Assembly: GCF_964204645.1 (NCBI RefSeq)
Contig: NC_134028.1
Location: 9,672,001-9,736,000, forward strand
Direction of reading: 5' to 3'
Length of the DNA stretch: 64,000 bases
From: Tubulanus polymorphus
Lineage: Eukaryota; Animalia; Nemertea
Shown here piece by piece: positions 1 to 64,000 of this stretch (its first letter is position 1; each line of letters opens with the position of its first letter). Both the position numbers and the translations under genes were made by a program. The notes under the pieces are model-generated. The model ran no database searches. It saw nothing but the letters and a program-made list of their open reading frames with translations, and was not told the DNA's origin.

Positions 1-136
1 ACTCGATAATGGACGCGTACAACGAAGCCTGGTTAGTTTTCAATAACTCCTTTGATGGAAATAAAACACGATAACTGCCAGATTATACGTTTATTGCTTA
101 CGTATACTCCATCAAAGTGTGTCAATCGCTTTGTAG

Positions 137-3100
137 ATGGGAACATTTGATGTGTATGGAGATGGAAATATATATGCTATTGAAAGATCTGAGCAATCAG
201 TATCAGATGATACAAAAAGAGATGTTAACGATGAGGATCATGCGGTTATTCATGCTGTTACTAAACGAGCATTAAACAGTAATCCAGGTGATTCGCTTGT
301 GTACAATAAATTCTTTAAAGCATTATCTCATTTATGAATCTTAATATATCCAAAACAGTTAGATCTCTTAAGTAAAGGAATAACGATTTTCGTCGTTGGA
401 GTAACTCTCGTAACTCTCGTCGGAAAATGAGTACAGCTTTGATTCCAAAATCACGTTTCTAACGAGTTATATCTCGTCCACCAGGAATGTGATTTCCATT
501 CATAAAATGAATGGGTATTTTCATAGATGGGTAGTCCTATGTCACCGCATTTAATAGTGAAGAACTTGAACAATTTTCGCTAAAGATGAAGTCAATATTC
601 CCATTTATTTTTAGACGTTGTATTCGAAGCGATTCCATTTTGGCACGAAGAAACTAACATACAAAAGACTTACTACCTTGAACTATTTGTCATGATTGAT
701 TACTCAACGCTTTTGCTGTAAGCTTTTATTCATGAACACCGTGCGGTCGTATGAATTTGCTCATAGAAACCAATGAAAATCTTATTATGTTTTAAGTTAT
801 GATAAAGAGGTTGAGAATGCCATAGAACATTATTCACAAGTCGTTAACGGCGTAAGCATGTTTTTTTGTTATTTATCTGGTATTCGGTTTGGCTGTCTAA
901 ACCTTAGCCATCTCCATTCCTTTTATATAATAGATATCGAAAATAGATACAAGAATTCATGAATTATATCGTTGTATACAATCATTTTAGATTGATCTAA
1001 TATTCGGCGCTATCAGCGATAGCGAGTTGCAAGTACGAATTCGCGTGACTGGTTTTTTCGTTGCTCAGGTAAGTACAGGGAACCCCGATATACCGCCCAC
1101 CGAAATGACGCCACCCCGCCTACCGCCAGGTTTTTCGATGTACTTCTCTATATACAAATATTACATAGTAAAACACAAGATATATACCGCCATACTCTCC
1201 ATACGGCCAAAATCGCTCGGCACTGATATGGGCGGTATATCGGGGGTTCACTGCATATCTTAAGACTTTCGACGATTTTGATATAATTATATATGTTATC
1301 AGCGATTATGTGAGTATCTGCGATCCTATGTTTCAAGAGCGCTAGATACGCCCCTTGGACAGATTCTAATCCACAGAAGATGCGCGGTCAAAACGGAGGT
1401 ATTGCGCTGGAAATTCGAAGCGTAAAGTCTAGCATAAAAAGGTGGTTAGCGGTAAGAAAGGATATACTTCCTCCGTACGACCATGTCCAGCTGTATACAG
1501 GGTATGTACATGGACCAGTACGAACTAAGTATGAACTATGTTAGATATTTAGATTAAGGCAAAATACTAAATGTAATCTAGAGACTATAATGTGTTCTTG
1601 GTGAATTTCAGAATACCATTGGTGTACATTGTTAAATCAGATGGCAGCATTAAAGGAGCTGCAGGTAACATTTAGTTGATTATTTTATCGAATTGCTTTT
1701 TTGGCAATTATAAGAATTTTTGTTAATTAGAGGGCTAACAGTCACATACAATCAATAGGGATAACGAATTGGGAATTGATCCAGATCCTTTTTATCTTCT
1801 AGGTGTATCAGGAAACATATGTAGTAACTCTGCGTCACTTGTTCGAGCGGCCCCGACGGATATTATTAGAACCGGCCCTGCTCATGAAATTGGACATAGG
1901 TATTCTATGTTTATCTCAAAGCCGGGAGTTCTATTTTAAGCGGGCAGTTCGTGGTGCGGTGGTTATCGTCACAACGTTCTATTCACCCCAAACAGCAACT
2001 GAATCGTACAATATCATATACATATAATTCATAAAAGTTATGTTATTTTGTAGATCGAAAAGAATGTATGATTTCTATGTAAAGAAAGAGATACAAACTA
2101 TTAAATGTAAATTATGTACAGATAGTATATTTCTATCACCTGTATATAGAAAACATAGATTCTTTTCAATCTTCTACAAAATGTAGATATTCCATGTATT
2201 TATATATGGTCATTTTTATTAGATTTTTAATGTTCAATCAAAGGTATATTATAATTGTTCTTCATATACAATAATAAGTGGTTGTGAATGTAGGTTTTCA
2301 TATCAAAGGTTGAAGACAAAGAAATGTCTGAGGAAGTGATATAATTTAATATTTCATTATTATTGTATCAATAGAAAAAAATCCCGCGAGGTGGGTCTCA
2401 ACTTCGTATTTTATTTCTTAATTGATAAAATAATGATACGTGAAATATTGAATTATTTCACTTTGTTTATTCTTATTTTTGACCCTTCGACCTTTGGTAT
2501 GAAAATCTACTTTCCCAGCTACCCATGTGTACCTTCTTTATATTATGAAGTATGGGAGCCAGTCATGATTATGGGCCTGAATGCCCCAGTCATATGGGTA
2601 GTGTGATGGGAGGTGGACCGCCTTATACATTCTCAAAATGTGCAATCAGAGAGATGAAAGCAAAATTGAAAAGACTCGACGAGTAAGTTTTGGTGATATA
2701 TATGAATTTCTATGAATGGAAACAAGGGTCACATATTGCCAAAACACAACATAAAGTGAGACCTGGATGCGTGCAATTGGGCAGATTTTTGTAACATCTT
2801 TCAGGTTAAACAAGAACTGTTTACTGAATAACGCGACAAATGAAAAGAAATACGCTGAAATAATTGAAAAACTACCTGGACAATTCTACAATGCTGATGA
2901 ACAATGTAAAATGAAAAATGGACCAGATTCGGTGAATTGTGTTTTTCGAGTACGTATTTACAAAATGTCGAGCGATGTGGAACCTAAGATAAAAGGCATG
3001 AATGATCGTAGGCTCATTAATTTCAAAGCAAACTTCCTAGTCTCTGGCCCACAGACCGTGTTTGAGAAAAAAAATTATAATCAAATCAAAGTTATTCGTA

Positions 3101-3433
3101 GTTGACCCGTGGGTATATATAAAGTCATCGACACACTCAGTTGCAATCGTAAAAAATGATTTACATTCTATTAAAATAGTATGCGAGGAGGTATAGCCGA
3201 TGCGAACGCCTTTCGTGCACAAATAAAAGTAAGAATTGTATAACAGGATATCAACCCCCGGCGTACGGGACCTCATGCGGGAACGGAATGGTAAAAGTCG
3301 TTCCTTGATGTGATAGATAAGAGTTGCATACGGTACATGTGTTAATGTTTGTATGTACATTCCTTTACTTTTTCATTTTCAGTGGTGCATCCGAGGTCAA
3401 TGTGTATTCGACGAGAAAGCGCCTTATCTGTAA
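137..3433 (+). CDS. Secreted reprolysin (M12B)/ADAMTS-like zinc metalloprotease, multi-exon, 5' end upstream of the window
   Basis: GT-AG exons read by eye: 137-287 (prodomain-like), ~615-717 (KTYYLELFVMIDYS), ~797-852, ~991-1068, ~1338-1501 (PPYDHVQLYTG), ~1612-1664, 1803-1899 (...AHEIGH), 2551-~2681 (SMGASHD...VMG Met-turn...FSKC), ~2806-2949 (CLLN...LPGQFYNADEQC), two short exons at ~3180-3291 (GTSCGNGM) and ~3383-3433 (WCIRGQCV...TAA). Spliced zinc motif HEIGHSMGASHD matches HExxHxxGxxHD; AATAAA follows at ~3455. Confidence 0.85.
1076..1253. mobile_element. Small MITE (Tc1/mariner-pogo-like CAG...CTG ends) in a metalloprotease intron
   Basis: Near-perfect terminal inverted repeats CAGGGAACCCCGATATACCGCCCA / TGGGCGGTATATCGGGGGTTCACTG; a degenerate relative lies at ~4204-4378. 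Confidence 0.6.
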
Positions 3434-5269
3434 CATCGTTTTTTCATACGGTGCAATAAATGCAATAGCTCAAGAGTATAATTGTTTTCGTTTATCACTA
3501 GTGCATTTCATACACTGATATCGGATCAAGGAATGGGTTTTTACAAGTCATCTCATCAATGAACGTTATAACTAGAGATACGTTAGCAATAGCCCCTCGC
3601 TCGATGGAGATAACTGAATAGATAGGGATTGGGAGGGGTGGGGTCAACATTTTTTGTGGACGTATCCTTGGACAGCCCGTTATGGATCTTCACTTAACGT
3701 CTGCATCTTAATTGGATTTTAGGACAAATTGCCAATTATTTGCGTGCAATGGGATACTGGCAACACCAGATGGCGCAACAAATCATTGGGTTACTCGTAG
3801 TGAAAATCAGTTCATTTTCAATGAAATTTGAACATCATTTTTAGGCTTCCAAATCCGGAAATTATCAAACAAGTCATCGGATAGATATAAGATTTCCTTT
3901 CTAACTAAGAGTGTGGTATTGATATCACTGAAAATTGATTTACTTATCAGAAAATTTTACTCAGTTTATTGAAATGTAGAAGAAAATGAAGCGCGGTGAA
4001 CCAGTGCCACTAGCGATCCTGGCGGATTAACGCTGAATCCTCGCTTCCCTCAGTAGCCTTGCCGGTATCCCATTGGCATAGAAATCTGACCATCGATTTT
4101 GAGTGGAAGGCCAGCGTCCCTGGATGCACGGGTCGACTACATCATCTGATTCTACTACACTGACATGGAAAATATCCAAAAAAGAGCATAAGGTTTTATT
4201 ACTACAGTCAACACCCCCCCCCCCTGATATACCGCGCCCCGAATGACTTATAATTTGGGGAGTATGTCGGTGGTCATATCTTAGTACAAAATACCGATAT
4301 TCCGTTCTCGGACATAAACCTGGCTTTTGGCGGGGGTCAGTTTACTCATACGTTGGTACATCAAGGATTGGCTGTATATGGTGTTAATGGATATTCTGTC
4401 GAACGTTTTCTTCCTAAGACGAATTCAATCTAATCGAAATTGAAGTAGACTGCAACTCACAGATGCTGCTTGATACATCAAACTGGTTACTAACAACACA
4501 GCGACTGTGCGTAATCTAAAACCACGAAAAACATAAATGGACCAGGAAAGTGTAATGATTACACTTCCCTGAATGAACGAAGAGCCATTTTAAAACGATT
4601 GAAACTGATCAAAATGGCTTTTCCAATGCAATAAACAAAGTCTCCCTATTTTGTAGTCGTACTCAATTGAAATTAACAACGACGCATAGTTTAGTTAAGA
4701 TTTTATGAAAATCCACCGTCAATTGACGCAATCTCCCCGAAGTTGAACTACAAAATCCTACTACACACTTGGTACACACGAGTACCTATTATATTTTGTC
4801 AATGAATTATTATGACATCAAATGAAAATTTAATTTCCACGGAATTGAATTGTTTTTCATTCAATTTCATCTTTTTCACCCGATGGCCATTTAATTCTGA
4901 CTTTTTCAAGGAATTAAATCATTTTCATCTTATTCTATTTTTTTCTTTTATTGGCGGCCATTTAATTCCGACTTTGAACTCGGATTTAAATCGTTTTGAG
5001 TTAGAATGCCATTACAAATTTGAAATACAATACATCATTCATTTTTAGGATATTTAGTTTTCATTGTAAAGTCGGTCAGTGTGCGCTGTGTAATTCGATT
5101 TTGTGGTGATTCTAACGATTTTCTTTTGAAGTATAAAATATTTCGTTGTTTTGTTTGGAGAGAGTCCCTAGGTTAGTAGACCATAGGTCAGGGTGGGTAG
5201 ATGAGGTTATTATAAAGTGTTAAGATGATGGGTGGTAGGTAGTCATTCAATTCAAGTCATGATTTACCA

Positions 5270-5634
5270 CATGTTACTTCCGTGTTGTTGGAAATCTCGC
5301 GAGAATGGTGCAACATTGAAACTGTCCATAAATGTCAAATTTCATACATTATTTTTTGTACATATTCATCATTATCCGATAAACGATTGCATGTTAACTA
5401 CCAGTATGTTTGGCCGCGATATGGTTGCCTGGGACAGTTATCGTAGTTACCGGTAACCAATCTATTGCTTTATCGCTCATACTGATCGTAAACAGCCAAC
5501 TTTTTCACTACTTTAGTTAACGTTGATAAATAAGCAATATCAATACAAGCTATTTTAGTGATATTTGCAATCTATTTGCCGTTTACATTTTTGCCGTAAT
5601 CTCGCGAGATAATCAACAACCCGGAAGTAACATG
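5270..5634. mobile_element. MITE-like element with 35-bp inverted repeats containing TCTCGCGAGA
   Basis: CATGTTACTTCCGTGTTGTTGGAAATCTCGCGAGA at 5270 is the inverted, slightly mismatched copy of TCTCGCGAGATAATCAACAACCCGGAAGTAACATG ending at 5634; related sequence at ~20482-20600. Confidence 0.55.
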
Positions 5635-5687
5635 CAGGCAAAATGCAGCTTCGTGAACCGGTGACATTATTTTTCTGAGTATATAGA

Positions 5688-5809
5688 AGTAATAGGGAAT
5701 ATGTTGTTTCAAGCCAAAGGTCGAAAGGTCGAAAAATAAATTCTCGCACACTCGAATTTATTTTCCAACCTTTCAACCTTTGACTTGAAACAACATATTC
5801 CCTATTACT
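5688..5809. repeat. Left terminal palindrome (hairpin): 56-nt arms, 10-nt loop
   Basis: AGTAATAGGGAATATGTTGTTTCAAGCCAAAGGTCGAAAGGTCGAAAAATAAATTC-TCGCACACTC-GAATTTATTTTCCAACCTTTCAACCTTTGACTTGAAACAACATATTCCCTATTACT; 52 of 56 positions are Watson-Crick pairs. Confidence 0.95.
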
Positions 5810-5873
5810 CTTATAATATTCATATATATGAATAATTTCTAAAATAAATGTTAATAAAAGATATGTTATTAAA

Positions 5874-6209
5874 ATGGAGAGTAAAAAAGTACACAGTGAA
5901 TTCTTAAATAGAATTAAAGATATCACAAATGTAAAATCTGTAGATAATAAATTTAAAAAGTTAACGGAATTAACAATTCATAAGAAATATTTAATTACAA
6001 ATATTGATACAGTTACTAACAAATATGGAGATAGATTAGTTATCCACTTAGAATATGAAGGATTAAAAGGAAATACATTCAGAACATATTTACCAGATAG
6101 ATTTCATAGATTATCAAGTGAAGATTTAGAAGAATTATGTTCTGGAGATTTCTATTTCATATACAAAGGTAAGAATGAAAAAGGGCACCATGAAATAGAT
6201 TCCGAATAA
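5874..6209 (+). CDS. Small viral protein, putative OB-fold ssDNA-binding protein
   Basis: Intact 111-aa ORF whose ATG lies inside the left TIR. The pattern KKLTEL...Y.I...V.NKYGDRLVIHL...YLPDRF...YFIYKG resembles small beta-barrel proteins of Polinton-type elements; the fold assignment is inference. Confidence 0.5.
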   Translation: MESKKVHSEFLNRIKDITNVKSVDNKFKKLTELTIHKKYLITNIDTVTNKYGDRLVIHLEYEGLKGNTFRTYLPDRFHRLSSEDLEELCSGDFYFIYKGKNEKGHHEIDSE

Positions 6210-6223
6210 AATATGTAAAATAA

Positions 6224-7045
6224 ATGGTAGAATTAAAAGAATACAGAATATTTGTTGATTCTAGAAGACTTACTAATTATAAATCACATAATTAACTAGT
6301 ACAATTAGATAGAGAATTTAAGAATTGTGTTGATTTAAAATTAGTAAATATAAATTTATGTAACTCATTTTACAATATATCGAATAAAACTGTTGAACAC
6401 AGAGCCTTTTTAATTTTTTATTAAAAATAAAAATAAATGGGCCTATATATATTTAAAACCAGGGTTATATAATTTAGATACATTGGCACAAGAAATTAAT
6501 AGAAAAGCCTGGCACAAGTCGGGTAATAATTCCGGGTTTAATATTAGATTTTTAAAAAGTGAGAGTTCTAACAAAATAAAGATAAGGTTGACTGATATTG
6601 AAAAACATAAATTTATGGTAAAAAAACCTATAGCTAAACTGTTAGGAATTCCTCCAGATAGATCTTTTACAAATATTGATGCTACACCAAACTTAATACC
6701 TTTTACACACTTTTTTATATTTATTGCAATTTAATCGATCCTACAAAAACATTCGAAGCAACTAAAGATATAACTTGTAATTCTGGTTTATAAAACATTT
6801 TACCATTGAAGAATGTTAAAGAATTTGGAACGCAAATAAATTATAATTTAACAGAATGTGATTTCAAACCATGCATTCCTCAATTTAATAATTTTAAATT
6901 AGAAATTAGAAATCATAATGGATATTTCATTGATTTGAATAACTTTCCTGTGATATATGAATTAGTTATAAGATGTAGAGAGTATTTTTTTCACTATATT
7001 ATAAATGAATATAACTGTTGGACCGAGTATATGTTTTGGGTTTGA
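6224..7045 (+). pseudogene. Minor capsid protein (penton, single jelly roll), disrupted
   Basis: Starts at TAAATG 6221. Reconstructed fragments MVELKEYRIFVDSR, NSFYNI, IYLKPGLYNLDTLAQEIN, AKLLGI and FKLEIRNHNGYFIDLNNFPVIYELVIR are typical penton motifs; contains an in-frame stop and frameshifts. Confidence 0.75.
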
Positions 7046-7349
7046 TTTTAAACATAAACGTAAAGAAATGAGAATTAAACTAAATGATGTAATTACTGAT
7101 ATTAAAAGTAAATCATTTAACAATGCATCAATGATTAATAAAGAAAATTATAATATAGAAAAAGTAATTGATTTAATCAAAACGTCTTTAGAATATTATG
7201 TATTAAATCAAGATGGAATTATCGATGATATTAAAGATATATTATCTAAAATATATGATAATCATAAAAGTAGTAATGAAATAAATGTTGAATTAATCAT
7301 AAATAAGATAACTAAATATTTTGAAGATAGTAATTTTTTTTCTAAATAA
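7005..7349 (+). CDS. Hypothetical viral protein, 114 aa
   Basis: Intact ORF beginning at TAAATG; its stop codon is fused to the next start (TAAATG 7347-7352). Confidence 0.55.
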   Translation: MNITVGPSICFGFDFKHKRKEMRIKLNDVITDIKSKSFNNASMINKENYNIEKVIDLIKTSLEYYVLNQDGIIDDIKDILSKIYDNHKSSNEINVELIINKITKYFEDSNFFSK

Positions 7350-7571
7350 ATGGCGGATCAGAAGTGGATAATAACTGGATTATATAATGGAGCATTATTA
7401 TCAGTGGGAACTGTTGGTTATTCAATGGTATTAAAAAAAGTATTTAAAATGGGAAGTGTTAATATTGATAGATTTGATATAAATGATATCTTAAAATCAA
7501 CGTTAGCAGTTACTTTATCTAATTTAACTATTGATTATTTAGAAAAACAAAAATATATTCCTCCTATATAA
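7350..7571 (+). CDS. Small hydrophobic viral protein, 73 aa
   Basis: Intact ORF with TAAATG start, two hydrophobic stretches and a C-terminal DYLEKQKYIP; followed by a 34-aa ORF at 7572 that also starts at TAAATG. Confidence 0.6.
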   Translation: MADQKWIITGLYNGALLSVGTVGYSMVLKKVFKMGSVNIDRFDINDILKSTLAVTLSNLTIDYLEKQKYIPPI

Positions 7572-7692
7572 ATGCGTAATTATTTACTAAATACACTAGA
7601 TTATATAATGAGTTTAAATGGTAATATAACAGTTGAACAACAAGATAAATTATTAAAAGAATTAATAAATCATTAATTTCTTAATTAAATAA

Positions 7693-8917
7693 ATGGGGTT
7701 TCCAAAAGCTTTCTAATATAATAAATCAATTAAATATAATATTCCTGCAAAAGATTTTAATAAAAATATTACATATAAAAATTTAGTTTTAAATTCATTA
7801 ACTAATTTAGAAATTTATGTTACTGAAACACAGTTTTTTATTTCTAAAATGGAAAATATATTTAGTACATATGAAGTTACTTTTACTTGAGATGAATATC
7901 ATATATATATAAAGTAAAATCTAATATGAAATATTGGCAGAATCAATTAAATTTTGCTGTTTATTGTGCAACAACTGGTTGTGGTATAAGTTGGAATGAT
8001 CATTTGAATAACTTAGATAAAAGTTTGAATAATTATGATTTAAAATTAATTCACACAATATTTACATTTCACACGTATTTTCAAATCAGAATAATATTAA
8101 ATGAATAAGAATGTCCTTTGCCTGGATCTAAATATTTTAAAGAATTGGATAATAATATTAATCTATCTAAGTTTTATAAAATATATAATGAATTTAATAT
8201 AAATATTAATTCCGATTTTAGAGCGCATGGTAAATTGCAAGGTATTGGTGAACAGTATGAAATAAAAAGAATTGATTATATGCATAGAATTGGAGCTTAA
8301 TTTTATTTTAGAAAATAGTGAAGGTTTTACAAAATCAGGCATACAAAGAATAAATCAATCTATTAGAACTTATTTGATATGCATTCTAGGTGCGCAAGTT
8401 GAAACAAGAACCCCAATATTTGGAAATGATAATACTTCATTTGATACACAAAAACAATTCAAAGTTTTATTTGGAGATTCCATTCATAATGATAAAAATA
8501 CATCGATTCAGGTACCAAAATTATTTAGATAAATCACACATTAGATTAAATTATTGTATAGGCCCTAATCTATTAACTATTTATAATGATTTAGTATTAA
8601 AGATGGGAAATATAATTGGTTATAATAATTTAATTAAGACTGCAACAATAAATAATTCATTTGGATTGAATGATATAGATAAAAAGATTATAACTGCTCC
8701 AAAATTAATGGAAGGTGAAAAAATTAAAAAACATATTCAATCAACAGAAACTAAAACTAAGAATATTAAATTAAATAATGATTCTAAAATAAAAGATTAC
8801 AATACTACAGAAAATATTCAACATGACATAATTAAAACTGATAATGATAATAAATCCCATGAAAATGCTAAATTAGCTATAACTTGTATAGGAATTGTAA
8901 TAGGAGGAATATTATAA
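7693..8917 (+). pseudogene. Conserved-looking Polinton-like virus protein (WQNQLNFAVYCATTGCG motif) with C-terminal hydrophobic anchor, fragmented
   Basis: TAAATG start at 7690. ORF-track pieces 7926-8108, 8118-8300, 8272-8532 and 8390-8917 are collinear fragments; ends with LAITCIGIVIGGIL. Confidence 0.6.
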
Positions 8918-8945
8918 ATTAGATTTTAATTTTTATAGGATATAA

Positions 8946-10397
8946 ATGGAATTAGAAGGTGGAGAAGCTTATGAAATGGGAGAAATGGGAAATAATAATG
9001 ATGGGTATATTGATGATGATTATAATGATGCTGAAACTAATATTGATAATGATGATGGATCAGCATATAATTCTAATTTAGCAGATAGTGGTTCTAAAGG
9101 ACTATCAACAGATGAATTTGATAGAAGAACTAAATCGAGAATAAATCCTGAAAATAAAAATCCAGATTTAGTAAAACAAAATTTAGAATATAATGAATAT
9201 ATTTGTACTTTCAAACCTATATTTGAAAGATCAGGATATAATATCAATGATAGAGGTGCTTGACTTTTAGTACAAGAATGAAAATCTTTAGATGGTGAAT
9301 ATTATTATTATTTGAAAGATGATTATTATATTGATATCACTTATAATCAAAACAAAATATTAGAAGAATCAACTTTGAGTAATTTAGAACCATATAGAAT
9401 TAAAAGAATAAGTAATAGTAATGAAATAGAAAATGTAACACATGAAGAAATAATTCAAAATAAAAGATTATTTAAACAAAGAATTAATGACTTATTTGAA
9501 ACAATCAATGATAATTTAGAACCAGAAAGAACTTCTGAACAGAATATAACTTCCAAAACTAGTAAACTTAAATCAAATAAAGTACCAATTGAAAAACTTT
9601 TACCAAATGGATTACTTGATGCAACAGATCAAGAATTAGAAGATTTAGATATATTTTCTGATAAAGCAATTAGAGAAATTATTAGTATAAGACTTGCATC
9701 TGATAAAATTGCGCATGATAAAAGTATAAGAGATTTTTAAATTAGAACTTCGGAAAAAGATAGAACTGATAAAATTAAAGAAATAGAACAACTAAAATCA
9801 GATAGAGATAATAAAGTTATTGAAGAAATTGAATTTAAAAAAAGAAATGCATATTTAGAAAAAGAAAAAGATGATTTAGAATATAACATAGAATTTCAGA
9901 AAGAAGAAATTAAATTATTAAAAAAATCACATGATTATAATATTAATAGATTTAAAGTTATTTTTAAAGATTTGTTGATGAAACCAAATTCTGAAATATT
10001 ATTAAAAGATAGAATAAAATTATTATTTCAATTAGAAGGTATCACAATTCTTTCAATTCTAACAGCTGTAACTATGGTATTTACAACAATTGGTTTAGCA
10101 ATATCAAATTCATTAAAATCTACACCTACTCCTAAAAAACCTGATAAACCTCCGAGTAATAATAATTCTATACAAGATAAAGTTGAGGATGGTTTAAAAA
10201 AATTAGCAAAATATTTATGGGAACTATCTAAAAAATCTGCTGCAGCTTTACCCGGAGTTATTGCATCAATTGTTGGTTTTATATTGAAATCTGCAGGAAA
10301 CATTATTAACTTTGCTGCTGAAAATATTATTTTATTTTTAATTACAGTTGTTAGTGCAATTATTTTTGGGTTAGTGAATATGATAAAAAATAGATAA
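8946..10397 (+). pseudogene. Large viral protein: acidic N-terminus, coiled coil, C-terminal transmembrane/amphipathic helices, fragmented
   Basis: TAAATG start. Same-frame pieces 8946-9263, 9312-9740 and 9972-10397 are separated by stops; hydrophobic segments EGITILSILTAVTMVFTTIGLAI and AAALPGVIASIVGFIL...IILFLITVVSAIIFGLV. Confidence 0.6.
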
Positions 10398-10416
10398 TTG
10401 ATTTTTTGTTAAATAA

Positions 10417-11480
10417 ATGAGTGGGAGTTATATAAATCCTTCTAAGAATTCAAGAATATCTAATGCTATTAAAGCAGAGAGATCTCATCATATAATTACT
10501 CATAATCCTTCTAATAGTAATTCTGATGAAACTTTATATGTAAGAATCCCCAGATTAACACAAAATACTTTTTATGTTCCAAATAGTATTTATTTATCAG
10601 CTTATATAAATGTTACTGGTAATAATAATAATTATGTTGTTGATTATGTTGGAAGATATTTGATTAAAAAATTAACTATAAAGATTGGTCCAGAAACAGT
10701 TTTCTCATTAGATGATTATAATTTATTTACGCATTATAAAGATTTATGGTTAACAAAAGAAAATAGAAATAATATGATTTTCCAAGGCATGCAATCAGAA
10801 AATCAAAATAAATTAAGATCAGGAGCTAATGACGCAATAGTAACTCGTACTGCAGATAATTTGATTAAAAAGATTTATGGTAGTAAATATAAAATTCCAT
10901 TAGATTTTGAATTGATAAATAATAATGCACCTTTATATAAATACGCAATTCAAGAAGATGTTATATTTGAAATAACATTTGCTCCTGAAATTGTATTATC
11001 TAGCGTTGTTAAAGATATGGGTTATAAATTATCGAATATATGTTTAGAATATGATACAGTAACTGATGAAAATATTGCTAGCATAATTCAAACTAAATAC
11101 AATCAAGGATTTTCATTATTATATGATTATATTGATAAATTTAAAACTGTAACTATTAATGCAAGTGATGAAATTATTAATGAGAATATTATCTTCCCAA
11201 GACGATCTATTAAAGGTATATTAATATTTTTTACCATTGCAACATATTCTAATGGCGCAAACAGGTCGATAATTATTATAATCCTGAAATAACAAAAGTA
11301 GAAATAACTATCGAAGGTATAGCAAATAAAATATTTTGTCAAGGAATGAGAATGATAGATCAGTGGCCAGAAATTAGATAACATTTTATGAATGAAAAAG
11401 TAAAATCATCTGAAAATTGTAATATTTATCAAATTGATTATTATACCGGTAATAAATATGCACTATGGTTAGATTTCAGA
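10417..11480 (+). pseudogene. Major capsid protein (double jelly roll, Polinton/adintovirus hexon-like), frameshifted and 3'-truncated
   Basis: 291-aa ORF (ERSHHIITHNPS...ETLYVRIPRL...YKIPLDFEL...YKLSNICLEYDTV) continues after a frameshift at ~11270 as YYNPEITKVEITIEG...QGM...KYALWLDFR, then breaks off at ~11480. Confidence 0.85.
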
Positions 11481-11481
11481 T

Positions 11482-12072
11482 GTTTTACCTTCTACATCAA
11501 ATAATGAAATAATATTAAATATTAGTGAAAATAGAAATTATTGTGGCTACTGTAAAGGTGAATTTTCAAACAGTCCATCAAATTGGAATAATCATATGAA
11601 TACAGCTACACATATTACTAATGTAATAGAGCCTGTTGGTATAAGAGAATTTATAGAACACCCATTTAGATATGTAACAAAGTTTGTTTCAAATAAAAAA
11701 GTAAAGATTCATATAAAGATTCATTAGGTGAATTTTTATCTAAGGAACGTAGTAATGATAAATTAGATTTATCTGCTGCTAAACAAATATTAGGATCAAA
11801 CATTGTAAATTAAATTTTGGAGTTAAACACTAAGAAAGATGACAATGAAAATATAGTTACAGGTAAATATATTGATTATAATGATGAAGGTATTAAGAAA
11901 TCGAAAATAGAAGATAGAAGATATAAGTCAAGATAATGCTCAAGTTTTATCAAAAAACGATTTTAATTTGGCTGATTGTGAAAATGATTCGGTAGATATG
12001 TTGAATAAATTGTTAGGGTATGATGATGAAAGTGATTCAGATAGTAATGATAATTATCTAACACGCACATAA
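11482..12072 (+). pseudogene. Remnant ORF with C2H2-type zinc finger and acidic tail
   Basis: YCGYCKGEFSNSPSNWNNHMNTATH at ~11538-11613; 5' end missing (abuts the truncated MCP); stops and frameshifts downstream. Confidence 0.5.
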
Positions 12073-12133
12073 TATATTAGTTGAAAATTGTATAAAATCA
12101 GAGTTAATAAAAAAAGGGGTTTTAAGTATTTAT

Positions 12134-12177
12134 GTATCTAATACGTATCTAATACGTATCTAATACGTATCTAATAC
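12134..12177. repeat. Tandem repeat (GTATCTAATAC)x4
   Basis: Directly visible; lies in the gap where the + and - gene blocks of the virus converge. Confidence 0.9.
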
Positions 12178-12195
12178 ATCAATACTTGAAATACC

Positions 12196-12811
12196 TTATT
12201 TTATAAATTTATATTCCTATGGAAATTGAAGCCTCAGAAGTAATTTTGAACCTTTATTATTCTTTGATTTATTCATATATTCATCATGTAATTCAGTAGG
12301 TATAATTTGATTGATTTTCTTCCAATGATTGTTGCATAGATTTTCTATCTTTGTTATAAAATAAAACTAGAAATCTTATATTCTCCCTAAAATCTTTAAC
12401 AATTGAATTATATTTTTGATTTAAAACCCATGTTGTTATCCGAAAATGTCTCCCAGAGAAAGCTAGATAACATAACTCACTTTCACTCACTTTTGAATCA
12501 TGTAAATTTGCACAATCATCTATAATTGATAATGTATTTGATCCTTTATAAATATCAATTGCTATTTCAATACAATTATCTAAATTTTCTTTTACTGTTT
12601 TAGGATCTAATATAAAAAACTTTTTTATCTTAACTATATCTCTATTATATGTTTTATTAATTTCATAAGTGGGGCAGAATAATATTATATTATCAAAATG
12701 ATTCTTATAAATAGTTTCTAACAAATCTAATATGAAATGTGTTTTACCACCGTTGGTTACCCCAGTAACTAACATATTATGCGGTTCAAATATAAATAAA
12801 TCTTTATTCAT
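12196..12811 (-). pseudogene. A32/FtsK-HerA family DNA packaging ATPase, frameshift near C-terminus
   Basis: Walker A GVTNGGKT, Walker B IIDD, downstream FSGRH and LNQKY motifs; TAAATG start; frame continues as IIPTELHDEYM... after a shift at ~12310. Confidence 0.9.
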
Positions 12812-13880
12812 TTATTCTTTTAATTTTACTAGATAAAATCCATTCATTAAATTTATCATCGTACCCTTTATATTTCACCAAAGAATACTTTTTTCCTTTA
12901 AGAGTTTTTGTTTTCAATACTTTTTCTATTTTGTATTCTATTTCATCTGGGTTTGGAAAAGTGATAATTCTTGTTCATAGAAATAACCTAATATTTCTTC
13001 ATCTTTTAAATCTTCTAATTTATAAACAAAAGGTTTAGTTAATATTATCTTTATAATCTTGAAAATTTCTTCTGTAAAATTAGGAGTATAACCTTTATAA
13101 AATGTTTTTCGATATTTAGATATTCTAACATGTTGTCCAATTTTAAATATAGGTTCTCCGAAATCATGTGTAACAAACGCACCATATAAATTATTCCAAA
13201 CTATTTCTGAATTATCTTCTTTTCTAGCTTGTATAGGTTTCATATTTATAGAACTATGTTTAGAATTATTATAACCTTTCACTAAATCATCTAACACATC
13301 GATATATTTATACGTTTCATTAGCAGTAAAATATTTCCACATTCTAGTTTTCAATGTTTTATTAAATCTTTCTATAATAGATGCTTTTTTATCTGAGTGT
13401 GTGGAAAAATAATCTACATCGTTATCAGATAATAGTTTTTTTGAATGTTTATTATAGAATTCTTTACCTTCCTCAAATTGTATCTTGTCTGGAATAGCTT
13501 CTTTAAATATTGATTTAAAAGCATTTGTTACTTCTATACCAGTTTTATTTTTGATTGGAATTGACCATGCGTATCTACTGAATATATCTATAACATTTAA
13601 TATCCAGAAATATCCTTTGTTGTGTTCTTCTAAGTTCTTCATATCAATTAAATCTGCTTGCCATTGTTGATCGATATATGAAACCGTAACTTTTCTTGTT
13701 AAATAAGTTTTATCCATTTTCTTGTGGATTTGATTGATTTTGTAACCATAATCTTAGTTCACTATATTTTATATTTTCATTATCAGATTTAATTTTATCC
13801 CATAATTCTGAAACGCTAGAATATGATACTTCACTCTCTGGGTTATAATATAAATCTCTTAAATATTGTTCTTTTTTCAT
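12812..13880 (-). pseudogene. Retroviral-type (rve) DDE integrase with C-terminal chromodomain, disrupted
   Basis: N-terminus MKKEQYLRDLYYNP from 13880; core WQADLIDM, IDIFSRYAW, QFEEGKEF (second catalytic Asp appears as Glu), IERFNKTLK. After a frameshift, EYKIEKVLKTK...KYSLVKYKGYDDKFNEWI is a chromodomain. This layout is typical of Polinton integrases. Confidence 0.92.
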
Positions 13881-13887
13881 CTTATTT

Positions 13888-14247
13888 TAATCCATTAATA
13901 ATAATTTAGATTTAGTTTCAATGACTTTATGATTTGGCTTATTTTCTGGTATAATAGGTTTATCATCGGAATCATTATTGTTATTAGATTTTGATTTATA
14001 TATTACACCGGATAATATAATAATTGTGATTAACCCAATTTTAATATACAAGTAATTATTTCTTCCACTATTAGAAGAATCAGATGGATTATCATTCGAA
14101 TCAATATCAGATAATTTCTGTGATTCATTTATATCAGTTAATTTCTTTTTCTTAGCTTTTTTTTAATTCTGCAGATCTTTTACCTAATTCCCTTGCCCAT
14201 TTAATTTGTTTTTCAGATCTAGGCTTCTTCTTAATATCATCACTCAT
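13888..14247 (-). pseudogene. Small basic single-pass membrane protein, frameshifted in an A-run
   Basis: TAAATG start; MSDDIKKKPRSEKQIKWARELGKRS / ...YLYIKIGLITIIILSGVIY...LLLMD*. Confidence 0.55.
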
Positions 14248-14255
14248 TTATTTTA

Positions 14256-14850
14256 GTTAATTTTTGTTCTGATTCATTTTCTGTTTCACCGTGTGGGTGT
14301 TGTACGGCACCATCTGTTTCGTTCTTTTACCTGATTTATATTCTATAGGCTTGATATTCGAAAATGTTATGACACCAGTAGAAATTAATGTCATAACCGA
14401 TCCTAATTAGAATGAAGCGTATCCAACCCATTTTTGTAATTCAGTCATAACTAAGTAGTCATTTTTTAAATCACTATATAATTTATTTTCATCATCAATT
14501 GGTATAATCCGTTTACATAATTTTGAATAACATTTGACAATACCATCACTTATAGAGTCATTTATTCTAGCTAATCTTGACTCTTCATAAATCTTAAAAT
14601 ATTTTATTACTTTATCTGGTTTCATGGCATCTAGTTCTTGATAAGTTACAATTTTTCCCAAGAATTCTTTAGATTTCCCTCCGGCAATTAGTAATTCAAG
14701 ATGGTGCTTACAATATAAGTAGTATTCATAATCAATATTGTTATCAACTTAAGCACAATTAGTTACAACTGCATCATTATCGCCGGTAATGCCCAAATCC
14801 TCAATTGTCTTTTCAATATCAGCATTATTTTTACTCGATTTCTTTGACAT
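14256..14850 (-). pseudogene. Hypothetical viral protein with C-terminal hydrophobic segment, internal stops
   Basis: TAAATG start at 14850; reads in frame through ORF 14407-14661 (GKSKEFLGKIVTYQELD...LKNDYLV) with two premature stops. Confidence 0.55.
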
Positions 14851-15097
14851 TTATATTAGAGAAAAAAGCGAAAAAAAATATTATAAGTATTATAAAATGA
14901 TACTAATAACTCTTTAGGTTAATACTTAATTGACTAGGTTAGTTAAAGTTAAAGAATTTTTATTCAAACCCATTCAAAATCTATTTAATCTAGTGTTAAC
15001 AAGAATTGCAAAAGAAAATATTAAAAATATAATAGAAATAATGGATAGTTGAAGTTATTGTTTTTTTTATTATATTTTATTTGAGATATATTAATCT

Positions 15098-15827
15098 TTA
15101 ACCACTTATTAAAGACTCAACGTATTGTTCATTATTTGGATCATTGTTCCATATTTCAATAAATTTCTTTGCTTTATCCAGTTGATCCAAATATAATTTC
15201 ATATCAAGTTTGTTTCCTTTCCTAGTATGTTCAACTTTTTTTAAAGGTCTTAAATTCTGCCAGCTCCAGATTAATTTCTGATTGTGTTCATCATTCATGT
15301 TGAATTTAGATATTGGTAACACGTGATCAATATGAAAATAATCTCCATAATTATCTATATTCATTTTTTCATTGAACTGATATATAATCCATGATTTGAG
15401 AAATTTATCTGTACAACCCAACAAATTAGATAGTGTAACTGAATGCTTTTCTTTAATGAATAATTGTGATAATCTATTTCTCAAACATTGTTTCATTTTA
15501 AAATTAAGATCTGTTTTGTATCATTCTCTCATATATTCTGTCATATAATCACGGTTATCTTTTTTCCAATCTCTCATGTATTCTGGGTATTTGCTCGCCA
15601 TTGTTTTTTCAATTCTTTACATTTTTCTAGATTATTTATATAATATTGTTTACTATTTTGATTATGGCAGCTTTTGCAGTTATGGCGTAAACCATCATTG
15701 CCAATCTTACGTTAATAATAATCTGTTAATGGCTTACTTTTTTACATTTACAACATGTCTTCTGATAAATATTTATAACAACAGTATTGTTTGTAATATT
15801 GATAGTTTGTGATTGTTCTGACTCCAT
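15098..15827 (-). pseudogene. HNH endonuclease of the giant-virus/endonuclease VII-like type with N-terminal CxxC...CxxC
   Basis: C-terminal ORF has LLGC...WI.YQF...M..DNYG.YFHIDHVLP...NLRPL...KGNK; the disrupted N-terminus from TAAATG at 15827 contains KTCCKCKK and NCKSCH. Confidence 0.8.
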
Positions 15828-15978
15828 TTATAATATATATTTTCATTGAAAATTGTTTAACATTTTAGAATCCTCTTCCATTTCTTCGACTAACGTCATC
15901 CTTTTTCATTTCTCGCTGCTTTTGATAAGTCATTTCGGATCCTTGATATCAAAATCATACCATTTGCAATATCCGTGT

Positions 15979-16154
15979 CGCATGCGCACTGGGCAAAAGC
16001 GCGCATACAGGCGCGCTTTTGATCAATGCGCATGCGCTTATCATAATTATATATTTATTCAGTAAAATTGAAACGACCGAACATAGAAAATTCAAACGCA
16101 TGCGCACTGGGCAAAAGCGCGCATACAGGCGCGCTTTTGATCAATGCGCATGCG
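15979..16154. repeat. Two identical 58-nt GC-rich hairpins in direct repeat (15979-16036, 16097-16154)
   Basis: CGCATGCGCACTGGGCAAAAGCGCGC-ATACAG-GCGCGCTTTTGATCAATGCGCATGCG; 23 of 26 arm positions pair. Confidence 0.9.
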
Positions 16155-17028
16155 CTAATCATAATTGAAACGACCGAATAAAGAACATTCACCAAGCTGC
16201 GCCTACAGATTTACACAATACATATACAAGTATGTTCGGTCGTTTCATCCAATACATCATTTGATTTCTATATATCAAATTTATATTTACAAACATTTTT
16301 TCAATTGCCGGTAAATATTTAACTATATCAACAAATGTTAAACTTAATCATTAGAATTTTTGGAGTAGTCTAAATGTTTTTGAATTCTTATATAGTTTCT
16401 TCGTCGATCTTTGTGTTTCTTGTGCTTCTACGCCAATTTCTATTGGTTCGATACCCATTGCTGTCTATTCCTCAGAAAGAGTATCTTGAGTTTCTCTATC
16501 GCTTCTTGACGCGTATGACATTTTATTAATCTAAAAGATATTAGTGGTAACTCTAGCTATCTAAAAGATATACTAAATATAAATATATTTAAAGGTTTCA
16601 TATTTAGTAGCCCCCCCCCCTTCCCTACTTCATAATAACTACAAAAACAGTACTTACATTTAGAACTGTAAACCTTAACTCCGAATTGTGTTTCGATAGA
16701 TAAATCCTAAGCGTTCTGTATATGCCGTCTGTTCAGTAAGAGAGCGGCGATCCAGTATGTGTAATACATACTTGCGCAACAGTAAATATCAGAGGTATGA
16801 ATCATTATGTCGCAATTAATACATACTCATCAGGCGCCGTGTGTCACTATGGCAACTATAGCAACAGGTGTTTTTGTAAAAAATCAAGAGTCATGTATTA
16901 TAATATATTGATTTTACATGTTGGACAGTAGTACTTCTTATTTGCTTCCATTTTAATATCAAATTTTTTATTAAAATTGATTTTAGAAATTATTCATTTA
17001 TATGTTATTCATATATATGAATATTTTA

Positions 17029-17168
17029 AGAGTAATAGGGGTTCAGGTTAAAGGTTGAAGGGGCGAGTGAGTAAAAAATGAAAAATAAATTCGAGCGTGC
17101 GAGAATTTATTTTTTATGAGCTCGACCGTTCGACCTTTGGCTTGAACCCCTATTATCCCTATTACTCT
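17029..17168. repeat. Right terminal palindrome (hairpin), inverted counterpart of the left one
   Basis: AGAGTAATAGGGGTTCAGGTTAAAGGTTGAA...AAAAATAAATTC-GAGCGTGCGA-GAATTTATTTTT...TTCGACCTTTGGCTTGAACCCCTATTA(TCCCTATTA)CTCT; the loop is the reverse complement of the left loop with one difference. Confidence 0.92.
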
Positions 17169-17541
17169 CGTCCACCAGGAATGTGATTTCCATTCATAAA
17201 ATGAAATTGTATGTCCATAGATGGGTAGTCCTATGTCACCGCATTTAATAGTGAAGAACTTGAACACGGCAATGCTAAGATATTTCGGGCATTTATCAAG
17301 GGATTTTGGGGGATTACGGCACCTGCTTGGAAAGGGGAAAATTGTAATGAAAATGATAATCATTCGGAGAAAAAGAGTGATAGGGTTTTATGTGAAGAAG
17401 CAGAAAACCTCATTTATATATTTTCGCTGAAGATGAAGTCAATATATTCCCATTTATTTCTAGACGATGTATTCGAAGCAATTCCATTTTGGCACGAAGA
17501 AACTAACATACAAAAGACTTACTACGTTGAACTATTTGTCA
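17166..17541 (+). pseudogene. Duplicated intron plus exon fragment of the metalloprotease gene
   Basis: Direct copy of 472-692 (TCTCGTCCACCAGGAATG...GAACTATTTGTCA) with ~155 extra bases at ~17266-17420; encodes VFEAIPFWHEETNIQKTYYVELFV, then stops abruptly. Confidence 0.85.
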
Positions 17542-17932
17542 GTGCGTTGTTGAATATCGGACGGTATTGAATACAACCCCCACAATAAGCCTTTTTACAG
17601 TTTCCAGGCGCCATTTTTTGGGTCCCCGCTGGGTCCACATTGTTGAATTTTTAGGGTTTCTGCCGGTTCCTGAACTTCGCTGAAAAGCTGAAACACTAAA
17701 ACGCTGAAAATAAAACGCTTAAATTTCGAGAATTCCAGAAAAACGCTGAAATTTCAGGGAATTCCCGAAAAACGCTGAAATTGTGCTAGGAACCGACGAT
17801 ACACGATTTGAATATTTTTCCTGGCCCGGTGTCTGCTGCCGGGTCCTAAACCGTGCTTTAGTCTTTACGCCCACAAGGTCGTTGTCTTCGGCTCCCTTTA
17901 ACATTTTCAACTGGCATAAGACCGCAATTTAG

Positions 17933-18306
17933 GTAATGTTGAAACCATCCACAAAACGGAAGTGATATTGAAAAGAGACAAAATGGCGGCTTTTTGAATT
18001 TTGGTTAGGGTCGGAGGGTCAAGAGGGTTAGGGTTAAGGTTAGGGTTAGGGCTACGGGAAGGATTAGGGTTAGGGTTAGGTTCCGTTACATATTATAACA
18101 TTGTAGGGTTAGGATGAGGCTATAAGTAGTTAAAAAGTTACGACTGAACGAAGCAACCGTCGTAGCGCTTTGCGGGTAACGTTAGGCTTGCACACTTATG
18201 CTTGCGTGTTCGAATCCCAATTTTCGTGAATCTTTCTCAGAATTTTCTAAGTCCAGCGCATTCGCGCATGCGCATTGGATTGATTTGTGGATGGTTTCAA
18301 CATTAC
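17933..18306. mobile_element. Non-autonomous element with perfect 23-bp inverted repeats and internal degenerate TTAGGG tract
   Basis: GTAATGTTGAAACCATCCACAAA (17933) / TTTGTGGATGGTTTCAACATTAC (ends 18306); GGGTTA repeats at ~18003-18113. Confidence 0.7.
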
Positions 18307-21300
18307 ACAAATTGCCATAAGACCACAATTGATAGGTTAGTAGCTTGAAGATGCGTATGGCCGGACCATGGTAGCTAGAGTGAAGAAGAGGTCCCCCATA
18401 AATGTTGCTATAATTTCGGCAAATAAGATAGAGGTCTGAGCTCAACCTTTGATCGCTTGATGGAGGACCTCATTTCCTTGACATGAGCCGGAATCTTTAA
18501 ATCAGTTGAATCAGGAGGAACAATAATTGTTCAGGACACACTGTATAACATGATACTTACTAGCCAAAAATTAGTTCATCAAAACTGTATCAGTTCCAAA
18601 AACTACCATCATGTTCACCAAGAATCTTAGTGTCTGATGTACCACAGGTTACACTAGGATCGTAGAGCGACGGAGATCACTGGTGGAGACAACCACTGCC
18701 AGTGCTGGGTGAACCATCATGCTTCCCCAAAATGGAAAATGATATAAATAAATAATATTTTACTTTCGTTTGTCTGTGCATCATGATATAAATTGTTGTT
18801 ATTGTTTTATGTGCATGTATGTACCCGTATGAGCTAACAATGAAGTTTTCACTTCATTTGAATAAATTCTTAACTCCATAATTCTAATTCTCAATTGTTT
18901 TTATTATTGTTTGGTAATTCCTTGCAACTTCTCATTTCCACGTTTCATACAAGAAGTAGTTGAATGAAAGTACAGTTAGGCTGAACCTGACAACCCATAT
19001 TATGTGCTAGCATCGAGATTTGATTATTTCGATTTTATTTTCGGTGTCATTGAAATTCGTAAATAAAGGTTCAACTGTCATTGTACTTAGCATAGCTTTG
19101 ATTGGGTTTCATATTTCTACATTTTCTACAAGGAGGCCTCAAAGGGTCGTCCCCCGGTAGAGATCAAAACTTGGTTTACATTCTCAAGTTGCTGGAGACT
19201 ACCATCTGCATTCATACCTCGATTTGTCTGGCCTATGAGAGTCGAACAACATTTTCCCATACACAGGCTTGGCTTTAGTGTAGATGAAGGCTAGGAACTG
19301 CACATTGTGGATTAACTGGAACTCTAAACTCTCAAAATAAAACGAGTCAACAAGAAAGATCTAATAATTGAACGTTTATCTAACTATATTAATTAACAGC
19401 TTAAACATTATACACAAAAGAAATCAGTTCTACATTTTATCCGAATCAAGCGCTAAAGCCACAGATTCGCTTAGCTTGGGCTTGAATTCTGGGATTCTAT
19501 TGAAATCCCCTTTGTTACCTCGGAATATCGCTCAGCTTTTAAAGACTACAAATTTGGTCCCAGGAAAACCAAGTAAAGCTGTTGACTTATTTTTCTCTGG
19601 TTGAATCAAATTATTACCGAATGAAATATAATCACTGCTGCTACAAGAAGTCTTTTCTTGGTATCTATATGTCCATCTTAGCAAATCAACTTGGTCCATG
19701 ATTCCTCCTTTTATAGATAGTCTAAAAATAAGAATTGTTACAATTTCTAACAGATGCTATGTCATTTCTTTAAAAAACCTGATGATTTTCTCACCACAGC
19801 AAATGAATTATTCGTAATTGTTAAATCCATTCCATGCGCACAATGAATTAAAAGGAAATTAAGTAAGATCCCTTTTGTCTAAAAGTCGCATCATCAGTAT
19901 AACTAGCTATCCAATTTAACTTACCTCAAGTCTCCAACAGAGAATACCACAGTCGCCCATAGTCATGCGTGACGTGTTGACAAAAGAAAGGTGGTTCTCA
20001 TAATCATATTTTATATAGGCCTACATTGAAATGTTCAAATAAGATTTTTTTCGTCTTGTAGAAGTAAACCACATTCTTGGAATATTCAGCATAGTGTTTA
20101 AAGTTGGCTTGTGCGGTTGTGATGGTAAGCGATTTTTTCTACCGGCCACAGTTAGGTTTCGCTCTGCGCATGTTCTGAATATACTGGAAGTAAACAAACC
20201 GTGACGTACGCGGAAGTAAAGTTCAGCACATGTAAGTCGCAATTGAAATTAATTCTTTTCTCTCTTTCTTCTATATGAAATACGTGTGCCACAAATGATG
20301 TTTTTTCATGTCAAATGTATTTTGGACAAAAAGGAAGATCCAATACTCAGAACAGTAGTTGCCAAATCTGGTAGTCATCTCTTGACCGATGAGGGATTGC
20401 GGTCCTTGAAATTAAATTCCTATGTTACTACTAGTGAGTAAGTAGTGTGCACAGGGGTTTGGCGATGGGCTTGGATTTTATTTCCAGGTTGTTGATAATC
20501 TCGCGAGAATGGCGCTAAATATGAACTGCGAATAAATTCAAAATATCACGGAAATACCTTGTGTTTATATTGTTTATTTATCCACTATAAAGTTTCGATA
20601 AACAATTGGTCGTTAAGAATCATTATCAGACGGTCGTCACGCTTTACTATATAAAATCACTTAAATCGATAGTTCGGCAGCCGTGATGAATTCGCGGGAG
20701 GCCTTAACCCCCACCCCTTCTGCAAGTAACTATCGAAATTTAGAAATGCTCCCTAAGGGGCTGCTTATACTCTGTACGACTATTTATTTCGATTACTTTC
20801 TTTCCAGCTATTATTATTCGTGGAATGAACTGATCAACGGTCTTCAATTCCTTTGTGGATTCTTGCAACTGGTGGAAATTCAAACCACAGTGTGCAAGTG
20901 TACGTTTCAAATCAAGCTTTTTGTCATTATTGGCAGTCAAAGTCGTAACTTAACCGTAACGGGGTAGACAAATTATCCCAAGATAAATGAAAACTTCACC
21001 TCGTTGATCGTCAGTGGATTTTGCTGTAATTTTTTTCGCCCGGATAAATCAACACATCATTCATTTCAAAATCTGTGTTCAGTAGAATTTCTTAAAGTAA
21101 AATGAAAATTTTTATGTATTCAAGATTTAATTGATCTCAAAACCTAAAAAGCATTCTTCAGAAATCTAGAGAATCCTAGACTCATTATCAAATTATGTGA
21201 AGTCAGTTAATTTCTTTTGCTCGAATCAAGCCGAGGGCTCTGGTGGCTAAAATTCAATTCCTCACTGTCCTATAACGCCAAGTACGATGGAGTTTACACA

Positions 21301-22245
21301 CTGAAAAACGTTGGGCTGTGTAAGTGTAATTTGGATAAGTCAGCAACATAATGACCGCCCTGCCCCGCTGCATCAGGGACATAAGCAAGTTAGACTGTAA
21401 TAACGCAGTCTCAAATGTTTGCGCTTCGATGCTTTGATAAACAGACTCCTAAGCAAGATGACATGCGTAACCAAATCTATTGTTCATTACAATACTTCAA
21501 TTTCAAAATAAGGATAGGAAAAAAAGTGAACAATAAGTGTTTGCCTTGCGTCTTCAAAAAATTTTTCCAGGAAATAATTCTTTTCCTGGCCACCACCTGC
21601 CTCGACACGGGACTTTTTCAAGTTGATGCAACTGCCACCAGGGGACCATATCTTCGGTATCCGCAAAGCCATTTTGACTTGGTGCATCAGTACTTTTTAC
21701 CTGGTAGCCCTTATGGATCGACATATCCACTATAATGTTGACCCAGGTAGGTTGCGCTTCTTGGAAATAGTCATATGTTATGGACGGATTAGTATTATTT
21801 CGATGAAATCTTCGTACACTTCCAAGTGCGACATATGAACTAGTAAGGTAGAAACCCGTTATCGCAGCTATGCAGCTATATTTGTCCCTATTTCCCCCCG
21901 TTTATTTTTTCTATTTCGTTCATATCTCTGGCTTGGATTAAGATAGAAACAAAGTAAAAATATCTATGAACTCAGCTAATAATTACCCTTGTATTATATT
22001 ACTCAGATTTAATGCCACAATGCACACTGGTCAAGTTATAAAGATTGATATCGTCTTCCCAATAATTCACTTTGAGTTATTGCTTATCCCATTCAAAAGT
22101 TCGTAATTCTTACAAATTTTAATCTACATTTACACCGAGTAGTACGCAAAATGGCGGATTTTTCAACCGATAAAACTAGGTATGAAGATCCGAAGGGTTA
22201 GTTTCGGGATTGAGGTTAGGGGCGGAGGTGAGCTAAGGGTTTGTT

Positions 22246-22572
22246 CATCTTCACCCGTCAAGGGATTCGAACCCACTACGCTAAAGCTGTTCCCCGAACC
22301 CCTTGACCTCACGAGTCGTTGGAGTCGTTACTAGCCGACCAGAATCCGGTCGTACCAATCACAGCGCTTGTAACAAACCGTCAGTAGACCTCTGTTGGTT
22401 TTCCCGTTAAATTGACCAATCAGCGAACGTTTTACCGAACAAGGAAATATTTCGCAAATCGATATATGACGTCACGCGCAACAGCGCCAGTAATGAAATC
22501 ACGCTTCGTGAGGCCAGGGGGCTGGTGGAAGCGAGTTAGGGAGTGATACCTGACCCCTGGCAAGCGAGGATG
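22246..22572. mobile_element. 327-bp MITE, Mutator-like (9-bp TSD GGGTTTGTT), copy 1
   Basis: Ends CATCTTC...GAGGATG with long imperfect inverted repeats; flanked by GGGTTTGTT at 22237-22245 and 22573-22581. Confidence 0.8.
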
Positions 22573-22737
22573 GGGTTTGTTAGGTGATTTTAAAGTTAAT
22601 CGTCAAGAGTTTTCCAAGTCCAGGTAGTCAATGCGAATGCGCAACGAGTCGGTTTATAGGATCTAGCGTCTACCCATTGTGTATGTTAGGCCTAATGTCA
22701 AAGACTGGCCAAATGTCCAATTCTGCACCACCTGCAT

Positions 22738-23064
22738 CATCTTCACCCGTCAAGGGATTTGAACCCACTACGCTAAAGCTGTTCCCCGAACCCCTTGACC
22801 TCACGAGTCGTTGGAGTGGTTACTAGCCGACCAGAATCCGGTCGTACCAATCACAGCGCTTGTAACAAACCGACAGTAGACTTCTGTTGGTTTTCCCGTT
22901 AAATGGACCAATCAGCGAACGTTTTACCGAACAAGGAAGTATTTCGCAAATCGCTATATGACGTCATGCGCAACAGCGCCAGTAATGAAATCACGCTTCG
23001 TGAGGCCAGGGGGCTGGTGGAAGCGAGTTCGGGAGTGATACTCGACCCCTGGCAAGCGAGGATG
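22738..23064. mobile_element. 327-bp MITE, Mutator-like (9-bp TSD CACCTGCAT), copy 2
   Basis: Near-identical to 22246-22572; flanked by CACCTGCAT at 22729-22737 and 23065-23073. Confidence 0.8.
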
Positions 23065-23668
23065 CACCTGCATTCGCAGTCTAGAGACCGACAACCAGTC
23101 TATTAATGTCATTTTCTGAGGCAATAAATCTTTATTGAATTGAACTGACTCGAAAGTCCGAGGCCGTAGTTTACTGTCTACCGAAATGGTTCCTGTCATC
23201 ACAAAACAATGGAACTTGCTGATTTTTTTTGCTGAAATTTGAAACACGATGATTTACGATTTTGATTACGAGCAGGCAGTGAAATTATCGAAATGATGAA
23301 ACTAAACTATTCTGACTATGTAGGATTCTGCAGGTGTGCTGCTATCGCTGACATTATCACTATCAGTCATTTGGGCACTGCCACTGGAATTTAATTTAAA
23401 AAGTGGTGAAAAAGACCGTGGCGTGAAAAAGATGGATGGATAAATCTTCGGTTCCCGACTCGATTCCAGTCCAGAGACGGTAGCTGTGCATGCTCCTGCA
23501 GCAGCCGTTTCTACACTTTTAGTGCATCTATCTTCAGCAGCTCTCAAAACGACACCACCAATCTGAGAGTCGGCCTATGATTTGGAAAGTAAGTTAAGTG
23601 TCTGATGATGCAGGATTGCAGATAGTAGTCTAATAGTACCACCTAGCCGTCGTTCCACAAAACAACCG

Positions 23669-24114
23669 TAGGCGGTCATCCTTATTACCCAGATGACGTA
23701 TTTTACCGAGATGGCATGAAATTAGCATGAAATATAACATATTTAATTTATCTATCCCTTATCGATTTTAACAATTGAAATCATATTATATCAGTAATAA
23801 ATGCCTGCTGGAGTCATATTTTGTCGGATATTTTTGTAGAAAAATAACTTTTAACTTTACCGAGATGAGATTGTCTATAAAATTCAATGAAATTTTATTG
23901 CTAACCGAGTTTACGTAGGCCTATTTGAAGTCAAAATTTTTTTGAATAAAAAAATATGTAAAATATGACTCTAGAATGTATTTATTACTGATATAACATG
24001 GTTTTGAGTGTTAAAATCGATAAGGAATAAATAAATATGCTATATTTCATTTCATCTCGGTTCATTTCGGTAAAATACGTCATCTCGGTAGGCCTAATAA
24101 GGATGAACCACCGT
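23669..24114. mobile_element. MITE with ~45-bp imperfect TIRs
   Basis: TCATCCTTATTA...AGATGACGTATTTTACCGAGATG vs CATTTCGGTAAAATACGTCATCT...TAATAAGGATGA. Confidence 0.6.
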
Positions 24115-24637
24115 AGGGAACCAGTAACAATGACCGGTATTCAGGCTAGATTGCAGGTAGTGTTGTACAACATCAAATGCGGCAATAGGCCTAATGGACA
24201 TTTCATGACGTTGTCGATGATTGAATGATAAAACTATCCTCCCCTGGCAGGGATTCGAACCTGATGGCATCGCTAGACTCAGCCACGCTGTCTGTCGTAC
24301 ATGCTGTCCGTGCAACGTTTTGATCTGTTATGTAGGTGGCGCCACGTTACAGGGTGCAAAAGTCGTTTTTCTGCATTACACAAGCTTATGCTAAGTTACA
24401 GGCGCAGATTCACATGGTAGCACCGTAGACGCATGCAACCGTCGTGAAAATCTCGTGCCCTTTTTTTTCATGCCCTAAGTAGAAAAGGGCACGTTACACA
24501 AAGAGGGCACAAAGACAAGGTAGATAATTTTGAAAACAAAAAGTACATAATTCTTCAAGATTTTGTCTTTATTACCCGGAAACTACATGTCATTGCAGTT
24601 AATTTGCTAAAAAGCGCTTGGCGTCAGGACTTAAATT

Positions 24638-25885
24638 GTTAGCCCACTTGGGACTTTAGTCCCAGCCGACTATTGCGTTCACTTTTGTCCGTCGTCCGTC
24701 CGTCCGTAGACGGAATCCAGTTATTTTGGGAATTTTTGAAGACGCTTCAAGGTAATGTCTTGATATTTGGTTTATACATGTATCTACCCTAGACACATCT
24801 TCAGCCCAAAAACTAGCCCAGTCAGATTCAAGATGGCTGACTGGCAGCCATTGTTGTTTGCCAAAATCAGCACTTTTTACACATTTTCGAAGTTTTCGAG
24901 GGAAATTTTGAAGACGCTTTGATCAATTACCTTGATCTTTCGTTTATATTTAGAATCTACCTAGGGCCCATCACCATAAGAAAAATTGGGTCGATCTGAC
25001 TCAAGATGGCCGTCCTATGACCTTTTTAGTGCCCTAAAATGTCAATTTTGGCCAGAATTCTTGGTCCTGTAGCTTCCTACTAGTTTGCCATTTCTCATTG
25101 CAATTTGTGATGGGTATTCTTTGGAAAGGGATGTTTTATACCTGAGACAGGTATTTTTGATCGGCCAATTATGACGCAATTAGCGGCCATCTTGGTGTCA
25201 TATCAGTACTCATTCGTAGGTGGGAAAAAGTTTTTCCACAATAAATTGATACCTAAGCATATTGTGTTACTATATATTCAATTGGAAAGTTAGCCCATAA
25301 CGTGTTCTATGTTTTGGGTGAGTTTCAAGGTCATTGGTTTTTGTATGTAGCCACCAGGGGGCGTTGAATAATACAATAACTTAGTATTTCTATATTATAT
25401 TTGTACCTATGCATATTTTGTTACCACAATCAATTGCAAAGTTGAAGCTCATGACATCTTCCATGATTTTGGTGAGTTTTAAGGACATAAGTTATTCTAT
25501 ATGGTCACCAGGGGGCGTTGAATAGTGGAATAACTTAGTATTTCCTTATTAGATTGGTACCTAGGCATATTTTGTTACCATGATCAATTGCAAAGTTGTA
25601 GTTTATGACATCGTCTATGATTGTGAGTTTTTAAGGACATTAGATATTCCATATAGTCACAGGGGGCGTTGAATAGTAGAATAGCTTAGTATTTCCTTAT
25701 TAGATTGGTACCTAGGCATATTTTGTTACCATGATCAATTGCAAAGTTGTATTTCATGACATGTACTACATTTGTGGTGAGTTTTAAGGTCATTGGGTTT
25801 TGCATATGGTCACCAGGGAGCGTTGAATAGTAGAATAACTTAGTATTTCCATATTAAATTGGTAACGAGGCATATTTTGAATAAC
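24638..25885 (+). mobile_element. Helentron-associated (HINE/DINE-1-like) non-autonomous element with internal ~120-bp tandem array, 3'-truncated
   Basis: TTAGCCCACTTGGGAC start, (GTCC)n tract, repeated unit CACCAGGGGGCGTTGAATA...; homologous to 29973-31236. Confidence 0.7.
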
Positions 25886-28198
25886 CATAACCGAGGCATA
25901 TCTGGAACTTTCACAGTCGCTTAAATATGAAACATAGAAGGTTGAGTTCATATATGGTGAATTTTTGTTATTTGGTTAATTAAATATTGCCGAAATAAAA
26001 AAATTGTAACTCAAAAGTAGCGCCACCCCTGTCTAGAAGTAAAACTGTATTAGTCCGCGCTTAAAATAGTGCCACGCATACATTTTTGAAATAGCACTTT
26101 GCATAGGCCTATTCCATGATTTAGTTGTTTATTTCCGTATTGTCGTTTATTGCCCGAAATTTCCGTATTTTCTTGGTGTGTGTGTCAGCGGATTAATTGA
26201 ATGTTTACACATTGGTGATGTGGACTCGGCGAGTACACGTGCTACATCGATTCAACATTAGCCTGCTGTTGAATCGATACTCGTACGTCGAGCAACTCTA
26301 AAAACTATCTTACTATTACTTGTAAAATGATTTATGGTCAAAATTCTTTTGGACTTTCGCGTCAGCGATCGGTTTTTAGAGCCCGATTATGTGTATCTAG
26401 TTTGCGGCACAGTGATGAGAGCGCCCGTCGATAACATTAGTGACAGTCCCGTAGGCAATATCGCCTTAAATATACGCGGCGATCACCGTGTATGTATCAG
26501 TAATAGATAATGCGCGTTACGGAGCGGGTCGCGCATAGGCTACAATCCACACGCTCGTTTTATCAAAAAGGTCTTGAATTAGCAGAGGAAATATTATTCA
26601 CGATAACTTTTACTATAAAAAATTCCTTTTGTGAAACCATTAAAACCTTTAAGTCGGTAACTTAATTTCATCAGTAACTAGTTTTAATATCGACTGTAGC
26701 CGGATTAGTTTCACGTTCGGATATTTTCACAAATATCCCATCCGATTATAAAAGCTTTAACCACCAACGATTAGGTAACTACTCGTCAGTAACCGGCCTA
26801 CACCCTCATCGTAGTTGTTTTGTATCATTCTCCTTGATCTATCAAACATTTGTCAAGTCAAAGATTCCCATAATCAATCTTAAAGATATCATGTAAGAAT
26901 TCTAATAAGACTGCTGGTAAATATTCATTCTGTTCCACTTGGTCGATCGTTTGACTAGCTCCAGGGCCTAAGGGTACAGTTAGCAGTTGGCTTATGGTTC
27001 AGTCTGTGAACAGCTTCAAATAACTGTGTTAACAGATGAATGTGAAGCTTCTACCCCATGGACTGCATGGTCATTGGCCTATGTCATGGGTTCTTGGCGA
27101 TTGTGCCGAGAGCAGACTGTATCCGGTGGTCATGGTAAGTATAACTTTGATTAAACATGCACCGATGGCTAAAATGATACCTATGATATATGTAAGGCAA
27201 TATCAATCCATACCGACAACGATTTTGTTGATCGAGCTGACAATATTTCGAGCCTCGGTACCTTTTTCCCTCTAGTTTTCAAACTTGCAGGGATGCTAAC
27301 TGCTCCGTTTTGCCTTAAATCTCTGTAATACCTTAAACTTGCATTATATGTTCAACTCTTTGTCTATCAGTGGAACTTCGTTTGGACCTGACTTGCAAAT
27401 GTGTTTGAAAGGCATTACAGTGTGTAAGCCTTAGCAACCAACCTAACTCGTCTTCACCCTGAGTGCCACTTTTAATTTCTATTCTCTGTCGTCGTCCTAT
27501 TAAAAAGTTTCTTTCTAATTATAAGTTGTGCTACCGTCGACAGTGATCCCTGGATCCACCCATGGGTAAATCGATGATAAATGAAAACACAAACAAATTA
27601 ATGCTGATTTATAATTTATTTCTGAATGCAAATTCCTTACTAAACAAATTGATGCATAATATTCACAGATCAAAATGTTGCACGGAGAGCATGTGTGAGA
27701 GACAATAGACCTGATTTCCCTACATTGCATTGTATCGTAGTGTATTTTTAAGTTTTACTTCTTAAGTGGCCGTGGTGTCCCTGGACCTCTAGTTATTCAT
27801 CATTCATTGAGTTTGATAAGTTAAGGATAGATTTCAATTCAATCTCAGTAGAAACCCTCAATTGCCACTGCAAACTATCCTCATTAAGCTTACTCACTAA
27901 AAGTGCTAATTTACTAAACTATGCAATTGTATTTTAAGATGATTGTCTATGGTAATGGTTGTTGTCGTGAATTCGATTCATGAATTGAAAGAGACATGTC
28001 GAGCAGTACGGTGTCAGGTAATTATTACCATTCGCAAATAATGAATATTTTTTTTCTATCAATAAATTTCATTTTAGATAAGCTTTGTGAAGTTATATAG
28101 GCCTAATACGTAGATGTATGTGAAAATATTTAGATAAGGATGAATATGGTTGCGTGGGACCGAAGAACTAGATCTGGTTTATAAGTAATCTAGTTTAA

Positions 28199-28691
28199 CC
28201 CATTAGCACTCAAGCCGGCCTGCCTATTTCTCTTCAAGCCACCCGAAGCCGCCCTGACACTTTTTTCGTATACTGCGCGAAAAAAACGGTATTAGTGGGA
28301 TTCGAACCCAATAGCTTATGATAAACTAGACACCTAAGTCCTTGAAATACCGAACATAAACAACATCCTCCCATTTCAATTTCTCGAGTATTCCGAGTTT
28401 GAACGTGACACATCTGAGCGCTCACTTCAAATCCAAGTAAGTTCGGATGCATTTCAGGGGGCCAAAAGCGCATGATTTTGGTGGCCCACCTCATCAAATC
28501 TTCCATCATATGAAAGCCTTGACTATTTACTAGAAAATAACACCTACTTGTAGTGCATTGAAATAAACAGCAAATGAGCTATTTACAGCTCTATAACAGC
28601 AAATCACGGTATCGTGATGAACTTGGATTTTACCTTGAATTTTCTGAGGAGTAATTGACACTACAGAGTGAAATTCCTGAGTGCTAATGGG
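28199..28691. mobile_element. piggyBac-like MITE
   Basis: TTAA|CCCATTAGCACTCA ... TGAGTGCTAATGGG|TTAA: 14-bp TIR with TTAA target duplication. Confidence 0.8.
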
Positions 28692-29139
28692 TTAAACATC
28701 ATATCTTAACCTGTGATTAACCTGTAAACAATAGGCCTGGATCAGAACAAAATCTGGATTTAAAAGTGCATATTCTGGCAAAGCAGCATTATTTTTGTAA
28801 ACTTGATAAATAAAACAGCCCTCTATAAACAGGAGATATATTTAATGAAACGACAAAAATATTATTGAAATTAGGTTGTGGTCGTATAGGATTTTATGGG
28901 TTCATTTTAGGAGGATCAGAGATAGAGGTCTAAGGTTAAGTGCTTTGAAAAATTTAGTGGTTGGCAATGAGTCTTGATGCTCTAGTAAAGTACTAGGAAA
29001 ATACTCTGCTAGAAATACTCTGCTAGCCCCGATTCGAATTCTGAATTTGCCGCTCCATTTTCTCCACTACTCTCTTTCCTCGTTCCCGAGTCGTGCACCT
29101 CAGTGCATTAGGCATTCAGAATGAATTGAAAGCATAGTA

Positions 29140-29370
29140 ACATACCGGTAAATTAAATATAAGGTGTTGCTAATCATGCTTAAATATGTACATGGTATAG
29201 CACCGGCATATTTGTGTGATCTGATAAAGAGACCCAACCCTGGACGTGTCACGAGATCTGCAGCATCAACCCTTTCAGTGAGACGTACCACTACGCAAAT
29301 TGGTGATCGTAGTTTTCTGTTGCACGGCTCAAACTTTAAAACTCAATGCCATCTTATTTACGAAACATGA
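29140..29370 (+). pseudogene. Degenerate 3' fragment of a CR1/L2-group LINE ORF2
   Basis: IKYKVLLIMLKYVHGIAPAYLCDLI...PGRVTRS...GDRSF resembles the C-terminus of L2/CR1 ORF2 proteins. Confidence 0.6.
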
Positions 29371-29972
29371 CTCACTTGACCAATCAGCAGTCGAGTCTTG
29401 GCTATTTCAGTTGGAGAACTAGCGCTTTGAATTTTTTATGGAAAGGCACTATATTAAAGAGCAAATGCCATCAAAATAGAATATTGTGTAAAATTCATTT
29501 TCAAATGTGATGTATTCACAAATATTTTTGGAACTGGTTTGAATTTTAGTTCAGCCATTACTGAGGAATAGGCCTATGACTTTTAGATCGGCAATTTCAG
29601 CATGTGCTCACTGTTATTGCTTATGTTAGCAGGTGCATGTTTTTAATGTCATTTCTGACAAACGCTCGCGGCTTCCAGTCATTTCACTAGACATTTCATG
29701 CAGTATTTTTTCGTTTTGGGGGTAATTTGAAATAATAAAGTCTTACCATTGTATAGTGTTGCTACCGTTGTATATGACATGATATTCGTATATAAGGTAA
29801 TGAATTCATTCGCTGTAGGTCAGTGAATACGGTGAGCAAATTGTGTTTATTTTATCGATTATGTTGATTGCCATAGTTGACATCATAAGTAGCGCCACCG
29901 CAGGTTGAATATAAACTATGCGCACGGAGTGAAGGATAAATAAATGGCTAATTTATGGCTAATTCGAGTTAC

Positions 29973-31236
29973 TTTTTAGCCCACTTGGGACTTTAGTCCC
30001 AGCGGGCTATTGCGTTCACTTTTCGTCCGTCGTCCGTCCGTAGACGGAATCCAGTTATTTTGGGAAGTTTTGAAGATGCTTCAAGGTAACGTCTTGATAT
30101 TTGGGTTACACATGTATCTACCCTAGACACAGTCTTCAGCCCAAAAACTGGCCCTGTCAGAATCAAGATGGCCGACTGGCAGCCATTGTTGTTCGCCAAA
30201 ATCAGCACTTTTTACACATTTTTGAACTTTTTGAGGGAAATTTTGAAGACGCTTTGATCAATTACCTTGATCTTTCGGATATATGTGAATCCCCCCAGGG
30301 CCCATCAACATAAAAAAAATTGGGTCGGTCGGACTCAAGATGGCCGTCCTATAACCTTTTTAGTGCCCAAAAATGTTAATTTTGGCCCGAATTCTGAGTC
30401 CTGTAGCTTCCTACTGGTTTGCCATTTCTCATTACAATTTGTGATGGGTGTTCTTTGGAAAGGGATATTTTATACCTGAGACAGGTATTTTTCATCAGCC
30501 AATTATGACGCAATTGGCGGCCATCTTGGTGTCACCAGTACTCATTCGTAAGTGGGAAAAAGTTTTTCCACATTATATTGATACCTAAGCGTATTTTGCT
30601 ACCACAATCAATTAGAAAGTTGTAGCTCATATCGTGTTCTATGATTGTGGTGAGTTTCAAGGTCATTGGATTTTGAATATGGCCACCAGGGGGCGTTGAA
30701 TAATGCAATATCTGAGCATTTCTTTATTACATTCGTACCTATGAATATTTTGTAACCACAATCAATTGGAAAGTTGTAGCTCATGACATCATCTATGATT
30801 GTTGCGAGTTTTAAGGACATAAGTTTTTCTATATGGTCACCAGGGGGCGTTGAATAGTAGAATAACTTAGTATTTCCTTATTATATTGGTACCTAGGCAT
30901 ATTTTGTTACCATAATCAATTGCAAAGTTGTAGTTCATGACATGTTCTATGATTGTGGTGAGTTTCGAGGTCATTGGGTTTTGAATATGGTCACCAGGGG
31001 GCGTTGAATAGTAGAATGACTTAGTATTTCCATATTAAATTGGTAACGAGGCATATTTTGTTATCACAATCAATTACAAAATCGTAGCTGCTGACATGTT
31101 CTATGATTGTGGTGAGTTTTAAGGTCATTGGTTTTTGTAAATGGTCACCAGGGGGCTTTGAATATTGAAATTGTTAGATTGTTGAGCATTTGAAACCACT
31201 TCCCAAGTGGGCATGGTGTCCCTGGACCCCTAGTTT
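29973..31236 (+). mobile_element. Apparently complete Helentron-associated (HINE-like) element with internal tandem array
   Basis: 5' TTTTTAGCCCACTTGGGA, GTCC microsatellite, five ~120-bp units, subterminal inverted copy TCCCAAGTGGGC at 31201, then a short hairpin and CTAGTTT end. Fragments of the family also at ~27765, ~31830, ~50640, ~54110 and ~56590. Confidence 0.75.
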
Positions 31237-31474
31237 CGATAAGTGAGATCTCAGGTTGTTATATATATACTTTAGTTTCTTCTGGTTAAGAAATCGCGGA
31301 AAGTACAATTTTGATGGCATTTTCCCTTTTAAAACTGTTTATTTTTATCATTATTATTATTATTATTATTATTAATTCAGATAATGTCTAGTCGACACAA
31401 CATCCACTTCTGATGAAAAAAGGTTTCTGGCATCTCAGACTGGTAATAGATTTTCATCGATTTTTTTCTTCCAG

Positions 31475-34400
31475 AAGGAACAGTGCTGCCACCAATAGGT
31501 GTATTTTGGGATATCGAGAATTGTAATGTACCGCGAGGGAAGTCGGCGTTGAATGTCGTCAACCGAATTCGAGAATTATTTTTCGCCGGATTCCGCGAAG
31601 TCGAGTTTCTCTGCGTTTGCGATATCAGTAAAGAAAATCGTGACGTTATCGAAGAATTGAACAACGCTCAGGTAAATATCTGCAATACCTCCCAAACAAT
31701 GAAAAACTCAAAAAAAAAGCGTACCAGTAGTTTTAAGCGCAATAAGAGTTCACTTTTCGTTTGTCATCCGCCTATTCATAGATGGAATTTAGTTAATCTG
31801 AGAAGTTTTAGTAGATAATTCAATGAATTGTCTTGATATTTGATTTGTACATGTATCTATCCCCTCGACATATCTACAGTCCCACAATTGGCCAGTTCAG
31901 AATCGAGATGGCCATTGATATCGATATAACATATCTGATAATTTCTTTATGTTTCCGGTTACTGAAATAGAAATTCATGACATTGTTTCACAGTTTATAG
32001 GCAAAACTTCATCTGGATGGGATGAAATCCCTATGTTTATTTTTAAACAGTCTATCGAGCATATTTGCAAACCGTTAATGCATGTAATTAACAATTCATT
32101 TGTTACTGGTATTGTCCCATCGGGTATCAAAATGGCTAGGGTAGTCCCTGTTTATAAATCCGGTGTTATAAATAATGTGTCCAATTACCGCCCCATTTCA
32201 CTTTTACCAGCATTTTCAAAACTTTTTGAAAAAGCTGTTAGCAACAGGTTATCTTCTTTTATTGATAAACACAATATTCTCTCATGTAACCAATTCGGTT
32301 TTCGAAAAGGTCTCTCCACGTCACATGCTTTAATCGCATTTACTAATTACATCACTGAGAATCTAGATAATGGAAAATTTACTGTTAGTATCATGCTTGA
32401 TTTAAAAAAAGCATTTGACACTATTGATCATTCTATATTATTAGACAAGTTGTATAGTTACGGAATTCGAGGTGTTGCTCATTCATGGTTCAAATCCTAC
32501 CTCACTAACCGCTTACAGCAAGTGTCGTTCAAGAACTATTTATCTGATGTCAGTCCCATTCCTATAGGGGTACCTCAGGGTTCCATCTTAGGGCCCTTGC
32601 TATTCATTTTGTTTGTTAATGACATCGTTTATTCTTGTAATTTAAACTTTTTACTATTTGCTGACGATACGACTGCCATTAACTCTCATTCCGATCTGAA
32701 TATACTGCAATCAAATACTAATGTTGAGCTCACTAAACTGTTTAACTGGCTAAACTCCAATAGGCTATCTGCTAATCTGTTGAAAACGAATTATATGCTT
32801 TTCCATAAAAAGATCAATATTCTTGATGATATCGACCTTGTAATGGGTAATGTTTCAATAACTAGAAACAGAGAAACAAAATTCCTTGGTGTAATAATTG
32901 ACGACAGCCTAACATGGAACTCCCACATAAACAAGCTGTGCTCTATTGTTAGCAGAAATATTGGTGTATTAAGAAAAGCACGACGTATTTTTCCTAGATC
33001 CGCGCTCATCAAGTTATTCAACGGTTTCATCCTTCCGTATCTACAGTACTGTAATATCGTCTGGGCATCTAATTATGTAACTAGGTTACGACCCCTTATT
33101 TTGCTTCAAAAACGCGCTATTCGCATTGCTAGTGGGGTAAATTTTCTAGAACACACTACTCCACTGTTCAAAAAGTCGTATCAACTCAAACTTCAAGACA
33201 TCAATGTGTTCCAAAATTCTGTACTGATGTATAAATCTGTCCATGTGTTGCTGCCTGTCAAATTGTCCAATAGTTTAATTCGTATTTCTGATCTTCATTC
33301 CCACAACACCCGTAACTCTAATCAATTTCGTTTACCTTATTACAGAACCAATATCAGGATGTTTTCTCCTAACATTAATTGTATTAGAGTCTGGAATTCT
33401 CTTCCAACTGAACTTCAGCAAGCATCCAACATCGATATATTCAAGCGGAATTTGAAAAGACATATAATAGGATTGTATTAATACTTATCATACTTGTGTT
33501 TAACATCATGTCCATCCATTCCGCCAGGGCATTAGGCTTTTTTTCATTAAAAGTATACCCCCCTTTGGGGTCCCTTTTTGTCCTTTTTCTTTACTACGCT
33601 TTACAGTGTAGAAGTACTTTCTGTAACTTTTCTTTTATGTAATAGTGATGACTGTATTTCTGTATTGTATCTCTTTAGTGAAGAAATAAACTTATTATAT
33701 ATATTATATATATTGATAGCCATTGGTGCTAATCATTGATACTCCTTTGTTCCATACTATTTGTATCAATTGTGATAAGTCCCTGTTGTTTAGAATAGCT
33801 GAATACATTCATTGCCTAATATTACCTATTGTATCAAGAAGTTGAATCAAAGATCCTGTCACGATTACATTCCGCAAAGTGAATTGACAGGCCAGATCCT
33901 TAGTCAATGCAGACTAGTGTAAAGCGTACTTACAAGGTTATTATGCCAATTTAACGACTAATGTTCTACAAGTTAGTCAGCGATACAAGTTTTGAACTTA
34001 AATTTTCATCATGCAACTGGGCCCCATCAACATTAGCCAAAGCTGAAGGTTTATTGTTGATTGTCAGGAGCCAATTGCTCAAAAGTAATCACATTGACAA
34101 CGAAATTTGAATTGTGTTGCTATTGCTACTATACCAGGATAGCAACTCCAGCGGTTGGCTTCAAAAACCGATTTTGAGCAACTGACCCATGCTTATCACT
34201 TTTCCAACAACTCGTAACTTGGTGCGTTGTTTTTGAACGAATGTCTTGCGTTCCACACAGACCTATATTGAATATTATTTTCAGGTAACGGTAGTACATA
34301 TAAATGCTACGAGTAAGAACGCAGCCGACGATAAATTGCGTCAATGTCTACGCCGTTTTTCTGATACGTATACCCCGCCTGCTACTGTTATACTTATATC

Positions 34401-37400
34401 AGGTAAAACAGCAAATGATATGCACCACGGTCAAATACGTTACCAATCTCAAATCTTGAAAATATTAAAGCTTGGGACGCACAGGCAAATTTCATCAATA
34501 CATTATTCACATGACGTATTGAGTTTTGCCAAATTTTGCCTAGTGCGCTAAGGCTGATTGATGTGATACAAATTTTAGTTGCTGATTGCTCAATTTTCCC
34601 AGTGTGTGACCTCCAAATAATTGCGACGAAAAAAAAATTATACTGAACCATGTATTTAAATCATGGTGAATTCGTGGTCACACCAAATTCACTGTGTCAA
34701 CCTTTGTCTCCTGAATTCAGTGTCAGACGAGTTATACAGCGAATGATTTACGAGAAAAATTGACGTCGTCTGTCACAAGCTTAAGTTCTGATACAAGTTC
34801 TGAAGTTCAGATACTATATTTATATTGTTGACTGTTTAGGTGATGTAAATTTCGCGTCGGAACTGTCTGATTTGAGACATCGCCATGGCTTTCGTATCGT
34901 CGTCATACATAATAAGAATGTGCCGGACGCGTTGTTAGCGTGTGCTCATATTCACCATGCGTTTGAGAAACTAGTCACCGATTTACCGGAAAAACAACCC
35001 CGGGTAAGTTATCGCTTGAATGATTTATAATGTACATGTAGGCCCTGTATAATATTTATAACACATTTCACTTAATTCGAATCTTTAGGGACCGTAAAAA
35101 TGTTAAAAATGTGTCCAACCAGAGATATATCTGAGTAGGATGTTAAGTATTAAATATATACTAGCCTATAGTGTCGCAAAAAATATTTAAAAAAAACATC
35201 TGAGTTGCCCGGTTATCCGAGTTGGATGGAGTCTAATGTATGTATATTATTTTATTACTATATTATTGTGTCCTCAAATTTATCTAATTAAACACTTCAC
35301 TAAGGTATGTTTTGATAGTTCTCTATACTGATTCTGGAATTCTCTTCTGGTGCGTTGGTTCGTTTCGACCAGTAGGCCTATATATATATTATTTAGTTAA
35401 TGGTCAGGTGAGCTACAAGACCATTGGTCTTTTATTCTTGTACTGTGCTGAAAATTGCATATGTCGATGCGCGGCATAGTTTTGCAGTTATTTTCTGCGG
35501 AGCTGTGATGATAGCGCCTCGTTTTAGTAACACGTGAAGCTCACCAAAATCAACGAAGCCGTTAATCTTAGATAAACGATATTCTTTTAATAAAAAAAGA
35601 TTTGAACTAAGATTAATCATGCATACACCCGAGATTATCTTGACAAAGAAAACGTTTGTATCGATATGCAGATGAATTTTAAACAATTCTAAGTCGCATT
35701 AACAACACAGGTCGACCAATATTGTGTAGTATACAGTTGAATTCGAACGCTGCATTAGCTACGGCTTACTCGCTACGATCCTGCCTCTGCGGGGGTTCGT
35801 CTTGTTTACCTCTGCCTCTCCTGTGCGCTACTGCTTGACGCTAAGGTTTATGATGAGACAGGTACGTAACAGGGTGGCCGCGATCCACGCGCTTTCTAAT
35901 AGGGCGTGAATTACACTGCATTGCCGTTAGAATGATACTACAAAGGAATGTGGACTGTCGCTTCTGTCCGGCGAAAAATATCGCTCACACGTACATATTG
36001 CTTACGTCGAACTGATCTACTGTAGTTTGAGAATAGATAGAGAATTCATTAGAATGTCGAACTTGTTACTAACCCGACCACACAGAAAGAATCTTTTTAG
36101 TTGTAAAATGTTTATCGGTTCATTTCTTAAACTGCCGGGTCTGCTATTGATTATTGATCATGGTTTAAAAAAGTAATGTACAGGGTAGATAGGTGGCCGG
36201 CTGTGTCAACTTTTAAGCTCAGCAATTAGTGGAGAGACAAGGTATCAATTTTTTAGCCTTAGGTCTTGGCTTTGAATCGTGAAAATCCTGACAGAGTCTG
36301 TATAGAACTTAGAATACTTTCTCATCTCCAAATACAGCTAGATTTGATTTCGGCTTCAGCAACAAAAATATAAATATGACATCTGAGATACCTTTGGTTT
36401 AACGAAACCCTATAATTTATTAGGAGGCTTATAATTTATAGTGATTATATGTATCTCATTTCAAAATCTATTAGGCCTACTTTAGATATGTTATGTATTT
36501 ACCTTCTCTTCCTTGTATAAACAACTGTTTGTCATTTAAAATCTAATTACCTTATACTTTTATAACATGCATTTCCTTTTTTGTCAATTATAAGCTGAAA
36601 GAGCACCTTACTAAACCAATGTATGGTCTAGTATGGTGGATATGATTAACTTCTTCAATTAACTAACTTCTGCGCTGAATCTAACAGTGCCCATGGGCAC
36701 CTTGTTTTGCTTCAGAGTCAAATTGATAACCAAGAACTGTTGAATTGGTTTGGCATCGTTACTGCGGCTTAGGCCTATAACCTTTACATAATGATGCATT
36801 TTTTTACAGAAATCTTCAGTGGGTGCAGTTGAGTTACTGGTTACACAGTTACCAGTAAATCAACCAATTGGTGCTTTACGAAATCGCTTGAAACGTCTAT
36901 CTGATAACTGTGGTGGCAAAGTTATCAGCATTAACAGCCATACATGTTCAGCAATCATTAAATTCCAGAATCTTGATTCTGCTGCAAGGTTAGTTCAATT
37001 TTTCGGAAATTCAAGTCAAGTTGTTTGTTCCCCATGCGGACGGATTTTGGCTCGGGTTAGCGAGTCTATGTCAATGGTCTGGCCAATCGATAATCAGCGT
37101 TCGCGTAGAAAACAGTCGTGTACAGTGGCGTGGTATAAGATATCGCCTTATACCCTCGCGTTCACTGCGTGTATGTATCAGTCAACGCGCGCTATGGTGT
37201 ATATTGCGCGTAACAACAATTTGTCTTGAGTGAAGATGTAAGCTTGCCTGCCTCTAAAAGCAATCCTATTATGAAATTATTAAAAAACATGGCAGTGGAT
37301 AAACTTTATTTCGTCAGTAACTGGCACCGGCCTCAAATTTGCATAGACTTGGTCACTCATAGTTTTATTTGTTTTATATGTCATTCCAGGGATGTATTAA

Positions 37401-40400
37401 AATAAACATTAATTTGTTGAGATAAAAATTCCCAGAATCAATTTTTCGAAGATTTCATTCTCGTTAAAGTCAGTTACCACTGACCAAATTGAGTCCTTTT
37501 TGATGTATTTTTTCTTTTTTAATTTTCAATGAAATAAATTTTTGCGTACTAGTAGCCTACGTGACAAGTTTTTTACTTCACACCAGTTTAGCAAGCCACT
37601 GGACCATTGGTCCTTTATTTTATAATGATTGTTTATCTGAATTGTTATGAGTTTCAAAATTAATTGCTAAAATCATTTATGATTGATAGATAGGCTGATT
37701 TTATGTGGAGTTGTTATCTCAACATTAATTTAGAAATTTTTTTCATTAATTCAAAAATTGATTTTCCCTCGAAATCCACCGCCGTCCTGGGGACATCATT
37801 TATGAAAAACAAAAAATTGATCTCAACGTAAATTCATTTCCTATATATAAAAAGTTTTTCACGATTTTATGCCGAGGAATTCATCGAAGTATTTTTCCAT
37901 GTTTATAAATTCTATTGAAAATTTAAGACTTTTTGAAATGAATAGAAATAAGATACTTGAATTGAATTAATATCTGAATTGAATGTATTGAGCAGTATTA
38001 TGGGAACCACTGACCCATTACTTAAGCACATTTATATTCACCACACAGTGAATGCTCTGCTTCAGTTCACTGTGTGTGGCCTGGTGGTGCTGGTCACATG
38101 CATTGAGCAGATAGGTTTGGCTCTAACTCTTCATTCAGCATTCAGTCCAAATTTATTTCAAGCTACCCTCATAAAGTAGAGTTTCATTCAACTGAAATGT
38201 GAAATAGTTTTACAAACTGGCTACAGTTACTGGAATTACGAAGGGTCAGTTATTTTTCTATCACTGCTTCTCAGTGGCCCTCAAGGGTGAGTATGATAGT
38301 TACTTATGAGTATATTTGTTATTGCAGAGCTAAGAAAAGAATGGACGGTGAAGATGTGTTCAATTCGGTAATTAGCGTTGATTTTGCTCCTGCCGAGCAG
38401 AAAAAAGAAGCTAGCAACAATTCGACGATTAAACCGGAAAAAGTTATCAGTAAGTCCTCACTCGCCAAGTATTGTTCTTTGTCTTTAGAAACCACCCCGG
38501 ATCTACCGGCCACAACGGTGATTAAGGATTTTGGCTGTATATAGATTATTGAGGGTAGATATCAACAAGTTCCGAGATGAAATACGGATGTTCTGTTCTC
38601 AGAAAAATCTGATGTAATGCACTGACGGTGGTTCATCAGACACATGGGTTTGTTGATGGGCTTGGATTGCGTGTTTTATATGGTTGCTTGGATTGACGCC
38701 CTATGTATGGCTTTGATCTGTGATCTGTAACTGTGACTTACTGGCTGGCACAAGTAAGTGCGCAGGCGTTTTATCCCCTTGTGATTATATTATAGAAAGA
38801 CAAGGTTGGTAATAGACAAATGTCTACCATAGCACTGGTGGGAAGAACACATCTATTTCTCGTTTCTGGGTTCCAGAGTAAGGAAAGTATGAAAGTTTTC
38901 AGTCTAAATTCAAGTAACCATGGGGATATACACCATCCTAGCCCATAGACATACCCCTGTGCATCAGAGGGGCATCATGTCAGGGGTTGACTGTGTTAGG
39001 AAATCGGTACTTTTTATTGTAGCCCCTAGACGGCGGCGGCGTCACAAGTCTGTTCCATCGACTGGTAATCGCAGTAAACAAGAAACCAGTGGTAACCTCA
39101 ATGATGGTAATCCTGGCAACAGTAATCAGACGGACAGTCATAAAGAAACAACAAAACGCAAAAATCCAAAATCTCAACCGAGTCCTGAACGTCAGGTGAG
39201 TGGGATTGAGAAAGTAGTCGCAACCATTCTATACTCACGAATCTGATGGTAAACTGTGCCTCGGCCCTTGGTAGACCGGGGCCTTTGTCAGATTGACTTA
39301 TACACAGGGTCCTTACGGCTCATTGATTCCTCAAAAATTCCAAAACGAAAAAGGTGCTTGAAACCCCGTTAATTTGAACAAAAATGTCCAAAACTCCTTC
39401 AATTTTGAGAGAATGGCAATTTATTAGAATTTTTTTGTCTTTTTATAGTTGAAAAGTAGACTACCCCTACCCCTATAGTACCCCAGACAATCTTTGAAAT
39501 TTTCTCCTTTAAGCAGGCGCGGATTCAGACGCTAGCACTGTAGGCACATGCTACAGATTTTCAGAATTTTAGAATGTTCTTTTTATTTCAAAATGCCCTT
39601 TTTGGTTTACCTTTGTCAGCAGTATGAGGTTGGCATTGAGCCAATTCATGTAAAATCGCGGTACGTTTTTTTATGTGAGCATTTTTTCATTGGTTCTCGG
39701 GTTAAACAACGTATAATGGATGCGTTTGAAGGCATGACGAACCTCCGTCGATGACATGGTCAACTTTGTTTAAATTCGACGAAAAACTGTTTTTGGTGGG
39801 AAAATTCGTAGCTCTTGTGTATAAAATTGCAATGACCTCGATTGGGGGTGTCATCTGTACGAGCGAATGTGATTCAATGTGATTGACTCATTTTGGGTAT
39901 ATGCGGGGAATTCCGGTGCTACTAAAATAATTATGGGAAAGCCATTAATGGCGAACGTTTCATTGGACTAGGTGCCGTATATGTGCGAATTTTAAACGCT
40001 CATTGCTGGTGAAAATATAATTATTTCACATATCGCCATAGGTATTGTTTCAATACCTGGTGATTGTGTTGATTGAGATTGAAGTGAAGCAAGCATTCAC
40101 TAAACAAGGCCTCCACGTGCGTGGGAGTGCTAGACATTAGACTGTTGCACTCACAAACACACGCTCATACAGGCACTATATGGTGATCTGCTGTAAAGCT
40201 GCTTGGTGCGAATTTGTAATAAATTGTAATTTCTTGTGACCTGAAAATACTAAGCAGCAAACTATAGCTATAGGTCGAGGTCTGAATATTGTAGTGGTAA
40301 ATTCCAGGATTTAAAATGATCTAATGCTACGCCCCTGTGTTTTAGCGTCCGTGGCCATACATTGGAAGAGGTTTCGTTCCTAAGACTCAATATTCAGCCA

Positions 40401-43400
40401 CCCTCTGACATGTGACATGAATTTTATTAGAATATTTTTTCATATTGTGAAAAATATTTTATTGAAAATATAAAATAGTGCCTACCTGTACCCTACGAGA
40501 TTTTGGACGTAGACCATAAACAAATGTTTATTTTTGGTCTTATTTGCCTACAAAATAATACTTTAAGAAAGATATAATACAATACTTCTACAACTTTGAA
40601 GTCACAAATAAAAAAGATTTTTCAAGCAATGTCCTTACTCCAAACAACCTCTAGCTTCAAGGTAAACCACACTTTGCCCATGGGCAATTTATTGTAAGTT
40701 GTGCTATCCTCGAAAGTGGTCCCTGGATCCGCCCCTGTTAATATTCCTTGAAATTTCATATACTTTCTATACTAGCAAAGAACCGTCTGATGTTCTCTGA
40801 GGACGGGTGAAGTCCAAGGACGCATAAAGTACCTATGCAGTTTCAGTATTAATACTACTAAATTTAAAGCAGACACTGAAAGCAGTGACAAAGTCAATAT
40901 TTGGGTGATTTTGGTTATTCGGGTCACCTTGGTTACAAATGATATCACTTTGAAGAACAGTGCGCACAGTGATGTGACGCAGAGCTTCCAAACTTATTGT
41001 CTGAAAAATCTAAGGGTGTAAAACGCATTTGCCGTTTTGTACATCCAACTATGTAATAATTGATTACAATTATAATAATTGTTTCTGAAATTGTCGTCTT
41101 GTGTAGGCTATTCCTTGTATCATCTTCTGTGCCAGTATATATGGCAAATGAATATCTATATCTATTCATTAAGGTTGTTGAAAATGCCACCGCAGCTGGA
41201 GATGATGATGATGATGATGATTTGCTGGATCAAGTTGACCAGTTCCCGATGGATTCTGGTCCGTTCATAAGACCGCCTAGTCGTTTAGATGGTAGCGGTG
41301 ACTGGCGCCCGCCTAGTCGTCATGACAACGATGCGCTGATGTATGGTCGTCCGCCTAGTCGTCACGACAATGACGGCATATTATACGGCGGCCGGCCGCC
41401 GAGTAGCGAGTTCGTATATCATCGACCGGGTTCGTGCGGCCCTATGAGTGGACGCATACCAACACCATCGGGCGAGTTGCACCATACGCCGTCACCTAGT
41501 TTCTACCAGAAGAGAAATAGCCTGCAGATGGCGCAGATGTACGGCGGCGAGGACCGACGATACAGTCCTCACAGTAATACGAGCACGCCAGATTTCTATT
41601 ACCGCGATTTACCGCATTACAGTCGACCTCATAGTTACCCGTACTCGAGTCCGAGAACGAGTCCCGCGTGTTTCACCGGTGGAAGGATCACCCCTCGATC
41701 CGGCGTTTACGATTATCACGGCTACGCGAATCACGGTAATAATTTTTTCCGACCGATCCGATCTCGCGGGAATTCGCCGGTGACTCGGATGACTCCGTCG
41801 CCTAGTCCGATTATGCACGAATACTCACAGTCGCCATCTTGTGTTCAGGGGGTCGAACTTACCGTTACTAATTTGGATTACAATATTAGTCCGCGTGAAT
41901 GGAGAAAGATTCTGTATTCTACATTTGTTCAATCAGTTCAGGTAAATTTTACTTATTTATCTATCTTTTTATGCATTATGCAGGCCTATATCCCGAAGGC
42001 AGGCTATGTGTGTGCTTAAAAATCAAAGATCAGTTGAGCTCACATTACTGGTCGCTTAGTAAAATGTTGCAACAGTGATTTCACTGTATTTCGTAGTAAT
42101 TTTAAGATTTGAAGTGAAAGAGAACTAGGCTTGCTTACTCGGCCTTAATGGTCCTTAGTGTTTCCCTCCTAACCTCTCTCCTTTCAATTCTTATTTCCCT
42201 CACTGTTTCCACCTCTCTCCCTTTTTGTCTCGTGCCTTCTTTTCTTTTTAAATTGACATGCTGTTTTCGTTCATTTCTCTCCACTTCTGTCTGCCCTTAC
42301 TTTCCTCCCTTTACTTGTCCCCTCCGCTCCCTGTCTCTCTCCCGTTCTCTTCTTTCTCAAGTAAAATCATTGAGAATGTTTCCATATGTTTTTTCTCTAG
42401 GTATTGAATGTATATATACAAACGCAGAATGACGGTTCTAATATCGGGATCGTCTGTGTACCCAATATCGATGAAGCGAGATTGGCGATCGCTCAATTTC
42501 ACCGCAAAAAGATCGGTTATAAACGAATTCACGTTACATTGGTTCGAACTAACAATACAGCTACGCAGGCCAGTCTGAGGTACGTTTCATTATGACATTC
42601 ACATACACGTGATTACCCGGTGCCACACTTCTCAAAATTATTGCAAAATGAAAATTAACTTGTTTAAGGTCAAGAGTTAATTCTCGGACCTTTTTAGCCC
42701 ACTCGGGACTTTCGTCTGTTTGTCCCTCCGTAGACAGAAATCAGTTAGGCCCATTTTCGAAAGTTTTGAAGACACTTTACTTCATGTATATACCCTAGGC
42801 ACATCTGCTGCCCAAAACACTGACCCAATCAGATTCAAGATGGCTCACTGGTGGCTGTTGTTGTTCACCAAAATCAGCTATTTTTAAACAGTCTTGAATA
42901 TTTAAGGGATATTTTGAACACATTGAGTTTCATATGCAGCAAAAATTGAGTGGATGACCATTCTATACCTGTTTGTGCCCAAAAGACTGTTTTTGGCATG
43001 TATTCCGAGACCTGTAGCTTATTAATGGTTAGTCATTTTCCATTGAAATTTGTAATGGGTAGGCCTATACTTTGGGAAAAGAAGATATTAGATGGGTTTT
43101 TCGATCATTACACTTAAGCACAATTTTTAGCTGTCGCAGTTTTATCGGTCCTCTCGCATAGATGTATGTGAAAATGGGAACCTATCAACTTGTTTTATTT
43201 CTGTTTTGATTGAATGACCTTGACACACCCACCACATATTGTGGTAGGTGTTTAAGTCGCTTCTGTGTTCATTTGGGGGCAATTAAAATGAGATGAGAAT
43301 CAGATTGTCATGCATTTCACCAAGAAGGTATGGTATTCCTGGGCCCCTAGTTTTCTTGAAAAATTCCCTACTGGTACTCCAAGTATCTTAATTTAATGAG

Positions 43401-46400
43401 AACCCTTAGACTCGATGAAAAAGAGTCCAAATGACTTTGAAATCTGTGTTAAGATTCTGATCAAATCAATGCATTGTTTTAGTTCACAATTTAGAATGCA
43501 CGCTCTGAGCCTCAATAGTTTTACGATGTGAAACTTGGCCCTGATAAGTTATTCGATGAATGTATTTTAGGTCTGAATCTATTGCTATTCTGAAGGATGT
43601 AACTGGACAAACTCTTCCTCTATTCAAATTTATAGAACTTTTTGAAAAAAGGTAAAATCAAAACAAAAATTGGATAACTACAGTCAAATTCAGTTAAGTC
43701 ATTATCAAGTCTTTATTGTTCAAGTCTTCTATCTTTTAGTCCTAGTTTGCATTTCTAATTCAATTTACTATTTGGAAATGATGATTTACGTAATTGAGTT
43801 GTCAACTTAAATGACTTAAGCAAGTTTGACTGTATTTCAGTTGAAGCGAAAAGAATATGTCTTTTAACGTGTTCTCAAATTTTTAGATTCCATAAAACTG
43901 TGAGCGTGTCAGAACTGTATAAAATGCGAGATGTTTTAGAAATCACGGATTCAGAAGGGTCTGGGCGAAATATTAGTCTTGTACATAGGAATACTACTGA
44001 CAGCCCGAATCTACAAGATCCAATCGATAAAGAGGTAAATCCATTTCCAGAATTTTATTGCATTAGTTAGGCAGACTATAATTGAATGCATTCAGAAACC
44101 AGCTCCACAGCATTGATTTGGTTCAAAGAGTTGAAATAAATTCATTTTCTTTGTTTTTAAACTTAATCAAATATTAACCTGTGGGGAACTGTATCCTGGT
44201 TTGAGAAAGCCGATTCCATGATATGGTTGATGGAAATCTGGATTTCCTTTAGTGCTTTGTAACGGCTTTGTATCCCGTTTCCGGATTATGTTGTTCTCGA
44301 ATGAAATAGAATGTATTCTGGTCTTAAATGAATACACCAGAAGCCTACTCCAAAATTGCTAAAGCTCAATTAAAAACCTGCCTTATAGTCCGTAATCGTT
44401 GTGGTGATTTTCAGGTTGAAGAGATATTCGAATCGCCAGTTTGTAAAACTCATTGTTGTGAAGGTACTGATTTCTATATGGAGGCGTTAAACTCTGAGAG
44501 TTTACCCAACGTACAATTACAACTGCGCAGTTTCGCTCCGCAGTTGCATACGCTGTTACAGGCTCACAATGGGTATATGCCAATGATGAGGTGAGTAAGG
44601 TTTCAAATGACTTCCAGAGCTAAATGACGGTGAAGATTATCACAATTTGAATGCATTCATTCTTGCTGTTGCTGTTTATCGCTTCCAGCCTATTACTATG
44701 TTGCCTTACCATCAACCGGTCATCCCACATTTCGATGATTAAACAAAGTTGCTTTAAAGTGCTAAGGAGTCATACCCGATTGCTACTGGTTGGAGAGAGA
44801 GGCAATGAGAAATAGTGACTGGTAAACAGCTGGAATTGAACCCATGACCTCCAAATGCCCTAACCATTCGCCCCCCCCCCCCACTTTACTTTGACCCTTG
44901 CGACTAGTCTCGGAATCTGTTCTATTTATTTGAACTTTTTTTTAGTTTTCCTGCTTGCTATGCAGCTGAGTTTGGACCAGTTCATCCCGTTAGTGAGGGA
45001 GGAGTACCGTTAGAACACCTGATCAGCGCCGTTCCGGGCGTTCAGTTATCTATCTCGAAAAGTGGCGTCAAGAAAGTACATTGGGCCGAAAATAAACCGC
45101 CTTCGCCCTCAGGTATCACCAGTGATTTCTGCTTTACAAAATCTAATTGCCATGCAACTAGTTTCGGCCAATATCGGTACGAATATTGATTTCAGATTTC
45201 ATGCATGCACCCAGTCAGAGTCCTGCTTTGAGTCAGCAGTTGTATCAATTGAGTAAAGAGATTGTGGATTTATTGAAGAGTTGTCCTCAATGTCGGATGC
45301 CATTTTGTAAGTTTATCCCGGCCTATCATCATCATTTTGGTCGTCAGTGTCGAGTGGCTGACTATGGCTATACGAAACTAGCTGAACTATTTGAAGCTTT
45401 ACCGCATGTCTTACAGGTAAGCGACATGTCTTCTAAGATATAAGAAAAATGTGTTATTTAAAAATTGATGTATGTTTAATTAGCTGTGTTGTCCTTCATG
45501 ATGTTTGCTAAACAATAAATGAACAATAAGCCAATAAATGTACTGTAATTTGAATCAATTGCGACTGAACAAATCCATCCCGTTCATGAGAAATCAGGGT
45601 GGAACACCACCTATTTGAGGAAACAATATGGATGAACCGTCAATTATATCCGGATCAGAACCAAATCGATAATTTGTTGTAATTTGTTATCGTTGCAAGG
45701 TGATGGGAACTGGCAACAGACGTATTTTGACGTTAACTCATCGAGCTCAAGTGAAACGATTCACGTCTGATTTGTTGCGTCTGCTGAAGGCGCAAACAAC
45801 GAAACAGTTGAAAGCTATAGAAATACCCGGAGGTTACTTCCGTACTTTTAACAAGATGTTTGACATGACGGAATATGGTGTCTGTTATCTAGAAGATATT
45901 CTAGCTGAAATTCCTGAAAGTACCATCACCGTAAGTACCGTATATTCTGCGAGGACAAACTGACATCTTTGCTTCCATGGTCACTGTTCCCGTGCGGTAG
46001 TTAGTAAACTATTTTACAGGATTAACTAATGGGCTTTCGTCATTAATTCATTATTTCATTTACACTGTTCCATCGTACGGAAGAATGATCAGGAACCATA
46101 AATTTGGCTTCCATTGACTAGTGACTGAATACTACAACCCATTTTTAAATAGATTTAATTTCAAAGAACAGTTTTAACAATATAACAAGGGAAGTGGCAA
46201 GGTATATTTGAAAAACCCACAATAGTGATGAAATGATAGCTAGGAATTCTGTTTTACTGATGTTTTGGGAGGATTTCTTCTTCCCGTCTTAAGAGTTTAT
46301 TCAAACACAATTAGTAGCAAAAAGTTAACTATAGTGGCCGATAGTGACAGAACCTGGACTATGATATATACCATAACTGTCAGCAAATTGTTTCCTGTAT

Positions 46401-49400
46401 CAGCACTATGATATGGTGATTAACACATTGGGTACTCGCCGTTTTCCAAAATTCATCCTGTCCAGCTTCATCATTTTTCCTGAGTATATTTCTTTTTTTT
46501 TTAATCAATAGAAATTCTGTTGTCAAGATTCAAAGTCAAAAAAGTGAAAATAGGTATTTTTTATCCAAATACAATGTTATAGAAAAATATTCTATTATGC
46601 AAATTCTGTTCAGAGGTTGTTCTACCAAATTCATAAAGGAATTGTATATTCAGTAAATTTGCGCAAATTTTATGACCAAAGCTATGGAGAAAAGGGAGAA
46701 TTAAGCAGAATTCGAAAACTGTAGTTTGAACATTTAATGTTGTTCTTACGTGTTATATGATTGATGATAATGCTTGCACTTAGCGAGGTTGTGTTTGCTT
46801 CTAGAGGGCCTTCACTAAAATGTATCGTCCTCCTTCCTCGATGTAGGTTTTTGGTACCGGAGAAGAAATGCTAATACGACTACCGACTCGAGATCAAACT
46901 CCTGAAGAAGCAGAAAAAACGAAAATATTCTGTCAGGAATGCGTAGATTTATTGCGTCATAGTCCGCAATGTCGAATGCCGTTTAATAAGTTCATACCGT
47001 CGTATCATCATCATTTTGGGCGTCAGTGTAAGGTGTCAGAGTATGGATATACTAAACTACTGGATCTTTTCGAAAACATTCCCGATGTAATACAGGTAGG
47101 GCTCTTGTTTGATCTCTGTTTGAACATGAGAAACCAAAATGGAAATTGTTTTTCGCGTATTGTTTTAGTTGCTGCAAAAATGTTTTTAGTTGCCTCTGAA
47201 CCATTGAAATCTGTAAAGGGCATTTGTAATCTGAAGATCAATTTAGCACAAGTGCTACTTATTTCACTCGAAATCAAACACTCTGCAGTTCAGTTTCGAA
47301 CATTAATGGAAGAGTTCCAATGAGCCATCGATTGTGTTTCTTTTTCAATTGAGTGAGGAATATCACAATCCTCATTCTCAGGGAATCCAAAGCAACTAAC
47401 TTGTCTGAGGGCGATTATGTGAATTAGATATGGGATAAATGACTATGCATTGTATGTTCAGTGACTTATAAGTTGTATGTTTATCTATATTGTAGATTGT
47501 AGATGATGGAGATGAAAAGGTGTTATGTTTAACGGAACCTGAACTGATTAAAGTTCTCGCTGATCAGGTGATGTCGTTATTAAACTCATTCCCGATGAAA
47601 TCTCTTCCGGCCCGTGAGTTCCTTACAGCGTTTATGCGTTTCCACGGGCACAGTTTACAGTTGCAGGATTTCAGTGTTCACAACGTACTAGCTCTAATGA
47701 AAAAGATCAGCCACATTGTAAAGGTGAGGTTTGAACTTAGCGGCTTTCCAGTGTTCATCTCTCTGATGCATCACGCTGGTTTCCAGATTTTTATTGCAAC
47801 CATCTTCGCCCAATATACCGTATTTTCCGGCCAATAAGCCGATTTTCTAGCCTCAGATTTTTACCCAAAATATGGTGATCGGCTTATTGGGCGGATACGA
47901 TCTGACATAAAAAATCACTTCCCGATCTATGCCACTCTAATGCTCTCAATGATCGTCAAAATCAAGAAAAGTGGTCGATATTTATTTGAGGTCATTATTT
48001 ACTACCAATTATAATCTATTTTGAACTATTTTATTTTTACTTTGATTGTTCCATCACCGCACAGCGGCAATGGTATACATTTATATAACGGGCGAGTTCA
48101 TCGTACTACCACGTGTCAGTTCATACATTAGTATATATGCAAATCAGCAGTGAGCCGCGTACTGCGTGTATGGCTGTGTGTATAGTAATCAGCTGAGTGA
48201 GTCTATATATAGCACAGTCACTCGGCGATGATAGTATACACAGCACTCTCGCACATCGGCGGGCGCTACTGTCAGCCTCTTAAATCGTCAATTAAGACGA
48301 ACTAATTGACAAATCAGTGAATTAAAATCTCTGATGAAGGGCCTCGGCTTATTGGGTGAAGCTTTATGAAATCCATGTATTTTAGGCTAAAAAACTGCCC
48401 TCGGCTTATTGGCCGGAAAATACGGTAATAAATAGATTATGCATTTATTTTAGGTTGAAGATAACAATGGTCAGACAGTAATAAGTTTACTGGATAGAAG
48501 TAATGTACAAAATTTGGTACATAAATTACTGATTATATTGTTAGATGATCCGACTGGTAGTATTACAATATCTGCGCTGAAATACCAGTTCTTTAAACTG
48601 TACTCTGAACCGTGTGATATAGATCTTGTACGCCGGGAAATGACTACTGTTGTCAATGTAAGTATAGTATTACTGAATGAATACTATGAAGTTAGTAAGA
48701 TGGGGGATCATTACTGTATTCACTGAGTATTGCTGGCAGGGGCGGTTCCAAAAGGGGCCAACGGCACTATTTTTGCTAAGATTTTCACAACCTGGCATAA
48801 GAAAGTAACACGTCACGTATAGTGACATATAGTTGGCATATAGTTGGCGTTCATTTTGTTGTAGAATCGCTCTATATGCTCACTAGAAAAGGATCCATTT
48901 TTTTTCAAAAAACATTTCAAAATTCTCACTGAAAATTATCTGATCTGCCCCTGGTGGGTGAGTGAATAGAAGAGAGATGCCCTGTATTGAGACGATTCCT
49001 GATTAGAGAGATACTTATATATTTGAAAGAGTGCTCGATCACTCTGAAAATATCAAAAATGTGCATGAACTCGGATTCATTTCTAGTTGGTTTTCAATCA
49101 AGTTAGTACTTTTAAGATCTACTGCCCAAAACGAAATGGCGGGGAGTCTGTTCTGTTTTGTAAAATTGAGGATATTTTCCAGGTTAATGGAGATGATGAA
49201 TCCGGAACTATCAAACTGAACTGCCTGTTAGAATTCTCGCGTGATTTACGGTCATTGTTGAGACAGCATAACGGTAAAATGCCGCTGCAACATTTTGAAA
49301 ATGCATATGCCAATCATTTCGGAGTGGACCTGAAACCGGATGCGTACGGGTTGCCGTCGGTTACCGCCTTATTAATGGCTGTTCCATTAGCTGCTAGCAT

Positions 49401-52400
49401 TAAAGGTCGAGGTTTCAAAAGAATGATTCATCTTTGTCCTGATTTTCTCGGTAAACGGAGACTTCAATTCTTAAGCCTATCTGTGCACATTGAGTAATGA
49501 ACCTGAAATATGAAACAGATTTGCATTTGTGTTTAAATGATTCAGTTTGCATGCTAAATCGCGCGGAGCCAAATGAGAAACAAACCTACAGCACCAATGG
49601 CGATTAGAAAAGTAGCAATTATACACATTATATCAAAATGACGGTTGATTTTATCGGTCATGTGATCTGTGCAGTGTTACTCATGGTTATTGAATCGCTA
49701 CTCCACCCATTGCACACAACAATCGTAAGGAATTTTTCGGGTTTCACTGAACCGACAGGTTCAGGTATCAAAAACTGTGTTTTGTGTTTCGAAGCATGCA
49801 TACCGTCACAAAACAAGCAAGAAAAGTATTTCATCTTTCGGGTTCATGTATCGCTGGTTGTTCTAGGCTTTGCTGTGACACTATCGACTGTAAACATTGT
49901 TGTGCAAAATGTTCTGAATTTGAATTGTAGATAAATTAAGCCACCAGATGGCGTATAGTCCACCGGTTGAGGACGACAGTGGTTCGAGGCGTGATAGTAA
50001 CGACACTCCTTCTAAAGATTCTGGTATAAATATCAACCCGGGTAAGTTATTCATATTTACCTAAAGGCGTTGCAACTGTGTAGCATGTTTATGTTTATGT
50101 TTATGTGCTTTAAGTGTTGCATGGTTTAATGTCGTATTACATTTTTTCGATGAATACTTTGTTTATGCTCATTTTGGCACAGCGGGCTAATGCGTTCCCT
50201 TTTCAACTGCCTGTTACCTCATCTGTAGATGGAGTCAAGTTTTACTGGGGAATTTTTCGACACCTTTGATGGGTTGCTGTGATATAGAACACGTGCCCCA
50301 GATTTATATGTACATGTACCTCAAATTATATACACTTTCCTCAGGCTTAATCGAAAAAATATTTTGAAATCAATTCTTTTAGATAAATCTTGTTACTTAG
50401 AATCTCAAGTACCTCATGAAGCATAATACAATATATTTATACCAGTACTTCTATGTGCATTATCTATCTTGTTAGTACTATCTATTGGGCATCATGACAG
50501 AATAATGCAACAATATTATTGGTTCACTGTTATACAAACCTCATAATTTATAGGATACCAAGGTAGGTAGCACAGTGAGCACTATTTCAAACCTTTCTGC
50601 AAAAATGAAAACAGCCTTGGAAAATCCGAGGTCTAATGTATTTGGTTAATACATTCATCTACCCCTAAGCATAACTGTGCCCCTAGAATTAGGTCAATCT
50701 GAATAACATGGCCGACTGGCAGCAATTTTTCTAAGCAAAAATTGTCACTTTTCATTTATTTCTACATTTTCATGGGGTATTTTGAAAAACTTTTAATCAG
50801 TTATTTAAAAGTTTGGTAGTTATGTGTATTCATTACATTTCACATATTGCATTTGCCAAGGGCAACTTTCTTCAGCAGTTTCCCTTGGAAATCACCTTTA
50901 TCAACCAGTCACGGCTAAAATGTTGACTGTAGCATGACGATATGTGTTCATTTGCATTTGGGAAAATTGAAAAATCACCCGTGAAATACTTGGGAAAACA
51001 TTGTGAATTTTGAATTCATATAACTGTGGGAACCATGCCATGTTAAACCTTTGTCAATCTTAATCAAATGGCATCGTCACACATTCCTTGTGTGTAGATG
51101 AAGAAAGGTATTTGGTACAGTTGCATCCGCTTGATTCAGGTCATTTGGGACCAATAAAATTCATCTGATTTACCGGAAATCTGGATTGAAATTTATGTTG
51201 TATATCAATGAACAAATGGACTGCAAATATTGTCCGGATTAAGCTGATCCGGCTTAAGCGGGTTTGACTGTAGTATCAATAGACTATAACGAACTTTGTA
51301 TTTAAGATGAGGACGATTGTTTCATGTTTACATTTCCCAAGGAGATTGTGGTTATTGAAATTTCCTGATCGTCAAGCATTTCGTATTTTTCCTGTTCCCA
51401 AGCAGGCATGGTCCCTAGGCCGTATGGCCTGATACTGATTTGTAAATATGTACTGATACTAAGACAGCTTTTATGCATATGGTTACTATGGTTTCAGAAG
51501 AGGAAGATGAAGAATTGATGCAGATTGCGTTCAAGCCTCCGTCTCCTATCGATTTGTTGCAGGGGCGAATTCCGTCTGCCATACCATGTCCAGGCATTAA
51601 CCCTAAAGTTCCAACTCCAGTTGATCTTATTAGATTCACTCATTCACCTCTACCTATTATAGGTAGGTGTCACAAACGGCCCCTAGTCTTTGGTACTAAC
51701 AATAACTTCTGGGTTATGATTTCATTTCAAGGAATTTCTTGGTGATTTAGGCACTAACCACAATCATACACTTTATCCTGCCACCTATTGAATGGTTTAG
51801 GTACTAACAGATACTACTTGCAGTCCAACCCACCTCTCGTATATCTGGCCCCTATTACATTTCCTATAATATTGTAGCGTCCTGACACCACAAGTGTGCC
51901 AGAATTCGCCGAGATTGTTACTTTAAAACATAAACTACCTAACAAATAGACCAGAAACACTTAATAAATCACTGCACAAGATTGCATTTAGTTTCTGCGT
52001 GGGTTTCTTCCAGGCTGCAACTGTACGGCTTGCTTTTATTTTTTGTCTCTTTGTTGTTTGTTGTATATATTAATTGTTTGTTATATACTAATTGCTTGCT
52101 GTGGTTTCGGTTTTTTCTACTTAAAGGTCATTAGCACATTGATTTTTCAAATTCCTATTTCACAGTTTATATTAATACAATTTAAACATTACTTGTCACA
52201 AGTGAAGAACACGTTGTGTTTCACTGTATAGTTCAGTGAAGTGACTCGAATGACCCATTTGATGCACGTCTGCTGCTGAAATTATCTGCTAATTACACGT
52301 TAAGGCACATTCTATTCAGTTCACTGCTATGCCGGTGTTTTTAACCCCTTTAAGGTTTCAATGGTTTCCGGATTCCATTTTCCCAGGGTTTCAATTAATA

Positions 52401-54901
52401 GCACAAAATTCACAATTTTCACTTGGATAAATTTCGCCTTACCTGGCGCTGCCATGGTTGTTTTGAATGAAGGCTCTAAAGCCGGGCGTAGGTCGGCCTT
52501 GCGTCGGCTTGCGACTCACTCCGACTGCAATCGCGTCGCAACGACCAACCGACCTACGCTACCTTGCGACCACCAGCGACGGGTTGCGACTGCCAGAGAC
52601 GCCAGTCGCAATGAGTCGCACATGTTCTACTTTCTGCGACGAAACGCGACTGTCGCAACCGACCTACACGCTCTTGCGACTGGGAGCAACTAGTTGCACA
52701 CAGTCGCTGACAATCGCGTCGCAACTGACTTACGCCCCCTCTTGCGATGCGACGATCGCGTCGCGTCGCAAGGTCAACCTAGGCCCGGCTTAAGGCTAAC
52801 GAAACAACAGCTGGAGCGTATGATTATGTCCGAAAAACTTAGTGATTGGTGTTGACTTGAGCTTGAATATATGTCCATAACCCTTGGAGAATGAATGGGC
52901 GTATTGGACTGAAAGATACGTCCAAATCCTTTCATCAAAGCAGAATGAAAGTATTTTAGTTACTTCAGTCCGTCAATAGAGTACCCGGTAGTGTTAATTT
53001 GCCAATGGCGTTTAATTCTACGTGTATCATTTATACTTGATAATCAGTTCGTATTTTATTGTCAATATTATTATAGAGGCAATTACAATGATGAGTGAAG
53101 ATGAAAAGAATCGCCAGCGGTCGCCCTTGGTGCGAACACCCGTTTCTGATTTGCTACAATTTACGGCTCAGTACATTCCAGGATCACCGCAGGTACGTGC
53201 ATAAATCTTGGATTAGACTTCACGCATCTGCTACTAGTTACAAATACAGCACTAGTGTATAAGTCATTAGTTATTTTGATTAATCGTCAATTTGATCATC
53301 AAATTGGGTTATGGAATTAGGGTTAAAAAGGTCCTTGAAAGTAATGGAATTAGACTGGTCATGGAGACTATGAACCCGGCAGTAGACTTATCTTAATTTC
53401 CCTGTCTATTGCTTGCTATACAGCCTGATTCTGCCATGTGTTTTGAATTTATAACTATGGATAAACCCTGAGTTTTCTGATATGATTTCTAAAAGATAGG
53501 CATTTTAGTGGCTGATCAAGTCACTTAAAGTATCGAATGAACATTTCGAAGATTTTTCATTCGCAAAAATAGCAAATTCTCGGCTGATTTAGTGCATTGT
53601 TTATCACTAACCCTAAACAACGGCACATGCACAGAACGTCCTTACTGGACACAAAGCCTGGTTGAAAAGCCACCTCCGGCCCAGTCTTAATAGAAAATAG
53701 GAATAACCCTTTACAGAGTAAGGGGTTGTTCACACTTGATGCGTTTTCTGTTCATTGTAACAATTCTAGCAAATCCACGGTTGCAGTTTGGTTCTAAAAT
53801 ATCGATGTGCTGCCTAATTTGGGAAGTTTTTCTAAAAAATAATTATTTGCCTAACAAATCTTTAGGATCAACTGTGGTCCTGAAAGTACTTTACTGTTCG
53901 CTCTTGGTAGAACAAATTGTAACCATTTGAATATACACAGCTGATATTTTGCTGCAATTAATATTGAAAGTTTCGTGCATCAACTCTTAGTTGTTTAGAA
54001 GTACTGGGAGAAAATGTGCAAAATTTCATTTCCACCACGTTCTAGTTTGTTTCTGTATTTTTCCACCTGGAAGCATTGAATACTGGAACTGTTGTCAAGC
54101 ATTTCACAAAGTGGGCTTAATGACCATGGACCCCTAGTTACTTTGATTCTCAATTTTCTATAGAATGAAGCAGCATCTACACGTTTATATACGGATGCAT
54201 TCGGAGGACAGTATCACCTGCCACAGACTCCTCTATCCGTCTATACTACTGATAATCCCGGTAAAGCTATACTGGCGATGATATCGCCTCCATGCAGTAC
54301 CCCGGTCTCGGCGAGATCGCTGTCACCAGGCTACGATAAATCGCGCTCCGATTGTAGTTCGTTAGATGAGAACAACGAACACGTGCGCAACGTGCTGGCG
54401 TTACTGTCGCCGCTTAAGCCGGAGGGAACGCCGGATAGATCCGTCGTTGAGGCGATACCCGCAGAATCAGTCGGCGGAGAGATAGCAACCAAGGACAAAG
54501 ATCGGGAGAACGAATCTCAACAAGCAAATCTTAATCGCAGACAACGTCGATTGGATTTAGACCAGGAGTTGGTAGCGACGGTCGAGGGAGAGATCGTCGA
54601 GAATTTTGTCGCGTACGAGGACGTCGCGCCGACCCTGTCGGACGGCGATAAATCGTCGTTTGTAAAATCGATCGTAACTCCGTTTTCGGCGCTTACCGTT
54701 GATACTAAAACTACCGATACCGATATCAAGAATGTACTAGCGATGCTGTCGCCTAAGAATACTCCCAACCATTCCGATATAGACAGCGATTTAGACAGCA
54801 GTCGTAGCACTCACAGCAGTCATTCTCCTAAATCGGGTACACCTAAAAAATCTCGTATCGCCGCTAAATTTGTCGTTCCAATAGAACAGCGTTCTAGTTA
54901 A
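31475..54901 (+). CDS. MARF1: Meiosis regulator and mRNA stability factor 1 / Limkain-b1 (NYN RNase, two RRMs, multiple LOTUS/OST-HTH domains), ~22 exons, first exon(s) not located
   Basis: NYN exons 31475-31671 ([12 protein letters not shown]), 34285-34402 (KNAADDKL) and 34840-35003 (SGDVNF...DLRHRH); RRM1 36810-36988 and 38328-38449 ([10 protein letters not shown]); 39023-39195; 41174-41941 and 42401-42579 (RRM2, [12 protein letters not shown]). LOTUS exons at ~43571, 43887, 44415, 44946, 45196 ([23 protein letters not shown]), 45700, 46847, 47496, 48454 and 49183; tail exons at ~49931, 51498, 53077 and 54164-54901 (TAA). Confidence 0.95.
31921..33711 (+). mobile_element. 5'-truncated non-LTR retrotransposon (CR1/L2 group, Crack-like) with 7-bp TSD ATTGATA
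   Basis: RT ORF, 3' UTR with AATAAA at ~33685 and a TA-rich tail; ATTGATA at 31914-31920 and 33712-33718; interrupts a HINE-family fragment. Confidence 0.9.
31949..33481 (+). CDS. LINE ORF2 reverse transcriptase domain (endonuclease domain absent), uninterrupted 510 aa
   Basis: [38 protein letters not shown] and KFLGV motifs. Confidence 0.95.
   Translation: MFPVTEIEIHDIVSQFIGKTSSGWDEIPMFIFKQSIEHICKPLMHVINNSFVTGIVPSGIKMARVVPVYKSGVINNVSNYRPISLLPAFSKLFEKAVSNRLSSFIDKHNILSCNQFGFRKGLSTSHALIAFTNYITENLDNGKFTVSIMLDLKKAFDTIDHSILLDKLYSYGIRGVAHSWFKSYLTNRLQQVSFKNYLSDVSPIPIGVPQGSILGPLLFILFVNDIVYSCNLNFLLFADDTTAINSHSDLNILQSNTNVELTKLFNWLNSNRLSANLLKTNYMLFHKKINILDDIDLVMGNVSITRNRETKFLGVIIDDSLTWNSHINKLCSIVSRNIGVLRKARRIFPRSALIKLFNGFILPYLQYCNIVWASNYVTRLRPLILLQKRAIRIASGVNFLEHTTPLFKKSYQLKLQDINVFQNSVLMYKSVHVLLPVKLSNSLIRISDLHSHNTRNSNQFRLPYYRTNIRMFSPNINCIRVWNSLPTELQQASNIDIFKRNLKRHIIGLY
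42690..43354 (+). mobile_element. Older diverged HINE-family copy without the tandem array, in a MARF1 intron
   Basis: TTTTTAGCCCACTCGGGAC start, collinear similarity to 29973-30500, ends GGGCCCCTAGTTTT. Confidence 0.6.
47818..48425. mobile_element. pogo/Tigger-like MITE
   Basis: TA|CCGTATTTTCCGGCCAATAAGCCGA ... TCGGCTTATTGGCCGGAAAATACGG|TA: perfect 25-bp TIR with TA duplication. Confidence 0.85.
52478..52791. mobile_element. GC-rich fold-back MITE (PIF/Harbinger-like)
   Basis: AAGCCGGGCGTAGGTCGGCCTTGCG / CGCAAGGTCAACCTAGGCCCGGCTT inverted ends; internal GTCGCA/TGCGAC repeats. Confidence 0.6.
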
Positions 54902-57503
54902 TCAACTAAATTTAAAAATATCACTAGTCGAATGTGACTAAACCATTGTTACGGTAGTATTTGTGATTTTGTTTTCGCCTTTAAATCTATTTGTGTGTTT
55001 TCCACTCGGTTAGTGATTTATTTTGAATTTTTGGTTTTGTTTACCAAATTGAATTGAAGGTTATTTTGTGCATGAGAAAGAACCTCCGAGAAAATTGCTT
55101 TTTCGGTCGGTTTCTCTTGACGTGTTGATTATTTTCTGCTCATTTCGATGAGAAATTAAAACTAAAGATTTAACTAACTTATATGCATGAAAATTTGCAT
55201 TGGCATCTACTTATTATTATGTTGAATCAATCGGTTTATGTTGATTAATTATGTACAACTGACCATTAATATTTTGTACTTACGTCTTTCATTTGCATTA
55301 TCGTTTTTGCAAAAAATTATTTTTGAGCTAATATGGTTGCTCACAGGTCTATCTCATAATCAAACTCTGAATGTTCGCGCTGTGATCGTGCAGCAGATTT
55401 GCGGCTAGGCAAAAAACTAATGCCTAGCATTTATATGGATCGAGTAGGCATGTTTAGTCCTGCCTACACGGATGTTCTATTATGAAATATAATAATTCTC
55501 ACTAACATGTATTATTTTCCATTGGGACCAAGAATGATTGGTTGGTTTTTTTTGTCTTTTTTTATTCATGGTGGAGCGTTTCATAATTCAGCACGAGTTC
55601 AAATGTAACAACATTGATAACCAGTTAGAGACATGATTTGCACAATTTTGAATGCGATACTGATCTCACTGAAATTTTAATTCAATGAGAACTCAATGTA
55701 AGACTGTGGAAAGCAAGGATCCACCAGGTTTGCTTGTGTGCATAATGACAACAAGGCCAGATTTCTTCTCTGATTCAATTGAAATCTATCACTAATATCT
55801 TGAATTCTACGAAAATATAAATCCTTATTTATATAGAGTTGTTCTCCAGATTTCTGCAGAATGCTGAGTTTTCGATTCAGAAGTACTATCTTCGGGATAT
55901 CGTTGATATTTCATGTTCAGCGCCATTATCAAAATTAACTTGTCGATTACACATATAGTTTTGTTGTCTGTGCGTCCATTCCTTTCCATATATCAGCTGT
56001 CAGCTTCTAAAAATAGACCTTCCTAGTAACTAGTTAGCATTAAAATCATTGGAAACTTATCACAAATTTCAATATAATTATCTGTTATTCTAATACCTCG
56101 GATTCTCTGATAGGGCATCACTCCCCTCCTTTGGACTTTGCACCACTGGTATTTGCTTCATCATTACAATGAAATAAGTCTTTATTTTTTCACCGGCAGT
56201 AGTGGCGGCATCTCTTGTTATGTATGAACCCTAAATATCAATCTAGACTTTGTTGAGAGATGTGATTTGCGAATTTCTGATGTGTGAGGCTAAAAATATC
56301 GATGAAAGTAAATCACCTGGTAGTGGTGGCACAGGGTCCTCATTGTAGATGAAAGAATGGGGTACTGACACGCTTGTCAGATGATTTATCAGGTGTGTTC
56401 TACCAAAATTAGTTAATTACCGATTACCTTTGATCTCATTTTTCAATCTCAATCCAAAAAACATGTCTAATTATACTCTGATTAATCTTGAAAATATATA
56501 TGTTGCATTATTGTAGCATCCCATTCACATGTGGATTTGAGACATAATTGTTAGATTTCAATTGAGTTTAAGAACAAATCCAACATTTCGCCAAGTGGGC
56601 ATGGTGTCCCTGTGCCCTTACTTGTTCACTAAGTCGCTTACATATGGTGCAGCATCTTAAAGTGTGACAATGTCAAAAGAGTACAAAGTAATACCATTGA
56701 AATGACTCAATGCATTTATTGAAGATTTGCCTACCTCTCCGGCCAACACAGCGTAAAGCGAGTTGCCTGAATATAAACAGTTCTTGTTTTTAAGGTACTA
56801 AGTCAACCCTGTGTGTTGGGGGATCTAGTCCATTTGGGAATAAATTCTAATGATGTCTTGTATTTATTTGTTCTAACTGTTTGTTCAATAGATCATACAA
56901 ATTTCTTCCTCTTACAGTGATACCCGTACATGTGAATGTCATCTATTTTGCCAAGGATGTGGTGAAAGTAATGATCTAATTTTATGAAAATGGCACTTAC
57001 CAAATAATACAGTCGACTTAATTCCGACCTTTTTGTACCATTAAATTTGGAATATATATGGTAGATGCCACATTATTGAGATCAATAGTCCAGTTCGAGA
57101 AATCCGGATTAAACACAGGATTTTACATGTTGTCAATAATACCCATGGGTAAATCAATTCACAAATTGTTCAACACAATTGTTATTTTTCCCATAAACCT
57201 TTTCAGTTTGCTGTAAACATGCCTTAAGCTTATTCCAGTGGGTACTGTGTTTTTGAAGAAATTTATCCTGTACCACATCTGAACACACTTAGAAATACCG
57301 ACAATTTTTATGGTACGTGGTCTCAAGAACGCTTATTTTACATTGCGAGGTTTAGTCGCCGATTCGGTCAAGACTGGTTAGTCGGATCTTAGCTACTCTC
57401 GAGTCGCCGGAGTTCCACGGTTATTTTGCACCGAATCCTTAAGTCATGTGATGTATACACGTCGTTGTTCATTGGCTACAACATTACGATCGGTCGTAAG
57501 TAC

Positions 57504-57858
57504 ACTCAGGTCACGTAAGATCCGATTAGATTGTCGTAAGGGGTCATTTATTTATTACGTACGCATTAGGGGAGGGGGAGGGGTCAGTGCAATTTGCGTA
57601 CTGTAATGCTTAATGTATATGAAAAAATGGCCGATTTTGCGTACAGAGGGGGAGGGGGGGTTGAAAAATTTAAATTTTATGCGTATGTAATAAATGAATG
57701 ATCCCTAAGAAATGTAAAATGTCCGATCGGCTTATGTCTGGTCTGCAATCAGTTTTAACGATCTAATGTGGTAAAAAATTCAATGACTGATTAATCAGTG
57801 ACTGGGTGCCTATTCCTTACGATCCAACTATCGAGTTGGATCTTATGCGACCTGAGTA
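57504..57858. mobile_element. Nested MITEs: Harbinger-like element (~57540-57706) inside another inverted-repeat element
   Basis: Outer ACTCAGGTCACGTAAGATCC / GGATCTTATGCGACCTGAGT; inner GGGGTCATTTATTTATTACGTACGCAT / ATGCGTATGTAATAAATGAATGATCCC flanked by TAA. Confidence 0.55.
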
Positions 57859-58297
57859 AGGCTTAAAACCCTCCTTTATATATACCGATAAGTGTATGTA
57901 AAATATGAATTACGTTTAATCTGGATTTCTTATAAACAGGGTTAATTTCATAGGTCCCACATGATCTTGATTAAACAGGTCTTACTCTATATTCATACAG
58001 GAGGGTTTTAATATACATTGTACTAGTCCTAGAGTAAATCACTGGGTGAAAGAAGTTAAGAGATGACCAAAGTATGCTTGGTTGTTGTTTATTCCAGTTT
58101 TAACTGACAAAGAGTACTTGTGAAAAAAGTATGGCTTGTTTACTCGCTATCATTTGGGACTGATAGAAGACAACCAGTGTCGTAAATTGATTTTTGTTTT
58201 CGTTGGTTAGGGTTTTTACTTATCCAGAAGTATAGTGGAAATCTAATGGGGTCGATGGTTTCATAGAGGACTATTCTAAGGGTGTGCTTTATGCATA

Positions 58298-59114
58298 CAG
58301 TCATACCTCGATTTAACGCCAACCTCGCCTACCGCCTGGATTTCATGGGAAAATGAACATTCGTATCTAAAATTTACAGGAACCACCCCGATTTACCGCC
58401 CTTCGCATACCACCACCGCCAACGTAATCTCCTAGTACAATCCTATAAAAATGTATTACAATATTTCCCGATTTACCGCCATCGTAAAGTTGAGTAACTT
58501 GATCTTTAATAATATTACGATACGCCACCATAAAATTATACCGATTACCTCATTTATCGATCCGATGACCTCACTTAGTTGCAAGTCTAGCCCTCCAGTA
58601 AGGTACGGTAATTAGAACTATTTCATTAGATGGCACCGACACCGAAACGAATTGAATTTACGGTTGAAGAAAAACTGGAGGAATAAAGATCCAGCGCAAT
58701 AGAAAATAGCTGACCATTATTTTCCATACGATGGAATAAGACTGTGATTTACGGCGATAATTGCGTTAAAGGCGGCATACAGTGGCGTGCATCTATTTAC
58801 GAATCAATCTGCAGAGCGATTGGTATCGTAGTATGAACAATCAATGTTGCATGTGATATGATTCCTATTCTAGCCTACGATGTTTTCCTGATGATGCACC
58901 CCGATGTTTATTATGTAAAAAGTGTTTAATTGTAAAAGGATGTTTTTTTTTCATATTTTTTTCTTTATTCATCACATCAATATACACCGTAGCCTACTGA
59001 GCAGATGATAGATTAGTTATTTGAGTGACTCGACATAAACCCCGATTTACCGTCACACTATTTACCGCCAAAATCAGGAATCCCCAAGGGTGGCGTTAAA
59101 TCGAGGTATGACTG
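58298..59114. mobile_element. Tc1/mariner-pogo-like MITE
   Basis: Perfect 24-bp TIR CAGTCATACCTCGATTTAACGCCA / TGGCGTTAAATCGAGGTATGACTG; internal CCCGATTTACCG repeats. Confidence 0.8.
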
Positions 59115-60005
59115 TGGACTGAATCCACATGTCCTCTCAGGTTAAAATACTCATGGCGCATCTTGCGGGGCAAGTCATAACTATCTGTAGCAAATTCAGC
59201 AATGTGTGTGTGTGTGTTAACACACAGTGATTTGATCCGTTCCAGGTACCAGTTAGTTAGTTACCTAATCGTTGGTGGTAAGCTTTTTATAATCTGATTT
59301 TATACCAACCTTGTGTCGAAAATATCTGATCGTGAAACTAAACCACAGACAGGTTACTGACTACATCTGGACCAGTCTAGTGGTAGTGTGAACCCCTAAG
59401 TCATGATTTCTCTAAGCTGACATAGCTGTAACGCTAATGAATATGTATGGTCTATCAAATCAGTTGATTCACTCTGTGTTGTGCGTGTTAGAATGTAACA
59501 AATTACATGTATTTGTAATAAAACCAGGCTTTAATTTCTCTCTTTTCATGATAAAAGAGTTTGATGTAATAAAAAAAATCTCATAATACGCATTTTCATT
59601 TGAATTTTTTTATTTTCGGAAAAGTAGTGTGTGAAATTCAATACATAGCACGTAACAAATATATAAGAATATTTTTTGTAAACAGTATATAAAAACAAAT
59701 GTTAGTAGATTTAAGTAATGAAACATAATATGAGTAGAGCTGAAGGAGCAGTGGCGGATCCAGCCTTAAGATCACCCGTTAGGAGCACCCCCACATGTCA
59801 ATATTTGCCTGCATGTTACTTCACACAAACATGCATCATGTTACTCTCTCGGTACTTGACGCACATGTGGACCAGAGGCACTAGAGTCTTACGGCTTGCC
59901 TATTTCCTTGGTTAAGGTTCCCAAACCCTTGTCGGCAGTTCGGCCAGCTACTCGGGAGACAATATTACTTTGATCAGTACTCGGATTCCGCCACGTGAGT
60001 GCGCA

Positions 60006-63003
60006 TCAGTTAAAGTGGAAATAATCTATGCCTTCTGTCAAATTTAATGATTCCAAATTCTCTTCAAAACATCCACAGGTCAGATCCTAAAGAAAAAAAA
60101 AACGAAAAACTTTTGAGCTGTTTGAACTAGTGCACAGATTTTCAAACTAAGTGGGGTTCATATGAAAAACTATGGTCACACTGGTTTCAAATGGATGTCG
60201 GTTAAAAACGTGTCAACATTTTGTCACCATATTGAATGGACGGTGGTGGATAGTTGTGACCATAGCTTCGACCACTGAAGGGGTGTTTCTAAATTTACTA
60301 AACGAAGTTACAGGATGGTCAATTTGGCAGATCCTGCTCAAGTACGAAACAAAACGAAATGGTCATTTTTGGGGCTGTAAATGTACTCACAGATATTTCA
60401 ACACGATCAAACTATTCGATTTTCTACGAAATATGAGTAGGAAATAATTGAAAATGCCCGAGAGAGAGCGGAAGTGTGGATTGGTGGATATTGGATTCGA
60501 ATCCGACACCGAATATGTCTGAATTTGTTAGAGTACTGTTATGTATCCTGAGAAAACAGTACGATGAGTAGGCCTACATTAGCATAAACACTGGACAATC
60601 GCACCATTTTTCTGGCAAATAATGACATGAGATTTGAACACAATATGGTGTAACTGCAGTGTAGCAAAAAATAACCATTTCTTTTTGTACTTAAGCAGAA
60701 CTTGCGGGAGAATGACCATTTTGTTTAGTTTCGTTTTGTCCTCTGGCAGGACCCCAGCTGAATATCACCGAGGTTAATAATAAAGGTAACTTACTAGTTT
60801 CATACAAATAATTACTGGAGGTTTCAACTGTGTAAAATGTACAATTGGAATTTCTGGTTTAGATTTCTCCTAAAAATAATCAATTTATTCACATTATTCA
60901 GTGATAACAATGTATACTTGATGAACTCTAAGTGACCTAGACTTACCGGGGAACCCTCAAATCTATAGATTCCTTTCTCTATTTTCTTATCATCGACATC
61001 GCAGAACATTTTCACTTTTTTCCGATTTTCAGGAGTCAATGTTCTATACAATCTACGCCCTTGTTTTCCGGCATTCCATATCGTGAAAGTATCCCATTGC
61101 GATAACACCTGTTCCTGTAACTTAGCAACTCGTAAATTCCAAATTGTTTCCCTGTAAAATATATTTTAACTGACATCAAAGATTTCAGTCTAGCTGAACA
61201 GGTCATGGAAAAATATATTTTTGCTGCAATTATAATCTTTATAATAGAAACTGGATATTGAGGGTAATGAAACCTACTGTTTGATGGAGAATGTAGTAGC
61301 ATCTGGATGATATCTATACATGAGTAAGCATTCATCTAGTCTGTGTAAACTTCCTCCGAGTTCAAGATGTTTGAAGAAAAATATCAGATCCTCAGGAGTA
61401 CCCTGAAAATTAAATCAATACACGTTCGTACAATTGGGGGAGAATGATTCCAAGTTAAATGAAAGCTGTTCAAATTGTTAGCTAATGATGTTTTGTTCAA
61501 ATTTCAGTTCATGAATTAAAACGAATTTCATGGACATTAAAGTATTACGAGATATCAACTTATAAAATCTGACTTTGGAATATAAATTTCTTTGAAAAAG
61601 AGAACGGAAATCGGGGACCATCAATATTCATCCGATATAATGAATTATCTGACTTCGGCCGATCTGACTTACGCATGGTTTACTATATGAACCTATTCAC
61701 AACATAAAATGATAGCTGTAGTAACCATAGCCATTTGTACAGCGCTTCCCCACATAAAACCATGCTCAAGTTCCAGGAAAAAATCTTCTGAGTGGTTTAA
61801 TTTGGTAAACTGTTCCACAATCTCTGGCTACATGCAGTGAACGCTCCATTTCGATATGGCATTCTGGTTCACATTTTGCCTTGTCATTACAAATCAGAAT
61901 TGCGACTATGAAGGGAAATCAATATGAAGTATGAAACCAACCAACCACCTCTATACATGCAAACCTTTCCACTTTCACTAAAACCACCAACATTGTTGTA
62001 AACATCCCTCGAACAAAACCAAGTTGGCATGACAATGGTCGGACCATGAGATGTATAAATCTGAAACATTGAAAATATGAAGATCAAGTTTTCAGAGATG
62101 AAAGGAAATTTCAGACACCACCTGAAATAGACCTACCTGCGTTTTTAACTGATGTTGGCTGATTGTATTTGCCCATTTCGTAAATCTTTCCGTTGAATCT
62201 TCAGGCAATCGGTAAAATCTACAACCAATTATCTGAAAATAAATGGTATTGTTCGGTGCTGCTGTCTGTACCCATGTGGATAAATGATGAAATTTTTTCG
62301 AGAGAATAGTTACGCTGTTAGGACGGGCTTTTGCCGCGATATATTGCTGTTCAATTCGTCCTGGTAGCATCACATCATCCTTGAAAACAACAAGAAAAAG
62401 ACTTAAGAATACGATATTTAACTCTTGATCTGACAATATCAGGGGCAGATCCAGGGCTAGCTCCAAGAGCAAACTCCCAGGGAGCACGAGCAAAACCTGT
62501 ATCCGTGACAAAGGCAGCAGTCATTGCAGGAGACCAGGGAGCCCTCCCCGGAACAAATTTCATCTATTTTTGCCATTGCGAACAGGTTTGCACCAAAATT
62601 ATGTATGGGTGGAAAATGGGACATCGGTTGAACGTCAAATCTTTGAAGGGCACTTAGGAAACTTTGACTTGTATTCTGTGGTACCGGTTAATTGGAATAT
62701 GACTACTCCATAATACTGCATAGATCCGTCCCTGAGAATTTACTTACACTGTCGAGAAAACATAAATATCTCCCATGCGATTGTTTTATGGCAGCATTTT
62801 TAGCAAAACCAACTGTAATCAAAACGGAACAATAATTTCTTTAAGGATGCTGACAGTTTGAAAGGTTATAAATGAATGCAGAATGGAACGCATACCGTAC
62901 CTCCTTTAGGAAACCCTACAGCTTTATTTTCACCGAAGACAACGTTAACCTTTTTCAGTTTGAATTGTTCAGTCCAACTTTGAATTATACTTAAGGATTC
63001 GTC
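60006..63003 (-). CDS. B3GNTL1: GT2-family glycosyltransferase B3GNTL1 (queuosine-tRNA galactosyltransferase, QTGAL), partial; 5' exons lie beyond the window
   Basis: Minus-strand exons ~62901-63003, ~62748-62813 (VGFAKNAAI...YLCFLDS), ~62308-62380 (DDVMLPGRI), ~62136-62233, 61965-62060 ([16 protein letters not shown]), 61278-61402 (GTPEDLIFF...YRYH), 60946-61151 ([15 protein letters not shown]...FCDVD), ~60795-60869 and 60006-60086 ([18 protein letters not shown]). Confidence 0.92.
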
Positions 63004-64000
63004 CTATAAGAAAAATCACATCGGATGTCTCACTGGTACATACGTACTTACAAAATTGTTTCTCTGATGATGGGATTTAGGTAAATCTTGCAACTGTACA
63101 TCAATTGTGGTATTGTATATTTGTATAATCAGAACATCAGTTAACCATCACCAGACAGCTTATACATATACAGAGTGTCTCAGAAAATGTGTTACCCAAG
63201 CTTTAAGATAACTAAATCATAAACTATTATTTTTATTTTTTGTTTGGTGGGGGGTAAGGTTGGTAGACCTAGATGTTTGCACGAGGATGAAATGTTAAAA
63301 TTGGCCATAGCATGTCTTTGAATGGCCATGAAAATGGAATCGAACCAAAAACTACAGATTGTCCCACTGTGCACATTTATTATGATAATAAATTTGATAA
63401 TATCAAATGACCAGCTGCCAGTTGAGACATTGATTTAATATCACTGAATTTCACTTTTTGTGATATTTTTCTGTGGCAGGGAATTGGTAAAAACCAAGGT
63501 TTGTGTCTAACAGTTGCTGATCATCAATCAATAAACGTACACAATGCAATAATCCTTATTTCTTGTTTTTAGTTCAACTCCATTTTAATGGCCATTCAAA
63601 AACACGGTATTGCTCAGCCATGCATGACTTATTACTGCATTCCATCCTCAACATTATTTCAACATTCCATCCTCAAGCAAACATACATGTTTAGCAATCT
63701 TACCCACCAAAAATTCATTTCAATTTTATTTAATGCATAAGTAATCTTAAAGCACAGTAACACATTCTTTGAGACACCCTGTGCAATTCGTCACATGTCC
63801 ATGCACTAGTCATGCATCGGTCACAAAACCTGTGAAGACTTAAGATTTACTAATGACCAAAACTTCACATAGCAACCCGTATTTGAATTTTTTTTTAATG
63901 AAGCCTACTTTGTGTTCATCCCAATTTTTCAATTAAAAAAAGAAGTTTTTTTTCCATTATATCCGTCTTGATTTTCAATCTATAGTAACTTGTGTTCATC

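Follow-up and report, generated by a model that had tools for sequence, protein, structure and literature searches.

Are the Polintons of animals autonomous nuclear viruses, or do they depend on large cytoplasmic viruses? This open question is raised by a locus of the nemertean Tubulanus polymorphus, where an AT-rich island (GC 0.21-0.27 in the 1-kb bins from 6001 to 16000, compared with 0.31-0.47 elsewhere) lies within the stretch of 64,000 nucleotides that we analysed (contig NC_134028.1, positions 9,672,001 to 9,736,000; here called the window, from whose first letter all positions are counted). A sequence-only reading of this island had proposed a polymerase-less virus that borrows both replication and transcription from a pox- or asfar-like helper. 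Our analysis points instead to a decayed copy from a Polinton family that would replicate with its own protein-primed polymerase (pPolB) and integrate with its own integrase, its transcription being the likely task of the late machinery of an unseen pox-like helper.

A decayed copy of a Polinton family

The element spans positions 5688-17166 (11.5 kb) and is present in tens of copies in T. polymorphus. The left boundary is as first proposed, whereas the right one, originally placed at 17168, is corrected to 17166 by loose read ends (1,711 and 1,836) with mixed flanks. These ends also reveal many insertion sites for the family, whose other members are visible in the reads of the species and not as assembled copies. 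The window copy is a decayed, deleted member of a multi-copy Polinton family, as is directly observed in its gene set, its breaks, its high copy number and its many insertion sites. Its terminal inverted repeats (left, 5688-5878; right, 16947-17166) are about 80% alike, with indels, and carry AGT at 5688 and ACT at 17166. No 6-bp target-site duplication of the Polinton type flanks this copy, the flanks of which may be rearranged; a 5-bp direct repeat is found at the distant relative L072. Summing the 11.5 kb and three gaps gives about 17.0 kb, a length computed from parts and not read from a full-length copy, which would fall within the roughly 15-25 kb usual for a Polinton; the nearest relative, L002, ties to a contig of 16,883 bp.

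The plus-strand genes begin at the inner edge of the left repeat with a likely single-strand DNA-binding (SSB) protein (5874-6209; 34% to L002 gene 1). This identity, suggested earlier, is consistent with the top fold matches, which are mostly OB folds (LEF-3, Z 5.1), but the model has low confidence (pLDDT 54) and matches so weak are no proof. There follow a putative minor capsid (penton) gene with stops and frameshifts (6224-6982), for which Pfam gave no match and L002 has an intact homologue of 254 aa; a 114-aa ORF (7005-7349) whose N-terminus matches L002:1333-1710; a conserved small protein of 73 aa (7350-7571; family F5, 30 loci, 89% to L002); and the C-terminal remnant of F56 (7572-7676), where about 0.9 kb, comprising F6 and the start of F56, is gone relative to L002. 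The next two genes are conserved and broken: F4 (7693-8920, about 440 aa), with a predicted C-terminal membrane segment, and F1 (8946-10400, about 480 aa), with a coiled-coil-like middle and three hydrophobic segments. A search with F4 gave 3,082 clusters at E<=0.001, and no known family was found for it by PDB profile search, in the ESM Atlas or by Pfam on 28 relatives.

The major capsid gene (10417-11483, plus strand) has a frameshift near 11260 and breaks off at 11480. It shares 76% identity with P0001, the model of which (pLDDT 90.5) matches the SGIV and PBCV-1 capsids in Foldseek with E about 1e-15; judged by this model, the window capsid is of the double jelly-roll type. The deletion at 11480, where 535 reads run on, is real. 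The suggestion that it removed replication genes is rejected, since the gap between the capsid gene and the F37 accessory zinc-finger remnant (11503-11703, plus strand) is only about 0.6 kb (578 bp against L001, 629 bp against L004).

The remaining genes lie on the minus strand. The A32-type packaging ATPase (12196-12811; Pfam Pox_A32, E 1e-10), with a frameshift near its 3' end, is 81-82% identical to those of L001, L002 and L004. The rve integrase with its C-terminal chromodomain (12807-13880) is spread over three frames; its rve match (9e-7) falls under the curated Pfam cut-off, which is exceeded in L001 and L002, and its chromodomain match is 5e-6. F54 (start 14247) and F3 (start 14850), conserved and broken, occupy 13887-14850, and a broken HNH endonuclease gene, weakly matched by Pfam (0.027), occupies 15098-15827. 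The position of the HNH gene varies among sister copies, with a 15953-to-15116 joint in 258 reads. The earlier identification of capsid, ATPase, integrase-chromodomain and HNH nuclease thus stands. No adenovirus-type protease was matched by Pfam in 16 ORFs of L002 or in the conserved ORFs of the repeat-bounded loci L037 and L072; several conserved genes have no family, and a divergent protease could hide among them.

A probable polymerase of the family

The sequence-only reading saw no trace of pPolB. Directly inside the right repeat, however, a 16-codon ORF (16951-16904, minus strand) aligns Met1-to-Met1 with the N-terminal zinc finger of P0100, a pPolB of 1,365 aa that aligns with a Pfam DNA_pol_B_2 member across 1,238 columns. 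The match is identical in 11 of 17 columns (score 56, the best of 1,576 proteins), and against 120 pPolB N-termini its score is reached by none of 2,000 plain and none of 2,000 cysteine-fixed shuffles; a second pPolB, P0244, matches at 8/11. The last zinc-finger gene of L002 was considered as a pPolB start and rejected; P0244 begins differently. The polymerase body is absent: tblastn and profile searches of the window found none, and neither the window copy nor the 11.5-kb contig of L002, which is cut before the element's end, holds a polymerase or helicase body.

At position 16904, 563 loose read ends (agreement 0.94) show that sister copies continue there in other sequence. Read depth is 48 in the bin 16673-16871, compared with about 450-950 in the bins adjoining it leftward, marking a low-copy stretch (16673-16903) in place of which sister copies likely carry the polymerase. 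A contig size of 16,883 bp is common to the capsid, ATPase, F4 and kinase genes of L002 (99-100% identical) and to pPolB P0098, and sizes of 7,090 and 7,154 bp are common to F3 of L004 and the P0100 cluster, L002 and L004 being the two closest intact relatives of the window element. In L005, of the same capsid clade, the end of a pPolB lies 1 kb from the capsid gene, and the AT-biased capsid subclade to which the window copy belongs (11 rows) has its counterpart in an AT-biased pPolB subclade of four members (support 100).

The link to pPolB is made up of a 16-residue match first seen by eye, read ends and equal contig sizes, and not of one contiguous sequence, and the sequences behind it include no intact copy of the window's own family. 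Together they make it very probable that a full-length member of the family measures about 17 kb and has a pPolB gene inside the right repeat, and that the window copy has lost the gene. A pPolB in sister copies, which the earlier reading had itself named as decisive against it, is nearly what was found, although the gene appears to lie beside the right repeat instead of between capsid and ATPase. The idea of a polymerase-less element that borrows its replication is in large part refuted. Single decayed copies and cut contigs are an unsafe basis for calling an element polymerase-less.

Terminal hairpins

The termini do fold back, as had been claimed. Palindromes are directly observed in the first 122 bp of the left repeat (5688-5809, with 56-bp arms starting at AGT) and at 17031-17166 in the right, ending in ACT, and both fold far below shuffled sequences (z -15.6 and -9.1, better strand). 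In the left palindrome all four arm mismatches are G.T when read on the minus strand, the one that ends there with its 3' terminus, and at both ends it is the 3'-terminal strand that folds best, a geometry that would allow self-priming. CpG decay was considered as the origin of this asymmetry and rejected: two of the four left mismatches do fall at CpG, but the pattern of outer C and inner T recurs at the right end and at 2277-2525, implying that the asymmetry is older than this insertion. No folding of this kind is seen in the repeats of L037 or L072. The hairpins had been read as a mark of borrowed replication; they are real, but appear to sit on a pPolB-encoding element, and so give no sign of a need for a helper polymerase.

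Gene starts and the nature of a possible helper

If the family replicates itself, what transcribes it? The TAAATG gene starts noticed earlier are borne out, being found at 10 of 13 homology-supported starts in the window element (compared with 29 of its 428 ATGs) and, by direct observation, at 45 of 50 conserved starts across its capsid clade, against 1 of 294 outside; since these loci are related and reflect one evolutionary gain, Fisher P values on such counts are overstated. Three of the 14 clade loci (L012, L016, L059) are placed by capsid identity and are absent from the capsid tree, itself a quick search with SH-aLRT support only. AT content does not explain the motif, which is present at 1 of 48 starts in AT-rich outsiders and persists in the clade from 20% to 44% GC. 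It is accompanied by a T-run at -15 to -12, with T at -12 in 43 of 50. The vaccinia late promoter comprises a T-rich core, a 5-7 bp spacer and TAAAT(G/A) (PMC5294985), and the resemblance suggests that TAAATG and its T-run probably act as promoters of this type. This lends strength to the earlier suggestion that transcription may be borrowed. The SSB and pPolB genes, which start at matching places on the inner edges of the two repeats, lack TAAATG.

An alternative that we consider unlikely is a Polinton that works on its own in the nucleus and has its genes read by host RNA polymerase II. TAAATG would then result from poly(A) signal, stop and start being packed together in this lineage, or would be the relic, now without importance, of a helper association in an ancestor. 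In favour of this stand a pPolB and an integrase of the family's own, its tens of germline copies, and the overlap of AATAAA with about half of the TAAATG motifs (A at -5 in 23 of 50). Coral polintoviruses are reported to express their core genes with no helper named (PMC11131425), implying that animal Polintons can use host transcription. Moreover, no helper was found when IMG/VR was scanned with element proteins: the capsid gene, the capsid alignment, pPolB P0100 and the F4 alignment gave no matches. Against this reading, the other half of the starts read TATAAATG or TTTAAATG without AATAAA, divergently oriented genes also bear TAAATG (L001), and only 1 of 50 clade starts doubles as the flagged stop codon of an upstream gene. 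The motif is also kept over the whole GC range given above, whereas sister lineages with the same core genes lack it. A TATA box abutting the start codon would, finally, place the polymerase II start inside the gene.

It is highly improbable that the same TAAAT initiator belongs to a helper of another kind, whether a different large DNA virus of the cytoplasm or a cytoplasmic element. Related motifs, TAAAT or AAAAT, reportedly precede the polymerase genes of iridoviruses, and for most marine large DNA viruses the promoters are not known; the poxvirus late promoter in particular is nevertheless matched by two features, a TAAAT that runs into the start codon and a T-run set off by a 5-7 bp spacer. 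Between the two kinds of helper first proposed, these features point more to a pox-like than to an asfar-like one, since the late promoters of ASFV use TATA-type initiators. A kinase scan of IMG/VR gave a single contig, L083 (37%), which is unrelated, has no TAAATG starts among its long ORFs and was discarded as a helper lead. Two matches in prokaryote genomes are short contigs in MAG bins and are likely mis-binned.

Least credible of all is a polymerase-less, self-priming satellite taking both replication and transcription from its helper, which would suit the missing polymerase and helicase bodies and the folding of the 3'-terminal strands but is opposed by the pPolB stub, the read break at 16904, the pPolB contig ties of both nearest relatives and the truncation of the L002 contig.

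Comparison with known systems

By the Polinton criteria of PMC8097293 and PMC8502044, the family resembles animal Polintons/Mavericks (polintoviruses, adintoviruses) in its pPolB (at family level), rve integrase, A32 ATPase, double jelly-roll capsid, AGT...ACT terminal inverted repeats, length of about 17 kb and many germline copies. It differs from them in its palindromic ends, clade-wide TAAATG, several conserved genes of no known family and lack of a Pfam-detectable adenain-type protease in L002, L037 and L072, and, in the window copy, of a target-site duplication.

The closest analogue is Mavirus, the CroV virophage of Cafeteria, which has its own pPolB and integrase and helper-driven transcription; in PMC6723459 the CroV late promoter is described upstream of all Mavirus genes, pPolB and rve included. 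Like Mavirus, the present family would be a latent provirus, and the motif at its gene starts may be the late promoter of a helper. Unlike Mavirus, it has an animal host and a pox-type motif, and its dependence on a helper is putative. The window-family capsid has no sequence match to any solved capsid in the PDB; in fold comparisons, Mavirus and Sputnik rank below the large-virus capsids (PBCV-1, iridovirus).

Compared by description, the entomopoxvirus-associated Polinton-like viruses (Barth et al. 2024, PMC11296320) are likewise animal Polinton-like elements, proposed as poxvirus parasites, in which the replication gene adjoins a terminal repeat and replication genes are swapped mosaically, as they are in our outgroup loci, with either a pPolB or an SF1-helicase fusion. 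Their sources were occlusion bodies or insect genomes. A cysteine protease is encoded by all four; a tyrosine recombinase accompanies a D5 primase-helicase in two, and in two no integrase was detected. The word 'promoter' is absent from the main text of that paper. Parvovirus and poxvirus telomeres share imperfect terminal palindromes with a paired 3' end that could prime, in contrast to which the present element is integrated, appears to encode a protein-primed polymerase, and has no detected HUH/NS1 or telomere resolvase.

A proposed life cycle

We propose that the family replicates through its own protein-primed polymerase and integrates through its own rve integrase, and that its capsid and most other genes are probably transcribed by the late machinery of a pox-like helper. 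The provirus would remain silent until the helper infects the cell, whereupon capsids would be made in the cytoplasm, as for Mavirus with CroV. More tentatively, a promoter of their own, carried by the repeats, may serve both the SSB and the pPolB gene. Just as tentatively, the hairpins may restore a double-stranded origin on single strands that have been displaced or excised, or may serve there to prime second-strand synthesis.

In one sample of the species, element depth relative to host repeats is 15-30 times higher than in another run; this sample may have caught the element replicating.

With a start motif that jumps from 1/294 to 45/50 on a single capsid-tree branch, the question of autonomy or dependence becomes testable from sequence. 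TAAATG names the kind of helper to seek, a pox-like one, and predicts transcripts clearly recognisable by 5' poly(A) leaders at TAAAT. It is nearly as likely as not that a whole Polinton clade has turned virophage in animals: its members would retain polymerase and integrase, stay quiet in the germline, and be activated by the late transcription machinery of a poxvirus-like virus of invertebrates that is yet to be discovered. If so, the Mavirus-CroV provirophage model would reach from protists to animal germlines, and each provirus would be a fossil record of helpers and a possible inherited antiviral defence.

The element and its sister copies

The AT-rich island at 5688-17166 stands out from the surrounding animal genome in window composition, and among its 23 ORF pieces Pfam matches a Pox_A32 ATPase, an rve integrase with a chromodomain and, weakly, an HNH domain. 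Searching the protein collection gave 59 relatives of the capsid gene; because the window gene is cut, its nearest relative, P0001 (76% identical), was modelled in its place, and the predicted structure (pLDDT 90.5) resembles double jelly-roll capsids. Alignment with intact relatives shows that stops and frameshifts interrupt most of the element genes.

Raw reads from X5, a different run under the same species label, counted at 85% likeness, reach a depth of 300-840 in most element bins compared with 8-19 in low-copy flank bins, implying tens of element copies. At 17166 the sequences into which 1,836 reads continue are mixed (agreement 0.34), the mark of a true element end and of many insertion sites. 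Run-on is uniform at 11480 (535 reads, agreement 0.95) and 16904 (563 reads, agreement 0.94), and depth is only 48 across 16673-16871; this copy is thus unlike most of its sisters there. A GC-rich 70-bp duplication with GCGCATGCGC palindromes lies at 15979-16166 within the AT-rich element, and one copy of it is skipped in many reads (joint 16089 to 16205).

The X1/X5 depth ratio is 111-356 in the element core as against 3-23 in host flanks and repeats, and one X1 contig at 8023 has a depth of 5,509 compared with about 40 in flanks; relative to host repeats, the element across 5804-14679 is 15-30 times deeper in X1 than in X5, although summed X1 contig depths cannot be read as copy numbers and a library bias may contribute. 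Such an excess is what a sister genotype undergoing replication could produce. X1 also contains an unassigned 83-kb contig.

Inspection of the flanks revealed no target-site duplication at 5688-17166, which may be explained by rearrangement between copies. The right flank is formed by a host repeat that occurs again at 472. A MITE-like inverted repeat (5270-5634) lies immediately left of the element. L072, a relative bounded by repeats (1875-1885, 17157-17167), has AGTAGT ends and a flanking direct repeat of 5 bp, not 6 bp.

The replication gene

There is little doubt that the family is a Polinton carrying its own protein-primed family B polymerase (pPolB), the body of which has been lost from this copy. 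Nothing credible of that body was found in the window by tblastn with 120 related polymerases or by profile search. Its start, however, survives. Immediately inward of the right repeat, a minus-strand ORF opens at 16951 and continues for 16 codons, up to the read break at 16904. Beginning at Met1, it can be aligned with P0100 at 11 identities in 17 columns, and the score of 56 is the top among 1,576 proteins. The match was first spotted by eye and is not a blind test; shuffled stubs scored at most 46 against the same proteins in 60 trials, and none of 2,000 attained 56 against polymerase N-termini. P0244, retrieved afterwards, also matches (8/11). P0100 itself is a full pPolB, at 35% over 1,238 columns with a Pfam DNA_pol_B_2 member.

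In the wider family, for which the best 80 of 203 confirmed metagenomic loci were taken, the core genes are constant and the replication gene lies near the right repeat. It is pPolB in L005, L027, L034, L035, L037, L057, L061 and L072; in its stead, a large SF1-helicase protein is encoded by L017, L030 and L031. In these last three the protein, of 1,060-1,200 aa, occupies the pPolB place with core genes unchanged, a swap of the replication module inside the family. The L005 polymerase fragment retrieved 16 close polymerases; in a tree of 15 of them, with P0097 left out, these and L005 form a single clade (support 100).

Contig sizes point the same way. Proteins 99-100% identical to the capsid, ATPase, F4 and kinase of L002, one of the two closest intact relatives, lie on a 16,883-bp contig, and the pPolB P0098 sits on an equally long one, a tie by length only. 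Also by length only, sizes of 7,090 and 7,154 bp are common to the P0100 cluster and the cluster of F3, a conserved gene family, from L004, the other closest relative, and the sister subclade gives three further ties of this kind (10,613, 12,994 and 10,208 bp). Capsids P0007, P0009 and P0061 (contigs of 11-14 kb) show no size tie to pPolB among the 120 matches listed. The element and three gaps sum to about 17.0 kb.

The polymerase-less new system proposed in the sequence-only reading is therefore an artefact of a deleted copy, given the stub, the break at 16904 and the same-sized contigs with pPolB. Nor can the deletion at 11480 have removed replication genes, as that reading had allowed, since the gap (578 bp relative to the related locus L001, 629 bp relative to L004) is too short to have held a polymerase. 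Relative to L002, another 918 bp are absent near 7590.

Other genes of the relatives

Deoxynucleoside kinases are typical of large DNA viruses. L002 encodes one (10343-10981; Pfam dNK, E 2e-31); three close relatives match it at 60-67%, and one is fused to a clade pPolB (P0089). F4 (L002:2996-4321) is a conserved protein of 440 aa in which certain Cys, His and Gln/Asn residues are invariant; it comprises 3,082 clusters at 50% identity, matches nothing in Pfam or PDB, and is a candidate for an enzyme not yet recognised or for a virion protein. Short contigs in bacterial MAG bins that carry capsid genes of the family (L081, L082) and the 'Bartonella' hypothetical proteins P0046 and P0047 among the capsid matches are likely mis-assigned eukaryotic viral DNA.

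Hairpin ends

The fold-back termini noted from sequence alone are upheld: palindromes occur at both ends, the left with 56-bp arms and the right more decayed. All four arm mismatches on the left are G.T pairs when the minus strand folds. The right end has five transition mismatches, every one a G.T pair on the plus strand, alongside five transversions and indels. At either end the G.T-paired strand is the one with the terminal 3' end, and it folds better. A third, solitary palindrome (2277-2525, z -9.7) repeats the pattern in six of its eight transitions. The bias suggests that the fold of single-stranded DNA is under selection. Given a pPolB, the hairpins would most likely act on single strands that have been displaced or excised, restoring a duplex origin there or priming the second strand. 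No folding is seen in the terminal repeats of two distant members, L037 and L072 (z -2.4 to +0.8); in the related locus L064, by contrast, the contig ends in a strong hairpin (z -12.5).

With the arm motifs and G.T polarity of a right end, the palindrome at 2277-2525 probably comes from the terminus of a diverged relative. It lies inside an ADAMTS-like gene, represented by exon-like pieces of an ADAMTS-type metalloprotease (1739-2958; ADAMTS_CR_2, E 9e-5, below cut-off) with what we take to be a zinc-binding motif. Elsewhere the window holds MARF1 exons (31450-49494; Pfam NYN, RRM_MARF1, LOTUS) and, within that stretch, a LINE reverse transcriptase ORF (31919-33478).

Gene starts and transcription

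The TAAATG starts also stood up. Of the 13 homology-supported starts that the window offers once the ATG at 7572, a likely deletion product, is left out, 10 have the motif; the exceptions are the integrase and, at the repeat edges, the SSB-like gene and pPolB, both TAAAATG. In a quick IQ-TREE capsid tree with SH-aLRT support only, the window falls in an 11-row subclade (100) nested in a 54-row clade (97). Across 14 loci of this clade TAAATG stands at 45 of 50 conserved starts, compared with 1/294 in all other loci and 1/48 in non-clade loci with GC <= 40%, counts that are not independent and together represent a single gain on one branch. AT content and polymerase loss are both dissociated from the motif, since L005 keeps it at 44% GC with pPolB present.

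T predominates at -15 to -12 (43/50 at -12), so that these starts share the layout of vaccinia late promoters, an upstream T-run and then TAAATG. As described in PMC5294985, the vaccinia promoter has a T-containing core, 5-7 bp and TAAAT(G/A), and ASFV late promoters have TATA-type initiators. L061 (5749-6387) and L014 (6543-7049 and 2448-2858), two relatives outside the TAAATG clade, carry genes resembling the late transcription factor VLTF3 (E 1e-16 and 6e-4), along with a Bcl-2 gene.

How might such an element live? Most likely, an integrated Polinton would be excised or copied out and would use its own pPolB and SSB to replicate from its terminal repeats; packaging would then fall to the A32 ATPase and re-integration to the integrase. 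The structural part of this account is highly probable. Its late genes would, somewhat more probably than otherwise, be driven by a pox-like helper, by analogy with Mavirus, whose genes are switched on by CroV (PMC6723459). The main alternative, which we consider less likely, is an autonomous Polinton transcribed by Pol II, with TAAATG a relic or coincidence; coral polintoviruses reportedly express their core genes (PMC11131425). The fullest form of the helper reading, a Polinton clade turned virophage in animals, with its own polymerase and integrase, woken by the late transcription of a poxvirus-like helper, we put at a little under even odds.

Pox-associated Polinton-like viruses and virophages using helper promoters are already known. 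Polinton-like hyperparasites of entomopoxviruses all have a protease, and the main text of that account is silent on promoters (PMC11296320). A clade-wide poxvirus-type late promoter in integrase- and pPolB-bearing animal Polintons was not found in the open literature searched; the lineage, hairpins or motif may be described in subscription papers, Repbase entries or supplements. What remains is a variant Polinton whose gene starts give a sharp and testable sign that a helper drives its transcription.
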